A stretch of DNA of 40,805 nt from Bacteroidota bacterium. Its GTDB lineage: Bacteria; Bacteroidota; Ignavibacteria; Ch128b. Positions 1-40,805 of this stretch are shown here, one piece after another. Made by a program: the position numbers and the translations under genes. Numbering within the stretch: the stretch's first letter is position 1; each line of letters opens with the position of its first letter. The notes below the pieces were generated by a model. The model was not told the DNA's origin, ran no database searches, and worked only from the letters and a program-made list of their open reading frames with translations. Where the stretch lies: positions 1 through 40,805 of the forward strand of contig JAHJVF010000028.1 of NCBI GenBank assembly GCA_018828505.1, written 5' to 3'.

Positions 1-113
1 ATCATAGCCTGCCCATTCATAGCCTGCCCATTCATAGCCTGCCCATTCATAGCTATTTTGTGGCGGGCTATTTTGTAGCGGGCTATTTTGTGGCGGGCGT
101 TGTCTTGGCAGGC
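1..113. repeat. GC-core hairpin repeat, copy 1 (cut by the window edge): tandem 15-nt units CATAGCCTGCCCATT followed by tandem 15-nt units TATTTTGT(G/A)GCGGGC and a terminal GGCAGGC
   Basis: GCCTGCC cores read directly at 7, 22 and 37. GGCGGGC/AGCGGGC/GGCAGGC cores at 62, 77, 92 and 107. All are spaced 15 nt apart, and the left and right cores are complementary apart from one G-T/U position. Confidence 0.85.
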
Positions 114-328
114 GAGAATTAACGTGGCGGGCAGGTCGGGACGTATCGGCCTTCGGCAATCCCGCCAAAGGCGCATATGCGTCAACTTAAGGAAAAGATT
201 TTGTTTTTTAATTATAAATAGCCCCAACTTTTGGCATTGCCATTCCTTCGGAATAAGTTGGGGAAAGGATAATCTTCCCAAAACCTTGGGCTTTAGCCCA
301 AATATTCTATTTTTACCAGCCACATCAT

Positions 329-408
329 TCCTGCCCCTTCATAGCCTGCCCATTCATAGCTATTTTGTAGCGGGCTATTTTGTGGCGGGCGTTGTCTTGG
401 CAGGTTGG
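329..408. repeat. GC-core hairpin repeat, copy 2 (CCTGCCCC TTCATAGCCTGCCC ATTCATAGC TATTTTGTAGCGGGC TATTTTGTGGCGGGC GTTGTCTTGGCAGGTTGG)
   Basis: Near-identical to copies 1 and 3, with a different number of 15-nt units. Confidence 0.85.
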
Positions 409-523
409 TAAACAGGCGGGGTTGAAATAATAACCATGCATCATAACTCTCGACCTTGAAGGATTACACAGCTTAAACGTCATTTACAACCTTCAAGGTC
501 ACTCCCATAAATAAACCTTGAGG

Positions 524-596
524 GCTGCCTCACCTGCCCCTTCATAGCCTGCCCATTCATAGCTATTTTGTGGCGGGCGTTATCTTGGCAGGTTGG
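524..596. repeat. GC-core hairpin repeat, copy 3
   Basis: Contains CACCTGCCCCTTCATAGCCTGCCCATTCATAGCTATTTTGTGGCGGGCGTTATCTTGGCAGGTTGG, which matches copy 2 almost base for base. Confidence 0.85.
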
Positions 597-739
597 ACTA
601 AAGTCCTCTTTCGGGGGAGTGAATATTAGTCCCCTACATGCCTGCCCGCCAATCCAGATTACGTGAGGCAGGCGGGAATGTCGGGGCAATTCAAGCAAAA
701 TTATAGTTAAGTTGACGCCAATGCGCCAAAGGCGGGACT

Positions 740-759
740 TTCCGAAGGATCCTTCGGAA
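740..759. repeat. Perfect 20-nt palindrome TTCCGAAGGATCCTTCGGAA (CCGAAGG/CCTTCGG hairpin family)
   Basis: The sequence is self-complementary. The same CCGAAGG...CCTTCGG arms recur at 4358-4396 and 20567-20593. Confidence 0.8.
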
Positions 760-779
760 ATGAACTTTTTGGGTTAAAC

Positions 780-1553
780 TTAAACGAAAAGATTCCAGAG
801 TATATAATCGAGTATTAAGATAATAGCAGCAGAAAGAACAAAAGACCGAATAGTTGAAAGTCCGACTCCCTCAGCTCCTCCTTCTGTTTTGAAGCCGATA
901 TGACAACCGATTAGCGCGGTCATCGCTCCGAAGAAAGTTGCTTTAACCAATCCAAAAACAAAATCGCCAAAAGCGAAAAAGTTTCTCACAGATTCAAAAA
1001 ATACATTGAATGAAATCCCAAGAGAGAAATTACATACAAAGTAAGCACCGCAGACAGCAATTACATCAGCAAAGATCACAAGCAGCGGGATCATAATTAA
1101 AGAAGCTAAATATCTTGGCATTGCTAAATATCGCACCGGATTGATCGACATTGTTTCGAGCGCATCGATCTGTTCGGTAACTTTCATTGTTCCAAGCTCG
1201 GCAGCAATTGACGCACCAACTCGACCGGCTATTACAATTCCCGTTAATACCGGACCTAACTCGGTGATCACAGCACGAACAGTTGCTCCACCGATAAATG
1301 AAAGTGGTGCAAGCCCCTTTAATTGATAAGCAGCCTGCCATGCAGAAACCGCTCCGGTAAAAATTGCGATTATTACAACTAATGGCAGAGAATTAACCCC
1401 AATGTGTTCCATCTGTTTGAGAATTAATTTTCGGTCGCGAAAAACTCTCACCATGCTTATATGAATCTTAAAAAAGAGCGTGCTGATCTCCCCAAATTCG
1501 TTTAGGAAAGAAAGAGTTTTTGAACCGATTTTATCTAGTATAAAAGCTAACAA
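780..1553 (-). CDS. mlaE: MlaE/YrbE-family ABC transporter permease (lipid asymmetry maintenance type)
   Basis: 257 aa with multiple TM segments. Carries the conserved block LGPVLTGIVIAGRVGASIAAELGTMKVTEQIDALETMSINPVRYLAMPR typical of MlaE. TTG start with GGAG 8 nt upstream. Confidence 0.85.
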   Translation of the reverse strand: MLAFILDKIGSKTLSFLNEFGEISTLFFKIHISMVRVFRDRKLILKQMEHIGVNSLPLVVIIAIFTGAVSAWQAAYQLKGLAPLSFIGGATVRAVITELGPVLTGIVIAGRVGASIAAELGTMKVTEQIDALETMSINPVRYLAMPRYLASLIMIPLLVIFADVIAVCGAYFVCNFSLGISFNVFFESVRNFFAFGDFVFGLVKATFFGAMTALIGCHIGFKTEGGAEGVGLSTIRSFVLSAAIILILDYILWNLFV

Positions 1554-1664
1554 GAATTAAGCTCCAAATTCCAAAACCTAAAAGATAAAATTAAATGTCC
1601 TAAAGAAATACTAACCAAAGATATTTGAATCCGTCAGCTGACGGATTTTGTAGAGCGAATCGTA

Positions 1665-1739
1665 AGAAATGACATCCGCCAATGGTTCGACTCCCAAAGG
1701 GACAAGCAAGCTCACCACAGGTTGGCGGATGTCATTTCT
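1665..1739. repeat. Long hairpin / MITE-like element: 18-bp perfect arms AGAAATGACATCCGCCAA / TTGGCGGATGTCATTTCT with a 39-nt loop
   Basis: Arms read directly at 1665-1682 and 1722-1739. Lies 10 nt downstream of the stop of the 1750-2649 gene. A separate perfect palindrome AATCCGTCAGCTGACGGATT sits at 1628-1647. Confidence 0.75.
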
Positions 1740-1749
1740 CATAGAATGT

Positions 1750-2649
1750 TTAATTATTTCCATCAATATCGCGGGCTTTACGGTAATAATCTTCAGCGAA
1801 TTTGAAATTGCCTAATTGTTCATGGCAGTAAGCTAACCGGCGATAAGTTTCTGAGTTTACTTCATCCTTTAAGGATTTCAGGTAATACCAAATCGCTGTC
1901 GAATGCTCTCCCATGCTTTCATACGAAAGTCCGATGTTGAAATTTGTCGGAGGTTTTTCATAAACAAAAAAGTTTGGAACGGAATAATTCTTAACCTCAG
2001 GTGATTCGAGAATCGGCTTTAAGCTATTGATCTGCGTTGCAAAATTTATATCTTCATTCATGTAACTTCTTGAAGATACCAGCCCTATGACTTCAGTATT
2101 TTCATTCAAGAGTGGACTGCCGATCATTCCGGGCCAACTCATTCCTGTGAATTGAAAGAATACTTTTCCTGCACCGAAATCTCTTTTACCGCTGATCATT
2201 CCTTCCGAAAACGATCTTTCAAAACCTTTTGGATTTCCGATTGTGAAAATCCTATCGCCAACTTTCATATTATCAGAATTGCCGACAGGAAGAAAAGGCA
2301 TATTATTGCCGTCAACTTTATAAACGATTAAATCCCTTCTTCGATCTATTTTGTACAACGCACTTGGTGCGAATTCTATATCATTCACTTTGATCTTTAT
2401 ATAAGTCCCTCCGTTAACGAGACTATGAGCAGTCACGATTTGTCCATCCGGTGTATAAGTGAAGCCGGCACCGATACGAAGCAAGTTTCGGTTCTCATCA
2501 TAAACATTTACGATGGCAATTGAATTTTTTGCTTTTTCAAAAATTTCATATCCCGATGGAAACTGTTGTGAATATATATTTGATGTAAGAGTTAATACAA
2601 AGACGAGGATGAGTATTTTAATTGGCGACTTCATATCGTAAGAACCCAT
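1750..2649 (-). CDS. Secreted trypsin-like (S1/S1C-type) serine peptidase with a C-terminal TPR-like tail
   Basis: Has an N-terminal signal-like segment. Putative His (IVTAHSLV), Asp (RRDLIVYKV) and Ser (WPGMIGSPLL) triad contexts are present. The C-terminus has TPR-like YY..LG..AE.YY repeats. The start could instead be the internal ATG at 2634. Confidence 0.7.
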   Translation of the reverse strand: MGSYDMKSPIKILILVFVLTLTSNIYSQQFPSGYEIFEKAKNSIAIVNVYDENRNLLRIGAGFTYTPDGQIVTAHSLVNGGTYIKIKVNDIEFAPSALYKIDRRRDLIVYKVDGNNMPFLPVGNSDNMKVGDRIFTIGNPKGFERSFSEGMISGKRDFGAGKVFFQFTGMSWPGMIGSPLLNENTEVIGLVSSRSYMNEDINFATQINSLKPILESPEVKNYSVPNFFVYEKPPTNFNIGLSYESMGEHSTAIWYYLKSLKDEVNSETYRRLAYCHEQLGNFKFAEDYYRKARDIDGNN

Positions 2650-2858
2650 TTTGTTAAAATTTCATTAAAATAACGGCAGGAAATTAACTATAAATAAAAG
2701 GATTTTCAACAATTTATATTCGTTATTTTCGAGCCCGTTTTCTTAGTCTAAGTTCAAACTTATCAGAATTAACGGCACATTAAAAATCTTCATTCGAGTT
2801 GATAAAGATTTTATCTTTGTAACAAAATTTGTAATTGATAATTAATCAGGTAAAATTC

Positions 2859-4325
2859 ATGAACGAGTGGAAATGGTCAATTAAGAATGAAGGATTTCTT
2901 CAGAGATCAATTGAACGATGCAGAAAGCAAAAGATAATTCTTCCAACTTTCAAACAGCTAAAAGAACCCGGTACGGTCCCGAAATCAATTCAATCCCAGC
3001 TCGGAAAGATCGGAATGGAAGAGCTTCATCCACTGAATCTTTTCAGGATAAATTGGAGGAACGATCCGTCAAGCGGAGAGATTGGTGGTATAAACTATCT
3101 GGAAATTCCAAAAGAGATTACCGGTGTAAAAGCGCGAATAATTGGACTTGTAGGAAAATTTTTCCCAACGGGCGCTCACAAAGTAGGTGCGACTTATGGT
3201 TGTCTAGTTCCTTATTTAGTAACTGGCAGATTTAATCCCGATTATCATAAAGCAGTTTGGCCATCGACGGGTAATTACTGCCGCGGTGGCGCATTCAATT
3301 CCGCTTTGCTCGGCGTACATGCAGTTGCAATTCTTCCTGAAGAAATGAGCAAAGAAAGATTTGAGTGGCTAAAAAAAATCGGATCGGAAGTTTATGCCAC
3401 TCCCGGATGCGAAAGCAACGTGAAAGAAATTTACGATAAATGCCATGAGCTTGAAGCACAAAGTGATGAATATTTGATCTTCAATCAATTCGATCAATTT
3501 GGAAATGCAATCTGGCACTATGAAGTTACGGGTTCAACAATAGAAACATTATTTTATCAGATTAAAACTAAGAATCAGCGCTTAAGCGGGTATGTTAGCG
3601 CCACCGGCTCTGCCGGAACGATTGGTGCTGGAGATTACCTGCGTGAAAAATTTCCATCGATAAAGATTACTGCTTCAGAAGCATTGCAGTGTCCGACTCT
3701 TCTCATGAATGGATATGGTGCCCACAGAATTGAAGGAATCGGCGACAAACATATCCCCTGGATTCATAATGTAAAAAATACTGATGTTGTAACAGCTATA
3801 GACGATGAAGATCCTTTGAGAATATTACGGTTATTCAATGAAGAATCCGGACGAAAATTTTTATCAAGTATCGGGCTTAGTGAAGATACACTCAAAAAAT
3901 TACCATACATGGGAATTTCATCAATAAGCAATATGATTTCAGCAATTAAGCTCGCTAAATATTATGAGTTCAATGAGAATGATGTTGTCTTCACGATTTT
4001 CACTGATTCAGTTGAGATGTACCGATCAAGACTTGAAGAGATGAACCAAGCCTTGGGGAGCTATTCCGAAAAGCAAGCCGAGATTGATTGGCACTCTGTT
4101 TTACAAAGACAAAAGATTGATTACATAAAAGAGCTTACGTATTATGATAAGAAAACAATTCATAATCTTAAGTACTTCACCTGGATTGAACAGCAAGGAA
4201 AGGATGTTGAAGAATTGAATGCTCAATGGTATGATGATAATTATTGGAAAGAAAGATTTTCGATAGTTCCCGAATGGGATAAGTTAATCGATGAGTTTAA
4301 TCGAAACGTTGGTTTGAAATTGTAA
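2859..4325 (+). CDS. Fold-type II pyridoxal-phosphate-dependent enzyme (cysteine synthase / Trp-synthase-beta superfamily, long form)
   Basis: Motifs FPTGAHKVGA (candidate PLP lysine), STGNYCRGGAF and SATGSAGTIGAG (glycine-rich phosphate loop). The ORF track starts at TTG 2835; the first ATG is at 2859. Confidence 0.65.
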   Translation: MNEWKWSIKNEGFLQRSIERCRKQKIILPTFKQLKEPGTVPKSIQSQLGKIGMEELHPLNLFRINWRNDPSSGEIGGINYLEIPKEITGVKARIIGLVGKFFPTGAHKVGATYGCLVPYLVTGRFNPDYHKAVWPSTGNYCRGGAFNSALLGVHAVAILPEEMSKERFEWLKKIGSEVYATPGCESNVKEIYDKCHELEAQSDEYLIFNQFDQFGNAIWHYEVTGSTIETLFYQIKTKNQRLSGYVSATGSAGTIGAGDYLREKFPSIKITASEALQCPTLLMNGYGAHRIEGIGDKHIPWIHNVKNTDVVTAIDDEDPLRILRLFNEESGRKFLSSIGLSEDTLKKLPYMGISSISNMISAIKLAKYYEFNENDVVFTIFTDSVEMYRSRLEEMNQALGSYSEKQAEIDWHSVLQRQKIDYIKELTYYDKKTIHNLKYFTWIEQQGKDVEELNAQWYDDNYWKERFSIVPEWDKLIDEFNRNVGLKL

Positions 4326-4330
4326 AGAAT

Positions 4331-4423
4331 GGGAACGCGGATTTTTATGATCGTTAAGTCCGAAGGACTCCCCAATGGGGTCTTCGACCTTCGGACATAA
4401 TAATCTTAAATAATCCGTGTCCC
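4331..4423. repeat. Nested hairpin element downstream of the PLP enzyme gene (possible terminator)
   Basis: Outer imperfect arms GGGAACGCGGATT / AATCCGTGTCCC. Middle perfect 9-bp arms GTCCGAAGG / CCTTCGGAC at 4358-4366 and 4388-4396. Inner CCCCAATGGGG at 4370-4380. Confidence 0.7.
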
Positions 4424-4456
4424 TATTACATAAACCGGCATTGCCGGAACCAAGAA

Positions 4457-4471
4457 GTTATGGCTCATTTA
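4457..4471. repeat. Left arm of a 15-bp imperfect inverted repeat bracketing the toxin-antitoxin cassette (GTTATGGCTCATTTA)
   Basis: The reverse complement of 5057-5071 is GTTATGGCTCGTTTA, matching at 14 of 15 positions. Confidence 0.55.
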
Positions 4472-4512
4472 AAAACAATAACGCTTGACAAACAATTTCG
4501 TATGTTTAGACT

Positions 4513-4725
4513 ATGAAAACAAACGACATCATAAAAGAAATTACACGGCTGCCAATCAACAGAAGAATTTTTATTGTTGAGCAGACACTTAAATATATTC
4601 GTGTAAAAGAAGAAAAAAATAACATTAAAAAGGCGGTTAATGCTCTGCTTAATGATTATTCCACCGACAAAAAACTAACCGAATTTACAGACATTGACTT
4701 TGAAGAATTTTATGAAGCAAGGTGA
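4513..4725 (+). CDS. Putative antitoxin of a MazEF/PemIK-type type II TA pair (family not recognised)
   Basis: 70-aa ORF immediately upstream of a MazF/PemK-like gene, overlapping it by 14 nt. Confidence 0.6.
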   Translation: MKTNDIIKEITRLPINRRIFIVEQTLKYIRVKEEKNNIKKAVNALLNDYSTDKKLTEFTDIDFEEFYEAR

Positions 4726-5053
4726 AATATGGTTGATAAATCTTGACCCGACTATTGGGGCAGAAATCAAAAAAACCGGACCAGCAATAATCGTTAACGA
4801 CAATCGTATTGGCAAACTTCCTCTCAAAGTAATTGTTCCTCTCACCGATTGGAAAAACCAATACACAGCTGCACCTTGGATGGTAAGAATTGACCCAGAC
4901 AACAAGAATAATTTACAGAAATCATCTTCGGCTGACTGTTTTCAAGTTCGCTCTATTTCTGAATTACGATTTGTAAAAAAGTGGGGGACAATAGACAGAG
5001 ACAAACTTGAAGAAATTAAAACGGCATTAGCCATCGTGTTGACAATTGAGTAA
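4712..5053 (+). CDS. mazF: MazF/PemK-family type II toxin (mRNA interferase)
   Basis: N-terminal MKQGEIWLINLDPTIGAEIKKTGPAIIVNDN is the canonical PemK/MazF signature. ATG 4712 overlaps the antitoxin stop; the ORF track begins at an upstream TTG at 4694. Confidence 0.85.
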   Translation: MKQGEIWLINLDPTIGAEIKKTGPAIIVNDNRIGKLPLKVIVPLTDWKNQYTAAPWMVRIDPDNKNNLQKSSSADCFQVRSISELRFVKKWGTIDRDKLEEIKTALAIVLTIE

Positions 5054-5056
5054 AAA

Positions 5057-5071
5057 TAAACGAGCCATAAC
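5057..5071. repeat. Right arm of the 15-bp inverted repeat bracketing the TA cassette
   Basis: See 4457-4471. Confidence 0.55.
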
Positions 5072-5072
5072 A

Positions 5073-5184
5073 GCAGGTTTGCGTGAGCGGGGGCTGACAT
5101 TTAAACGGAAAGTGATTGCAAATAATTTACCTTTGTGCTGTGGGACAGTGAAGCGGTTTTAATTCCCCGCCCACGCAAACCTGC
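5073..5184. repeat. Long hairpin / MITE-like element: 20-bp arms GCAGGTTTGCGTGAGCGGGG / CCCCGCCCACGCAAACCTGC with a 72-nt loop
   Basis: Arms read directly at 5073-5092 and 5165-5184. They contain a single A-C mismatch on the plus strand, which would be a G-U pair on the minus strand. Confidence 0.75.
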
Positions 5185-5343
5185 GGAACGATTGTTTTTG
5201 AATATCGAACATTAGAGCATTCGAATTTCGAATTGAAAAACCTTCGATGTTCCTTGTTCAGTGTTCAAAATTTATACTAAAATATTTTTACCATTTTGCA
5301 CAAAATTTAACGACTAAGAGAATAATAGTAACTCTGAAAATTT

Positions 5344-6693
5344 ATGATAAAAAAGCAGAATAAAATAAAAATCACAAACGCATGGCTTTGCCAGGTAAAG
5401 GATAAATCTGTTATCCCGATTTTTGCCGATGTAGTGATTGTCGATGGAAAAATTAAAGAAATCCTTCAGCAAGATTTTAGTGAGTTCATCTCGGAAAAAA
5501 AAATCTCTGACGAAAAATCTATTGATGCGGGGGGAAGAGTTGTTACAATTCCAAACGTAAATTTTCACGATCATTTTTATTCACGGCTTGCAAAAGGATT
5601 AAACGTTACAGGCGATACAAGTAATTTTTATAGCATTTTAAAAAACCTCTGGTGGAAGCTTGACCTTGCACTCGATCTTGAAATGGTAAATGCTTCTGCT
5701 CAAATGGCAGCAGCTGAATCGATTCGGAAAGGTGTAACATATATTTTCGATCATCACGCATCCCCGAGTTTTACACGCGGCAGTCTTGAAACGATCGCGA
5801 AAGTTCTAAAAGAATTTGATCTTCGGGGAGTATTGTGTTTTGAAGTTTCAAATCGAAATGGGAGTGAACTAACCCGGCAGGCACTTGAGGAGAACGAAAC
5901 TTTCTTCAAGGAATTTCAAACAGAGGGCATTAAAGCACTTTACGGATTACATGCATCATTCACACTTGAGGACGAGACGTTAAAATCCGTTTCCAAATTC
6001 ATCGATGAATTCAAATGCGGAATTCACATTCATCTCTGCGAAGATAAAGCTGATAAAGAATTGAGTCTTAAAAATTATAAAAAGAATCCTGCACAGAGAT
6101 TGGTCGATCATGGATTGTTAAACGAAAAGAGTATTTTAGTGCACGGAATTCATCTTGATGAGAATGATTATAATCTCATTTCGGAATTTAAAAGTGCGAT
6201 AGTCTATAATCCTGATTCAAATCTCAATAATTCAGTCGGTATTCCAAATTACGAACTTGTTCCAAAGTCGATTCCAATTCTTTGTGGTACCGACGGAATG
6301 CATGCTGATCCTGTAAATTCATTTAAGAAGTTATTTCTTCTTCACCGTCATCAAGGAAACTCATACGCAAAGAGTTTCGATTGGATTAAAAAAATATATT
6401 TCGATCAAATAAATTTTGTACAAAGATTTTTCCCGGATTTTACGACACTCCAAATTGGTGATCGTGCAGATTTTGTAATATGGGATTATGTTCCACCCGC
6501 ACCATTTTACTCGGAAAATTTCTTTGGTCACTGGATTTATGGAATTACAGAACGATCTATCCATTCAGTCATGCAAAAAGGAAAGTTTTTAATGAGGGAT
6601 TTTGAAATTCAAGAAATTGATGAAGTTACTCTTAACAAAGAAATTTATGCGCAGGGAACAAGACTCTCAGAAAAATTCATGAATTTAGCCTAA
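5344..6693 (+). CDS. ssnA: SsnA-type amidohydrolase (putative aminohydrolase of selenium-dependent molybdenum hydroxylase clusters)
   Basis: 449-aa metal-dependent hydrolase fold with the NFHDHFY HxH motif near the N-terminus, HHASP, and a later GTDGMHAD. Sits directly upstream of the xdh-like genes, as in the E. coli ssnA-ygfM-xdhD arrangement. Confidence 0.75.
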   Translation: MIKKQNKIKITNAWLCQVKDKSVIPIFADVVIVDGKIKEILQQDFSEFISEKKISDEKSIDAGGRVVTIPNVNFHDHFYSRLAKGLNVTGDTSNFYSILKNLWWKLDLALDLEMVNASAQMAAAESIRKGVTYIFDHHASPSFTRGSLETIAKVLKEFDLRGVLCFEVSNRNGSELTRQALEENETFFKEFQTEGIKALYGLHASFTLEDETLKSVSKFIDEFKCGIHIHLCEDKADKELSLKNYKKNPAQRLVDHGLLNEKSILVHGIHLDENDYNLISEFKSAIVYNPDSNLNNSVGIPNYELVPKSIPILCGTDGMHADPVNSFKKLFLLHRHQGNSYAKSFDWIKKIYFDQINFVQRFFPDFTTLQIGDRADFVIWDYVPPAPFYSENFFGHWIYGITERSIHSVMQKGKFLMRDFEIQEIDEVTLNKEIYAQGTRLSEKFMNLA

Positions 6694-6720
6694 AGTAGAT
6701 TATTATTATTTTATACCTAA

Positions 6721-9126
6721 ATGAAAGTACAATTTAATACAGTCGGCAAGCCAGTGGTACGTCAGGATGCGTATGCAAAAGTAATCGGTGAAGCAAAATT
6801 TGCTGACGATCATAAATTCGCCGGAATGTTATATGGAGTTATGGTTCGCGTTTCAACCACACACGCTATAATTAAATCAATCGATTATTCAGCAATCGAA
6901 AATAATCCAACGTTAGTAACCATCTGCGATTCCAATGATATTCCAGGAGAAAAGATTGCCGGTTTAGTAAAAAAAGATCAACCGATTTTTAGTTTTGAAA
7001 AAATTGTAACTCCCGGTGACGTTATCGCAATATTAGTCGGTGAATCTGCAGAAGCACTTTATCCACTGACAAAAAAAATAAAAATCGAATACGATAATCT
7101 TCCAATTCTTTCCGATCCATTAAAAGCACTCGATAAAGAAGCACCTTTGATCCATCCGGGGTTCGGTACAAATTTAATCGTGCACTATCCACTCCGAAAA
7201 GGAAACATCGAAAAAGGATTTGAAGAGAGCGAATTTATACTTGAAGAAATTTATACAACTCCAAACGTTGAGCATGCGTACATCGAACCTGAATGCGTAA
7301 TCGCAATTCCTTTGGAAGCTGATAAAGGAGTTCATATAATTGGCAGCATCCAAAATCCATTTACCGCACGAAGAATTGTTGCACAGACTTTAAATCTTCC
7401 ATTGAATAAAGTACGAATCGAGCAGGCGGAACTCGGCGGTTCATTTGGCGGAAAAGACGATACGATGTGTGTCCTTTCAGCGCGTGCCGCAGTTGCTGCA
7501 TTGAAAACAAAGCGTCCGATTAAGATTCGATACACGCGTGAAGAATCAATTTTAGAATCGTACAAACGTCATCCTTATGTGATGAAATACAAAGTTGGTT
7601 ACAATCGCGATGGAAAAATCAAATCAATAAAAATTGATATAACTGCTGATGGCGGAGCTTATGCGTCGTTGAGTCCCTTTGTAACCTGGCGAAGCGTTGT
7701 TCAGGCAACCGGTCCGTACGAAGTTGAAAATGTCTGGACAGATGTTCGAGCAGTATATACAAATAATCCTTACACGGGTGCTATGCGTGGTTTCGGATCG
7801 CCGCAAATTATTTTTGCACAGGAATCGATAATGGATGAAATCGCGATCAAGCTTGGAATGACTCCGGATGAAATCCGCGGGATCAATGGATATCGTGCAG
7901 GTTCGATTACTTCAAGCGGACAGAAACTTGAAAACCATGATGTAAATTTTCTCACCGTACTTGGTACAGCAATAGATAAAACAAACTTTCGGGAGAAGTG
8001 GCTTAATAATAAAAAGCAAAATGAAATCAAAGTTCCTACTCATCGACTTGACAGAAATTTGAAATCTCAAGAGTTACTCCTCGAACGAGATGATTTTATT
8101 GAACCCTCACAACTTTTAAGAAAAGGAATTGGATTAGCTGTAAGTTTCCGCGGCTGTTCGCTCGGAGCCGAAGGTATTGATGCTGCTGCGGCTTATCTTT
8201 CAGTACAATTAGACGGCTCGGCTTATCTGCTCTGTGGCTTAACTGAAAACGGGCAGGGTATGAAGACGACTTTATCAATTATTGTTTCAGAGATATTGGG
8301 AATTCCGGTTGACAGAATTTATTACCTTGAACAAGATACAGCATTAATTTCCGATAGCGGTCCGACAGTTGCTTCTCGATCAACATTGATGGGTGGAAGT
8401 GCAGTTAAAAATGCTGCGGAAATAATTCGTGAGAGGTTAGAAAATCTTCTATACTTAAAATGGAATCTTCCCGCCAGTGAAAAAATTATTTTTGAAAATA
8501 ATTTTGTTTATGCTGAAACATTCCCGGATAAAAAAATGTCCATTTCCGAACTTTGTTCACTGGCGTATAGTCAGGCGATCAATTTGGCGGCACTTGGATG
8601 GTATCCCGGCCCTAAAGTTCATTGGAACGAAGAGCACGGACAAGGTCCCGCATATTTCACTTATGTTTATGGTTGCCAGGTTGCTGAGGTTACCGTTAAT
8701 CTCGGTACCGGAGAAGTTTATATTGATAAAATTACAGCAGTCCACGACCCCGGGCGTGTGATAAATATGCTCGGTGCAAAGGGACAAGTTTACGGCGGCG
8801 TTACACAAGGAGCCGGTTATGGTCTTTGGGAAGAGATAGACAAAATCGATGGTAAAATACGTGAACTGAATTTTGATCAGTACATTATTCCAACGAGCAA
8901 AGATATTGGCGAGATCGATCCTATCTTTATTGAGGGTAAAGATAATTATGGTCCTTGGGGGGCAAAATCGCTCGGTGAACCGACACTTGAATTAACTGCT
9001 GCAGCTATAAACAATGCGATTAGAAATGCGGTCGGTGAAAGATTCCGTAATCTTCCTATAAATCTTGAAGAAGTTCTTTTAAGACGAAAACTACGTCCCG
9101 AAGATTTGAAGAGGGGGAGTGCGTGA
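6721..9126 (+). CDS. Xanthine dehydrogenase family molybdopterin-binding large subunit
   Basis: 801 aa. Motifs GGSFGGKDD, TGAMRGFGSPQ, ENGQGMKTT and GAKSLGEP are typical of aldehyde oxidase/xanthine dehydrogenase a/b hammerhead plus Mo-binding domains. Confidence 0.9.
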   Translation: MKVQFNTVGKPVVRQDAYAKVIGEAKFADDHKFAGMLYGVMVRVSTTHAIIKSIDYSAIENNPTLVTICDSNDIPGEKIAGLVKKDQPIFSFEKIVTPGDVIAILVGESAEALYPLTKKIKIEYDNLPILSDPLKALDKEAPLIHPGFGTNLIVHYPLRKGNIEKGFEESEFILEEIYTTPNVEHAYIEPECVIAIPLEADKGVHIIGSIQNPFTARRIVAQTLNLPLNKVRIEQAELGGSFGGKDDTMCVLSARAAVAALKTKRPIKIRYTREESILESYKRHPYVMKYKVGYNRDGKIKSIKIDITADGGAYASLSPFVTWRSVVQATGPYEVENVWTDVRAVYTNNPYTGAMRGFGSPQIIFAQESIMDEIAIKLGMTPDEIRGINGYRAGSITSSGQKLENHDVNFLTVLGTAIDKTNFREKWLNNKKQNEIKVPTHRLDRNLKSQELLLERDDFIEPSQLLRKGIGLAVSFRGCSLGAEGIDAAAAYLSVQLDGSAYLLCGLTENGQGMKTTLSIIVSEILGIPVDRIYYLEQDTALISDSGPTVASRSTLMGGSAVKNAAEIIRERLENLLYLKWNLPASEKIIFENNFVYAETFPDKKMSISELCSLAYSQAINLAALGWYPGPKVHWNEEHGQGPAYFTYVYGCQVAEVTVNLGTGEVYIDKITAVHDPGRVINMLGAKGQVYGGVTQGAGYGLWEEIDKIDGKIRELNFDQYIIPTSKDIGEIDPIFIEGKDNYGPWGAKSLGEPTLELTAAAINNAIRNAVGERFRNLPINLEEVLLRRKLRPEDLKRGSA

Positions 9127-9989
9127 TGATACCACAATTAAATTTTGTCAAAGCAAATACGGTTCTCTCTGCCATTAAACTTCTCTCATCAGATAAGAAT
9201 GCACGATTGATTGCAGGCGGAACGGATGTAATTCCGGGATTTCAAATCGAGTCGAAAAGATTTAAAGATGTCAAGCTCTTGATCGACATCAACTCGATAA
9301 AAGAATTAAAAACAATTAAACGATTTAAAGACAGAATTGAAATCGGTTCAGCAGTCACTTTTTCTGAATTGATAACGAGTAATATCATCCAATCAGAATT
9401 TCCTCTCCTAGTGAATGCTGCATCGACTGTCGGAAGTGTGCAAATAAGAAATCTCGCTACTCTTGCCGGAAATTTTATCAACAATGCATCCTGTGCGGAT
9501 AGCGTTCCACCGCTTCTGGTTTACAATGCCCGAATAGAAATTCGCTCATTAAAAGAGACGCGACAAATTTCACTTGAAAAGTTTCTTCTCGAACCGTACA
9601 GAACTAAATTGAAAAAGAACGAGATCGTAACGAAGGTCGTTCTTCCGTTAACCAACAAAAATGTTAAGGGAGATTTTTATAAGCTTGGCAGAAGAAGAGC
9701 GGTCGCAATCAGCAGAATTTCACTTGCAGTTTTAGTTGAATTAGATAACTCGATTATCAAAGATATTCGAATTGCAAGCGGGGCAGTTACACCGATCGGA
9801 GTTCGATTTTATGATCTTGAAAAATTTGCTATTGGAGAAAAAGTTGATTCTGATTTCTTAAAAAAACTTTCAATCGAACTTGGAAAAACAATTTTGAAAG
9901 TTACCGGATTGAGATGGTCCTCCCCATATAAATTACCGGTTGTCCAGCAGATGTTCTATCAGCTTTTAGAGAAGGTGTGCAATGAGTAA
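9126..9989 (+). CDS. FAD-binding subunit of a molybdenum hydroxylase (CO dehydrogenase flavoprotein / XdhB / YgfM-like)
   Basis: LIAGGTDVIPG and RNLATLAGNF motifs. The ATG overlaps the stop of the Mo subunit (TGATG). Confidence 0.85.
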   Translation: MIPQLNFVKANTVLSAIKLLSSDKNARLIAGGTDVIPGFQIESKRFKDVKLLIDINSIKELKTIKRFKDRIEIGSAVTFSELITSNIIQSEFPLLVNAASTVGSVQIRNLATLAGNFINNASCADSVPPLLVYNARIEIRSLKETRQISLEKFLLEPYRTKLKKNEIVTKVVLPLTNKNVKGDFYKLGRRRAVAISRISLAVLVELDNSIIKDIRIASGAVTPIGVRFYDLEKFAIGEKVDSDFLKKLSIELGKTILKVTGLRWSSPYKLPVVQQMFYQLLEKVCNE

Positions 9990-10461
9990 AATAGTGAAGA
10001 TGAAAAAAGTTAAGATCAAATTTTATTTGAACGGGGAAGAATTTTCTCTCGTGACAGAACCAAATCGAAGATTAATTGATCTGTTAAGGGAAGATTTAGG
10101 GTTGACCGGGACAAAAGAAGGATGTGCAATTGGCGAATGTGGTGCCTGCACTGTTATAATTGATGGTAAGACAGCAAATTCTTGCCTTGTGATTGCAGGG
10201 CAAGTCGATGGTTGTAAGATAATGACGATCGAGGGAATTGTCACGAATGGAAAATTACATCCACTACAGGAAAATTTTCTGAAGTACGGAGCGATTCAAT
10301 GTGGTTTCTGCACACCGGGAATGGTTTTGTCCTCTTATGCTTTACTACAGGAGAATTCTCACCCCACGGAAGATGAAATTAAAGAAGCAATTGCAGGCAA
10401 TCTTTGCCGCTGTACAGGTTATAAGCAAATCATTGAAGCTGTACGGAAATCAATTCGTTGA
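9982..10461 (+). CDS. [2Fe-2S]-binding small subunit of a molybdenum hydroxylase
   Basis: GCAIGECGACTV, QCGFCTPGM and NLCRCTGY cysteine motifs. Overlaps the upstream gene by 8 nt. Confidence 0.9.
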   Translation: MSKIVKMKKVKIKFYLNGEEFSLVTEPNRRLIDLLREDLGLTGTKEGCAIGECGACTVIIDGKTANSCLVIAGQVDGCKIMTIEGIVTNGKLHPLQENFLKYGAIQCGFCTPGMVLSSYALLQENSHPTEDEIKEAIAGNLCRCTGYKQIIEAVRKSIR

Positions 10462-10510
10462 ATTAGTAAAATTAATAGTGTATTTCGAAAAATAATTTAA
10501 GAGGTATCAG

Positions 10511-10765
10511 ATGAAAATCCTCGGCACATTTCTTCTGTTTCTTGGCATTGCGTGGTTTATTTTTGGATTCACAATGAAAAGTACAATTAAGACAACAGAG
10601 CAGGAGTTTATCGGGATCACTTATGGCGGTTCCGAAGTCCATAATATCGGACTCTTGAACGAAAAACAGAATATGGTAATAATCTCTGGATCCATCTTTC
10701 TAGCCAGTGCTGTATTCTCCGCAGCAAGTTTTATGGTGGAAGAGATGAAGAAAAAAGGCGAATAG
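10511..10765 (+). CDS. Small membrane protein, unknown function
   Basis: 84 aa with two hydrophobic segments. AGAGG lies 7 nt upstream of the ATG. Confidence 0.5.
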   Translation: MKILGTFLLFLGIAWFIFGFTMKSTIKTTEQEFIGITYGGSEVHNIGLLNEKQNMVIISGSIFLASAVFSAASFMVEEMKKKGE

Positions 10766-10870
10766 GAAGGCAATGAGATTCCGCTTGATATTAAATAGAC
10801 AATTTTTAAGATTATAGCGCGAAGCTTGTGAGATAGTAACAGAAAAACAATATAAATTTCTCTAACATTT

Positions 10871-11725
10871 ATGAATCAATTTGATCAATCTGTAAAAGAT
10901 ATTTTAGATCAAAGGCTTCTTACTCTTGAACAAACATTTAATTCAGATGTCATATTCTTCTATGGCATAATTTCTCCTGGAATCATCAAAATATTTAGAG
11001 ATTTTATTGAGAAATTAAAGAGCGATGATACTAAAAGAGAGCATATTACAATATTTCTCAATACTCCTGGTGGAAGTGTTGAAACAGTTGAAAAGTTAGT
11101 AAATATTATTAGGCATCACTATCAATTTGTTTATTTTGTTGTGCCTGATTTTGCTATGTCGGCTGGTACAATATTTTGTATGGCTGGTGATAATATTTAT
11201 ATGGATTATTCTTCATCACTAGGACCTATTGATCCGCAGATCTTTAATGGTAAAGAATGGGTACCAGCTCAAGGCTATTTAGATCAATATCAAAAATTAA
11301 TTGACAAAGCAAATAATAATCAGTTAACTAACGCTGAATTTCTAATTCTGCAATCCCAAGATCTTGCAAAGCTGAATGTATGCGAACAAGCAAAGGAACT
11401 TACTATAACTTTATTAAAAAAGTGGTTAGTTGAATATAAGTTCAAAAACTGGTTAAAACATAAAGATGGGCGTCCCGTAACTCCAGATGAAAAAACTAAG
11501 AAAGCGGAAGAAGTTGCTAGAATATTAGGCGATAACAAATTATGGCATACACATTCTAGAATGATTGGTTTAGACGATATAGATAAAACATTGAAACTAC
11601 GAATCGAAAATTATTCTAAAGATATTCCTTTACAAAAGAAAATCCGTGAGTATAATGATTTAATGACTGAATTTATTGCCCGTCGTGGGTATACATTATT
11701 CCTTCACAGCAGAAATTATTTTTAG
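10871..11725 (+). CDS. SDH-family Clp-fold serine proteinase (ClpP/SppA-like fold, Pfam SDH_sah type)
   Basis: FLNTPGGSVETVEKLVNIIR, PDFAMSAGTIFCMAGDNIYM and LGPIDPQ match the Clp-fold serine protease core. Confidence 0.7.
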   Translation: MNQFDQSVKDILDQRLLTLEQTFNSDVIFFYGIISPGIIKIFRDFIEKLKSDDTKREHITIFLNTPGGSVETVEKLVNIIRHHYQFVYFVVPDFAMSAGTIFCMAGDNIYMDYSSSLGPIDPQIFNGKEWVPAQGYLDQYQKLIDKANNNQLTNAEFLILQSQDLAKLNVCEQAKELTITLLKKWLVEYKFKNWLKHKDGRPVTPDEKTKKAEEVARILGDNKLWHTHSRMIGLDDIDKTLKLRIENYSKDIPLQKKIREYNDLMTEFIARRGYTLFLHSRNYF

Positions 11726-11734
11726 GAGGTAATC

Positions 11735-11950
11735 ATGAGCATTGTTGATAGTATCAACGAAATCATAAATGAAAAATTAAGCAAGTTTGAGAATGAAGAA
11801 TCTTATATTGAATTGTCCGAATTTTACAGTCAACTCAAAGATAGAGGAGCCATCCTCAAACAAGAATTCAATCTCCCTGCAATTGACACAATTGGGAGAA
11901 CGCTCTTTCAAGAGAAAACTCGTCCATTCAAAGAATACATTGAATATTAG
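11735..11950 (+). CDS. Small acidic hypothetical protein coupled to the SDH-family protease
   Basis: 71 aa with a strong AGGAGG 6 nt upstream. Starts 9 nt after the protease stop. Confidence 0.55.
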   Translation: MSIVDSINEIINEKLSKFENEESYIELSEFYSQLKDRGAILKQEFNLPAIDTIGRTLFQEKTRPFKEYIEY

Positions 11951-12053
11951 TACAAAAAATTAAAAGTAATATTCTCATAATCTCGCCAATAATCAGTTTA
12001 ATTTTCAAATTTCTACTCTGCAGAAAAAGTATCTTTAAATGATACTGATTTTC

Positions 12054-12093
12054 TGTTCTCCTTGATTATGTTATATTCAAAAAAAGGAGAACA
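12054..12093 (+). promoter_or_regulatory. Hairpin whose 3' arm contains the Shine-Dalgarno sequence of the small ORF at 12097
   Basis: Perfect 10-bp arms TGTTCTCCTT (12054-12063) and AAGGAGAACA (12084-12093). Confidence 0.4.
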
Positions 12094-12096
12094 ATC

Positions 12097-12249
12097 ATGG
12101 GTGCTACACATAAAGAAACAACAACTGAAATAATTCCTGTTGTATTTAATGCACCTTCCCCCTTTTTCCTATTAAGTTTCTTTTTTGTATACGAAGAACC
12201 ACGAAGAGAAATTTCAAAAAACCGCGAAAAAATTATCACATACTCCTGA
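12097..12249 (+). CDS. Possible 50-aa small ORF (MGATHKETTTEIIPVVFNAPSPFFLLSFFFVY...)
   Basis: ATG preceded by AAGGAG, with a hydrophobic centre. Not in the ORF track because it is under 60 aa. No homology recognised. Confidence 0.25.
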   Translation: MGATHKETTTEIIPVVFNAPSPFFLLSFFFVYEEPRREISKNREKIITYS

Positions 12250-12269
12250 GTCTAAATCATACAACTGAT

Positions 12270-15200
12270 TTAGAATAGATAGGGATGCTCTTTGACTACC
12301 TTTTTTACTAATGAGTGCAATTTATTATAATCAACCGAATCAATATCATTATTGAGAGATAAAGAAATGGATCCGTCAAGTAAGTGGGTCGTAAGCAAAC
12401 CGATTTTTGATTCAAATCTAACTTTAAATGTGCGAGAATTATTTTTAGTGAAACTTAAGTACAATCCATCATTACTGCTTTTCTCAAATTCCTCTTTACT
12501 CCAAAACAGAGTAAACTTATCTTTATAGGGCGATCCTTGATGCGGACAAAAAGTTTCGCAATTTCCGCACTCGTTGCACATACCATCGATATGCAGAATT
12601 TGAAATTTGTCTTTGAAATTACCATTAACTGTGATCGCAATGTTAGCTCGATTCGGACAGACCTCGACACATTTATTACAAACTTGATCACAAGCAAGAC
12701 ACCGTGAAGCTTCAATATTTAAATCGCTTATGTTTTGTAGAGTGATATTTCCTTTTTGAATTAGTGCATCTGTAATCCATGTTTGGTTGTTGATCTGGAT
12801 CGATTCAAACTTATTAGATTGAATTTCAATCCCTTCTTTTTTCAAAATTGCTTCGGCAGCTTTCTTTCCATCGGCGATTGATTCAACAACTGTCGACGGT
12901 CCGCGATATGCATCTCCCCCGATATAAACATTTTCAATTGAAGTTTCATTTGTCTTTCGGTTAATAACGATATTCTTTCTCTCGTCAATCGCAATTTCAT
13001 TTTTTATCAAAAAAGCGTAATCAACTTCTTCACCGATTGCAGTAATCACTGAATCGATTTCGATTTCTTCATACTCATCGACTATTGGTATAACTTTCCT
13101 CCTGCTGTTTTCATCAAAATCGCCAAGCTGCATTTTCTGACATTTTAGATTCTTATCATTGAATTCTACTGGGAGAAGCAATTCTTTGAAAACTACACCA
13201 TCGGAGAGAGCAGCAACGAATTCTTCTTTATCGGCGGGCATAAATTCTTTTGTTCGGCGATAAATTATAAAAACTTTTTCTACATTATCGCATCGTAAGG
13301 CTGCACGAGCACCATCCATCGCTGAATTTCCTCCGCCGATTACAGCGACATGTTTACCGAGTACAAGCTTTTCACCGCGATTGAATTTTTGTAAAATATC
13401 TATTGCATTGAAAATATTCTCACTGCCACCGCTAAGCTTGAACTCTTTTGACTTGCCTGCCCCGATTGCAATGTAAATGTAATTAAATCCCTCATCTTTC
13501 AATTTCTGAATTGAAGAATTTTCATTAAAACCGAAAACAAAATCCACTCCGAAAGTTTTTATAAGGTCAATGTCTTTATCGATTATCTCTTGAGGAATTC
13601 GAAAGCCGGGAATTGAATGCCGCACAACACCTCCAGCTTTTTTTGTCTTTTCAAAAATTGTAACATTCATTCCGGCTCTTGCAAGAAAATACGCTGCTGA
13701 TAAACCTGAAGGTCCGCCACCAATTATCCCAACCTTACTTTTAATTTTTAAATCTTTTGATCTTTCAATCCTTGAATTGATAAAGTCGTCGTAAGCCCTT
13801 TCTGCGGCTTCTCTTTTCAAATCTCGAATTAACAAAGGATCATCATAATCCCAGCGAGTGCATTTATACATACATTGATGATCACAGATATAACCTGTGA
13901 TATGCGGCAGAGGATTTTTGTCGATGATTGTTTCAAATGCATCGTCATATCTTTTTTCTTCGATTAGTCTGATGTAATTGGATACGTCTTGATGTATTGG
14001 ACATGCAACTTCGCATGGGGCAACATAACAATCGAATTTCTCGAGCTTACTCGGGATCTTCAATGATTTTGTTTCACGTTTTTCTTTCCGGTAAGAATTA
14101 TCTTCGATGGATTTCTCTGAAAGGGATTTTAGTTTTGATAGATTGATCTTTCTTGTCTGCAACGAATATAAATTTGAATCTTCAAATCTTTCCGCGATCT
14201 GATGAAGGCGTTCATATCCGCCTGGTTTGAGTAGATCTGTAACCAATGTTATCGGATAAATTCCGGTTTCGAAAATATTAAGCGAGTTATGAACCGTTGC
14301 ACCTCCTGAAAAAGAAATACTCAAATCACCGTTAAACTCGGATGCAAGCCTATAAGCAAGATTGATCGTGAGAGGGAAAAGCGAACGTCCCGACATGTAC
14401 ATTTCATTGCCTGGAAGTTTCTTTAAAGTATTATTTACTCCAAGTGTATTCGACAACTTCACACCGAATTCCTTTTGATATTTTTTCGCGAAATCTTTCA
14501 GCCGCTGAATCATCGGGATCGCATCTTTGTATTGTAAGTCATGCTCGAATGATTTCTTTTCAAGCTTAATGTATTTGTAACCGAGCTTGTGTAAGAGGTC
14601 ATTTACATAATCAAAACCAAGAAGAGTGGGATTTAGTTTAATGTAAGTATGCAGGTTTTTTTCTTTGATCAAATATTTTGCGATTGATTCAATGTCCTGG
14701 GGCGGACAGCCATGCATAGTCGAAAGAGTTACCGAGTTTGAAATGTTTGGAGAAATATCCTCTATTTTACTTTTTAGCTGTGAGATATCAAAAGCATTCA
14801 ATAGTGAATTAAGTCGCACCACATTTTCTAAATTATCAATTAACCAATTTTTGTATTTTTGGAAAGAGATAGAATTCTTTGCATCAATCAAATTATCAAT
14901 AAACTTATCCATCCGTTCGGTCTTGATCCCCTCAAGATCATAACCGACACTCATGTTGAAAATAAATCCTCTTTCAGAATTTTTCGATAAACCTAAAACC
15001 TCCTTTAACAAATGAAGTAAAACCCACGACTTAAGATATTCATCAAAAGATTCTTCAAGAGAAAGTTCCTGCGACCACTCAACATTATAACCCTCATCCT
15101 CAGCATCAATGCAAGGTTTTTCGATTCCCAAATTATCCAGCTTTTGCACAGTTTTGAGTTCCATGAACCTTCCACCAACGAGATACGAGACGATTATATT

Positions 15201-15401
15201 TTGAGCAAGTTGAGTGTGAGGTCCGGCGGCTGGTCCTAATGGGTATTCTAACTTCTCATCAAAGATCTCGAGAGAGGCCGGATTTTCCTTTTTTAAAAAT
15301 TTTGTTGAAGGAATTCCGAATATCTGGTCGTGTTCCCTTAATTCAGTAAACATCCAATTAAATATTTTCTCAAATGAAATCGTTTTCATTCTTTGAGCCA
15401 T
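12270..15401 (-). CDS. ygfK: YgfK-type putative selenate reductase / oxidoreductase subunit (DPD-like TIM barrel + FAD/NAD(P) GltD-like domain + 4Fe-4S clusters)
   Basis: 1043 aa. GIIGGGPSGLSAAYFLARAG and VIGGGNSAMDGARAA dinucleotide folds, plus C-terminal CxxCxxCxxxCP ferredoxin motifs. GAGGA lies upstream of the ATG. Confidence 0.85.
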   Translation of the reverse strand: MAQRMKTISFEKIFNWMFTELREHDQIFGIPSTKFLKKENPASLEIFDEKLEYPLGPAAGPHTQLAQNIIVSYLVGGRFMELKTVQKLDNLGIEKPCIDAEDEGYNVEWSQELSLEESFDEYLKSWVLLHLLKEVLGLSKNSERGFIFNMSVGYDLEGIKTERMDKFIDNLIDAKNSISFQKYKNWLIDNLENVVRLNSLLNAFDISQLKSKIEDISPNISNSVTLSTMHGCPPQDIESIAKYLIKEKNLHTYIKLNPTLLGFDYVNDLLHKLGYKYIKLEKKSFEHDLQYKDAIPMIQRLKDFAKKYQKEFGVKLSNTLGVNNTLKKLPGNEMYMSGRSLFPLTINLAYRLASEFNGDLSISFSGGATVHNSLNIFETGIYPITLVTDLLKPGGYERLHQIAERFEDSNLYSLQTRKINLSKLKSLSEKSIEDNSYRKEKRETKSLKIPSKLEKFDCYVAPCEVACPIHQDVSNYIRLIEEKRYDDAFETIIDKNPLPHITGYICDHQCMYKCTRWDYDDPLLIRDLKREAAERAYDDFINSRIERSKDLKIKSKVGIIGGGPSGLSAAYFLARAGMNVTIFEKTKKAGGVVRHSIPGFRIPQEIIDKDIDLIKTFGVDFVFGFNENSSIQKLKDEGFNYIYIAIGAGKSKEFKLSGGSENIFNAIDILQKFNRGEKLVLGKHVAVIGGGNSAMDGARAALRCDNVEKVFIIYRRTKEFMPADKEEFVAALSDGVVFKELLLPVEFNDKNLKCQKMQLGDFDENSRRKVIPIVDEYEEIEIDSVITAIGEEVDYAFLIKNEIAIDERKNIVINRKTNETSIENVYIGGDAYRGPSTVVESIADGKKAAEAILKKEGIEIQSNKFESIQINNQTWITDALIQKGNITLQNISDLNIEASRCLACDQVCNKCVEVCPNRANIAITVNGNFKDKFQILHIDGMCNECGNCETFCPHQGSPYKDKFTLFWSKEEFEKSSNDGLYLSFTKNNSRTFKVRFESKIGLLTTHLLDGSISLSLNNDIDSVDYNKLHSLVKKVVKEHPYLF

Positions 15402-15525
15402 TTAGTCCTCATCCGATTTGATTGTGCTATGATCATCAATTATTGATTAAAAGTTTTTCTTAGTAAATTTAAATAAAATTTATGTTTGATTACCTACAAT
15501 TGTAATTAATAATTCAGAGGACCTA

Positions 15526-16710
15526 ATGACGACCGCTAATCAAATTCTTGAAAAAGCTCAATTCTTTCGAGATTACACTGCTCAAAATCTTTCCAGATTA
15601 GTTCAAATAAAATCACTGAGCTGCAAGGAAAAAGATGTTGTCAATGAAATTAAGCGGATGATGGAAGAGGCAAGTTTTGACGAAGTTAAAATTGATGGAC
15701 TGGGCAATGTTATCGGGCGAATCGGGAATGGTAAGAAAATTATTGCCATTGATGGTCATGTTGATACAGTCGATAGCGGAAATCTTGAAAATTGGGAACT
15801 TGAACCTCTCTCAGGAAAAATCGATTCTGAGTTTGTTCACGGAAGGGGAACAGTAGATCAAAAAGGGGGAATTGCATCATTTATAACCGCAGGGAGAATC
15901 CTGAAAGAACTCGGACTGCAGAATGATGTTACAATTTATTTCGTTGGTTCAGTGATCGAAGAGGATTGCGATGGACTTTGCTGGAAATATATAATTGAAG
16001 AGAGCAAAATAAAACCTGACTCTGTTATCATAACCGAACCAACAAACATGAATATTTACCGAGGTCAGCGTGGAAGAATGGAAATGACGGTTTCTTTTTA
16101 CGGAGTATCATCCCATGGTTCTGCGCCCGAGAGAGGAAAGAATGCGATTTACATGGCTTCACGTGCCTCACTTGAAATTGAAAAGTTGAATGAACGATTG
16201 GCTCACGATAATTTTTTAGGAAAAGGCAGCGTAACGATTTCGGAAATTATATCCGAAAGTCCATCACTATGTGCTGTTGCCGACTTTGCCCGAATTCATC
16301 TCGATAGAAGGTTGACAGTCGGTGAAGATATTGAATTAGCTGTTAATCAGATCAAAGAAATCGTTAAAAATGAAAATGCAAAAGTTGAAGTGCTTGAATA
16401 CAAAGAAAAATCTTTTACCGGGCTTGAGTACGGAATGGAAAAGTATTATCCGACCTGGGTGATTGATGAAAACCATCCTGCGATCAAAACAGGTGCAAAA
16501 GTCTACGAAGATTTATTTAAGAGTAAACCTTTTATCGATAAATGGACATTCTCGACTAATGGTGTTGTAATAAATGGTATTTACAAAATTCCTGTCATTG
16601 GTTTCGGGCCTGGTAACGAAGTCTTGGCTCATGCTCCCAATGAAAAAGTCCCGATTGATCATTTAGTAAAAGCAAGTTCATTTTATGCAATGTATTGTCA
16701 AAGTTTTTGA
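15526..16710 (+). CDS. ygeY: YgeY-family M20 peptidase/deacylase (selenium metabolism-linked hydrolase)
   Basis: 394 aa. GHVDTV, GRGTVDQKGG and IEEDCDG are typical M20/ArgE/DapE metal-ligand contexts. Sits next to ygeW and ygfK. Confidence 0.8.
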   Translation: MTTANQILEKAQFFRDYTAQNLSRLVQIKSLSCKEKDVVNEIKRMMEEASFDEVKIDGLGNVIGRIGNGKKIIAIDGHVDTVDSGNLENWELEPLSGKIDSEFVHGRGTVDQKGGIASFITAGRILKELGLQNDVTIYFVGSVIEEDCDGLCWKYIIEESKIKPDSVIITEPTNMNIYRGQRGRMEMTVSFYGVSSHGSAPERGKNAIYMASRASLEIEKLNERLAHDNFLGKGSVTISEIISESPSLCAVADFARIHLDRRLTVGEDIELAVNQIKEIVKNENAKVEVLEYKEKSFTGLEYGMEKYYPTWVIDENHPAIKTGAKVYEDLFKSKPFIDKWTFSTNGVVINGIYKIPVIGFGPGNEVLAHAPNEKVPIDHLVKASSFYAMYCQSF

Positions 16711-16856
16711 TATCAGCGTTAATTATTTGGATAAAAATAGAACACTGATGACACAGATTAGACGGAGTTTCACAGATAAGATCAACGGAAATCTGTTGTA
16801 AATTAAATTATTAATTTTACTGAAATTATTTGAATAGTTAAAAATTAGGAGAAACT

Positions 16857-17867
16857 ATGAACCCCAACTTCAAAGGGAAACATTTTATAACAGAAGATAA
16901 TTGGACGAAAGATGAACTCGATATAGTTTTTGAAACGTCATTCGATCTAAAGAAAAAATTTTATAACGAAGAACCGCATCTCTATCTTCCGCACAAAACT
17001 TTATTTATGATATTTTTTGAACAGTCGACACGAACTCGTAACTCAATGGAAGCAGGAATGACACAGCTTGGCGGACATGCGCACGATTTAACACCCGACA
17101 AAATGCAAATTACTCACGGTGAAGTTGCAAAAGATACTGCAATCATTCTTTCAAGAATGGGACACGGCATCGCATGCAGAAATTGTTTTTATGGAATCGG
17201 AAATAAATATTTGAACGAAATGGCTGAGTATTCAAAGAAACCGGTTATGTCATTGCAAGATGATGTGTATCATCCGTTTCAAGGTCTTGCCGATCTCATG
17301 ACAATCTTTGAACATTTCGGAAGAAACACAAAGGGTTTGAAAGTTACTGTTTCATGGGCTTACGCTGATACTCACAGCAAACCGCTTTCAGTACCACAGA
17401 CGCAAATCCTACTTTTCCCGCGATATGGTATTGATGTTACAGTCGCTCACCCAAAAGAATTTCCATTGAGCAAAGGTATTATTGAAAAAGCTAAGAAGAA
17501 TACCGAAGCAGGCGGAGGAAGATTGAAGTTCACGAATAATATGGACGAAGCATTTGAAGGAGCTCAAATTGTTGTGCCAAAAAACTGGGGCGGATTCGGT
17601 TACTACGACGTTAATCATTATTTGAATAATGAAGACGAGTGTAAAAAAGAAATGAGATCAAATCTTGAAAAATATAAATCTTGGATTTGTGACGATCGAA
17701 TAATTAAACTTGCTGATAAAGGTGTAAAACTAATGCATGCACTTCCTGCAGATCGTAACAATGAAGTAACGGATGAGATTTTAGATAATCCTGATATATC
17801 GATTGTTTTCGACGAAGCCGAAAATCGTTTGCATACAGGTAAAGCGATAATGGCATTAACGATGTAA
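16857..17867 (+). CDS. ygeW: YgeW-type knotted carbamoyltransferase
   Basis: 336 aa. STRTRNS carbamoyl-phosphate motif, HPFQGLADL and HALPADR motifs. AGGAGA Shine-Dalgarno sequence. Confidence 0.85.
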   Translation: MNPNFKGKHFITEDNWTKDELDIVFETSFDLKKKFYNEEPHLYLPHKTLFMIFFEQSTRTRNSMEAGMTQLGGHAHDLTPDKMQITHGEVAKDTAIILSRMGHGIACRNCFYGIGNKYLNEMAEYSKKPVMSLQDDVYHPFQGLADLMTIFEHFGRNTKGLKVTVSWAYADTHSKPLSVPQTQILLFPRYGIDVTVAHPKEFPLSKGIIEKAKKNTEAGGGRLKFTNNMDEAFEGAQIVVPKNWGGFGYYDVNHYLNNEDECKKEMRSNLEKYKSWICDDRIIKLADKGVKLMHALPADRNNEVTDEILDNPDISIVFDEAENRLHTGKAIMALTM

Positions 17868-17873
17868 AAAATT

Positions 17874-17925
17874 GGGACACAGTTCATCATGAAAAATCAT
17901 GATCGATCATGTTAATCAGTGTCCC
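17874..17925. terminator. Intergenic hairpin between ygeW and the ThrC-like gene (GGGACAC ... GTGTCCC with internal ATCATG repeats)
   Basis: Inverted 7-bp GC-rich arms at 17874-17880 and 17919-17925. There is no clear T-run, so terminator function is uncertain. Confidence 0.4.
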
Positions 17926-17940
17926 ATTAATATTATGTAA

Positions 17941-19218
17941 ATGAATAAATATTTTTATAAATGCTTCAACTGTTCATCTCAATTCACTGCTGATGAAATT
18001 GAGTCCGAAGGATCCTTTGGAAAAGAAAGAATCTATCTCTGTCCCAAATGCGGTCAAGCAGAGAAAAATCAACCGCTGAAGGGAGTATTGCTTGTTGAAT
18101 ACGACTACGAAAATCTAAAGCGAAGTAGGAGTAGAGATGAGTTCCTTAAAATCCCATGTGGTAAATTCTGGCGTTATTCCGATCTATGGCCGATTCGGTC
18201 ATTTGAAAAAATAATTCCTCAATCAAAACTTGAAAGAATTTCGCTGACTCATGATCCGCTTCTTGAGTTTGATTACACCGGGAGAAAAATTTTTGTTTTC
18301 GACGATACGCGCAATCCCACTCTCTCATATAAAGATCGAGCAACAAGTTTGGTTGTGTTAAAAGCCATCGAGTTAGGTATAAACGAGATTGCCGCCGCAT
18401 CAACAGGCAATGCAGGTTCATCACTTGCGGGAATTTGTGCAAGACTCGGACTCAAATCACATATCTTTGTTCCTGAAAATATTCCTTCTGCAAAAAGGAT
18501 TCAAATCCAATCATTTGGTGCAAATCTATATTTAGTGAAAGGAGATTACGATCAAGCATTCGATTTGTGTCTTGAAATAAGCCGAATGAAAAATTGGTAT
18601 AATCGAAACACCGCTTATAATCCTATGACGATTGAAGGGAAAAAATCTGCGGCATTTGATATTTTCATTTCGATGAAAGGAATAATTCCGGATAAAATTT
18701 TTGTGCCGGTTGGTGATGGTGTCATCATATCGGGATTGTACAAAGGATTCACCGAACTTCTCAAATTAGGATGGATTGAAAAGCTTCCACAATTAATTGC
18801 AGTTCAAGCAGAAGGAAGCAATGCCGTTGTTCGTTATGTTCAGACTGGAAAATTTGAATATCAGCCTGCCTCCACAATTGCGGACAGTATTCATGCCGGC
18901 GCACCGAGAAATCTTTATATGGCTGCTCATGCAGTCACAACGAGTTTAGGTACTGCAATTTCAGTTTCCGATGAAGAAATTCTTTCGGCTCAAAAATCGA
19001 TTGCACAAAATTTCGGAATCATTGCCGAACCTTCATCTGCTGCATCTTTTGCTGGGTATGAAAAGTTTGTTCGAAGCGGGAGTATTTCAGCAAACGAAAA
19101 TGTTTTGCTCATGCTAACCGGGAATGGATTGAAAGATACATCAGCACTTTCTAAATGGAACGATGAACCTGTTTCAAAATCCACAGATGAGTGGAAAAAG
19201 TTATTTTTAAGTGAGTAA
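17941..19218 (+). CDS. Threonine-synthase-like fold-type II PLP enzyme with an N-terminal zinc-ribbon
   Basis: CFNCSSQF...CPKCG zinc ribbon, LSYKDRATS PLP-lysine motif and ASTGNAGSSLA glycine loop. Confidence 0.75.
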   Translation: MNKYFYKCFNCSSQFTADEIESEGSFGKERIYLCPKCGQAEKNQPLKGVLLVEYDYENLKRSRSRDEFLKIPCGKFWRYSDLWPIRSFEKIIPQSKLERISLTHDPLLEFDYTGRKIFVFDDTRNPTLSYKDRATSLVVLKAIELGINEIAAASTGNAGSSLAGICARLGLKSHIFVPENIPSAKRIQIQSFGANLYLVKGDYDQAFDLCLEISRMKNWYNRNTAYNPMTIEGKKSAAFDIFISMKGIIPDKIFVPVGDGVIISGLYKGFTELLKLGWIEKLPQLIAVQAEGSNAVVRYVQTGKFEYQPASTIADSIHAGAPRNLYMAAHAVTTSLGTAISVSDEEILSAQKSIAQNFGIIAEPSSAASFAGYEKFVRSGSISANENVLLMLTGNGLKDTSALSKWNDEPVSKSTDEWKKLFLSE

Positions 19219-19867
19219 CAGTAAACCAAAAATAAGCGGATTGCTTGCATGTGCCGGCAAATCTGAAAGGATCGGAAGTCCAAAACCTTTGTTAATGTAC
19301 AGAGGGTTGCCTTTTTGTGTTTTAATACTTGCAAAGATGAATCTAATTTGTGAAAGAATTGTTGTTGTGATTGGTCACAAAGCTGATGAGGTTAGAAGAG
19401 AACTGGAAAAATATTTATCGGATGTTGCTAAACTTGAACGAGAGCTTCGGGACGATTCACTGATTAACCACATTTCGGAGATGCATAACAAAGTTGAGAT
19501 CATTTTAAATGAAAATTACGAACTCGGTATGTTTTCTTCTTTACAATGCGGAATTGAAAAAGTGAGCGATACTGATTGGGTGCTATATCATTTTACAGAT
19601 CAACCGACACTTCCAGTTTCATTTTATTTTGATTTGGTGGGGCAGCTTGATAATAAATTCGATTGGATCCAGCCCAGATTTAACGCGCAAAATGGACATC
19701 CTATTTTCTTAAATCATGAGTTATTTCAAAGAATCATTTTCAGTCCTCGAAATTCAGACTTACAAAAACTGACTTCATACAAAAGCTGTAAAAAGAAGTA
19801 TTGGGATTGCCCTTATCCGCAAGTTCTTGACGATATTGATACACCGAAAGATTTTTTTTCAATTTGA
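19211..19867 (+). CDS. mocA: MocA/YgfJ-type nucleotidyltransferase (molybdenum cofactor cytidylyltransferase-like)
   Basis: GLLACAGKSERIGSPKPLL matches the MobA/MocA N-terminal signature. GTG start overlapping the upstream stop by 8 nt. Confidence 0.7.
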   Translation: MSNSKPKISGLLACAGKSERIGSPKPLLMYRGLPFCVLILAKMNLICERIVVVIGHKADEVRRELEKYLSDVAKLERELRDDSLINHISEMHNKVEIILNENYELGMFSSLQCGIEKVSDTDWVLYHFTDQPTLPVSFYFDLVGQLDNKFDWIQPRFNAQNGHPIFLNHELFQRIIFSPRNSDLQKLTSYKSCKKKYWDCPYPQVLDDIDTPKDFFSI

Positions 19868-19884
19868 AATCAGCACATCAATAA

Positions 19885-20718
19885 ATGCAAATAGAAAAGC
19901 ACATATATGAGTTAAAGCAAAATAATCTTCCGTTTGTTGCAGCAACAGTTGTAAAAGAGATTGGTTCTGTTCCCGGGAAAGTTGGTTTTAAAATTGTTGT
20001 TCAATCGGAAAAAGAATTTTATGGTACGGTCGGCGGCGGCGCAATTGAATTGGAAGTAATTCAAGAATCGGTTGAAAGAATGAAATCCGGTGAAAGCGGG
20101 ACTAAAGAATATCTTCTATCTAAAAATCCGAAAGACGTTGATGGCGAAGTCAAAACTCTCCCGATGAATTGCAGCGGAAGAGTGTGGATTTACTATGAAG
20201 TTCATGGTTCACTTTCAACATTATATTTATTCGGCGGCGGACATGTCGGAAATGCTTTGCTATATTATCTGAAACCTTTGAACTTTCACACAATTCTAAT
20301 TGATAACCGTCCGGAGTACGCTAACACAGAAAAGAATCCAAATGCAAATGAAATTCATTTATCGGACTACCTCGAGTTTGCGGCGAAATTTCAACCTAAC
20401 GAAAAATCATTTACTGTAATTATGACTCACGGACATAACTTCGATTATTTAATTCTTCAAAAACTTTTTGAGAGAAAATTAATATTCAAATATATTGGTG
20501 TGATTGCGTCAAAAACGAAAGCAACTGCGATTGTGAAAGATTTGAAAAAGGGATTTTCCAAAGGATCTCCGAAGGAGTCTGTGACCTTCGGAGGCGATGA
20601 TCTTAATCTTAGTATGCTTCATTCACCGATTGGATTAAATATTGGAGGTACATCTGCCTCAGAGATTGCCCTCTCTGTTGTGGCTGAAATTCAAAAGGTT
20701 AAGTACGAGAAAAGCTAA
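19885..20718 (+). CDS. XdhC/CoxI-family molybdenum hydroxylase maturation factor (YqeB-like, short form)
   Basis: N-terminal XdhC_CoxI-like GSVPGKVGFKIVV...GTVGGG. Rossmann-like LFGGGHVGNAL. C-terminal HSPIGLNIGGTSASEIALSVVAEI. Confidence 0.8.
   Translation: MQIEKHIYELKQNNLPFVAATVVKEIGSVPGKVGFKIVVQSEKEFYGTVGGGAIELEVIQESVERMKSGESGTKEYLLSKNPKDVDGEVKTLPMNCSGRVWIYYEVHGSLSTLYLFGGGHVGNALLYYLKPLNFHTILIDNRPEYANTEKNPNANEIHLSDYLEFAAKFQPNEKSFTVIMTHGHNFDYLILQKLFERKLIFKYIGVIASKTKATAIVKDLKKGFSKGSPKESVTFGGDDLNLSMLHSPIGLNIGGTSASEIALSVVAEIQKVKYEKS
20567..20593. repeat. CCGAAGG/CCTTCGG-family hairpin inside the xdhC-like CDS (CTCCGAAGG agtctgtga CCTTCGGAG)
   Basis: Perfect 9-bp arms inside the ORF, encoding part of SKGSPKESVTFGG. 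Confidence 0.75.
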
Positions 20719-20774
20719 TCGATACTACTGAAAGTTGTTAATTGGACCAAATTTATAAGAAAAAATGTTCTGAT

Positions 20775-20929
20775 AAACCCAATGAGATTCAGAAGTCTAT
20801 CTTTTAATACAGCTTAATGTCATGATTTAAACTGTTAAAAAATTATTGGGTCATGAAGAACTTTCAACAACTCAAATTTATAGTCACCCTCAACAACAAA
20901 ATTTAAGGGATGCTGTAAATCTTTTATAA
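20775..20929 (+). pseudogene. Tyrosine recombinase/integrase C-terminal remnant
   Basis: 20843-20929 translates to LLGHEELSTTQIYSHPQQQNLRDAVNLL*, the canonical LLGH..(S/T)TxxYxH integrase C-terminus with the catalytic Tyr context. The upstream frames are broken by stops. Confidence 0.75.
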
Positions 20930-21051
20930 CCTTTAGTATGAGTATGATAAAACATTTTCCCAACAATTATACGTTGGCGCAGTTGATTTCGACTGGACAA
21001 TATTTTATACTTAACACAAGCAAGTGAAGCTAATTACTAAATGTTGGCACA

Positions 21052-21596
21052 ATGATACAACGCAGCCAAAACCAAACAAACAGCGGCATAATTGAAAAGT
21101 ATTGTTATAACAATGACACTAATAATTGTAATACTTACTGTGGTTTATACCAATGGAATGAAGCAATGCAATATGTAACAACCCCTAGTGCGCAAGGAAT
21201 ATGCCCTAATGGTTGGCACATCCCAACAAAAGCAGAATTTGAAAAATTAGCAAACACAGTTGATAATGATGGTAATGCATTGAAAGCAATAGGGCAAGGA
21301 ACTGGAAGCGGAGCTGGCACAGACACAAGCGGATTTTCCGCATTGTTGGCGGGCAGCCGCAATTTACCCCGTTGGATATATTTAAGTGCGTATCTAATGT
21401 TTGAATAAATAGAATATCCAACGGGGCAGGCAATGGTAGCTTCAGTTATTTAAGTTTCAATACTTACTTTTGGAGTTCCCCGGGGTTAGATGCTACTCGC
21501 TCATTCGACATGTACCTGAGTTACGATGATAGTGGTATCTACTTCTACAACTACGTTAAGTATAACGGTTTCAGTGTTCGCTGCGTTAAGGATTAA
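21052..21596 (+). pseudogene. FISUMP (Fibrobacter succinogenes major paralogous) domain protein: 5'-truncated and interrupted by a 62-nt hairpin insertion
   Basis: CYNNDTNNCNTYCGLYQWNEAM...CPNGWHIPTKAEFEKL...SGFSALLAGSRN is in one frame. GNGSFSYLSFNTYFWSS...YNGFSVRCVKD* is in another frame from 21429. Removing 21365-21426 restores ...GSRNSGNGSF.... Confidence 0.75.
21365..21426. mobile_element. MITE-like hairpin insertion with 13-bp perfect terminal inverted repeats CCCCGTTGGATAT / ATATCCAACGGGG
   Basis: Arms at 21367-21379 and 21414-21426. The right arm is identical to 31038-31050. Removing the element repairs the reading frame of the FISUMP gene. Confidence 0.65.
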
Positions 21597-21734
21597 AGAA
21601 AAGTGTAGAGTGAGGAGTCTAGAATGAAAAATGGTGGAGTATAAAAAGTAGAATTCTGCTAATATTGATTATTACCTATACATCAACTAATTTTGCGGTA
21701 AATGTCCAATAATAATGGACAATGACTGCATATA

Positions 21735-22385
21735 ATGAGCATAATCCAAGAAATACGAGAGAAAATATCTCAAGAAATTTTTAACCACACTCAGGTTCTT
21801 GATATTCTAAGAGATTACAGTAAACCAAGAGATGTTATAAGTAATCTGCTCAGGCGAGGAGATATTATCCGCATTAGAAAAGGGCTATATGTGTTTGGAA
21901 AGTTCTGGCGGCGGTATCAATTCAACAAGGAGCTATTGGCTAACCTGATTTACGGTCCATCTATAATTAGTCTTGATTATGTCCTATCAATTTCTGGATT
22001 GATACCGGAAAGTGTTTCAACATTAACATCCATCACAACGGGAAGATCGCGCATCTTCGAAACTCCAGTAGGAAGATACTCTTATAAGCAGCTCAACAAA
22101 GAACGGTTCTCTTATGGATCAGAATTGCACAAAACTGATACCGGAAGTTATTTCGCCGCAAATCCATTAAAAGCATTAGCTGATAAAATCTGGTTAGATA
22201 AAAGATTTAAGCCGATATCCCCTTCATCTTATGCCGAATATCTTTTTGACGATCTCAGAATTGATGAAAAGATTTTAGAAGAATATCTCAATGCAGTTAA
22301 GCTCGATGAACTTGAAAAGGTTTATTCTTCCCGTAAAATTAGTTGGTTCATTGCATTTCTTAAGAAAGAATTCCGTATCGTATGA
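21735..22385 (+). CDS. abiEi: AbiEi-family type IV TA antitoxin / transcriptional regulator
   Basis: 216 aa with an N-terminal wHTH-like segment LRRGDIIRIRKGLYVFG. Overlaps (ATGA) the downstream AbiEii-type gene. Confidence 0.7.
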   Translation: MSIIQEIREKISQEIFNHTQVLDILRDYSKPRDVISNLLRRGDIIRIRKGLYVFGKFWRRYQFNKELLANLIYGPSIISLDYVLSISGLIPESVSTLTSITTGRSRIFETPVGRYSYKQLNKERFSYGSELHKTDTGSYFAANPLKALADKIWLDKRFKPISPSSYAEYLFDDLRIDEKILEEYLNAVKLDELEKVYSSRKISWFIAFLKKEFRIV

Positions 22386-23248
22386 ACGAATTATTAAAAC
22401 AGCTAATAACGAAACCTCTCCCAAATTCCGAGATAGAAATATTAAGGTTATTAAGAGAAACATTACAATCATTATCTTTACTTGGTCTTTGGCGTGCAAA
22501 CTTTTTTGAGCATGCAGCTTTTTATGGCGGAACAGCTTTAAGAATTCTTTACGGCTTAGATCGTTATTCGGAAGATTTAGATTTTTCATTACTGAATCCC
22601 TCGCATAATTTTTCTTTTGAAAAATATAGAGATTCTATTATTAGAGAATTGGGAGCGTTTGGCTTCAATGTCGAATTCGATGTTAAGAAGAAGAGTGCTG
22701 TCTCTCAGATTGAATCGGCTTTTATTAAAACTAATACTTTTAAGCAATTAATGATAATAGAAGCGCCCGAGCGGATAATATCTAACATCGACAAAAGAAC
22801 TGTTCTAAAAATAAAATTAGAAGTAGATACAAACCCGCCTCCTGATTTCGATACTGAAATGCAATATGTTTTTTCACCTTTACAATTTGCAGTGCGGACA
22901 TTTACTCTTCCATCATTATTCGCTGGTAAAATGCATGCAGTACTTTGCAGAAAATGGAAATCTCGCGTTAAAGGACGCGATTGGTACGATTTTGCCTGGT
23001 ATGTATCGCATCATCCTAAACTCAATCTCAAACATCTTGAATCCCGAATGAGAGATTCCGGTGATTATCAAGAAACTGCTCCTTTACTCAAGGAAACATT
23101 TCTTAGAATGCTGAATGATGCCATTGAACAGTTTGACGTAAAGAAAGCAAAAGAAGAAGTTGAACCATTTGTAAATGACAAACGTTCACTCGAAATATGG
23201 TCTAAAGATTTCTTTAAAGCGGCAGTAAATAAAATAGAGGTTATTTAA
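22382..23248 (+). CDS. abiEii: AbiEii/AbiGii-family nucleotidyltransferase toxin (DUF1814)
   Basis: FYGGTALRILYGLDRYSEDLDFS is the signature nucleotidyltransferase motif of AbiEii. Confidence 0.85.
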   Translation: MNELLKQLITKPLPNSEIEILRLLRETLQSLSLLGLWRANFFEHAAFYGGTALRILYGLDRYSEDLDFSLLNPSHNFSFEKYRDSIIRELGAFGFNVEFDVKKKSAVSQIESAFIKTNTFKQLMIIEAPERIISNIDKRTVLKIKLEVDTNPPPDFDTEMQYVFSPLQFAVRTFTLPSLFAGKMHAVLCRKWKSRVKGRDWYDFAWYVSHHPKLNLKHLESRMRDSGDYQETAPLLKETFLRMLNDAIEQFDVKKAKEEVEPFVNDKRSLEIWSKDFFKAAVNKIEVI

Positions 23249-23306
23249 TGGCTCAATTCAAAGTTGATTGCATAATAAATCGGCATTTGCTTAAGAAGGT
23301 TTTTGA

Positions 23307-24614
23307 ATGAATAAAAAAATATTACTTGTAATTACGTTTGCATGCTTGAATACGGCCAATTTCGCTCAGCAAATTAAAATTGATATTACCAATACAGTAT
23401 CTACAAAAGCTGCACTTTTTTCTTTAAACGGTGAGAGGTTCTCTTTTGTAGATTCAATTTTTACTTCAGCACCGGGAAAGTTTAATTATTCTGATAAAAA
23501 TTTAATACATGGATTTTATCGTCTCTCTTTTGACGTACAAAAATCAATTACTTTATTACATGACGGCGAAGAAGTTGAGATAACTGCAAACGCAGAAAAC
23601 ATTTCCGAGTCCATTCATATTGTGACTTCAGTAAGTAACAAATTTTATTTTAAATTTTTAAACCTAAGTAAGTCATATAAAACAAAAACAGAATTGCTTC
23701 AACTTATTTTAGCCCGTTATCCAAAAGATGATGACTATTATAAAATCACTCAAGAAAAATTTGTACAGCTGCAAAAAGAATATTCAGAATTTGTAGAGAA
23801 CTCAATAAAATCGAATCCAAATTCATTCATCGCTCGTTACATCCAATCAGCTCGACTACCAATTGTTGTCTTTAACTTACCATTAGATAAACAGCGCGTC
23901 TTTCTCAAAACTCACGCTTTAGATAATCTGAACTTCAATGATGCTCAGCTAATCTACTCAGATGCTTTCACCAATAAAACAATCGAGTACTTAACATATT
24001 ACCGCAATCCTCAATTACCAATGGATCTGCTTGAAAAAGAATTTATTTTTGCAGTGGATACAATTTTGAATAAAGCGAAAGTCAATCAAATCGTTTATCA
24101 ACATATAGTTGAATATCTGATCGATGGTTTCAAGAAGTTCGGTTTTGATAAAGTGATTGATTACATAGTTGAGAATTACGTGATAAAAGATGATCTGTGT
24201 CTTGATGCAAAAACAGAAAGTTCCATTCAAAGACGAATAGATCAAAGCAAAAAACTGTCGGTCGGTGTGGTCGTACCAAATATCAAATTGCAAAGTGCTG
24301 ATGGAAAGGAGATTGACCTTTCAAAAATTAAATCAGATAAAGTTTTAATTCTATTCTATGCAAGCTGGTGCCCGCACTGTCAAACATTACTGCCTCAGAT
24401 TTTTGGATTGTACAATTCTCAAAAAGTTAGGAAAACCGAAGTACTTGCAATTTCTATCGATACGAGCAAAGCTGACTGGTTGAATTTTATAAAAACATAT
24501 AATTTAAATTGGCTAAACGTTTCTGACCTAATGGGTTGGGAAGGTAAAGCAGCAACCGATTATTTCATCTACGCTACACCTACAATGTTTCTTATAGATA
24601 GCGAAAAAAAATAA
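23307..24614 (+). CDS. TlpA/AhpC-TSA-like thioredoxin-fold protein with a long N-terminal domain and a signal peptide
   Basis: FYASWCPHCQ CxxC motif in the C-terminal thioredoxin fold. The stop lies immediately after an A8 run; see findings. Confidence 0.75.
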   Translation: MNKKILLVITFACLNTANFAQQIKIDITNTVSTKAALFSLNGERFSFVDSIFTSAPGKFNYSDKNLIHGFYRLSFDVQKSITLLHDGEEVEITANAENISESIHIVTSVSNKFYFKFLNLSKSYKTKTELLQLILARYPKDDDYYKITQEKFVQLQKEYSEFVENSIKSNPNSFIARYIQSARLPIVVFNLPLDKQRVFLKTHALDNLNFNDAQLIYSDAFTNKTIEYLTYYRNPQLPMDLLEKEFIFAVDTILNKAKVNQIVYQHIVEYLIDGFKKFGFDKVIDYIVENYVIKDDLCLDAKTESSIQRRIDQSKKLSVGVVVPNIKLQSADGKEIDLSKIKSDKVLILFYASWCPHCQTLLPQIFGLYNSQKVRKTEVLAISIDTSKADWLNFIKTYNLNWLNVSDLMGWEGKAATDYFIYATPTMFLIDSEKK

Positions 24615-24698
24615 TTGCCAAACCTACAAATATTGATGAATTAAAACAGTTATTTTAAAAAGCCTATAATAGCTTAGATTTTTTTAAGTTCTGGGCAC

Positions 24699-24805
24699 CT
24701 CTAAAAACTGAAAGTGATTTCTTTTTTATCTGCGGTAATCAGCGAAATCAGCGGGAAATATTCTCCCGCAGATTACGCAGATGTTCGCAGAATAGGTTTT
24801 TAGAG
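24699..24805. repeat. Nested hairpin built from 9-nt units (ATCTGCGGT AATCAGCGA AATCAGCGG ... CCGCAGATT ACGCAGATG TTCGCAGAA) inside a 10-bp outer stem CTCTAAAAAC / GTTTTTAGAG
   Basis: Arms read directly. Central GCGGGA-aatattc-TCCCGC hairpin at 24751-24769. Lies downstream of the TlpA-like gene and may act as a terminator. Confidence 0.7.
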
Positions 24806-25113
24806 ATAACCTTCTCTTTTTATTTCAATCCGTTTTGGACTATTTGGACGCATTGACACAATCCCCACTCTTTTTCATTCCGAATTATTTCTTCAATTTT
24901 ATTTTTGCTTATTCGTCTCTGCAATTATATCATACTAAATTATACTAATGATTTGGCCAAATTTTCATTAAATTATATCTGAGATTAGCATCCGAAAATA
25001 GAGACACTGTAAAAATATTTTGTTTGAAGAGGAAAAATATTCTTGATAGATTTAGTGGCAAATACAATCTCTAAGTATAGACCTAAGTTCATTTAAAATC
25101 TTACAGCAGCATT

Positions 25114-26004
25114 ATGGCAAAACTAAAAAAATTCGGGACCTTTGGCGGAGTATTTACTCCCTCAATTCTAACAATACTTGGCGTAATAATGTATCTCCGT
25201 TTGCCATGGATAGTGGGGCAGGCGGGATTGATTTCAACTATAGGTATTGTTTTGCTCGCCCATTTGATTTCGGTTTCTACCGGACTTAGTGTCTCATCCA
25301 TTGCAACGGATAAAAAAGTTAAAGCCGGTGGAACTTACTATATGATTTCTCGAAGTCTCGGACTTCCAATCGGAGGGACTTTGGGACTGGCTTTATTCGT
25401 GGGGTTATCATTCAGCGTAAGTCTTTATTTAATTGGTTTTTCAGAAAGTTTTTTGAACTACTGGGGTTTTGAGGTTACAAAAAATTCTATTCGCCTTGCG
25501 GGTACGCTAATTTTAATTACCGTTACTGTAATTACATTTATCAGCACATCTCTCGCAATTAAGACGCAATATTTTATAATGACGGCAATTGCTTTGTCGC
25601 TTCTTTCTTTGCTTTTCGGTAATCATAATTATACCCCAACCGAGCCATTGATTTATCCACTCGAAACCGCCGCACCTTTTATAGTTTTGTTCGGGATTTT
25701 CTTTCCCGCTGTTACAGGTTTTGAAGCTGGAGTTTCAATGTCGGGAGATTTACAAAACCCCAAGAAATCTATTCCGACGGGAATAATTTCTGCTATCGCG
25801 ATTGGATTGATCGCTTATTTGGGATTAGCTTTTTTCTTCACTTATTATGTTTCTTCCGATCTGTTATTCAACGACCCGAATGCATTTAACTTTTATTATT
25901 GCGGAAGCCGGAATACTGATTGGCGATCTCGATGTGATTGCACGGATCGTTTCAATGTTCTTTATTACTACTTATGGATTTCTGAACTTAAGCTGCGCGG
26001 CTGA
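25114..26004 (+). CDS. N-terminal fragment (TM1-TM7) of an SLC12/cation-chloride-cotransporter-like APC permease; the frame is lost near 25890
   Basis: [33 protein letters not shown] and [26 protein letters not shown] match CCC family TM1 and TM6 signatures. The last roughly 38 aa of this ORF are out-of-frame nonsense. Confidence 0.75.
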
Positions 26005-29000
26005 AAGTTGGGCAAGCTCTGATTTTAGACCCGATTTTAAGATACCGAAAAGTGTAAGCATCATCGGATCGGCGGCATGTTTTATTGTAATGCTCCAACT
26101 TGATTTTATTGCGATGGTTGGGGCAACAATTATTTTGGGTACGTTGTTTCTATATCTAAAAAGGAAGGAACTTACTCTCGATACAGGTGATACATGGGAT
26201 AGTGTTTGGTCATCAATAGTTAAAAAGGGATTGGCAAAACTGAGCATGGGAAAATCCGACCCGCGAAACTGGCGCCCGAATGTTCTTCTTTTCAGCGGCG
26301 GTACAGATGTTAGACCCCATCTTGTTGAAGCTGGGAGATGGCTTACCGGAAGACTCGGTATTCTTTCTAACTTTCATTTAAAAGAAGATGCAGCGTCTTC
26401 ATCTTTACTCAGGAAATTAAGCAACGATGAAAAAACCTATCAGGATGAGGAAGGACTTTTCACACAGAGTTTTATCTGTCGGAATGTTTATGAAGGGATA
26501 GACGTAATAACGCGTGTTTATGGTTTTTCGGGAGTTGAACCGAACACTATCTTAATGGGCTGGGGACGCAATACAAAAGACCCGCTCCAGTTTTCTTCAC
26601 TGATTAAGAATTTTAATGAGCTTGATCTAAACTCTATCTATCTCAACTATAATGAAGAGCGTGGCTTTGGTCAGATGAAAACCATTGATGTTTGGTGGCG
26701 GGGCGCAGGAAATAATTTTACTCTCGAGATGACACTTGTTCGTTTTCTTACTTCCAATCCCGACTGGCGGGACGCAAATGTCCGTTTTCTTATTATCAGT
26801 AACTTTAGCTCTGTGGTGGGGAAAGCGTACAAGAATCTTAACCAGATACTTGAACAGTATCGCGTAATCGGCGAAATTAAAGTGATCAACAACGAGATTG
26901 AACAACGGCGCTCAGCAGATATAATTAAAGCCGAATCTGCTTCCGCTGACCTGACGATATTCGGTATTCCCGATGTTACAGAAGAAGATGCCGCTGGATT
27001 TATTGAGACAATCAATAATCTTACTAACGAGCTGGGAACTACTTTGTTCGTTCACGCATCTTCTTATTTTGATGAGATAGATGTGGGCATCAAAAAGGAA
27101 TATTTATTCTCCGAGTCATCTCATGAAACTTTTGTTCTGCCTGAAATTAGAGCCAGGAAAAATGTTACCGTTGAAAAAGAAGTCGTTATTTTGAACAGTA
27201 AGTATGAGTCGCTTCTCCGCGGGTTCTTCGATCAGTGTGCCGATAAATTGGTCTCCCTCAATAAATCCCCATTAATTGAATTGAAAAATGAGGGAATTAA
27301 AATTTACGATAAGATAAGGGATGTGAATAAGCTAAAGATAACTAGCAGACAGAAAGATGCACTCTATCAACTAAGGCGCGAGGCTGTTAGTTACAGCGAA
27401 AAAATATGTATCGAACAGTCTGCTGCAATCGAAGATTTTACTGATTTTATTAAAGAAAACATCGAGTATGTTTACTCAAAAGAAAAAAAACTTGTTAGCG
27501 AACTTCCGCAACGGTTAATAATTCACTATGATAAAGAAGAATTAAAAAATGCAGGCACTTCCGGTTTGGGAAGTAAATTAAGAAAAGCAGTAATAACCGT
27601 AAAAACTATTTTTTCAAAGTCACCAATTTCTGTACCTGTTAAGTTTAGTGAATTTGCAAATAATTATATTCAGAAGTCGCTTGCCAATCATTTCATTATT
27701 TTCTTAAACGAACTGGAACGAATCAGCTATAAGCTTGCTTCAGATCTTCATAACTCTGAATCGGTACTAATTTCCTCCATTGATAGATTCATTGCAAAAC
27801 TAAATGGCAGAGAAAGTGCAACACACATTAAAAATGAAGAGGAAAAATTTACTGCTCAGTTAAACGAACACCTTAATTTAGCAGAACAAAATTTAATTAA
27901 AGTAAAAACCGAGCTGTTGAAGAACGCCAGAAACAACATGCAGGATATGGTGTTTGACCTTGAAAGGATCGATGCAAATTCTATTCTGCGGAGGGATAGA
28001 CGTGTTACAAAACAAGATCGCAGACGAAATGAATCCTCATCCGATTTCCCAAAAACATGGCAAAGAAATCTTAAAACACTTCTTTCTACTGTGAAAACCG
28101 ATTTGATGATTGAAAAATTAAAGGGCGTTGGCTTTGAAGAAACCTTAAAAATTGAAAACGACCTGAGAAAGATTTTTACCGGTAAATATACAAACCTGCT
28201 CAATAACTCTGCAAAGACATTGGACGATATTGAAACGGGTAAATTATCCAATCAATTTGATATTCAAATTGAGAAAGATATAAATCTTCAATCTTATACC
28301 GATAGGTTAGCAGAAGTGATGCGGAGTGAGATAACCAAACTGCCAGAGGAAATAGAAGTAATCGGCGAAAACTTTAGTGAAGCGGTTGAGACTATCCGCT
28401 TTGATGAAGGAGATACTGCGGTAATCTCAATTAGAAAGTTAGTTGACTTTTCATTTGAATCGGAATTTGTGGGAGTAAGTCAAGCTCATACTGTGAATTA
28501 TCAAAGGGCACTTAGGCGTGCAATAGGCGAAGCAAGGGATGTGATCAATCTTGTTAACTTCAATTTGCAGACAGTCGAAGAAGATAAAGAATCGGCTGAT
28601 GAGGAAATGAATCTTAGTCTATTAGCTGGTAGAATGAGAGAATGTTCTGAGATGTTTACAAAGGTTCAAGATGAATATTTAGCGAACGTGAAAAATTCAT
28701 TTGCAAAAGCATTTGAACCTTTAACTTCATATTCTATATTAAAATCCGCATCCGAACTGAGCGCCCATGTACGCGAACTTGGCGGAAAGAAAGTGATCTC
28801 TAAATTTACACGAAAGAAAGAAGCAGTATATAATTATTTTCAAAATATACTTGTACGACTTTTTTATAAACGCTCTGAAGGAATATTATTTGCAAAGCAG
28901 ATAGACGAGCTTCAGGCGGAAGAGTTTAACTCAGCAGAGCTTCTTACGTTTACAGCTCAATTAACACCGGAAGCAAGTTTAATCGAAAAACTTCCACATT

Positions 29001-30016
29001 ACTATAAAAAACTTTTTGGAGGAAGTTCCAGCGTAAGTGGCGCACTATGGGTTGGAAGAAAAACCGAGCTTGAAAAATGCCGGCAGGCATTCGAAAGATT
29101 TAATTCCGGTTACACCGGAGGATTATTGATACTCGGGCAGCGGAACGATGGGAAAAGTGCCCTTTCGAAGAAGATTGCCGAAATGAACTTTGAACCGGAT
29201 AATATATTTACATTAAATGCTCCTTTATGCGGCAGTAACGATACTGCCGTATTCAAAGCCCGCTTACAAAAAGTTCTCCGTACAACAGAGTCTGTTGATA
29301 GAACTCTCTCCCGCTTCAACAACCACCAATATGCAGTAATTATTAATGATCTGGAATTGTGGTGGGAAAGAAGTGAAGAGGGTTTTCATATATTAACAGA
29401 AATTGATTCACTGGTCTCGAAATACGGAAATAAAGTCTTTTTCATTGTTAACAGCAGCCAATACTCTTATGCTTTTATTAGGCAGCTATTAAACCTTGAT
29501 CATCTGTTCGGAGGATTTGTCCGGTGCGAGCCTTTTGACGCCGAAGAATTAAAAGATATTATTCTTCTTCGACATCATGCGAGTGGAATGAAATTTATAT
29601 TAAATGATGTTATGGAAGAAGATTTATCAGAGCTTAAATTGGCCCGGTTGTTCAACGATTATTTTGATTTTTCTGAGGGGAATGTTGGAGTGGCATTGAA
29701 GAGTTGGCTCAACAACATAACTGAGATAAATGGAAATCAACTCAAAATAAAATATCCTTCAATCGTCTCAACAAACCAGCTAAACAAACTGCCTGATGAG
29801 TGGATATTCTTCCTGCTTCAATTTGTGCTTCATAGAAGGATGAACCGGCAAAAAGCATATAGAATAATTGGTGAGGAGAAACAAAAGATAGATTTGATTT
29901 TTAATAAATTGTTAAGAGCCGGGCTTCTCTCTGAAAGAGATGAGGGAGTATTAGAAATCAATCAAGTAGTAGAGCCGTTTATTATCAAAAACTTTTTGAA
30001 GACAGAAATATTATGA
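25847..30016 (+). CDS. Continuation of the SLC12-like protein (TM9-TM12 + SLC12 C-terminal domain) fused to a roughly 650-aa helical region and a C-terminal P-loop STAND/ORC-like ATPase with a wHTH-like tail
   Basis: [36 protein letters not shown] aligns to CCC TM9-10. NWRPNVLLF marks the start of the cytoplasmic domain. Walker A GQRNDGKS at 29135-29158 and Walker B-like VIINDLE near 29340. It is one uninterrupted 1389-codon frame, and the true start is unclear. Confidence 0.7.
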   Translation: MFLPICYSTTRMHLTFIIAEAGILIGDLDVIARIVSMFFITTYGFLNLSCAAESWASSDFRPDFKIPKSVSIIGSAACFIVMLQLDFIAMVGATIILGTLFLYLKRKELTLDTGDTWDSVWSSIVKKGLAKLSMGKSDPRNWRPNVLLFSGGTDVRPHLVEAGRWLTGRLGILSNFHLKEDAASSSLLRKLSNDEKTYQDEEGLFTQSFICRNVYEGIDVITRVYGFSGVEPNTILMGWGRNTKDPLQFSSLIKNFNELDLNSIYLNYNEERGFGQMKTIDVWWRGAGNNFTLEMTLVRFLTSNPDWRDANVRFLIISNFSSVVGKAYKNLNQILEQYRVIGEIKVINNEIEQRRSADIIKAESASADLTIFGIPDVTEEDAAGFIETINNLTNELGTTLFVHASSYFDEIDVGIKKEYLFSESSHETFVLPEIRARKNVTVEKEVVILNSKYESLLRGFFDQCADKLVSLNKSPLIELKNEGIKIYDKIRDVNKLKITSRQKDALYQLRREAVSYSEKICIEQSAAIEDFTDFIKENIEYVYSKEKKLVSELPQRLIIHYDKEELKNAGTSGLGSKLRKAVITVKTIFSKSPISVPVKFSEFANNYIQKSLANHFIIFLNELERISYKLASDLHNSESVLISSIDRFIAKLNGRESATHIKNEEEKFTAQLNEHLNLAEQNLIKVKTELLKNARNNMQDMVFDLERIDANSILRRDRRVTKQDRRRNESSSDFPKTWQRNLKTLLSTVKTDLMIEKLKGVGFEETLKIENDLRKIFTGKYTNLLNNSAKTLDDIETGKLSNQFDIQIEKDINLQSYTDRLAEVMRSEITKLPEEIEVIGENFSEAVETIRFDEGDTAVISIRKLVDFSFESEFVGVSQAHTVNYQRALRRAIGEARDVINLVNFNLQTVEEDKESADEEMNLSLLAGRMRECSEMFTKVQDEYLANVKNSFAKAFEPLTSYSILKSASELSAHVRELGGKKVISKFTRKKEAVYNYFQNILVRLFYKRSEGILFAKQIDELQAEEFNSAELLTFTAQLTPEASLIEKLPHYYKKLFGGSSSVSGALWVGRKTELEKCRQAFERFNSGYTGGLLILGQRNDGKSALSKKIAEMNFEPDNIFTLNAPLCGSNDTAVFKARLQKVLRTTESVDRTLSRFNNHQYAVIINDLELWWERSEEGFHILTEIDSLVSKYGNKVFFIVNSSQYSYAFIRQLLNLDHLFGGFVRCEPFDAEELKDIILLRHHASGMKFILNDVMEEDLSELKLARLFNDYFDFSEGNVGVALKSWLNNITEINGNQLKIKYPSIVSTNQLNKLPDEWIFFLLQFVLHRRMNRQKAYRIIGEEKQKIDLIFNKLLRAGLLSERDEGVLEINQVVEPFIIKNFLKTEIL

Positions 30017-30747
30017 TTACAAATGCCGAACTGCTTCCATTTATTTTTCGTTTGATTGAAACCGCAGCTGCGGGGTTTGTGCTGTTCATACTGTTAAAAA
30101 TTATCCACATGATGTTAAGCTATTTTACTAGGGGCAAAGAAATTAAAAAAACTGTATTGAACGTTCATCTTGCAGTTGCCGTGGCAGCGTGGGCGATCTT
30201 TTTTCTTTGGGGGATAAACTTAATTTTTACAGTTGATTTCACAACTAACCCCCTTGAACTTGTGTTGATTGTAGTACTCTTTGTGATTTTCGTTTGGCTT
30301 GCAGGAAGAGATATACTAGCCGGAATAATTCTTAAGTTTGAAAATTCACTTGAACTTGGAAATCTCATTACTTCAGATAATACCTCAGGAAAGATAAAAA
30401 AATTAGGATTAAGAACCGTTCAGCTTGAAACCGAAACAGGAGAATTATTTACTGTTCCTTATACAAAAATCTCTTCTGAAAAAGTAAGCATTAGAAGAAA
30501 AGAAAACCGTTACAAATATTTTGAAGGAGAGATTACAGTAGAGGGGAGAATCCCTCCCGCAGAAATCTCTGAGATTTTGCTCAAGAAACTGATGCTTTCG
30601 CATTATGCATCAGTTAAAACAAAACCCTCGGTAAATTTTCTCGGCATTAATGAGGGGAAATATAAATTTAAAGTTACCGTACCCACTCTGAAAAAAGAAT
30701 ATTTTGATAAACTCCTCTTTTCTCTTCAACACGAAATGACAAAGTAG
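30013..30747 (+). CDS. Small MscS-family mechanosensitive channel-like protein
   Basis: Three or four TM segments followed by AGIILKFENSLELGNLITSDNTSGKIKKLGLRTVQLETETGELFTVPYTKISSEKV, which resembles the MscS TM3/beta-domain core. ATGA overlap with the upstream ORF. Confidence 0.65.
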   Translation: MITNAELLPFIFRLIETAAAGFVLFILLKIIHMMLSYFTRGKEIKKTVLNVHLAVAVAAWAIFFLWGINLIFTVDFTTNPLELVLIVVLFVIFVWLAGRDILAGIILKFENSLELGNLITSDNTSGKIKKLGLRTVQLETETGELFTVPYTKISSEKVSIRRKENRYKYFEGEITVEGRIPPAEISEILLKKLMLSHYASVKTKPSVNFLGINEGKYKFKVTVPTLKKEYFDKLLFSLQHEMTK

Positions 30748-30845
30748 TTTACAATTTGTAATCACGTTTGTTGTTATGAATTCGGTGATGAGAAAAATCG
30801 ATTATTTGCATTATAGTATTGTGAACAATATTTTTATTTTTTATG

Positions 30846-31050
30846 CCTGCCTGCATACCTTCGGTATGTAAACTGGCAGGCAGGTCAAAATATTTAAAAC
30901 TGATTTTCTCCATTTTCCCCGCCTACACTGCGTTTCGGCGGGCAGGCATCTTCCATTCACCCCGCCTGCCAATACATAGCTATCTCGTGGCAGGTTGGAT
31001 AACTTATTTATATAGCCAGTGATATTTTTTAAAAAGTATATCCAACGGGG
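30846..31050. repeat. Second cluster of GC-core hairpin repeats (same word set as 1-780) plus a GTTGGATA...TATCCAACGGGG hairpin
   Basis: CCTGCCTGC / GCAGGCAGG hairpin at 30846-30884 encloses ATACCTTCGGTAT. CATTCACCCCGCCTGCCAATACATAGCTATCTCGTGGCAGGTTGG resembles copies 1-3. ATATCCAACGGGG at 31038-31050 is identical to 21414-21426. Confidence 0.8.
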
Positions 31051-31245
31051 TAAACATCTTCCATTGCGGTTTACCGCGCTATGTATCGGGATTATTTGTT
31101 TGTGCACCCTGAAGGATTCCTCCGAAGGAGTGCCTTTTGCAGAACCTTCGACCCACTGATTAAGAGTAATCGGAATTCTTTGCATTTCATTAATGTAAAT
31201 CAAGTTTGTTTGGTAACTCCATACAAGGTTGGAAGGAGTTCCAAC

Positions 31246-31690
31246 ATGTACATCATTAAAAACGATAAATCCCCATTCTATCAGATAGTTTATTTTGCTG
31301 ATGGTAAGCGTACAACTATCTCCACTAAAACTAAAAACATTCAAGAAGCTCATAGAGTCTTAGGCAATTTTTAAAAAGAATTAGAAAAACCTAAGCAGCA
31401 AATCAAACCCACTCTACTCTCAAAATTCAAGATGAAAATGAGGAATACATTCAAGCAAATAAATTAAGAAACTACTTACCTCAGTTAAACTCTCATTTAA
31501 GCATTTAATTGATTTTAATGATGATAGTCAGTTTAATCGCTAAGACATTCGGACTCTTGGATAATTTAATTACTTCCACTTTCATACAGGCTCCAAAAGG
31601 ATCCAGTCTTTATTATCGTACACTTAAAGCAATACTTTCTAAAGCATTCATTAAAATGTTATTCATGATAACAGAATTTAAGTTCGATCC
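31246..31690 (+). pseudogene. Tyrosine integrase N-terminal remnant (arm-binding and SAM-like region), broken by stops and frameshifts and lacking the catalytic domain
   Basis: AAGGAG plus ATG 31246 gives MYIIKNDKSPFYQIVYFADGKRTTISTKTKNIQEAHRVLGNF*. Downstream frames give LLSKFKDENEEYIQANK and APKGSSLYYRTLKAILSKAF, which are typical integrase N-domain strings. Confidence 0.65.
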
Positions 31691-31896
31691 CTATCTAAAA
31701 TCTTTTTTCTTTCTTCATATTCAACAGTTGTGAGTTCTCCACTAGCAAATTTCTTTTTCAAAATTTCTTCTGGAGTTTCTGTTAATGATTCTGGTTTATT
31801 AAATAATTTCACAAATAAATATGTGCCAATAATAATAACTATCACAAAAATCCACCAGAAGAAGTGCATACCAAACCAATAATGATCATGAAACAT
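31678..31896 (-). CDS. SHOCT-domain small membrane protein (paralog 1)
   Basis: 72 aa. MFHDHYWFGMHFFWW, then one TM, then the C-terminal SGELTTVEYEERKKIL SHOCT motif. Confidence 0.8.
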   Translation of the reverse strand: MFHDHYWFGMHFFWWIFVIVIIIGTYLFVKLFNKPESLTETPEEILKKKFASGELTTVEYEERKKILDRDRT

Positions 31897-31919
31897 ATCT
31901 TATCTCCTTTTATATTTTT

Positions 31920-32369
31920 TTAAATCTCGTACGATGCATAAATTTCATCATTTTTAATTTTAACATGAAAGGGTTTTAAAGGTCGTGGTGGTGGTCCAGC
32001 AATATTAATCCCATTAAGATCGTAATGTCCGTTATGACATGCACACCAAATATGCTGAAGTTCTTCACGATACTGAACCGTGCATGCTAAATGTGTGCAA
32101 ACTGCACTGAACGCTTTAAACTCACCGTCCTGTGTTTTAATTAAAATTCCGGGTTCATTCCCGAATCGAAAAATCTTACCGCTATTCGGTTTTAACTCAT
32201 CTATTTTACCGGTAAGAACAGTACTCGGTTTCGGTTCATCACCTTTTGGTGGAATTAAAAATTTCCAAAGTGGATATAGGGTTGCCAACATAAAAGCAGT
32301 CAAACCTCCACCAAGGAAATATCCCAGAAATGTTCGCCGTGATTTATTTGGTGTACCGGACTTTTTCAT
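31920..32369 (-). CDS. Tat-exported Rieske [2Fe-2S] domain protein
   Basis: SRRTFLGYF twin-arginine signal. CTHLAC and CACHNGHY Rieske ligand boxes. Confidence 0.85.
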   Translation of the reverse strand: MKKSGTPNKSRRTFLGYFLGGGLTAFMLATLYPLWKFLIPPKGDEPKPSTVLTGKIDELKPNSGKIFRFGNEPGILIKTQDGEFKAFSAVCTHLACTVQYREELQHIWCACHNGHYDLNGINIAGPPPRPLKPFHVKIKNDEIYASYEI

Positions 32370-32410
32370 TTATAATTTCTATACATATTAAATCAATCTG
32401 TAAAAATGTA

Positions 32411-32581
32411 TTAGTGTTCGTGCTTCTTAGTGTTTTCTTTGTTTATATACCTATTTGGTTCTTTATTAAACTTTTCTTTACAGGAAGCCGAACAGAAATA
32501 ATAAAACTTGCCTTTGTATTCAATCTTTTCGGCATCCTCGATGTTCATTAAGTGCATTCCACAAACCAAATCCTTTTCCAT
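32411..32581 (-). CDS. YHS/TRASH-domain mini-protein (56 aa): MEKDLVCGMHLMNIEDAEKIEYKGKFYYFCSASCKEKFNKEPNRYINKENTKKHEH
   Basis: My own translation; it is absent from the ORF track because it is under 60 aa. Has the CGM...FCS..C metal-binding pattern, GGAGG 5 nt upstream of the ATG, and lies between the cupredoxin and Rieske genes. Confidence 0.75.
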   Translation of the reverse strand: MEKDLVCGMHLMNIEDAEKIEYKGKFYYFCSASCKEKFNKEPNRYINKENTKKHEH

Positions 32582-32637
32582 CTTAACCTCCTTTTTAAAG
32601 TTGTTGATTTTATATTAATTCATCATCTGGATTTTTA

Positions 32638-33015
32638 TTACTCAATTATTATTTTTCCTCTAACCATTCCCATCCCGCATTGGAATCCGTATTCACCTGT
32701 TTTATCGATTTGTAATTCAACCGGAATTGTTCTGAATGGGGTTAATGTTGCTTTTTTATTAAAATCGGGAAATATAACTTCCTCGGTACAGGCTGCGGTT
32801 TCTTCACGAATAAAATTGAGTTTAATTGGCTTACCTGCTTCAAAAATGAGTACATCAGGTGTGTAACCTCCTTTTACTTTTATCACAGCTTCCTGCCATC
32901 CTCCATCTGATGCGCGTACTTTAACAGCTTTTTTCTCAGAGAACCAAAAATACCACGCAACCCAGAATGAAAGTCCCAGTCCGCCAATAATCACTAATAT
33001 TTGATCAAGTGTCAT
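32638..33015 (-). CDS. Membrane-anchored cupredoxin-like domain protein (CopA-associated)
   Basis: 125 aa with an N-terminal TM, CTEE...FQCGMGM Cys/Met ligand-like motifs, and a position immediately downstream of copA. Confidence 0.7.
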   Translation of the reverse strand: MTLDQILVIIGGLGLSFWVAWYFWFSEKKAVKVRASDGGWQEAVIKVKGGYTPDVLIFEAGKPIKLNFIREETAACTEEVIFPDFNKKATLTPFRTIPVELQIDKTGEYGFQCGMGMVRGKIIIE

Positions 33016-33028
33016 TATATCATCTCCA

Positions 33029-35764
33029 TTATTTCAATTTAGGTTTGAAATTTCTTAACCGATTTGCATTTGTTACAACAGTTACGGAACTAAACGCCAT
33101 TGCAGCACCGGCAATTAACGGTGATAGCAATAATCCAAAGAATGGATAAAGTAATCCGGCAGCAACTGGAATTCCCAGTCCGTTATAAAAGAATGCGCCG
33201 AAAAGATTTTCTTTTATGTTTTTCATAGTCGCTTTAGAAAGTTGAATTGCAAGAACAACTCCTTTTAAGCTTCCTTTGATTAAGGTAATATCAGAAGCCT
33301 CAATTGCTACATCTGTTCCAGTGCCAATTGCTAATCCTATATCAGCTTGAGCAAGAGCAGGGGCATCGTTTATTCCATCACCAACCATCGCAACTTTTTT
33401 CCCTTCATTCTGAAGTTTCTGAACATTGAATGCCTTGTCTTCTGGAAGAACTTCAGCTAGGACTCTATCAATTCCAACCTGTCTGGCAATAGCGTTTGCT
33501 GTTCGGCTGTTATCACCGGTTATCATAACAACCTCCAAACCTAATTTTTTCAACTGAGCGATTGCTTCTTTCGAATCAGCTTTTATTGTATCGGCAACCG
33601 CAATTATGCCGGCAGCTTTGTTGTCAATAGCAACGAACATCGGAGTCTTTCCGTCATCAGCTAGGTGAGTGCTTTTTTCTTCGAGTCCACCAAGATCGAT
33701 ATTAAACTTTTTCATCATCTTAAGATTGCCTAAATAAATCTTGCGTCCATTTACATTGGCTTTAACACCATGACCCGGGACAGCGTTAAACTCATTCGGA
33801 TCGACTAGAGTAATTCCTTTGTCAATAGCTCCTTTAACAATTGCTTCAGCTAATGGATGTTCGGATACTTTCTCAACACTTGCACTGAGGGAGAGTACTT
33901 CTTCTTCAGTGAAGTCATTCGCAACGATAACATCTGTTAGCGAAGGTTTGCCTTCTGTGATAGTTCCGGTTTTATCAAGTACAATAGTATTTAGCTTCTG
34001 AGCAGTCTCTAATGCTTCGCCGCTTCTAATCAATATTCCATTCTCAGCACCTTTACCAACTCCAACCATTAATGAAATTGGCGTTGCAAGACCAAGCGCG
34101 CACGGGCAGGCAATTACCAAAACGGTAACAAATACAATCAAAGAATAAATAAGTTGCGGTTCTGGACCAAAAACATACCAAACAACAAACGATAAAATTG
34201 CTGCGATGACTACTCCCGGTACAAAGTATCCCGAAACTTGATCAACTATTTTTTGAATTGGCGCTTTAGAACTCTGAGCCTGTTCAACCATTTGAATTAT
34301 TTGAGCAAGAGCAGTGTCTTTCCCAACTTTTGTAGCTTTGAACTTGAAAGAGCCTGTCTTATTTATTGTTGCTCCAATTACTTCGTCTCCAAGGTTCTTT
34401 TCGACCGGAATTGCTTCACCAGTTATCATTGATTCATCTACTGACGAAGAACCGTCGATCAGTGTTCCATCTACAGGAATTTTTTCACCTGGCCTAACTA
34501 AAATAATTTCATCTAATACAACTTCTTCAACCGGAATATCTAAATCTTTTCCATCTCTTATAACGCGTGCAGTTTTAGCTTGAAGACCAATTAATTTTTT
34601 AATTGCTTCAGAACTTTTTCCCTTAGCTCGAATTTCTAAAGCCATTCCTAAAACTACTAAAGCTACAACTACAAATATTACATCGAAGAACTGATCCGCT
34701 AATTCAGCTTTGGGAAAAACTGACGGGAAGTAAGTAGCAATAACTGAGTAGAGAAACGCAGCAGTAATACCGGTTGCAATAAGTGTGTGCATATTTGCAG
34801 ACCTGTTTTTGAATGCAGCCCAAGCTCCTGTATAAAATTGTGAGCCGGACCAGAACATTACTGGCAAGCTGAGCAAACTCATCGCTACCCAGATATATCT
34901 CAATATTGGAGACCCCATTTGAAATTGTTCGGGTAAACCCCAGACAGTCGGGTAACTGAAAAATATTACCGGCAGAGATAAAATCGCAGCGAAAATAAAT
35001 TTATTCATAAGGGTCTTATATTCTTTTTCGCGGGCGGCTTGGTTCTCATCAACCGGTTCTTCCCTGCCTGCGCCTGCCTGCGCAGGCGGGCGGGCAGGTT
35101 TTTGTTCTTTTCCATCTTCCTTTGGCTTAACTCCCGAAGTATCAAACGTTTTGTAACCAAGTTTTTCAATTACTTTTTTAATTTCGTTAACATTTATTGA
35201 GCCGGGCACATAATTAATTAATGCTGATTCACTTCCGAGATCGATGCTCGCAGAAATTATTCCTTTTGTCTGGGCGAATTCCTTTTCAATTTTTGTTACA
35301 CACGAGCCGCAGTGCATTCCGTTAATTCCAAGTTTGAGCGTTGACATCCCAGCTTGGTAGCCGGCATTTTTTACTGCGGAAATAATTTCGGAAGTAGATG
35401 TTTCTGCATTTTTAAATTCTACAAAAGCTGTTTCCGAAGCGTAGTTTACAACAGCCGATTTTATACCCGGCAATTTCTTGATCTCTTTCTCAATAGTATT
35501 TACACAAGTTGAACAGCTTAATCCTTGTATTTGCAGTTGTAATTTTTCAATGCCATCTATTGTTGTTCTGTTTGAAGCTTCACTGCTTTGTTTGTGCACA
35601 AATTCATTCGGGTTCAGCTCAAATTTATTCTTGCAATTATCAGAACAAAAATCGAATCTCTTTCCATTCGTATCTAGAAAATATTTCGAAGGCGACTTCA
35701 CTTCCATTCCGCACACTGGATCGTGAACCGGATAATTTTTTGTTGAAGAGCCGTTATTAGACAT
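33029..35764 (-). CDS. copA: Copper-translocating P1B-type ATPase with an N-terminal YHS/TRASH domain and two HMA domains
   Basis: CGMEV...FCSDNC, GLSCSTC and GMHCGSC metal-binding domains. CPC motif ([11 protein letters not shown]), [15 protein letters not shown]. Confidence 0.95.
35062..35098. repeat. GC-core hairpin (CCTGCC TGCGCCTGCC tgcgca GGCGGGC GGGCAGG) embedded in frame in copA
   Basis: Same core words as the 1-780 repeats. Folds as 8 bp, a 2-nt bulge, then 6 bp. Encodes [12 protein letters not shown] in the linker between HMA2 and the first TM. Confidence 0.75.
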
Positions 35765-35787
35765 TACTTCTCCTATTTATTTGCTTA

Positions 35788-36012
35788 TTAAATTAAATCC
35801 TTTTTTATTCTGTCGAACTCTTCTTTTGATATTTCTCCGCGTGCATTACGTTTATTTAGAATATCCAAAGCAGATTCGTTCAAATTTTGTTTGAAAATTT
35901 CAGACTGCTTTTGATTAGAAACTTTGTAAATTAAATAAGCTATGGTGCCTATAATTATTAACCAAATAATCCAACCGAAACCCATCATTTCAAAACCCAT
36001 ATCATGAAACAT
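35788..36012 (-). CDS. SHOCT-domain small membrane protein (paralog 2)
   Basis: 74 aa. MFHDMGFEMMGFGW, then one TM, then RGEISKEEFDRIKKDL SHOCT motif. Confidence 0.8.
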   Translation of the reverse strand: MFHDMGFEMMGFGWIIWLIIIGTIAYLIYKVSNQKQSEIFKQNLNESALDILNKRNARGEISKEEFDRIKKDLI

Positions 36013-36079
36013 TGTCTACTCCTTTCTTTCTTAATAAAGGAGGGGAGAATTAAATCTTCCGCTTCCTTAAACATAATAA

Positions 36080-36478
36080 TTACTTTTTATGATGTGAATC
36101 ATGTTCTGATTTATTCATAGTCTTTGTGCTGTCACTCTTCATCATATCATGATTCATCTTCTTGCCATCCATCATACCTCCTTCTCCTTGCATCATTTTC
36201 ATCATCATCTTATGCATTTCCGGATTATCCATCATCATTTTGCACATTTGCATCATACCTGTTGAATCCACTTTTGTATGATCCATCATTTTTTGCATCA
36301 TCATTCCACGCATATGGCTGTCGGATGCAATCTTATCCATGCATTTCTGCATGTCCTCACTCTGAGCTTGAGTTTGTTTGTCTTTCTTTTCAGAAGATTT
36401 TTCTTGTGCGCGTACAAATAGCACAGAGGATAACATTAATGTAATTACTGCCGCGATAAAAAAACTTTTCTTTAACAT
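36080..36478 (-). CDS. Secreted methionine/histidine-rich protein (putative periplasmic Cu(I)-binding protein)
   Basis: Signal peptide MLKKSFFIAAVITLMLSSVLFVRAQE. About 28 Met in 132 aa by my count, in MMM, MMxH and HxMM clusters. C-terminal HDSHHKK. Confidence 0.7.
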   Translation of the reverse strand: MLKKSFFIAAVITLMLSSVLFVRAQEKSSEKKDKQTQAQSEDMQKCMDKIASDSHMRGMMMQKMMDHTKVDSTGMMQMCKMMMDNPEMHKMMMKMMQGEGGMMDGKKMNHDMMKSDSTKTMNKSEHDSHHKK

Positions 36479-36663
36479 GACTTACTCCATTTTAATTTTT
36501 TGATTGAAATATATAAGCAATTGCTCAACATGTGTGCCAGGCTAAAACAGCTTTTTACCCTCTATAATCAACTTTTTATTCGGCTGGATTTAAAATATTT
36601 AAAACAAAGTTCAATTATTTGAAAAATGATTCAATATATTTCTACAAATAAATCTGCTTTGAT

Positions 36664-37050
36664 TTACAATCTATCAATTACTTTTTTTAGTTTAGATTGA
36701 ATCTCTAATGCAATATCACCCAATGATTCGTTATTAATTGCCTGCATAGAAGCAACAGGGTCAACGGCTGCAACTTCAATTTTATTTTCTTCCTGCTCAA
36801 TAACGATAACATTGCACGGCAGCATAGCTCCTATTTTGTCTTCGGCTTGCAGCGCTTTGTAAGCAAAGGGCGGATTACAAGCGCCTAAAATTCTATACTT
36901 CTTGAAATCAACATCCAGTTTCTTTTTTAAAGTTTCTTTTACATCAATCTCGGTGAGTATTCCAAAGCCTTCCTTTTTCAATTCGTCGGTGACTTTTTGA
37001 ATAGCATCTTCGAAAGTCGAATTAATTGTTTTTGTGAAATAATAATTCAT
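36664..37050 (-). CDS. DUF302 domain protein
   Basis: GFGILTEIDVKETLKKKLDVDFKKYRILGACNPPFAYKAL is the characteristic DUF302 core. Confidence 0.8.
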   Translation of the reverse strand: MNYYFTKTINSTFEDAIQKVTDELKKEGFGILTEIDVKETLKKKLDVDFKKYRILGACNPPFAYKALQAEDKIGAMLPCNVIVIEQEENKIEVAAVDPVASMQAINNESLGDIALEIQSKLKKVIDRL

Positions 37051-37062
37051 TTTGATTCTCCT

Positions 37063-38250
37063 TTATTTTATGTAACCATGCTCTAAGTTTAAGATTGACT
37101 CTCTGTCGTCAAATTGATTATTCCAAATTTGATCTATTGCAAAAATCATTGCTAATTGAATTCTGTGTTCTTTAGCCGGTAAAAGATTGGCTAAATCTCC
37201 CGTATTTTTTTTGAACTGGTATTGAATGCCGACATCAAAATTTTCACCTAATCTATAGAAAGAGTTTGCTACAAACTGAATTTGCTTTGAATTATTTGAT
37301 AAGTCGGGGAATGTTTTAAATCCACCGTAAAAGGATATTTGCAAAGCGGGTCTTTCCAACACTCTTAGTAAATATCTTGGTCCAAAGAAAATAGAAAGAG
37401 ATTTTGCTTCTGCAATATCTTTATAATTAGAAATAGATGTGATTTCCGAAAAACCATTATTGTAGATTGCTTGTAATCTGAAGTCAACAAAGTTAACCGG
37501 ATCTGGAACAACATTTATAATTGTTGAAAAGATCACATTTTTTAGAAGTTTGTCGAATTGATTGCTGTAACCTTGCCTATCTGTAAGAAAATTATTGAAT
37601 GAAACGCCTATTTGTTGAAGAACATCTCTATTCCATAATTGGCTTTGCGGAATTCTATACTCAAACGAAAATCCAAGAGCGTTCATACTAAAATCTGTTT
37701 CGGCTGCACCGGTTGTAAGGGTTGATTTTGTAAAATGTTCTCCGTGCACTGTTAGCCAGTACCGTTGTCCAAAAATGTGAGTATACTCAATAACATTTCC
37801 AAATTGATTGTCTTCAGTATTAGTGCCATTAGAATAGGGATTCAGCACATCGGTAAGTTTTAAAGCATCATCGTCTCTGAGTGTAGCGAAGTCAATCAAT
37901 GAACTTTTTACTCTGCTTCTTCCAAGTTTTATTATATTGTTTTGATCTTCGAGTTTGATGAAAACTTGATGAAAAAATATTTGTCCAAGATCAGAGTCTG
38001 CATCCGGAAATTGAAACCCAAGAACAAATTGACCTCTAAAATCATTATACATTTTCTGTCTAAAGCCCAGTAGAAAACCGCTGTCCGAGAAATCATTTAT
38101 CGCGGAAGACTTTGCATTATTAGTAATATCATTGTTAATGGAAAACACACCGCGTGCGCCTAATTGGATTTCGGGATTCACTTGCGCTATGCCTAAATTT
38201 GATATTAAAAAAATACATAGAACAATTGTTCCGAGTATTACTTTTTTCAT
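37063..38250 (-). CDS. Putative outer-membrane beta-barrel/porin-like protein
   Basis: Signal peptide, alternating hydrophobic beta-strand pattern, no recognised motif. Sits 12 nt upstream of the DUF302 gene. Confidence 0.5.
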   Translation of the reverse strand: MKKVILGTIVLCIFLISNLGIAQVNPEIQLGARGVFSINNDITNNAKSSAINDFSDSGFLLGFRQKMYNDFRGQFVLGFQFPDADSDLGQIFFHQVFIKLEDQNNIIKLGRSRVKSSLIDFATLRDDDALKLTDVLNPYSNGTNTEDNQFGNVIEYTHIFGQRYWLTVHGEHFTKSTLTTGAAETDFSMNALGFSFEYRIPQSQLWNRDVLQQIGVSFNNFLTDRQGYSNQFDKLLKNVIFSTIINVVPDPVNFVDFRLQAIYNNGFSEITSISNYKDIAEAKSLSIFFGPRYLLRVLERPALQISFYGGFKTFPDLSNNSKQIQFVANSFYRLGENFDVGIQYQFKKNTGDLANLLPAKEHRIQLAMIFAIDQIWNNQFDDRESILNLEHGYIK

Positions 38251-38278
38251 TTCTTCTCCTCAATAACTATTTAAAAAA

Positions 38279-39487
38279 TTATTCGTCAAGAGCTACTTTT
38301 GGCAGCATATTCATTGGTTGATTTTTCATGTCCATTTTCATTCCGGGCATAGTTTCTACCATTCTCTCTTCCATAGGTAAATCTTCATAAACAAGCGCCA
38401 ACAAATTTCCACCCGGGTAAAGCCCGTTGTTGGTAACGCGTCTTGTATCGTGATCGTGAAATGTCCATAGACCTCTGTTTTTTCCCTCAATAATTATATC
38501 GATAGTTTTACCGGGACTAAGTCTAACCGTGTTCATTTGCCATGGTGTGGGAATAGGAAGCCCGTCATCACAAACCTGCCAAAAATCATGTCCGTGTAAA
38601 TGTAAATAGTGTTCTTCACCGCCAGCATTGATTAAACGCACTCTAATATTTTCATTTTCTTTAATATATAGATTAGGGGTAGAAGGATAAGATTTGCCGT
38701 TCACTGTAAAGAAGTTTGGCTGCGGTAGTTCTGCGGATGATCTTCTATTAACTGTATAAGGTGGCTTGTAACCTTCTTCAATATGTGCGTTCAAATCTTC
38801 TTTAGAATCGAATAGGTTGAATCTTTCTTTATCGAAACGACCACTCATCATTAAATAGGAGCGTTCCTTCATTCGTGTAATCATTCCGTTGAGCTCATTT
38901 CTAATATAATTAGTATCGTGCGCGGAATAGATTAAGGTATATTCTCGTTCGTATGGAAATCTCTTTTTGATCGGGTCATCCGGATCTTCGATAATTAAAC
39001 TGCCAAACATACCCGATTGCATATGCAATAACGTTCCCCAATGGCAATGATAAAAATGAGTTCCGTACGGTTCGGCAGTAAATTCATAAACGAATGTTTG
39101 TCCCGGCATCACCGGCATTTGAGTTACATACGGCACGCCGTCCATTCGCCATGGCACATGCATTCCATGCCAATGAATAGTATGGTTTAACTCGGTTCTG
39201 TTGATAAAGTTTACTTTTACTTTATCACCTCTATTTACTCTTAATTCAGGTCCAGGTATTTGGTTGTTAAATGCTAGGGTATGGAACTTAAAGCCGGGTA
39301 CAATTTCTTGTACGGCTATATCAATAAATATTTGAAATTCTTTAGTATCTCCGACTAATTTGGGCTTAACAGCCTGAGGAAATTTTTTCTTGTTATTTTC
39401 AATTACAGATTTAGAAAATAATGTTTGCGGAGTAACAGCTGCAGCCGATAGTGCGGCACCCGTATATAAAAATTTTCTTCTATTCAT
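38279..39487 (-). CDS. Tat-exported two-domain multicopper oxidase with a Met-rich C-terminal tail
   Basis: MNRRKFLYTGAALSAAAV Tat signal. HTIHWHG and YHCHWGTLLHMQSGM in the N-terminal half; HYLHLHGH and WTFHDHD in the C-terminal half. GGAG lies 7 nt upstream of ATG 39487; the ORF track starts at TTG 39499. Confidence 0.85.
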   Translation of the reverse strand: MNRRKFLYTGAALSAAAVTPQTLFSKSVIENNKKKFPQAVKPKLVGDTKEFQIFIDIAVQEIVPGFKFHTLAFNNQIPGPELRVNRGDKVKVNFINRTELNHTIHWHGMHVPWRMDGVPYVTQMPVMPGQTFVYEFTAEPYGTHFYHCHWGTLLHMQSGMFGSLIIEDPDDPIKKRFPYEREYTLIYSAHDTNYIRNELNGMITRMKERSYLMMSGRFDKERFNLFDSKEDLNAHIEEGYKPPYTVNRRSSAELPQPNFFTVNGKSYPSTPNLYIKENENIRVRLINAGGEEHYLHLHGHDFWQVCDDGLPIPTPWQMNTVRLSPGKTIDIIIEGKNRGLWTFHDHDTRRVTNNGLYPGGNLLALVYEDLPMEERMVETMPGMKMDMKNQPMNMLPKVALDE

Positions 39488-39920
39488 AAGAATCTCCAAG
39501 TTAAATTATTTTAATAAAATGAAGTAAATTATTCATCATTTCTTATTGAAGATAATCAATTGAGTATTCATTTTTTCATAAGATGGTTTACTCTGTCAAT
39601 CTTGTCAAAATGAAGGTACACAAGTTGAGCATATTGTATAATTTACAAACTATTCTCGTATTCTTTTTCAATTCCACATTGTCATTGTTCCCACCGTGCA
39701 TCATCTCCTTTTCTCCTACAATGCAGGCACAAAGTGCAATGATGAAATATTATCAGTAATAAACAGCAATGAGAGTTTAATATATTTACTCATCGGCTCA
39801 CCATTTGATTTTGAATAGAACACTAATTAAAAATATTTCGCTTGCAAATTCTTGGCACATCGGTTCTGCTTTTTGAATTTGCAATTAATTCTAATCGAGT
39901 ATCGGTTATACCCGAGGGCG

Positions 39921-40520
39921 CTAATGTGCTAACACTCCGCCAAGAAAACCTGTAATTGAAATTCCGATTACTACTATTAAACCTATTACCCATGCGGATT
40001 TCTTTGTCCGTTCAATAAATAACGCAATAAACCAAGTTAGAATAAAAATTGTAGTAATTATTCCGCTTAAACGATGCGTGTACGCCAGCCATTCTTTTGG
40101 ATCTCCGATAAATGGCACCAGTTGTGTATTGCCTGTGAAAAATGCGGCAATTGCTGACCCGAGCGATAAAGCTAAAAGGATTTTAATTACTAAATCGTAA
40201 TTACTTTTTTTGATATTGAGAAGCGAAAACAAAAACGCAACAAGTGTTAAAGCAATAGGGAAGTGAACGATTTTATTATGAAGATGTGCTAACATCTGTT
40301 CACCCGGTTTTAGGATAAATTCCGGCTCTTGTGTCTCTACCGGTTCTTCATTATTAATCGCTTTGCCAACCGCCATTCCATTTACGGCAATTGTATCTTT
40401 ACCGACCAGCGTGATCGTATCCTGTTTGGTAGTTTTATTTTCGTGTTTACCTTCATGCGCAAAGACAATATTTGAATTCACAACACATACAAATAAAACA
40501 AGAAATAATAACCGTTGCAT
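39921..40520 (-). CDS. DUF2231-like integral membrane protein with an N-terminal signal and a His-rich segment
   Basis: HNKIVHFPIALTLVAFLFSLL resembles the DUF2231 signature. Four TM segments. Confidence 0.55.
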   Translation of the reverse strand: MQRLLFLVLFVCVVNSNIVFAHEGKHENKTTKQDTITLVGKDTIAVNGMAVGKAINNEEPVETQEPEFILKPGEQMLAHLHNKIVHFPIALTLVAFLFSLLNIKKSNYDLVIKILLALSLGSAIAAFFTGNTQLVPFIGDPKEWLAYTHRLSGIITTIFILTWFIALFIERTKKSAWVIGLIVVIGISITGFLGGVLAH

Positions 40521-40543
40521 TTCTGTTCCTTTCGCAATTGATC

Positions 40544-40805
40544 TATAATTTAATTCTTATTCTGCCGGATAGAGTAAAATCCGGTGCAAAGTTTCCGATA
40601 CCTGCCGAGCCGATTAATGAAACAATAATGGTTTCACTCGCTCTGTAATTTCCGCCTAATGAAACTTGTTGTGGCGCATCGTATTCATCTAATATTTTGG
40701 TATAACCAGTGTAATACAGCAATAGTGAATATTCACCGTGATTGAAAAATTTACCGATGCCTAAACCATAAGTAATTGGATTCTTGTAACTGATCGAGGA
40801 AGGAT
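40544..40805 (-). CDS. 3' end of a gene running off the window; C-terminus looks like an outer-membrane beta-barrel
   Basis: My own translation of the open minus-strand frame: ...YKNPITYGLGIGKFFNHGEYSLLLYYTGYTKILDEYDAPQQVSLGGNYRASETIIVSLIGSAGIGNFAPDFTLSGRIRIKL*. Stop at 40544-40546. Confidence 0.45.

What the first reader, a model, noticed from the sequence alone, without database searches (positions are those of the whole stretch)
1..780. 780-bp gene-free tract packed with a modular GC-rich hairpin repeat family built from 15-nt tandem units
There are three copies, at 1-113, 329-408 and 524-596. Each has a left array of units with a GCCTGCC core (CATAGCCTGCCCATT) followed by a right array with a GGCGGGC core (TATTTTGTGGCGGGC), ending in GGCAGG(C/T)TGG. 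The number of 15-nt units differs between copies. Left and right cores are complementary apart from one T-G position, which would be a G-U pair only in a plus-strand RNA. They keep the same 15-nt spacing, so the arrays could zip into an interrupted hairpin. Between copies lie further small hairpins: CCCCAACTT...AAGTTGGGG, GACCTTGAAGG...CCTTCAAGGTC, CCTGCCCGCC...GGCAGGCGGG, and the perfect palindrome at 740-759. These GC islands stand out sharply in an AT-rich genome. I do not recognise them as a described REP/BIME/MITE family.
Basis: seen in the sequence. Interest (0 to 1): 0.6.

Follow-up and report, generated by a model that had tools for sequence, protein, structure and literature searches.

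The report
Nested miniature hairpin insertion elements
The gene-free tract is a pile-up of tiny (30- and 36-base) GC-rich hairpin DNA elements that have inserted precisely, without duplicating their target, into intergenic DNA, genes and each other's loops. The "15-base tandem units" are the two halves of 30-base elements stacked like Russian dolls.

Summary
Three arrays of 15-nt units lie in a 779-bp gene-free tail downstream of mlaE, and shuffles of the window give none.

They belong to a genome-wide superfamily in an Ignavibacteria draft genome (3.9 Mb, 36.8% GC), defined by CCYGCC/GGCRGG arms:
- "F36" (my label): CCTGCCCGCC-N16-GGCAGGCGGG, about 194 copies.
- "F30" (my label): CCYGCC-N18-GGCRGG, 111 centres.

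Comparing filled and empty sites shows exact 30- or 36-nt insertions with no target duplication. The cases are two paralogous Y1-transposase genes, secretion-tail (T9SS) domains, and the loops of other hairpins.

Three different host repeats each exist in 1+1, 2+2 and 3+3 unit states. The same 30-nt module is always added at the dyad centre, CATAG|. The arrays therefore arise mainly by nested insertion, not slippage.

The arms keep a T·G/C·A asymmetry, and F36 arms are identical across several Ignavibacteria families. Loops are nearly free to vary. This points to recognition of the arms by a protein.

The mobilising enzyme was not found. The genome has 18 Y1 (IS200/RAYT-like) hits, but none is flanked by this family and none co-occurs with it across genomes.

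Verdict: a REP/BIME-like selfish repeat system with unusual self-nesting. I class it as a new variant of a known kind, of moderate interest.

The parts
1..112 (+). Array copy 1, cut by the contig end. It has at least 3.5 left units CCTGCCCATTCATAG (1-52), three inner right units CTATTTTGT(G/A)GCGGG (53-97) and one outer host unit CGTTGTCTTGGCAGG (98-112).
   Evidence: Folds at -22.8 kcal/mol as + strand DNA.
113..135 (+). Right part (CGAGAATTAACGT + arm GGCGGGCAGG) of a 36-nt F36 element, reverse orientation, into whose loop array 1 is inserted. Its left arm lies beyond the contig start.
   Evidence: Identical to the last 23 nt of the intact F36 at C1:10276-10311. It is the same loop position, TCA|CG, as five other F30-in-F36 nestings.
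316..412 (+). Array copy 2, a 3+3 array. The left units are a degenerate host unit CCAGCCACATCATT, then CCTGCCCCTTCATAG and CCTGCCCATTCATAG. The right units are CTATTTTGTAGCGGG, CTATTTTGTGGCGGG and CGTTGTCTTGGCAGG, followed by TTGG.
   Evidence: Folds at -16.4 kcal/mol.
533..596 (+). Array copy 3, a 2+2 array: CCTGCCCCTTCATAG CCTGCCCATTCATAG | CTATTTTGTGGCGGG CGTTATCTTGGCAGG, followed by TTGG.
   Evidence: A paralogous copy lies on contig C98.
641..676 (+). F36 element CCTGCCCGCC-AATCCAGATTACGTGA-GGCAGGCGGG. It is inserted in the loop of another hairpin (CCCCTACAT..ATGTCGGGG, about 629-686).
   Evidence: It appears as a 36-nt gap against the paralogous repeat on C98. It belongs to the roughly 194-copy family.
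223..262 (.). Unrelated small hairpin CCCCAACTT...AAGTTGGGG; 2 other matches in the genome.
452..500 (.). Hairpin GACCTTGAAGG-N27-CCTTCAAGGTC, from another small repeat family; about 3 other matches.
   Evidence: (I8).
739..760 (.). Perfect palindrome TTTCCGAAGGATCCTTCGGAAA, a member of a CCGAAGG/CCTTCGG hairpin family; about 9 other matches.
   Evidence: (I4).
160..737 (.). A 31-nt inverted repeat (160-190 and 707-737, 84% complementary) that brackets most of the tract.
   Evidence: I1. The right arm also occurs on C98. Its significance was not resolved.
780..1553 (-). mlaE permease gene. The repeat tract lies downstream of its stop codon.
   Evidence: Pfam PF02405, E = 6e-75.
30965..30994 (+). 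Single (1+1) F30 element CCTGCCAATACATAG|CTATCTCGTGGCAGG. This is the unexpanded state of a host repeat that is 2+2 on C110 and C134 and 3+3 on C103.
35063..35098 (-). A 36-nt block made of the family's words, lying in frame in the copA linker. It encodes [12 protein letters not shown].
   Evidence: The G004 orthologue (76% identical) has a shorter linker, but the linker is too divergent to fix the boundaries.

Best explanation
Window 1-779 is a BIME-like pile-up of members of a superfamily of miniature, non-coding, hairpin-forming insertion elements. The superfamily is restricted to Ignavibacteria.

What the elements are. The unit of insertion is one short imperfect palindrome bounded exactly by a CCYGCC arm and a GGCRGG arm. 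There are two forms, which I label F30 and F36:
- F30, 30 nt: CCYGCC-N18-GGCRGG, usually with ..AGCTAT.. at the centre.
- F36, 36 nt: CCTGCCCGCC-N16-GGCAGGCGGG.

Shown here:
- These units appear as exact 30- or 36-nt insertions without target-site duplication.
- They insert into intergenic DNA, in frame into genes, and often into the loops of pre-existing hairpins, including members of their own family.
- One F30 subtype (CCTGCCCMTTCATAG|CTATKTTGTGGCGGG) is found only directly after CATAG at the dyad centre of another F30.
- That subtype carries the same CATAG|CTAT centre itself, so it can be hit again. Repeated central insertion gives L^n R^n arrays. Their 15-nt "tandem units" are half-elements that pair in register as an interrupted hairpin.
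- Occasional unbalanced arrays show that slippage or deletion of single units acts secondarily.

Inferred:
- The arms are recognition sites for a protein that acts on the folded single strand. Four facts suggest this. The arms are nearly invariant while loops drift freely. The loop length is fixed. The same arms recur across families of the class. A T·G/C·A asymmetry that distinguishes the two strands is preserved rather than corrected.
- The absence of a target duplication fits a single-strand cut-and-rejoin mechanism. The HUH Y1 transposases (IS200/IS605 TnpA, RAYT) work this way, and this genome has 18 Y1_Tnp (PF01797) matches, 12 above the family cut-off.
- The cognate enzyme was not identified, so this last step is a hypothesis. 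I put it at about 0.3.

The elements are most likely selfish. Their side effects are assembly breaks, short in-frame peptide insertions and repeat-mediated rearrangement.
For: The family exists and is abundant:
- The junction core occurs 48 times in this genome, 3 times in one genome of the same family, and 0 times in two genomes of the same genus.
- CCTGCC and GGCAGG each occur 1080 times. Composition-matched control hexamers occur about 210-380 times.
- Spacings between arms peak at 16/20/24 (F36) and at 18/33/48/63 (F30 and its nested forms). The wrong orientation shows only background.

Precise insertion without target duplication:
- Two Y1 paralogues, 87% identical, each carry one exact in-frame insert that the other lacks: 36 nt in C255 and 30 nt in C133.
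- F36 is a 12-aa insert in the T9SS C-terminal domains of C257, C274 and C55. In most of the paralogous domains listed the alignment gap there is exactly 12 aa. The junction is aaattcca|F36|aattcca, against the empty site aaattcca|aatacca.
- The window's own F36 (641-676) is a 36-nt gap against the paralogue on C98.

Nesting:
- F30 lies inside the F36 loop at ...CG|TGA-GGCAGGCGGG on C39, C57, C93 and C454 (C487 reads CG|TAA and has degenerate outer arms). The same applies to window copy 1 (positions 113-135).
- Three host repeats with different flanks each occur in 1+1, 2+2 and 3+3 states. Their outer units are kept and the same inner modules are added at CATAG|. Another Ignavibacteriales genome has the 1+1 state at the site that is 2+2 here.
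- Of 29 innermost inner-type 30-mers, 28 follow CATAG and none stands alone.
- Balanced arrays number 201 of 222 matches, counting both strands.

Constraint on the arms:
- Given a perfect left arm, the right arm at spacing 16 is perfect in 188 cases and has one mismatch in 25. There are 153 different loops among 198 copies.
- The same arms occur in 12 of 201 sampled genomes of the class, across 9 genera and 3 families. They occur in 0 of about 300 genomes of other classes of the phylum.
- F30 arm combinations are T..G or C..A in 75 cases, T..A in 34 and C..G in 2, against 51, 46 and 14 expected.

Y1 genes: 18 PF01797 matches in the genome.
Against: - No Y1 gene in this genome, or in G001, G002, G004, G061 or G095, is flanked by CCYGCC elements. 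Each has its own, different flanking hairpins.
- Genomes that carry F36 and have a single Y1 gene carry different Y1 subfamilies.
- The C174-type Y1 is present in 12 of 18 genomes with F36 and in 10 of 23 without it.
- Y1_Tnp is in 12 of 12 genomes with F36, but also in 76% of all genomes of the class.
- Orientation bias relative to GC skew or local gene strand is weak (p = 0.25 and 0.05). It is weaker than I would expect for lagging-strand-targeted IS200/IS605 elements; that expectation is from my own knowledge.
- Target preference is weak: C at -4, R at -1 and G at +4.
- Some arrays are unbalanced (C4, C22, C459), so nesting is not the only process.
- Spread of inner modules between arrays by gene conversion, rather than by transposition, cannot be excluded.
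- All mobility evidence is comparative.
Confidence: 0.6

Rival explanations
1. The arrays are ordinary tandem repeats of 15 nt. They grew by replication slippage on each arm, and selection for hairpin stability kept the two arms balanced.
For: - TRF scores them as perfect or near-perfect period-15 arrays.
- A few loci differ by a single unit on one arm only: C4 against C137/C214/C402, C22 against C110, and C459 against C153.
Against: - Three host contexts with different flanks gained the same 30-nt module symmetrically at the exact centre. The inserted left and right halves differ from their neighbours by diagnostic bases and co-vary (Fisher p = 0.01).
- Different families nest in one another at non-central loop positions. 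Slippage cannot do that.
- Single 30- and 36-nt units occur as clean insertions in genes.
Confidence: 0.08
2. The elements act as RNA, for example as terminators, mRNA stabilisers or small RNAs transcribed from the strand on which the T·G position becomes a G·U pair.
For: - In 24 of 26 arrays the left-to-right strand folds more stably, by 1.4 kcal/mol on average.
- Most copies are intergenic and many lie downstream of genes.
- REPs of other bacteria are reported to act at the RNA level (PMC3733652).
Against: - There is no orientation bias relative to co-directional flanking genes: arrays 2 sense against 4 antisense, and F36 30 same-sense (12 + 18) against 23 opposite (12 + 11).
- In the window the stable strand is antisense to mlaE.
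- There is no Rfam match.
- The C·A mismatch is preserved rather than avoided.
- Copies sit in frame inside genes.
- Folding z-scores are modest, -1.2 to -2.8.
- No expression data could be consulted.
Confidence: 0.07
3. The elements are mobile as described but are moved by something other than a Y1/RAYT enzyme. Candidates are another nuclease or recombinase encoded elsewhere (possibly in unassembled DNA), or homology-driven conversion between hairpins. The conserved arms may then be kept by a host DNA-binding protein, as BIMEs bind IHF and gyrase in E. coli.
For: - No Y1 gene is adjacent to the family or co-occurs with it.
- The arms are conserved across families of the class, even in genomes with only 1-6 copies. 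This suits a conserved host factor.
- The same genome holds other hairpin families paired with other small genes: DUF559 nucleases and several Y1 types. Dedicated partners are therefore the rule here, and this family's partner is simply unknown.
Against: - No candidate gene is flanked on both sides by these elements.
- DUF559 genes are bracketed by a different hairpin family.
- Conversion alone cannot explain first insertions into unique coding sequence.
Confidence: 0.25

Closest known systems
REP / BIME and REPIN-RAYT systems (E. coli REP/BIME; Pseudomonas REPINs; PMC3116915, PMC3337134; the GTAG- and CGTC-tagged REP survey PMC3733652)
   Same: - Imperfect palindromes of 20-40 nt in hundreds of copies, mostly extragenic.
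- Conserved stems with variable loops, and G·T pairs in the stems.
- Clustering into mosaics.
- Occasional copies inside genes, and insertion into other palindromes. Both are reported in PMC3733652.
- A genome rich in Y1 transposase genes.
   Different: - There is no GTAG or CGTC tag at one end of F30 or F36 in general. Only the inner subtype is flanked by ATAG/CTAT.
- No RAYT gene is flanked by this family.
- The unit that inserts is a single hairpin of 30 or 36 nt, not a REP doublet (REPIN).
- Arrays are nested inside loops, whereas BIMEs are laid side by side in alternating orientation.
- The arms are arranged A-B...A'-B' with an obligatory T·G plus C·A.
IS200/IS605 elements and their miniature derivatives (PATEs); comparison from my own knowledge
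   Same: - Insertion without target duplication.
- Hairpins carrying mismatches that mark the active strand.
- For the inner subtype, a fixed pentanucleotide (CATAG) immediately 5' of the insertion point.
   Different: - Those elements need two subterminal hairpins and a conserved 4-5-nt target. Here there is one hairpin, and most subfamilies have only a weak target preference.
- No clear replication-strand bias was seen.
Rickettsia palindromic elements (RPE), as summarised in PMC3733652
   Same: Palindromic repeats inserted in frame in protein-coding genes and tolerated as extra peptide segments.
   Different: By my recollection RPEs are roughly 100-150 bp and are confined to Rickettsia. They are not known for nesting, and they are unrelated in sequence.
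GC clusters of yeast mitochondrial DNA (e.g. GC42; PMC4478555)
   Same: - GC-rich hairpin elements of about 40 nt that spread in an AT-rich genome.
- Substitutions concentrated in the loops.
- Merger and shuffling of units into compound clusters.
- The mobilising mechanism is unknown.
   Different: - GC clusters carry a putative AG target duplication. These elements have none.
- The host is an organelle, not a bacterium.
- No self-centred nesting is described for them.

Membership tests
REP/REPIN-RAYT system | Short (about 20-40 nt) imperfect palindromes in many dispersed, mainly extragenic copies | tested here: met
   About 194 F36 copies and 111 F30 centres. 80% of F36 copies are intergenic, in a genome where about 18% of the DNA is non-coding.
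REP/REPIN-RAYT system | A conserved GTAG (or CGTC) tetranucleotide at one end of the hairpin (PMC3733652) | tested here: not met
   The flank matrices show only C/Y at -4, R at -1 and G at +4. Only the nested inner subtype is flanked by ATAG...CTAT.
REP/REPIN-RAYT system | A RAYT (Y1 transposase) gene flanked by copies of the same repeat | tested here: not met
   The genome has 18 PF01797 matches. Each gene inspected is flanked by a different hairpin family, and no CCYGCC element is adjacent. The same holds in G004, G061, G095 and G002. The assembly is fragmented (539 contigs), so an unassembled partner cannot be excluded.
REP/REPIN-RAYT system | The replicating unit is an inverted doublet of two REPs (REPIN; PMC3116915, PMC3337134) | tested here: not met
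   The clean insertions are single hairpins of 30 or 36 nt. A few inverted pairs exist, for example C15:1736-1819, but they are not the rule.
IS200/IS605-type (Y1 HUH) transposition | Insertion without target-site duplication | tested here: met
   Five classes of junction have no duplication.
IS200/IS605-type (Y1 HUH) transposition | Insertion 3' of a specific 4-5-nt target | tested here: inconclusive
   The inner subtype lies after CATAG in 28 of 29 cases. Other subfamilies show only weak flank preferences. No covariation between loop and flank was found.
IS200/IS605-type (Y1 HUH) transposition | Orientation bias relative to replication (lagging-strand template) | tested here: inconclusive
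   Using GC skew as proxy, p = 0.25. Using local gene strand as proxy, p = 0.05. Contigs are short.
Known structured RNA families (Rfam) | A match to a curated covariance model | tested here: not met
   No match at gathering threshold anywhere in the window.
MITE (DDE-transposon derivative) | Terminal inverted repeats plus a target-site duplication | tested here: not met
   No target duplication at any resolved junction.

The most novel reading that the evidence does not exclude
Single 30- or 36-nt hairpins are complete mobile units, which would put them among the smallest mobile DNAs known. Their machinery recognises a CCYGCC/GGCRGG hairpin carrying an obligatory T·G/C·A asymmetry as both donor and target. 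The family can therefore insert into its own loops and grow recursive palindromes. The enzyme responsible would be an Ignavibacteria-specific factor not yet linked to repeats, not one of the classical RAYTs that sit beside their own REPs.
Probability: 0.3. Interest if true: 0.75.

Novelty: new variant of a known kind. Interest (0 to 1): 0.55.

Why it matters
- **Smallest mobile unit.** For REP-type repeats, the smallest unit that moves, and how it moves, is still argued. In Pseudomonas the doublet (REPIN) is taken to be the replicator. This genome offers dozens of natural filled and empty site pairs in which one 30- or 36-nt hairpin is the inserted unit.
- **Target choice.** The graded 1+1, 2+2 and 3+3 series records repeated insertion into the element's own centre. 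That makes target choice (hairpin loops, CATAG|) and strand marking (T·G/C·A) directly testable with oligonucleotides and the genome's Y1 proteins.
- **Practical consequences.**
  - The family explains why this assembly is broken into 539 contigs.
  - It adds 10-12-residue peptides to real proteins (Y1 transposases, secretion-tail domains, probably CopA).
  - It shows that apparent "tandem repeats" can be nested palindromes.

Tried and rejected
- **Rfam.** A scan of the whole window found nothing.
- **Literature.** Searches for the arm sequences and for Ignavibacteria repeats found nothing relevant.
- **RAYT partner by adjacency.**
  - I inspected the flanks of the Y1 genes here and in five relatives. 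Each has other hairpins.
  - A search for any gene bracketed by CCYGCC elements gave only housekeeping-type genes.
- **RAYT partner by co-occurrence.**
  - Y1_Tnp is too common in the class to be informative.
  - The C174-type Y1 is not associated with F36.
There are 11 DUF559 genes here, but they are bracketed by CCCTCTC/GAGAGGG-type hairpins, not by this family.
- **Guide-target idea.** Mutual information between loop and flank positions shows only within-loop subfamily signal.
- **Exact boundaries of the copA insert.** The linker is too divergent in the closest orthologue.
- **Larger autonomous element.** The F36 copies with identical loops in G001, G061 and G175 sit in small composite repeats without genes. 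The 16-copy F30 composite here is a repeat of about 250 nt with no gene.
- **Replication-strand bias.** Inconclusive.
- **Chance or unfollowed hits.** A Bathyarchaeota match to the core lacks the left arm, so I treat it as chance. Seven viral contigs with the F36 pattern were not followed up. Four are high-GC and may be chance.
Full report
**1. The observation**

The window is a whole contig (C105) of a draft genome with 539 contigs, 3.9 Mb and 36.8% GC. Positions 1-779 carry no credible gene. The ORFs inside them have no Pfam match, and the first real gene is mlaE at 780-1553 on the minus strand.

- Tandem Repeats Finder reports period-15 arrays at 2-53, 52-98, 330-360, 359-390 and 533-563.
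- The repeat finder aligns 75-nt copies at about 8-112, 315-419 and 533-607.
- The left unit CCTGCCCMTTCATAG occurs 7 times in the window and never in 100 shuffles.
- The left and right cores are complementary except for one T/C position.
- The plus strand folds into the predicted interrupted hairpins at -22.8, -16.4 and -12.8 kcal/mol. The excess over shuffles is only moderate (z = -2.8, -2.2, -1.2). The minus strand is 2-3.4 kcal/mol weaker.
- The small hairpins between the copies are also present.
- Copy 1 is cut by the contig end.

**2. A genome-wide superfamily**

The junction core CATAGCTATYTTGTGGCRGG occurs 48 times in this genome. Public records that share it are Ignavibacterium/Ignavibacteriales MAGs, so the organism belongs to the Ignavibacteria.

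The hexamers CCTGCC and GGCAGG each occur 1080 times. Composition-matched hexamers occur about 210-380 times. The distance from CCYGCC to the next GGCRGG has sharp peaks, and the reverse order shows only background. Two element types explain the peaks. F36 and F30 are my labels.
- **F36** is CCTGCCCGCC-N16-GGCAGGCGGG. It has 101 + 93 copies on the two strands, plus a few variants.
- **F30** is CCYGCC-N18-GGCRGG, mostly CCYGCCAC-N4-nnGCTAT-N4-gTGGCRGG. It has 111 centres. Further peaks at 33, 48 and 63 nt come from nested units.

The window holds further members at 641-676, 30846-30994 and 35063-35098.

**3. The elements are insertions, exact and without target duplication**

- (a) Two paralogous Y1-transposase genes (C133:345-689 and C255:4287-4667) are 87% identical. 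Each contains one insert that the other lacks.
  - C255 carries the 36-nt insert CCTGCCCGCC...GGCAGGCGGG.
  - C133 carries the 30-nt insert CCTGCC...GGCGGG.
  - Both are in frame. No base is duplicated at the junctions.
- (b) F36 forms a 12-residue insert (HLPA....RQAG) in the secretion-tail (T9SS C-terminal) domains of three proteins. A decayed copy sits in a fourth.
  - In most of the paralogous domains listed from this genome the alignment gap at that point is exactly 12 residues.
  - The filled junction reads aaattcca|F36|aattcca. The empty site reads aaattcca|aatacca.
- (c) The window's own F36 at 641-676 appears as a 36-nt gap when window 256-800 is aligned with a paralogous composite repeat on contig C98. 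The insertion lies in the loop of another hairpin, CCCCGACAT..ATGTCGGGG.
- In total, 24 F36 copies lie inside ORFs of at least 250 codons, read in all three sense frames.

**4. The 15-nt "tandem units" are halves of nested 30-nt modules**

Arrays are overwhelmingly balanced. The counts, with both strands included, are 161 for 1+1, 34 for 2+2 and 6 for 3+3, against 21 unbalanced.

The decisive evidence is a graded series. Three different host repeats, recognisable by their unique flanks and by diagnostic bases in their outer units, each occur in 1+1, 2+2 and 3+3 states. In every case the outer pair is kept. The added material is the same 30-nt module, CCTGCCCATTCATAG|CTATTTTGTGGCGGG and then CCTGCCCCTTCATAG|CTATGTTGTGGCGGG. 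It is placed exactly at the centre, after CATAG.

A second Ignavibacteriales genome carries the 1+1 state at the site that is 2+2 on C1, C26 and C181 and 3+3 on C153.

The inner-type module is never found alone. Of 29 innermost copies, 28 follow CATAG, and the remaining one follows CAGAG. Of 40 inner left units, 36 are preceded by (C)ATAG. The left and right variants of the innermost pair co-vary (Fisher p = 0.01, although the copies are not independent).

Different families also nest in one another. On C39, C57, C93 and C454 an F30 sits in an F36 loop at ...CG|TGA-GGCAGGCGGG; C487 has a variant junction (CG|TAA) and degenerate outer arms. Window copy 1 is itself inserted at the same loop position of an F36. 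The right part of that F36 is window 113-135, identical to the end of the intact F36 at C1:10276-10311.

Replication slippage cannot produce symmetric gains of a distinct module at the dyad centre in unrelated contexts. It also cannot place one family inside another. It probably does explain the few arrays that differ by one unit on one arm (C4, C22, C459).

**5. What is constrained**

- Given a perfect left arm, the right arm of F36 at spacing 16 is perfect in 188 cases and has one mismatch in 25.
- The 16-nt loops are almost free to vary: 153 different loops in 198 copies. Only GA before the right arm is strongly kept.
- The two arms are not true inverted repeats. They are arranged A-B...A'-B', so each strand's hairpin has one T·G and one C·A.
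- In F30 the mixed state (CCTGCC with GGCGGG) is over-represented at 75 of 111 against 51 expected. The perfect C-G state is nearly absent at 2 against 14 expected.
- The asymmetry is therefore preserved rather than repaired.
- F36 with identical arms and loop length occurs in 12 of 201 sampled genomes of the class, across 9 genera and 3 families, usually at 1-17 copies. It occurs in none of about 300 genomes from other classes of the phylum. The control pattern gives zero.
- This pattern fits recognition of the arms by a conserved protein, probably on a folded single strand where the mismatches mark the strand.

**6. The mechanism and the missing enzyme**

Exact ends, no target duplication, hairpins with strand-marking mismatches and, for one subtype, a fixed pentanucleotide 5' of the insertion point all resemble HUH Y1 transposition (IS200/IS605, RAYT). 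That comparison rests on my own knowledge of those families.

The genome has 18 Y1_Tnp matches. Some are IS200-like and some RAYT-like by NCBIfam, and one passes the RAYT cut-off.

I could not tie any of them to this family.
- Every Y1 gene inspected here and in G001, G002, G004, G061 and G095 is flanked by its own, different hairpins.
- Genomes with F36 and a single Y1 gene carry different Y1 subfamilies.
- One candidate subfamily shows no association: 12 of 18 genomes with F36 against 10 of 23 without.
- Y1_Tnp is present in all 12 genomes with F36, but also in 76% of the class.
- No other gene is bracketed by the elements.
The 11 DUF559 genes here are bracketed by a different hairpin family.
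- Orientation relative to GC skew or local gene strand is only weakly biased.

The Y1 step is therefore inferred. I put it at about 0.3.

**7. The RNA reading**

In 24 of 26 arrays the left-to-right strand folds better, which reflects the T·G pairs. Against an RNA role:
- Orientation relative to co-directional flanking genes is unbiased: 2 sense against 4 antisense for arrays, and about even for F36.
- In the window the stable strand is antisense to mlaE.
- Rfam has no match.

**8. Comparison with known systems**

The family works like REP/BIME sequences. It shares their size, copy number, extragenic bias, conserved stems with variable loops, G·T pairs, occasional intragenic copies and insertion into other palindromes. 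All of these are described for GTAG- and CGTC-tagged REPs in PMC3733652.

It fails the defining tests for membership.
- It has no GTAG or CGTC tag.
- It has no RAYT flanked by it.
- The inserted unit is a single hairpin, not a REPIN doublet (PMC3116915, PMC3337134).

The in-frame gene insertions recall Rickettsia palindromic elements. The GC-rich hairpins in an AT-rich genome, with loop-biased substitutions and merging units, recall yeast mitochondrial GC clusters. Those carry a putative AG target duplication (PMC4478555).

I found no description of recursive self-nesting at the dyad centre.

**9. Verdict**

- The finding is real and is not a local oddity.
- It is a selfish-looking, REP-like miniature insertion element family with an unusual, well-documented nesting behaviour and an unidentified mobilising enzyme.
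- I class it as a new variant of a known kind, of moderate interest.

Noticed in passing
window 35063-35098 (- strand, copA 33029-35764): A 36-nt block made of the family's words lies in frame in the CopA linker and encodes [12 protein letters not shown]. The 76%-identical orthologue in G004 has a shorter linker, but the region is too divergent to fix the insert boundaries.
   Followed up: partly
window 30846-30994: A second cluster of the same superfamily. It includes a 1+1 F30 at 30965-30994, which is the unexpanded state of a host repeat that is 2+2 on C110 and C134 and 3+3 on C103.
   Followed up: yes
G000 contigs C424, C341, C133, C108, C434, C255, C90, C93, C174, C154 and others (L001-L008): The genome has 18 Y1_Tnp matches. 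Most of these genes are bracketed by their own distinct small hairpin repeats, so several REP-RAYT-like pairs appear to coexist. The IS200-like copy on C424 has an internal TGA.
   Followed up: partly
G000 C90:~2004-2228 (L008): A Y1 gene, paralogous to the one on C434, is split by a MITE-like insert of about 68 nt with CACCCCGTTGGAT...ATCCAACGGGGT ends. The same termini recur near F30 elements and in the window around 31038.
   Followed up: no
G000 C34, C210, C276, C16, C535, C269, C49 and others: There are 11 DUF559 (Vsr-like nuclease) matches. Most of the small genes inspected are bracketed by CCCTCTC.../...GAGAGGG or GGGAGGG-type hairpins. One copy is embedded in an 811-codon ORF on C49.
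   Followed up: partly
G000 C257:1028-1324, C274:5419-5715, C55:8252-8554, C107:2564-2875: Secretion-tail (T9SS C-terminal) domains carry a 12-residue F36-encoded insert at the same position. The arm sequences are still perfect in three of them, even though the surrounding domains are only about 64% identical.
   Followed up: partly
G000 C98:1-330 compared with window 266-740: A paralogous composite repeat lacks both a block of about 200 nt (array copy 2 plus the 452-500 hairpin) and the F36 at 641-676. The flanks beyond about 740 are unrelated, so this is a second locus, not an allele.
   Followed up: partly
window 160-190 and 707-737: A 31-nt inverted repeat (84% complementary) brackets about 550 nt of the tract. 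It may be the ends of a larger composite element.
   Followed up: no
G000, 16 loci (e.g. C172:15768, C140:3542, C392:7587); many at contig ends: A gene-less composite repeat of about 250 nt carries the F30 CCCGCCACGACAATGCTATGATATGGCAGG. It coincides with many assembly breaks.
   Followed up: partly
L052, L054, L055 (IMG/VR contigs): Three viral contigs share an identical F36-pattern element (loop CCACTCAGTAGTGAGG) in about 40% GC sequence. They may be Ignavibacteria phages carrying the element.
   Followed up: no
G061 C61 (L040): The only Y1 gene of G061 is flanked on both sides by tandem arrays of its own GC-rich hairpin repeats of about 40-55 nt, unrelated to CCYGCC.
   Followed up: no

What the first reader, a model, noticed from the sequence alone, without database searches (positions are those of the whole stretch)
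25114..30747. Cation-chloride-cotransporter-like permease fused to a long helical region and a STAND/ORC-like P-loop ATPase, coupled to an MscS-like channel
The SLC12-type membrane domain and its cytoplasmic C-terminal domain end near 27.1 kb. The same frame then continues without a stop for roughly 950 more codons. About 650 residues look coiled-coil/helical with no domain I recognise. They are followed by GRKTELEKC...GGLLILGQRNDGKSAL (Walker A), VIINDLELWW (Walker B-like) and a wHTH-like tail. This resembles AAA_16 / archaeal-ATPase / STAND NTPases. The stop overlaps (ATGA) the start of a 244-aa MscS-like channel. I do not know of a described ion transporter covalently linked to a STAND-type NTPase and paired with a mechanosensitive-channel homolog. 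STAND NTPases are typically signalling or immune switches. The locus lies in an accessory patch next to AbiE, so an ion-flux-coupled sensing, osmotic or abortive-infection-type function is conceivable but speculative.
Basis: partly seen in the sequence, partly recalled or inferred. Interest (0 to 1): 0.72.

Follow-up and report, generated by a model that had tools for sequence, protein, structure and literature searches.

The report
Salt transporter–ATPase fusion gene, broken here
This window holds a recently inactivated copy of a widespread, apparently undescribed bacterial gene pair: a sodium/potassium-chloride-type transporter fused to a long helical arm and an ATP-binding switch, followed almost always by a small pressure-valve channel gene.

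Summary
The domain reading is right, but the "single frame" is not. Position 25114 and the long ORF (25847-30016) lie in different frames. A 184-bp deletion at 25886 removes transmembrane helix 8 and shifts the frame. Other assemblies of the same strain carry this deletion, a Gln505-to-stop change at 26441, or both. No intact copy was seen, so this copy is a recent pseudogene.

The fusion itself is real. More than 1000 protein clusters (50% identity) match at E<=1e-30, and 265 reference genomes encode a relative. In 65 of the 80 loci examined it is one ORF of more than 1600 aa. These are mostly Bacteroidota, Ignavibacteria, Calditrichia and Marinimicrobia.

- N-terminal ~700 aa: genuine SLC12 transporter (E 2e-75 to KCC4).
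- Next ~580 aa: confidently predicted helical bundle with no PDB analogue.
- Last ~360 aa: AAA+ ATPase plus winged helix, closest to Cdc6/ORC and RuvB, with STAND proteins weaker.

An MscS-family gene lies within 210 nt downstream in 74 of 79 loci. Recurrent neighbours are Na+/H+ exchangers and a second cation-chloride cotransporter, not defence genes, and PADLOC finds nothing.

My inference is a nucleotide-switched ion and turgor homeostasis module, not immunity. I found no published description.

The parts
25114..25886 (+). 5' part of the cation-chloride cotransporter gene (TM1-TM7 and the start of the following loop), frame 1, up to the deletion junction
   Evidence: Pfam AA_permease E 1.4e-25, profile positions 2-254 of 470. 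Identical to L001 up to 25886. Aligns to KCC4 TM1-TM7.
25886..25887 (+). Junction of a 184-bp deletion with TTA(A) microhomology. It removes ~62 codons (TM8 with the ATLSS motif, and most of the following segment) and shifts the frame.
   Evidence: L001 positions 1514-1697 have no counterpart in the window. P0002 has 62 extra residues here. The same deletion occurs in L082 (Logan SRR10598173) and L083 (JGI 3300014148). The contig of L084 (GCA_018829875.1) starts exactly at the junction.
25847..30016 (+). Long ORF as it stands in the window (1389 aa, frame 2). Its first 13 codons are out-of-frame sequence. The rest is the last transmembrane helices, the C-terminal domain, the helical domain, the ATPase and the winged helix.
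   Evidence: It has 1250 homologues, and the full-length ones are ~1690-1730 aa.
25887..26263 (+). Remaining transmembrane helices of the cotransporter (from 'LTFIIAEAG' to 'LFLYLKRKE') and the linker, frame 2
   Evidence: Alignment to P0002 and to KCC4. Motif coordinates.
26264..27106 (+). Cytoplasmic C-terminal domain of the SLC12 type ('RNWRPNVLLFSG' to 'HASSYFDEIDVG')
   Evidence: phmmer alignment to KCC4 and KCC2 runs to query residue 654. Pfam SLC12 PF03522 E 2.7e-5, below the family threshold. TIGR00930 E 1.2e-113 on orthologue P0002 residues 2-669.
26441..26441 (+). Polymorphic site. C in the window (CAG, Gln505 of the intact protein); T (TAG stop) in three other assemblies of the strain.
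   Evidence: L001, L082, L084.
27164..28898 (+). Helical domain of ~580 aa. It consists of long 50-60-residue helices, with two units of 'long helix, beta strand, short helix, beta strand, long helix'. There are no hydrophobic membrane segments.
   Evidence: AlphaFold2 models with pLDDT 85.6 and 86.3, pTM 0.79 for this region alone. No PDB match: best Foldseek E 0.017, probability 0.16. No Pfam or NCBIfam hit. Hydropathy scan.
28931..29773 (+). AAA+ type P-loop ATPase core and lid: Walker A 29135-29158, Walker B 29336-29371, sensor-1-like FFIVNSS 29438-29458, lid 'CEPFDAEELKDIILLRH' 29525-29575
   Evidence: The G..GK and W.R motifs are invariant, and the D/E of the Walker B motif are at least 90% conserved, in 62 sequences. 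Foldseek: Cdc6/ORC 2.0e-7, RuvB 2.7e-7. Weak Pfam AAA_16 hits in 7 of 11 members, best 7.7e-8. PDB profile search finds ClpC D1 at 5e-4.
29774..30013 (+). C-terminal winged-helix domain with invariant Q..LH ('QFVLHRRM', 29819-29842)
   Evidence: Secondary structure H-H-H-E-E in the model. Foldseek alignments to Cdc6/ORC/RuvB are 340-430 columns long, long enough to take in both the ATPase and the winged helix. MarR/SlyA chain 4mnu E 3.3e-3 on profile positions 355-410. Invariant columns.
30013..30747 (+). MscS-family protein (244 aa; three hydrophobic helices, a beta domain and a short alpha/beta domain). Its start overlaps the stop of the upstream ORF (ATGA).
   Evidence: Pfam MS_channel_2nd E 8.1e-13. 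The family profile matches E. coli MscS 2vv5 at E 2.2e-11 over residues 31-243. Hydropathy. Directly downstream in 74 of 79 loci.

Best explanation
The locus is a two-gene ion-homeostasis module that is conserved in many bacteria and has recently been inactivated in this strain.

Gene 1, when intact, encodes a ~1695-aa protein. It has an SLC12-type cation-chloride symporter carrying the Na+-site signature ATLSS in TM8, followed by the usual cytoplasmic C-terminal domain. Next comes a ~580-aa elongated helical bundle of a new kind. The protein ends in an ORC/Cdc6-like (STAND-related) AAA+ ATPase with a winged helix.

Gene 2 is translationally coupled to gene 1 and encodes a divergent MscS-family membrane protein.

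Shown here:
- the domain identities;
- conservation of the ATPase motifs;
- conservation of the fusion and of the gene pair;
- the ion-transport neighbourhood;
- the two inactivating lesions.

Inferred:
- The ATPase module acts as a nucleotide-dependent switch, not a motor.
- Through the helical arm it sets the activity of the salt-uptake transporter, of the MscS-like tension sensor or valve, or of both.
- Salt uptake and solute release would then be coordinated during osmotic or ionic stress.
- The switch pairs with the MscS-like gene even where no cotransporter is fused to it, so that channel-like protein may be the switch's primary partner.

In this window the transporter cannot work, because TM8 is deleted and the frame is broken.
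For: Domain identities:
- Cotransporter: KCC4 1.9e-75, also NKCC1 and NCC; TIGR00930 1.2e-113.
- TM8 reads 'GATLSSA' in L001 and in the family consensus. PMC11641049 gives ATLSS as the signature of Na+-site cotransporters.
- ATPase fold.
- Motif conservation. G682 and K683 (Walker A), W753, R822 and H909 are invariant. D748, E750 and N782 are at least 90% conserved.
- Helical domain: confident models; no PDB analogue.
- MscS homology.

Family size and architecture:
- 1250 homologues, ~1700 aa, carrying PF00324, PF03522 and PF13191.
- 1010 representatives at E<=1e-30.
- 265 reference genomes.
- 65 of 80 loci have a single ORF above 1600 aa. An MscS-like gene lies within 210 nt downstream in 74 of 79 loci, and overlaps or abuts in 41.

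Ion-transport context:
- A Na+/H+ exchanger lies divergently upstream in 19 loci.
- A second stand-alone prokaryotic cation-chloride cotransporter sits between the two genes in 3 loci.
- Stand-alone helical-ATPase proteins are followed by an MscS-like gene and a Na+/H+ exchanger-Usp fusion in L037 (where the contig ends after the MscS-like gene), L042 and L065. P0158 shows the same ATPase-MscS pairing.

Pseudogene status.
Against: - No experiment or expression data exist, so the regulatory role of the ATPase is inference from architecture and neighbourhood alone.
- AAA+ rings (hexamers), cation-chloride cotransporter dimers and MscS heptamers have mismatched symmetries. No complex was modelled.
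- One stand-alone homologue (P0226) has no MscS-like or transporter neighbour, and L046 lacks the MscS-like gene.
- Pfam matches to the ATPase are all at or below the family thresholds.
- TM3a of the MscS-like protein lacks the Gly/Ala-rich packing of E. coli MscS, so it may not conduct.
- The C-terminal winged helix could bind DNA instead.
Confidence: 0.55

Rival explanations
1. Anti-phage or abortive-infection system. The STAND-like ATPase senses infection and opens the transporter or the MscS-like channel to collapse ion gradients.
For: - AbiEi/AbiEii lie 1.9 kb upstream in this window.
- Weak Pfam nSTAND3 hits occur in 3 of 11 members (5.4e-5), and one weak BrxC_BrxD hit (1.6e-4).
- NLR-type STAND structures appear among the Foldseek matches (6e-5 to 2e-4).
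- The gene has been lost by independent lesions in this strain, as often happens to costly defence genes.
Against: - PADLOC (5027 models) gives no hit for the fused protein, its orthologue or the MscS-like protein.
- Across 80 loci the recurring neighbours are a Na+/H+ exchanger, a histidine kinase, a canonical MscS and a second cotransporter. No defence gene recurs, and AbiE never appears again.
- The transporter domain is at least 90% conserved at most positions across phyla. That fits a housekeeping transporter better than a fast-evolving immune effector.
- The gene sits at a stable position next to an ion exchanger.
Confidence: 0.07
2. Membrane-tethered transcription regulator. The C-terminal winged helix binds DNA, and the ATPase couples transporter state or ion load to gene expression.
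For: - The winged helix weakly matches MarR/SlyA regulators (E 3.3e-3).
- The nearest structural relatives (Cdc6/ORC, RuvB) are DNA-binding AAA+ proteins.
- The winged helix is at the free C-terminus, and a ~580-aa arm could reach the nucleoid.
Against: - In Cdc6/ORC and STAND modules the winged helix is an integral part of the nucleotide switch. This is general knowledge of those families and was not tested here.
- No conserved target operon is visible beyond the co-transcribed MscS-like gene.
- Nothing here tests DNA binding.
Confidence: 0.15
3. The fusion, or the gene pair, is an assembly or deletion artefact of this metagenome-assembled genome and has no biological meaning.
For: - The window copy does carry a deletion and a frameshift.
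- Several related loci from nanopore assemblies show broken ORFs (L010, L031, L044, L074).
Against: - The same architecture is found as one ORF of >1600 aa in 65 of 80 reference-genome loci, and in proteins carried on complete chromosomes of 3.6-8.8 Mb.
- 1010 representative clusters match at E<=1e-30.
- The deletion lies inside the transporter domain, not at the fusion point.
Confidence: 0.01

Closest known systems
Eukaryotic SLC12 cation-chloride cotransporters (NKCC1, NCC, KCC1-4; e.g. PDB 7d99, 6pzt)
   Same: - A 12-TM APC-fold domain plus a cytoplasmic C-terminal domain, alignable from TM1 into the C-terminal domain (E 1.9e-75).
- The ATLSS motif in TM8, as in the Na+-dependent members.
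- By analogy, a likely role in salt uptake and volume control.
   Different: - No long N-terminal phospho-regulatory tail.
- About 970 extra C-terminal residues (helical bundle, AAA+ ATPase, winged helix) that no described family member has.
- TM1 reads LTIL rather than LNIL.
- Encoded in an operon with an MscS-family gene.
Stand-alone prokaryotic cation-chloride cotransporters (Pfam PF00324 + PF21555 + PF21554; ~750 aa)
   Same: Same transporter family. One lies between the fused gene and the MscS-like gene in L033, L036 and L050.
   Different: They end after the two-lobed C-terminal domain. The C-terminal domain of the fused family is not recognised by PF21555/PF21554 and matches only weakly to the eukaryote-type PF03522.
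Cdc6/ORC and RuvB AAA+ ATPases (PDB 7tji_I, 2qby_A, 1fnn_A, 1in5)
   Same: Best structural matches (E 2e-7 to 5e-6). The alignments span 340-430 columns, long enough to take in the ATPase core, the lid and the C-terminal winged helix. Walker A, Walker B, a sensor-1-like Asn and a lid Arg are conserved.
   Different: - Only 11-16% identity, with TM-scores of 0.41-0.48.
- Fused to a membrane transporter.
- No conserved Arg between sensor 1 and the lid, where an arginine finger would sit (my reading).
- No link to replication or recombination genes.
STAND NTPases (NLRs, NB-ARC; Pfam AAA_16, nSTAND3) and the archaeal ATPase_2 family (PAB2304, PDB 2qen)
   Same: - The same order of ATPase, helical lid and winged helix.
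- A Walker B motif followed by Trp ('NDLELWW'), which resembles the NB-ARC 'DDVW' motif (from memory).
- An invariant His in the winged helix.
- Weak Pfam hits and Foldseek hits to NLRP7 6.4e-5, RPP1 2.4e-4 and 2qen 1.6e-4.
   Different: - No repeat-type sensor domain after the winged helix.
- Structural scores are lower than for Cdc6/ORC.
- All Pfam scores are under the family thresholds.
E. coli MscS (PDB 2vv5, 2oau)
   Same: Three transmembrane helices, the TM3b 'AG..L' motif, the beta domain and most of the alpha/beta domain align (E 2.2e-11, residues 31-243).
   Different: - Shorter (about 235-250 aa) and lacks the C-terminal tail.
- TM3a is made of bulky hydrophobic residues instead of the Gly/Ala pattern.
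- Always paired with the helical-ATPase gene.
Nucleotide-gated bacterial K+ systems (Ktr/Trk with RCK/KTN rings) and osmosensing transporters with coiled-coil tails (ProP). Comparison from general knowledge.
   Same: The concept: a cytoplasmic nucleotide-binding or helical sensor domain attached to an ion or osmolyte transporter sets its activity.
   Different: Unrelated folds. No AAA+ module or MscS partner is known in those systems. The functional analogy is untested.

Membership tests
SLC12 / cation-chloride cotransporter family (TC 2.A.30) | APC-fold 12-TM permease domain recognised by family models | tested here: met
   For the family and for the intact allele (L001): TIGR00930 E 1.2e-113 and KCC4 E 1.9e-75. 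In the window itself only profile positions 2-254 and the last helices remain.
SLC12 / cation-chloride cotransporter family (TC 2.A.30) | Cytoplasmic C-terminal domain of the SLC12 type after TM12 | tested here: met
   Alignment with KCC4 and KCC2 continues to query residue 654. PF03522 is precomputed on most orthologues and is weak in the window (2.7e-5).
SLC12 / cation-chloride cotransporter family (TC 2.A.30) | Ion-site signature residues (TM8 ATLSS for Na+-dependent members) | tested here: met
   'GATLSSA' occurs in L001 and in the 62-sequence consensus. The signature is taken from PMC11641049. The motif is deleted in the window copy.
SLC12 / cation-chloride cotransporter family (TC 2.A.30) | Coupled electroneutral cation-chloride transport | not testable with these tools
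   Needs flux assays.
AAA+ ATPases, ORC/Cdc6-like | P-loop core with Walker A GxxxxGK[ST] and Walker B acidic residues | tested here: met
   G and K are invariant, and D and E are at least 90% conserved, in 62 sequences.
AAA+ ATPases, ORC/Cdc6-like | AAA+ base, helical lid and C-terminal winged-helix fold | tested here: met
   Foldseek: Cdc6/ORC 2.0e-7, RuvB 2.7e-7, TM-score to target 0.41-0.48, on a model with pLDDT of about 90 in this region.
AAA+ ATPases, ORC/Cdc6-like | Arginine finger (box VII) and initiator-specific motif | tested here: inconclusive
   No invariant Arg between the sensor-1 Asn and the lid in A1.
STAND NTPases | ATPase, helical domain and winged helix followed (or preceded) by repeat-type sensor domains | tested here: not met
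   The protein ends about 55-60 residues after the invariant winged-helix His. No TPR, WD40 or LRR hit.
STAND NTPases | Match to STAND family models | tested here: inconclusive
   AAA_16 in 7 of 11 members (best 7.7e-8), nSTAND3 in 3 of 11 (5.4e-5), ATPase_2 in 1 of 11. For the window's own protein the score is under the family threshold (24.2 vs 32.6 bits).
STAND NTPases | Conserved winged-helix His contacting bound ADP (MHD-like) | not testable with these tools
   An invariant His exists in the winged helix (H909 of A2). Whether it contacts the nucleotide site cannot be read without model coordinates or a ligand.
MscS family | TM3 plus beta-domain core recognised by family models | tested here: met
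   PF00924 E 8.1e-13. The profile matches E. coli MscS at E 2.2e-11 over residues 31-243.
MscS family | Gly/Ala-rich pore-lining TM3a | tested here: not met
   The aligned segment is 'LELVLIVVLFVIFVWLAG' in the window, and similarly bulky residues occur across 36 sequences.
MscS family | Tension-gated conductance | not testable with these tools
   Needs patch clamp or down-shock assays.
Known anti-phage defence systems (PADLOC-DB 2.0) | Match to a defence protein model, or recurrent defence-island context | tested here: not met
   No hit for the fused protein, P0002 or the MscS-like protein. No recurring defence neighbour in 80 loci.

The most novel reading that the evidence does not exclude
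The pair forms one physical machine, a bacterial turgor and ion homeostat. The MscS-like protein acts as the membrane-tension sensor. The ORC/Cdc6-like ATPase acts as an ATP/ADP switch. The new helical arm carries the signal to the dimeric cation-chloride cotransporter. Salt uptake would then be switched directly by membrane tension and energy state. This would be a kinase-free counterpart of WNK-SPAK control of animal cation-chloride cotransporters, and the first AAA+ module known to regulate a secondary transporter.
Probability: 0.2. Interest if true: 0.85.

Novelty: new variant of a known kind. Interest (0 to 1): 0.6.

Why it matters
Cation-chloride cotransporters are central to cell-volume control in animals, and medically important, yet prokaryotic members are barely studied. 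This family shows a large, conserved bacterial lineage in which such a transporter has its own built-in ATP-binding switch, a new helical domain and an obligatory MscS-type partner.

If the parts work together, the family offers three things:
- a compact, genetically tractable model of how salt uptake and emergency solute release are coordinated;
- a new job for ORC/Cdc6/STAND-like ATPases outside DNA transactions and immunity;
- a ~580-aa fold with no solved relative.

Public records label these proteins only 'amino acid permease', 'ATP-binding protein' or 'hypothetical protein', so the family is invisible to annotation-based surveys.

For this genome the practical point is smaller. The copy is a recent pseudogene and should not be counted as a working transporter.

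Tried and rejected
- Sequence search of the C-terminal profile against the PDB gave only weak AAA+ (ClpC/ClpB, 5e-4) and MarR (3e-3) hits. The fold assignment needed a structure model.
- Foldseek on the helical domain alone found nothing significant. The top hits were proton pyrophosphatase and designed helical bundles (probability at most 0.25). An earlier weak dynein hit (probability 0.8, TM-score 0.04) was dismissed as generic long-helix similarity.
- NCBIfam gave no hit for the 969-aa C-terminal part.
- PADLOC gave nothing for the system.
- Rfam found no riboswitch or other RNA upstream of the gene in the window or in five related loci. This tested the idea of a c-di-AMP or other ion-related riboswitch.
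- The sigma-70 promoter scan was at background level (22 found against 21.2 expected). Terminator-like sites were all inside coding sequence, so operon boundaries could not be set this way.
- A word-indexed search with the MscS-like protein found only 2 relatives. The family alignment was built from the loci instead.
- I considered that the 184 nt might be an insertion in L001 rather than a deletion here. This was rejected because the segment encodes the conserved TM8 found in all orthologues.
- I considered that intermediate-length homologues (1100-1550 aa) might carry other N-terminal domains. Most are N-terminally truncated cotransporter fusions. True stand-alone forms have no other Pfam domain.
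- Five literature searches found no description of the fusion. The library lacks most subscription journals, so absence is not proof.

Full report
**1. What is in the window**

The ORF list shows that the finding's interval holds three ORFs on the + strand:
- 25114-26004 (296 aa, frame 1)
- 25847-30016 (1389 aa, frame 2)
- 30013-30747 (244 aa)

The stop of the second ORF overlaps the start of the third as ATGA.

Pfam places AA_permease on the first ORF, but only over profile positions 2-254 of 470. On the long ORF it gives weak SLC12 C-terminal (2.7e-5) and AAA_16 (2.2e-4) hits. On the third ORF it gives the MscS beta domain at 8.1e-13.

**2. The gene is broken here, in more than one way**

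A look-up of the exact MscS-like protein found an independent assembly of essentially the same strain, L001 (ENA ERZ27247117).
- L001 is 99.98% identical to the window downstream of 25886, but it has 184 extra nucleotides at that point.
- The extra segment encodes 'LFKIALVPELVVAGIWGATLSSAFGSILGAPRILQATSVDKITPKFFSKGFGSLNEPRNAL'. This is TM8 and the following loop, which every orthologue has.
- The window therefore carries a deletion, flanked by TTA(A) microhomology. The deletion also shifts the frame.
- L001 is itself interrupted. Position 26441 is T there, turning Gln505 into a TAG stop.

Further look-ups show the following.

| Source | 184-bp deletion | Position 26441 |
|---|---|---|
| Window | present | C (Gln) |
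| L001 (ENA ERZ27247117) | absent | T (stop) |
| L082 (Logan SRR10598173) | present | T (stop) |
| L083 (JGI 3300014148) | present | contig ends before the site |
| L084 (NCBI GCA_018829875.1) | contig starts exactly at the junction | T (stop) |

I saw no intact copy of this strain's gene. Apart from these two lesions the 5-kb reading frame is clean, and the MscS-like gene is intact. Inactivation is therefore recent. If intact, the gene would encode 1695 aa.

**3. The fusion is real and widespread**

- A search with the long ORF returned 1250 homologues. The full-length ones are 1690-1735 aa and carry AA_permease, SLC12 and AAA_16 annotations. They come from Bacteroidota, Ignavibacteria, Calditrichia, Marinimicrobia, Latescibacteria, Desulfobacteraceae and the cultured Flexithrix dorotheae. 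Sources name them only 'amino acid permease', 'ATP-binding protein' or 'hypothetical protein'.
- An exhaustive profile search with the C-terminal 430 aa found 3512 representatives at E<=1e-3 and 1010 at E<=1e-30 (50%-identity clusters). Most are about 1700 aa.
- A scan of one genome per species found relatives in 265 genomes.
- In the 80 loci fetched, 65 have a single ORF above 1600 aa that includes the permease. Most of the broken ones are nanopore assemblies or contig ends.

**4. Domain by domain**

*(a) Transporter.* The reconstructed N-terminal 724 aa match KCC4, KCC1-3, NKCC1 and NCC chains at E 1.9e-75 to 5e-54, through the cytoplasmic C-terminal domain. TIGR00930 gives 1.2e-113 on P0002.
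- The transmembrane domain is at least 90% conserved at most columns across phyla.
- TM8 reads GATLSSA. A published comparison gives ATLSS as the signature of Na+-site cotransporters, against STLGA in KCCs (PMC11641049).
- TM1 reads LTIL where that paper gives LNIL.

*(b) Helical region.* AlphaFold2 with a 62-sequence alignment gives confident models: pLDDT 85.6 for 969 aa, and pLDDT 86.3 with pTM 0.79 for the first 600 aa.
- The region is built of 50-60-residue helices. A 'long helix, strand, short helix, strand, long helix' unit occurs twice.
- There are no hydrophobic segments, and the region has balanced charge of about 15% each sign.
- Foldseek finds no PDB analogue (best E 0.017, probability 0.16). 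Pfam and NCBIfam find nothing.
- Sequence conservation is low.

*(c) ATPase.* Walker A G..GK[ST], Walker B 'IINDLELWWER', a sensor-1-like Asn, a lid 'P[FY]D.E.L...ILLRH' and a winged-helix 'Q..LH' are invariant or nearly so.
- Foldseek's best matches are Cdc6/ORC subunits and RuvB (2e-7 to 5e-6). The alignments are 340-430 columns long, long enough to take in the core, the lid and the winged helix.
- NLRP7, RPP1 and the archaeal PAB2304 follow at 6e-5 to 2e-4.
- Pfam hits are weak: AAA_16 in 7 of 11 members, AAA_22, AAA, and nSTAND3 in 3 of 11.
- I therefore call it an ORC/Cdc6-like, STAND-related AAA+ switch module. It fails the STAND criterion of a repeat-type sensor domain.

*(d) MscS-like protein.* It has three hydrophobic helices. 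A 36-sequence profile aligns to E. coli MscS residues 31-243 at 2.2e-11. TM3a has bulky residues in place of the Gly/Ala pattern.

**5. Gene neighbourhood**

Of the 79 loci with enough downstream sequence:
- 74 have the MscS-like gene within 210 nt on the same strand, and 41 of these overlap or abut;
- 3 have a second, stand-alone prokaryotic cation-chloride cotransporter (PF00324 + PF21555 + PF21554) inserted between the two genes;
- 1 has a 417-nt gap;
- 1 lacks the gene.

Clustering of all neighbouring ORFs found only three other recurrent families:
- a Na+/H+ exchanger in 27 loci, immediately upstream and divergent in 19;
- a histidine kinase in 19 loci;
- a canonical MscS in 10 loci.

In three Cyclobacteriaceae-type loci the helical-ATPase protein stands alone (975-986 aa). 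No cotransporter remnant is detectable. A divergent Na+/H+ exchanger lies upstream, and the MscS-like gene overlaps downstream. In L042 and L065 a Na+/H+ exchanger-Usp fusion follows; the L037 contig ends before that position. Another stand-alone form (P0158) also precedes an MS-channel gene. One (P0226) does not.

So the most constant partnership is helical-ATPase with MscS-like, and the surrounding theme is monovalent-ion transport.

**6. Against the immune reading**

- PADLOC finds AbiEi/AbiEii upstream (4e-55 and 8.6e-106) but nothing for the fused protein, its orthologue or the MscS-like protein.
- AbiE is not a neighbour in any other locus.
- The rest of the window holds a xanthine-dehydrogenase-type cluster, a TlpA-like redoxin, a Rieske protein, a cupredoxin and a copper ATPase. 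This is not a defence island.
- No riboswitch or other Rfam element lies upstream.

**7. Mechanism (inferred)**

The transporter is a secondary Na+/K+-Cl- type symporter, so the ATPase is unlikely to energise it.

ORC/Cdc6/STAND-type modules act as nucleotide-dependent conformational or assembly switches. This is general knowledge of those families.

The conserved catalytic residues argue that nucleotide binding, and probably hydrolysis, matters.

The translational coupling and near-universal pairing argue that the MscS-like protein works with the switch.

I therefore propose a salt-uptake, solute-release and sensing module for osmotic or ionic stress. The helical arm would link the membrane parts to the switch. 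I give this about 0.55 overall. The descriptive parts are firm; the regulatory logic is untested.

Rivals are a membrane-tethered transcription regulator acting through the winged helix (0.15), a defence system (0.07) and an artefact (0.01, refuted).

**8. Novelty**

Five full-text searches found no description of a cation-chloride cotransporter fused to a P-loop ATPase or paired with an MscS homologue. The library misses most subscription journals.

Each component belongs to a known family. The combination and the helical domain appear new, hence 'new variant of a known kind'.

The window's own copy is a pseudogene, which lowers the value of this particular locus but not of the family.

Noticed in passing
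window 24515-24569: There are 17 substitutions within 55 nt relative to two other assemblies of the strain (L001, L083). The flanking kilobases are otherwise almost identical. The patch lies in the 3' end of the TlpA/AhpC-like redoxin gene (23307-24614) and changes 'NVSDLMGWEGKAATDYF' to 'NASDLKGWNGKAVSDYF'. It looks like a short gene-conversion or recombination tract, or a chimera with a paralogue.
   Followed up: partly
window 21735-23248: An AbiEi antitoxin / AbiEii nucleotidyltransferase toxin pair with overlapping genes is confirmed by PADLOC (4e-55 and 8.6e-106) and Pfam. It is not linked to the transporter-ATPase gene in any of the 80 related loci.
   Followed up: yes
window 30750-31900 (short ORF 31081-31374): A stretch of about 1.1 kb is mostly non-coding. 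A 97-aa ORF ends in 'KNDKSPFYQIVYFADGKRTTISTKTKNIQEAHRVLGNF'. This reads like the N-terminal arm-binding part of a Bacteroidota tyrosine integrase cut short, so it may be a remnant of a mobile element (my reading, not tested).
   Followed up: no
L033 11184-13442, L036 11312-13522, L050 11181-13475: In three Bacteroidales genomes a second, stand-alone prokaryotic-type cation-chloride cotransporter (736-764 aa; Pfam-checked for L033: PF00324 + PF21555 + PF21554) sits between the fused gene and the MscS-like gene.
   Followed up: partly
L037 3216-6176, L042 8339-11287, L065 8351-11278: These are stand-alone helical-ATPase proteins (975-986 aa) with no cotransporter remnant. A divergent Na+/H+ exchanger lies upstream, and an overlapping MscS-like gene lies downstream. 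In L042 and L065 a Na+/H+ exchanger-Usp fusion follows.
   Followed up: partly
L084 (GCA_018829875.1, contig JAHJSL010000107.1), position 1: This NCBI contig begins exactly at the deletion junction (window 25886). An assembly break would be expected there if reads with and without the 184 nt coexist in the sample.
   Followed up: partly
window 6721-9126, 19211-20718, 31920-35764: The rest of the contig carries a xanthine-dehydrogenase-type molybdoenzyme with XdhC and MobA-like accessory genes. It also carries a copper P-type ATPase with YHS and HMA domains, next to a cupredoxin and a Rieske protein.
   Followed up: partly
L048 215-5716, L052 5792-11293, L066 5792-11293, L069 5831-11296: The Microscillaceae-type orthologues are about 120 aa longer (1821-1833 aa) than the usual ~1700 aa. 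Where the extra residues lie was not examined.
   Followed up: no

What the first reader, a model, noticed from the sequence alone, without database searches (positions are those of the whole stretch)
35062..35098. GC-core hairpin repeat apparently inserted in frame inside copA (RPE-like behaviour)
A 37-nt block made only of the repeat-family words (CCTGCC, GCCTGCC, GGCGGGC, GGCAGG) forms a strong hairpin. It lies within the otherwise AT-rich copA gene. It encodes [12 protein letters not shown] in the flexible linker between the second HMA domain and the first TM helix, and the frame stays intact. This resembles Rickettsia palindromic elements, which insert in frame into protein-coding genes and add peptide segments at permissive sites.
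Basis: partly seen in the sequence, partly recalled or inferred. Interest (0 to 1): 0.6.

Follow-up and report, generated by a model that had tools for sequence, protein, structure and literature searches.

The report
In-frame hairpin repeat inside copA
A 36-base GC-rich hairpin repeat, present in about 300 copies in this Bacteroidota (Ignavibacteria-like) genome, sits in frame in the flexible linker of the copper pump CopA and adds 12 amino acids; the same repeat does this in at least 30 other genes, which is a new example of behaviour already known from Rickettsia and from other small bacterial palindromic repeats (REPs).

Summary
Window 35063-35098 is a 36-nt block at 83% GC inside copA (39% GC). 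It encodes [12 protein letters not shown], CopA residues 223-234, between the second HMA domain and the first membrane helix.

The block has the architecture of a genome-wide family: CCCGCCTGCC-N16-GGCGGGCAGG. Its right arm matches 10/10, its left arm 8/10, the spacing is exactly 16 nt, and it has the family's flanking C at -4 and T at +1. The family has about 290 canonical copies. GGCGGGCAGG occurs 322 times against 0.6 expected.

None of 22 CopA orthologs (83% identity or lower in the aligned region) has the block; their linkers are Lys/Glu-rich and 11-34 residues long. All nine members of the ≥90% cluster carry it; the two compared pairwise are 93-94% identical.

The RPE-like reading holds genome-wide. 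Thirty-five canonical copies lie in long ORFs with the frame kept, and only one has a stop. guaA carries two exact 12-residue insertions, one confirmed at DNA level as 36 nt without target duplication, absent from same-genus orthologs.

The family is neither an RPE homolog nor a tagged, RAYT-flanked REP, and its mobilising enzyme was not found. No clean empty site exists for copA. Verdict: a new member of a known kind, of moderate interest.

The parts
35063..35098 (+). 36-nt repeat unit, with the family's canonical orientation on the + strand (antisense to copA). It is translated on the minus strand as [12 protein letters not shown], CopA residues 223-234.
35063..35072 (+). Left arm CCTGCCTGCG, matching 8 of 10 positions of the consensus CCCGCCTGCC.
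35073..35088 (+). 16-nt spacer CCTGCCTGCGCAGGCG. The length is canonical, but it is unusually GC-rich and itself built from family words. It extends the stem, giving -28 kcal/mol against about -15 for typical units.
35089..35098 (+). Right arm GGCGGGCAGG, matching the consensus 10/10.
35059..35059 (+). Flanking C at -4, found in 77% of family copies.
35099..35099 (+). Flanking T at +1, found in 58% of family copies. It begins a T-run, TTTTTGTTCTTTT.
33029..35764 (-). copA, a 911-aa P1B-type Cu+ ATPase with YHS, 2x HMA, E1-E2 ATPase and HAD domains. It is the host gene.
35150..35326 (-). Coding region of the second HMA domain (residues 147-205).
35000..35149 (-). Linker between HMA2 and the first membrane helix (residues 206 to about 255). 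Its length varies from 11 to 34 residues among orthologs.
641..676 (-). Another canonical 36-nt family copy in the window, intergenic.

Best explanation
The block is one copy of a short, non-autonomous, hairpin-forming repeat of the REP type. It lies inside copA and is translated as part of the protein.

Shown:
- The family unit is exactly 36 nt: two nearly invariant 10-nt GC arms around a 16-nt variable spacer.
- There are about 290 canonical copies in this genome. Most are intergenic.
- The spacers fall into lineages, so units are copied whole and then diverge.
- New copies appear as exact 36-nt additions without target duplication, at sites with C at -4 and T at +1.

Inferred:
- Because 36 nt is 12 codons and the arms contain no stop codons, a unit landing in a gene keeps the frame and adds 12 residues.
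- Copies survive only where the protein tolerates them and where the spacer has no stop in the frame used.
- In copA the unit sits in the naturally length-variable linker between the second metal-binding domain and the first membrane helix. It is probably neutral or nearly so.
- It entered before the divergence of the present ≥90% cluster and has since changed only by point substitution.

Not established: the enzyme that mobilises the family. A single-strand hairpin mechanism of the HUH/Y1 type fits the lack of target duplication, but no transposase gene was found next to family copies.
For: Family definition and enrichment:
- GGCGGGCAGG occurs 322 times against 0.6 expected.
- The spacer is 16 nt in 262 of 358 arm pairs.
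- Position weights show arms 93-100% conserved, C at -4 and T at +1.

The copA copy fits the unit: 36 nt, right arm 10/10, left arm 8/10, 16-nt spacing, C at 35059 and T at 35099.

Lineage specificity:
- Orthologs lack the block.
- All 9 cluster members carry it; the two compared pairwise are 93-94% identical. Four independent assemblies carry it at DNA level, two of them with a single-base variant.

In-frame behaviour elsewhere:
- Thirty-five of 290 canonical units have at least 60 open codons on both sides in the same frame. One has an internal stop, where about 8 are expected from the background rates of 12-68% per frame. The frameshifted control gives 2.
- The host genes are real: guaA, a NuoF-like protein, alpha-amylase, UvrD, a histidine kinase, SpoIIE and others.
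- guaA has two exact 12-column gaps against same-genus orthologs at 82% identity.
- Orientation is biased only inside CDSs: 41 to 13 (p = 2e-4), against 55 to 47 in intergenic copies. The filter therefore acts after insertion, at the level of the product.

Copying with divergence: 181 distinct spacers fall into 56 clusters.

Distribution: 195 exact copies here, 1-17 in 28 of 400 other genomes of the class, and 0 for the reversed control.
Against: - No clean empty site for copA. The nearest ortholog without the block (83% identity) differs throughout the linker, so insertion cannot be separated from replacement or local rearrangement.
- The copA copy is atypical. Its spacer is GC-rich and unique, its left arm has two mismatches, and its core resembles a short-palindrome subfamily, GCCTGCCTGC(C)GCAGGCAGG.
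- Not every in-CDS case is a clean 36 nt. The NuoF-like gene differs from its orthologs by 16 residues.
- No transposase is linked to the family. Y1 genes in this and ten other genomes are not adjacent to listed copies and carry their own different hairpins, and no gene is recurrently bracketed by the family.
- Translation of the insert is inferred from frame and stop statistics.
Confidence: 0.85

Rival explanations
1. The block arose locally rather than by insertion of a whole unit. Possible routes are gene conversion or recombination with another family copy, slippage, or hairpin-templated repair that rebuilt part of an already variable linker out of family words.
For: The spacer is made of family words and is unique. 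The core resembles a separate short-palindrome subfamily. The linker shows no clean 36-nt gap against the 83% ortholog. The NuoF-like case shows that in-CDS events are not always exact units.
Against: The exact 36-nt length, the 16-nt spacing, a perfect right arm, and the C at -4 and T at +1 all match the canonical unit. Clean whole-unit insertions are seen in guaA.
Confidence: 0.08
2. The hairpin is retained in copA because it does something. On the + strand it may terminate antisense transcription. On the mRNA it may pause ribosomes between the metal-binding domains and the membrane domain.
For: On the + strand the stem is followed by TTTTTGTTCTTTT and is called terminator-like. The structure is unusually stable, -28 kcal/mol against about -15 for typical units. 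The block is kept with only single-base changes in the cluster members examined, which are 93-94% identical.
Against: The terminator scan found 2 sites where shuffles give 1.1, so this is not significant. The same unit sits at arbitrary positions in 30 or more unrelated genes. Two of the three variant alleles change stem bases without compensation. Orthologs do without the block.
Confidence: 0.05
3. This is ordinary linker composition: a Pro/Ala/Gly-rich flexible linker that evolved in place and resembles the repeat by chance.
For: CopA linkers vary in length and sequence.
Against: Orthologous linkers are Lys/Glu-rich and AT-rich. The DNA matches a 10-mer that occurs 322 times against 0.6 expected, with the family's spacing and flanks. 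GC3 is 0.67 in the block against 0.29 in the rest of the gene.
Confidence: 0.02
4. Assembly or binning artefact: a chimeric join through a repeat.
For: The genome is a fragmented MAG, and 31% of family copies lie at contig edges.
Against: The block, with single-base variants and diverged flanks, is present in independent assemblies from different samples and sources.
Confidence: 0.01

Closest known systems
Rickettsia palindromic elements (RPE; Ogata et al. 2000 and 2002, as summarised in PMC10969869 and PMC3733652)
   Same: Palindromic repeats are found both between genes and in frame inside many unrelated, apparently functional genes. They add a short peptide while the frame stays open.
   Different: RPEs are about 100-150 bp, belong to obligate intracellular Alphaproteobacteria, and each family encodes a conserved peptide. 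Here the unit is 36 nt, only the arms are conserved, it is read in five of the six frames, the host is a Bacteroidota (Ignavibacteria-like) MAG, and there is no sequence relationship.
REPs with intragenic copies (GTAG- and CGTC-tagged REP superfamilies; Di Nocera, De Gregorio and Rocco 2013, PMC3733652)
   Same: These are 20-40-nt GC-rich imperfect palindromes in high copy number. They are mostly extragenic and often occur in oppositely oriented pairs. A minority lie wholly inside ORFs, including UvrD-type helicase genes as here.
   Different: This family has no GTAG or CGTC tag. No RAYT gene was found flanked by it. The arms are not a simple inverted repeat but are arranged as X-Y-CC ... GG-X*-Y* (CCCG CCTG CC / GG CGGG CAGG). 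That arrangement gives either a 10-bp stem with a fixed C.A mismatch and U.G pair, or two alternative perfect 6-bp stems.
IS200/IS605-type single-strand transposition and REPIN/RAYT systems (PMC2817692, PMC3337134)
   Same: Hairpin-bearing units are inserted without target-site duplication next to a short preferred target. The genome is rich in Y1 transposase genes: 16 hits, the most among 41 relatives.
   Different: No Y1 gene is adjacent to family copies in 11 genomes examined. There is no guide-target covariation and no strand bias in intergenic copies.

Membership tests
Rickettsia palindromic elements (RPE) | Palindromic repeat inserted in frame in protein-coding genes that stay open | tested here: met
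Rickettsia palindromic elements (RPE) | Unit of about 100-150 bp encoding a family-specific conserved peptide, in the Rickettsia/Wolbachia lineage | tested here: not met
   The unit is 36 nt, only the arms are conserved, and it is read in five frames. The host is a Bacteroidota MAG whose nearest named CopA homologs are from Ignavibacteriales and Melioribacter.
REP (repetitive extragenic palindromes) | 20-40-nt imperfect GC-rich palindrome present in more than 100 copies | tested here: met
   36 nt, about 290 canonical copies and 534 word clusters.
REP (repetitive extragenic palindromes) | Predominantly extragenic | tested here: met
   12-19% of copies lie inside ORFs, against about 83% ORF coverage of the genome.
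REP (repetitive extragenic palindromes) | Oppositely oriented neighbouring pairs or clusters (BIME/REPIN-like) | tested here: inconclusive
   Pairs are seen, for example C90 345-379(+)/397-431(-), C226 899(+)/951(-) and C151 6886(-)/6952(+). They were not counted against chance.
REP (GTAG/CGTC superfamilies) | GTAG or CGTC tetranucleotide tag at one end | tested here: not met
   The consensus ends and flanks are TC-NNN-CCCGCC...GGCAGG-T.
REP-RAYT / REPtron | A Y1 (RAYT) transposase gene flanked by copies of the repeat | tested here: not met
   Y1 genes carry other hairpins on their flanks. Y1 loci in ten other element-bearing genomes are not adjacent to listed copies. No recurrent bracketed gene was found. 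Assembly breaks at repeats could hide one.
MITE | Terminal inverted repeats with a target-site duplication, 70-300 bp | tested here: not met
   No target-site duplication at the guaA site or across 232 copies, and the unit is 36 nt.
BoxC-like / triplex-motif repeats bracketing DUF559 nuclease genes (a lead from an earlier scan note) | The repeat flanks DUF559 genes | tested here: not met
   Of the 11 DUF559 hits in this genome, the flanks of 10 were inspected. Several carry a different repeat (ccccacc...ggggtgggg type), and none is bracketed by this family.
Rfam RNA families | Match to a curated covariance model | tested here: not met
   There were 0 matches in the window at gathering thresholds.

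The most novel reading that the evidence does not exclude
The 36-nt unit is not just a decaying selfish repeat. It is a motif recognised by some factor that is conserved across the class. Its arms and exact 16-nt spacing are identical in 21 genera of several families, while the spacer is free to vary. Its swapped-register arms (X-Y ... X*-Y*) allow two alternative helices. In this one lineage it has amplified more than tenfold and colonised at least 35 coding sequences as translated 12-residue inserts. The spread would use a mobilising activity that is not a neighbouring RAYT and is so far unknown.
Probability: 0.35. Interest if true: 0.55.

Novelty: new member of a known kind. Interest (0 to 1): 0.38.

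Why it matters
For annotation: low-complexity Pro/Ala/Gly/Arg stretches in proteins of this lineage are repeat insertions, not native features. They mark permissive loops in enzymes such as GuaA, a NuoF-like protein, alpha-amylase and CopA.

For biology: this is in-frame colonisation of coding sequence, on a scale comparable to the 44 RPE insertions reported for Rickettsia conorii, in a Bacteroidota lineage outside the obligate intracellular Alphaproteobacteria. The unit is very small, exactly 12 codons. The contrast in orientation bias between in-gene and intergenic copies gives a simple read-out of selection on translated repeats.

The mobilising enzyme is unknown, and the arms are conserved across the class. 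Together these make the family a usable test case for how REP-like elements without a RAYT spread.

Tried and rejected
- Clean empty site for copA: not found. All nine members of the ≥90% cluster have the block. The 83% and 75% orthologs differ across the whole linker.
- RAYT link: Y1_Tnp genes are abundant, but they are flanked by their own different hairpins. They are not adjacent to family copies in ten other genomes.
- DUF559 link, a lead from an earlier scan note: those genes are not bracketed by this family, and several are flanked by a different repeat.
- Recurrent gene bracketed by family copies: none found.
- Guide-target pairing between flanks and spacer, target-site duplication, and spacers copied from neighbouring DNA: no signal.
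- Arm covariation. The 3/30 and 7/34 signal is largely the same elements read in both orientations. Only one A/T variant class of about 17 copies is independent, so it is weak evidence for the alternative 6-bp helices.
- Bias toward convergent or tandem intergenic regions, as expected for terminator-like REPs: none clear.
- Rfam: no match.
- A second in-CDS check with the NuoF-like gene gave a 16-residue gap rather than 12, so not all events are exact units.

Full report
**1. The observation**

Window 35062-35098 reads CCCTGCCTGCGCCTGCCTGCGCAGGCGGGCGGGCAGG. It lies inside a 911-residue ORF on the minus strand, 33029..35764. Pfam identifies this ORF as a copper P-type ATPase: YHS at residues 13-58, two HMA domains (the second at 147-205), E1-E2 ATPase at 394-574 and a HAD hydrolase domain at 592-808.

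On the mRNA strand the block encodes [12 protein letters not shown], residues 223-234. That places it in the linker between the second metal-binding domain and the first membrane helix, which begins near residue 255.

The block is a composition island. It is 83% GC with GC3 0.67, while the rest of the gene is 39% GC with GC3 0.29. It folds into a strong hairpin:
- -27 kcal/mol on the mRNA strand, z = -2.6.
- -30.5 kcal/mol on the + strand, z = -3.2.

Its component words are far more frequent in the window than chance allows. The only correction is that the unit is 36 nt (35063-35098).

**2. The repeat family**

The whole genome is a MAG of 3.9 Mb in 539 contigs, at 36.8% GC. In it the 10-mer GGCGGGCAGG occurs 322 times against 0.6 expected.

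Aligning all copies gives a sharply defined unit: CCCGCCTGCC, then 16 variable bases, then GGCGGGCAGG. The spacing is 16 nt in 262 of 358 arm pairs. Arm positions are 93-100% conserved. Outside the unit, only a C at -4 (77%), a weaker T at -5 and a T at +1 (58%) stand out.

About 290 copies fit the canonical 36-nt form, and 534 clusters of family words exist in all. The spacers are diverse but not random: 181 distinct spacers fall into 56 related groups. Units are therefore copied whole and then drift, while the arms stay fixed.

The arms are not a plain inverted repeat. They read X-Y-CC ... GG-X*-Y*, with X = CCCG and Y = CCTG. This gives either a 10-bp stem with a constant C.A mismatch and a U.G pair, or two alternative perfect 6-bp stems. 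I treat the alternative-helix idea as weakly supported.

Nested and tandem units of 72 and 108 nt occur. The window holds other family members at 1-135, 329-408, 524-596, 641-676 and 30844-30994.

**3. Whether the copA block is a member**

It is. It is exactly 36 nt. The right arm matches 10/10, the left arm 8/10, the spacing is 16 nt, and it has the flanking C at -4 (35059) and T at +1 (35099).

It is atypical in one respect. Its spacer (CCTGCCTGCGCAGGCG) is GC-rich, unique, and built from family words. This extends the stem, so that it is about twice as stable as a typical unit.

It is read in the frame and orientation class CCT GCC CGC ..., which gives Pro-Ala-Arg. This is the commonest class among in-gene copies, 13 of 35.

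**4. Lineage specificity in CopA**

I read the linker in twenty-two orthologs at 83% identity or lower in the aligned region (residues 120-420), drawn from a 5.8-billion-protein search, and in the 75% ortholog of a related genus. All have Lys/Glu-rich linkers of 11-34 residues and none has the block. The flanking DNA aligns well, but the linker itself does not. The block is therefore lineage-specific, but there is no clean 36-nt gap.

All nine members of the ≥90% cluster are 911 residues long and carry the block as [24 protein letters not shown] or [12 protein letters not shown]. The two I compared pairwise are 93-94% identical to the window's CopA. Four independent assemblies from different samples and sources carry the block at DNA level, two of them with a single-base variant, and their flanks differ at several positions. 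This excludes an assembly artefact. It also shows that the event predates the divergence of these alleles.

**5. RPE-like behaviour across the genome**

Of 290 canonical units, 35 have at least 60 open codons on both sides in the same frame. Only one contains a stop. The same frames in other copies contain stops 12-68% of the time, so about 8 stops would be expected. A control that requires long ORFs in different frames on the two sides finds 2.

The host ORFs are real genes: GMP synthase, a NuoF-like flavoprotein, alpha-amylase, UvrD helicase, a PAS histidine kinase, a SpoIIE phosphatase, phosphoglucose isomerase, glycoside hydrolases, prolyl oligopeptidase and T9SS-tailed proteins.

GMP synthase is the cleanest case. 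It has two gaps of exactly 12 columns against same-genus orthologs at 82% identity and four more distant orthologs. At one site the DNA alignment shows an exact 36-nt insertion with no target duplication. The alignment failed at the second site, and I reconstructed it by hand as another exact 36-nt addition within a Leu codon. The NuoF-like gene is less tidy, with a 16-residue difference.

Inside genes, the canonical strand is antisense to the gene 41 times and sense 13 times (p = 2e-4). Between tandem genes the counts are 55 and 47. The bias is therefore created after insertion, by what the cell tolerates in the product. This points to the units being translated.

Units are strongly under-represented in coding sequence: 12-19% of copies against about 83% ORF coverage.

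**6. Distribution**

The exact pattern occurs 195 times in this genome. It occurs 17 and 2 times in two congeners, 14 times in another genus of the family, and 1-16 times in 24 further genomes. In total 29 of 401 sampled genomes of the class have it, in 21 of 176 genera. The reversed-sequence control gives zero everywhere. In four low-copy genomes that I inspected, the copies are intergenic. The arms and spacing are thus old and conserved, and the expansion and invasion of genes are specific to this lineage.

**7. Mechanism**

Shown: whole-unit copying, exact insertion without target duplication, a weak target preference, and post-insertion filtering.

Inferred: mobilisation as a single-stranded hairpin.

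Not found: the enzyme.
- This genome has the most Y1 (IS200/RAYT-type) transposase hits among 41 relatives, 16 in all. Each of those I examined is flanked by its own different small hairpin.
- Y1 loci in ten other element-bearing genomes are not next to listed copies.
- DUF559 nuclease genes, suggested by an earlier scan note on another Bacteroidota genome, are not bracketed by this family, and several are flanked by a different repeat.
- No gene is recurrently bracketed by the family.
- There is no guide-target covariation, and the spacers are not copied from the flanks.
- Thirty-one percent of copies sit at contig edges, so a flanked gene could be hidden at assembly breaks.

**8. Comparison with what is known**

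In-frame palindromic repeats are known. RPEs in Rickettsia integrate into many metabolic genes (PMC10969869). GTAG- and CGTC-tagged REPs lie wholly inside ORFs in Opitutus terrae, Thauera and R. conorii, including UvrD-type genes (PMC3733652).

This family behaves like those but fails their membership tests. It is not RPE-sized or RPE-related, it has no GTAG or CGTC tag, it has no flanked RAYT, it has no target duplication as a MITE would, and it matches no Rfam model. I found no paper describing it. Earlier notes of this scan describe analogous cases in CPR bacteria, Wolbachia and another Bacteroidota genome.

**9. Verdict**

The copA instance itself is an ordinary, probably neutral consequence of a repeat expansion. 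The family is a new member of a known kind. Two features deserve follow-up: the class-wide invariant arms with fixed spacing, and the unidentified mobilising activity.

One tool, the look-up of sequencing runs, was closed. I therefore could not obtain read-level or RNA evidence.

Noticed in passing
window 1-780: A gene-free tract at the contig start holds three composite copies built from tandem 15-nt units (CATTCATAGCCTGCC xN followed by TATTTTGTGGCGGGC xN). It also holds a canonical 36-nt unit at 641-676. The number of 15-nt units differs between copies.
   Followed up: partly
window 30844-30994: An intergenic cluster of family variants: GCCTGCCTGC-N22-GGCAGGCAGG at 30844-30886, plus two shorter CCTGCC/GGCAGG hairpins. 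The GCCTGCCTGC...GGCAGGCAGG form recurs in the genome with a shared 'cagtttacat...' spacer.
   Followed up: partly
window 35072-35110 (+ strand): Read antisense to copA, the hairpin is followed by TTTTTGTTCTTTT and is called terminator-like by the pattern scan. The scan's hit count is not above shuffles.
   Followed up: no
G000 C532:282-1901 (L032): guaA (GMP synthase) carries two separate 36-nt units in frame, one in the glutamine amidotransferase domain and one in the ATP-pyrophosphatase domain. Both are absent from two same-genus orthologs and three orthologs from other genera of the family.
   Followed up: yes
G000 C55:8466-8501, C107:2644-2679, C257:1087-1122, C274:5478-5513: Four different T9SS C-terminal sorting domains carry the unit at the same position (…NIKF-HLPASSVANRQAG-IPKTNHVTLKVYD…) with closely related spacers. 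This suggests one old insertion spread by duplication or conversion of the domain, or site-specific reinsertion.
   Followed up: no
G000 C133:720-749 and C255:4440-4475; C155:915-950: Transposase genes are themselves hosts. Two Y1 (IS200/RAYT-type) genes and one DDE transposase gene carry family units in frame.
   Followed up: partly
G000 C34, C210, C535, C269, C16, C276: Small DUF559 (Vsr-like) nuclease genes are flanked by a different GC-rich repeat (cacacccctt...aaggggtgtg or ccccaccc...ggggtgggg type). This matches a pairing that an earlier scan note reported in another Bacteroidota genome.
   Followed up: partly
G000 C424:12850-14050, C434:1-1000, C341:370-900: Each Y1 transposase gene is bracketed by its own small palindrome (for example cctcgaagcttgcttcgggg or ccccagctttcaagctgggg). 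The genome therefore hosts several separate REP-like families besides the one studied.
   Followed up: no
L002 (G021:C2) 3524-3561: In a 73%-identical copA ortholog from another family of the class, the gene is split into two overlapping ORFs exactly in the HMA2-to-membrane linker. This is either a frameshift or a genuine split at the same permissive spot.
   Followed up: no
G000 C442:5663-8896 (L033): The NuoF-like/GltD-like fusion protein has the unit PARHTELEKSGG inside the Nuo51 FMN-binding domain. It differs from same-genus orthologs by 16 residues rather than 12.
   Followed up: partly
L075 (G349:C62:3856-4677): In a distant genome of the class, four units with near-identical spacers are spaced 245-297 nt apart in a gene-free tract. 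This is a longer tandem repeat that contains the unit.
   Followed up: no
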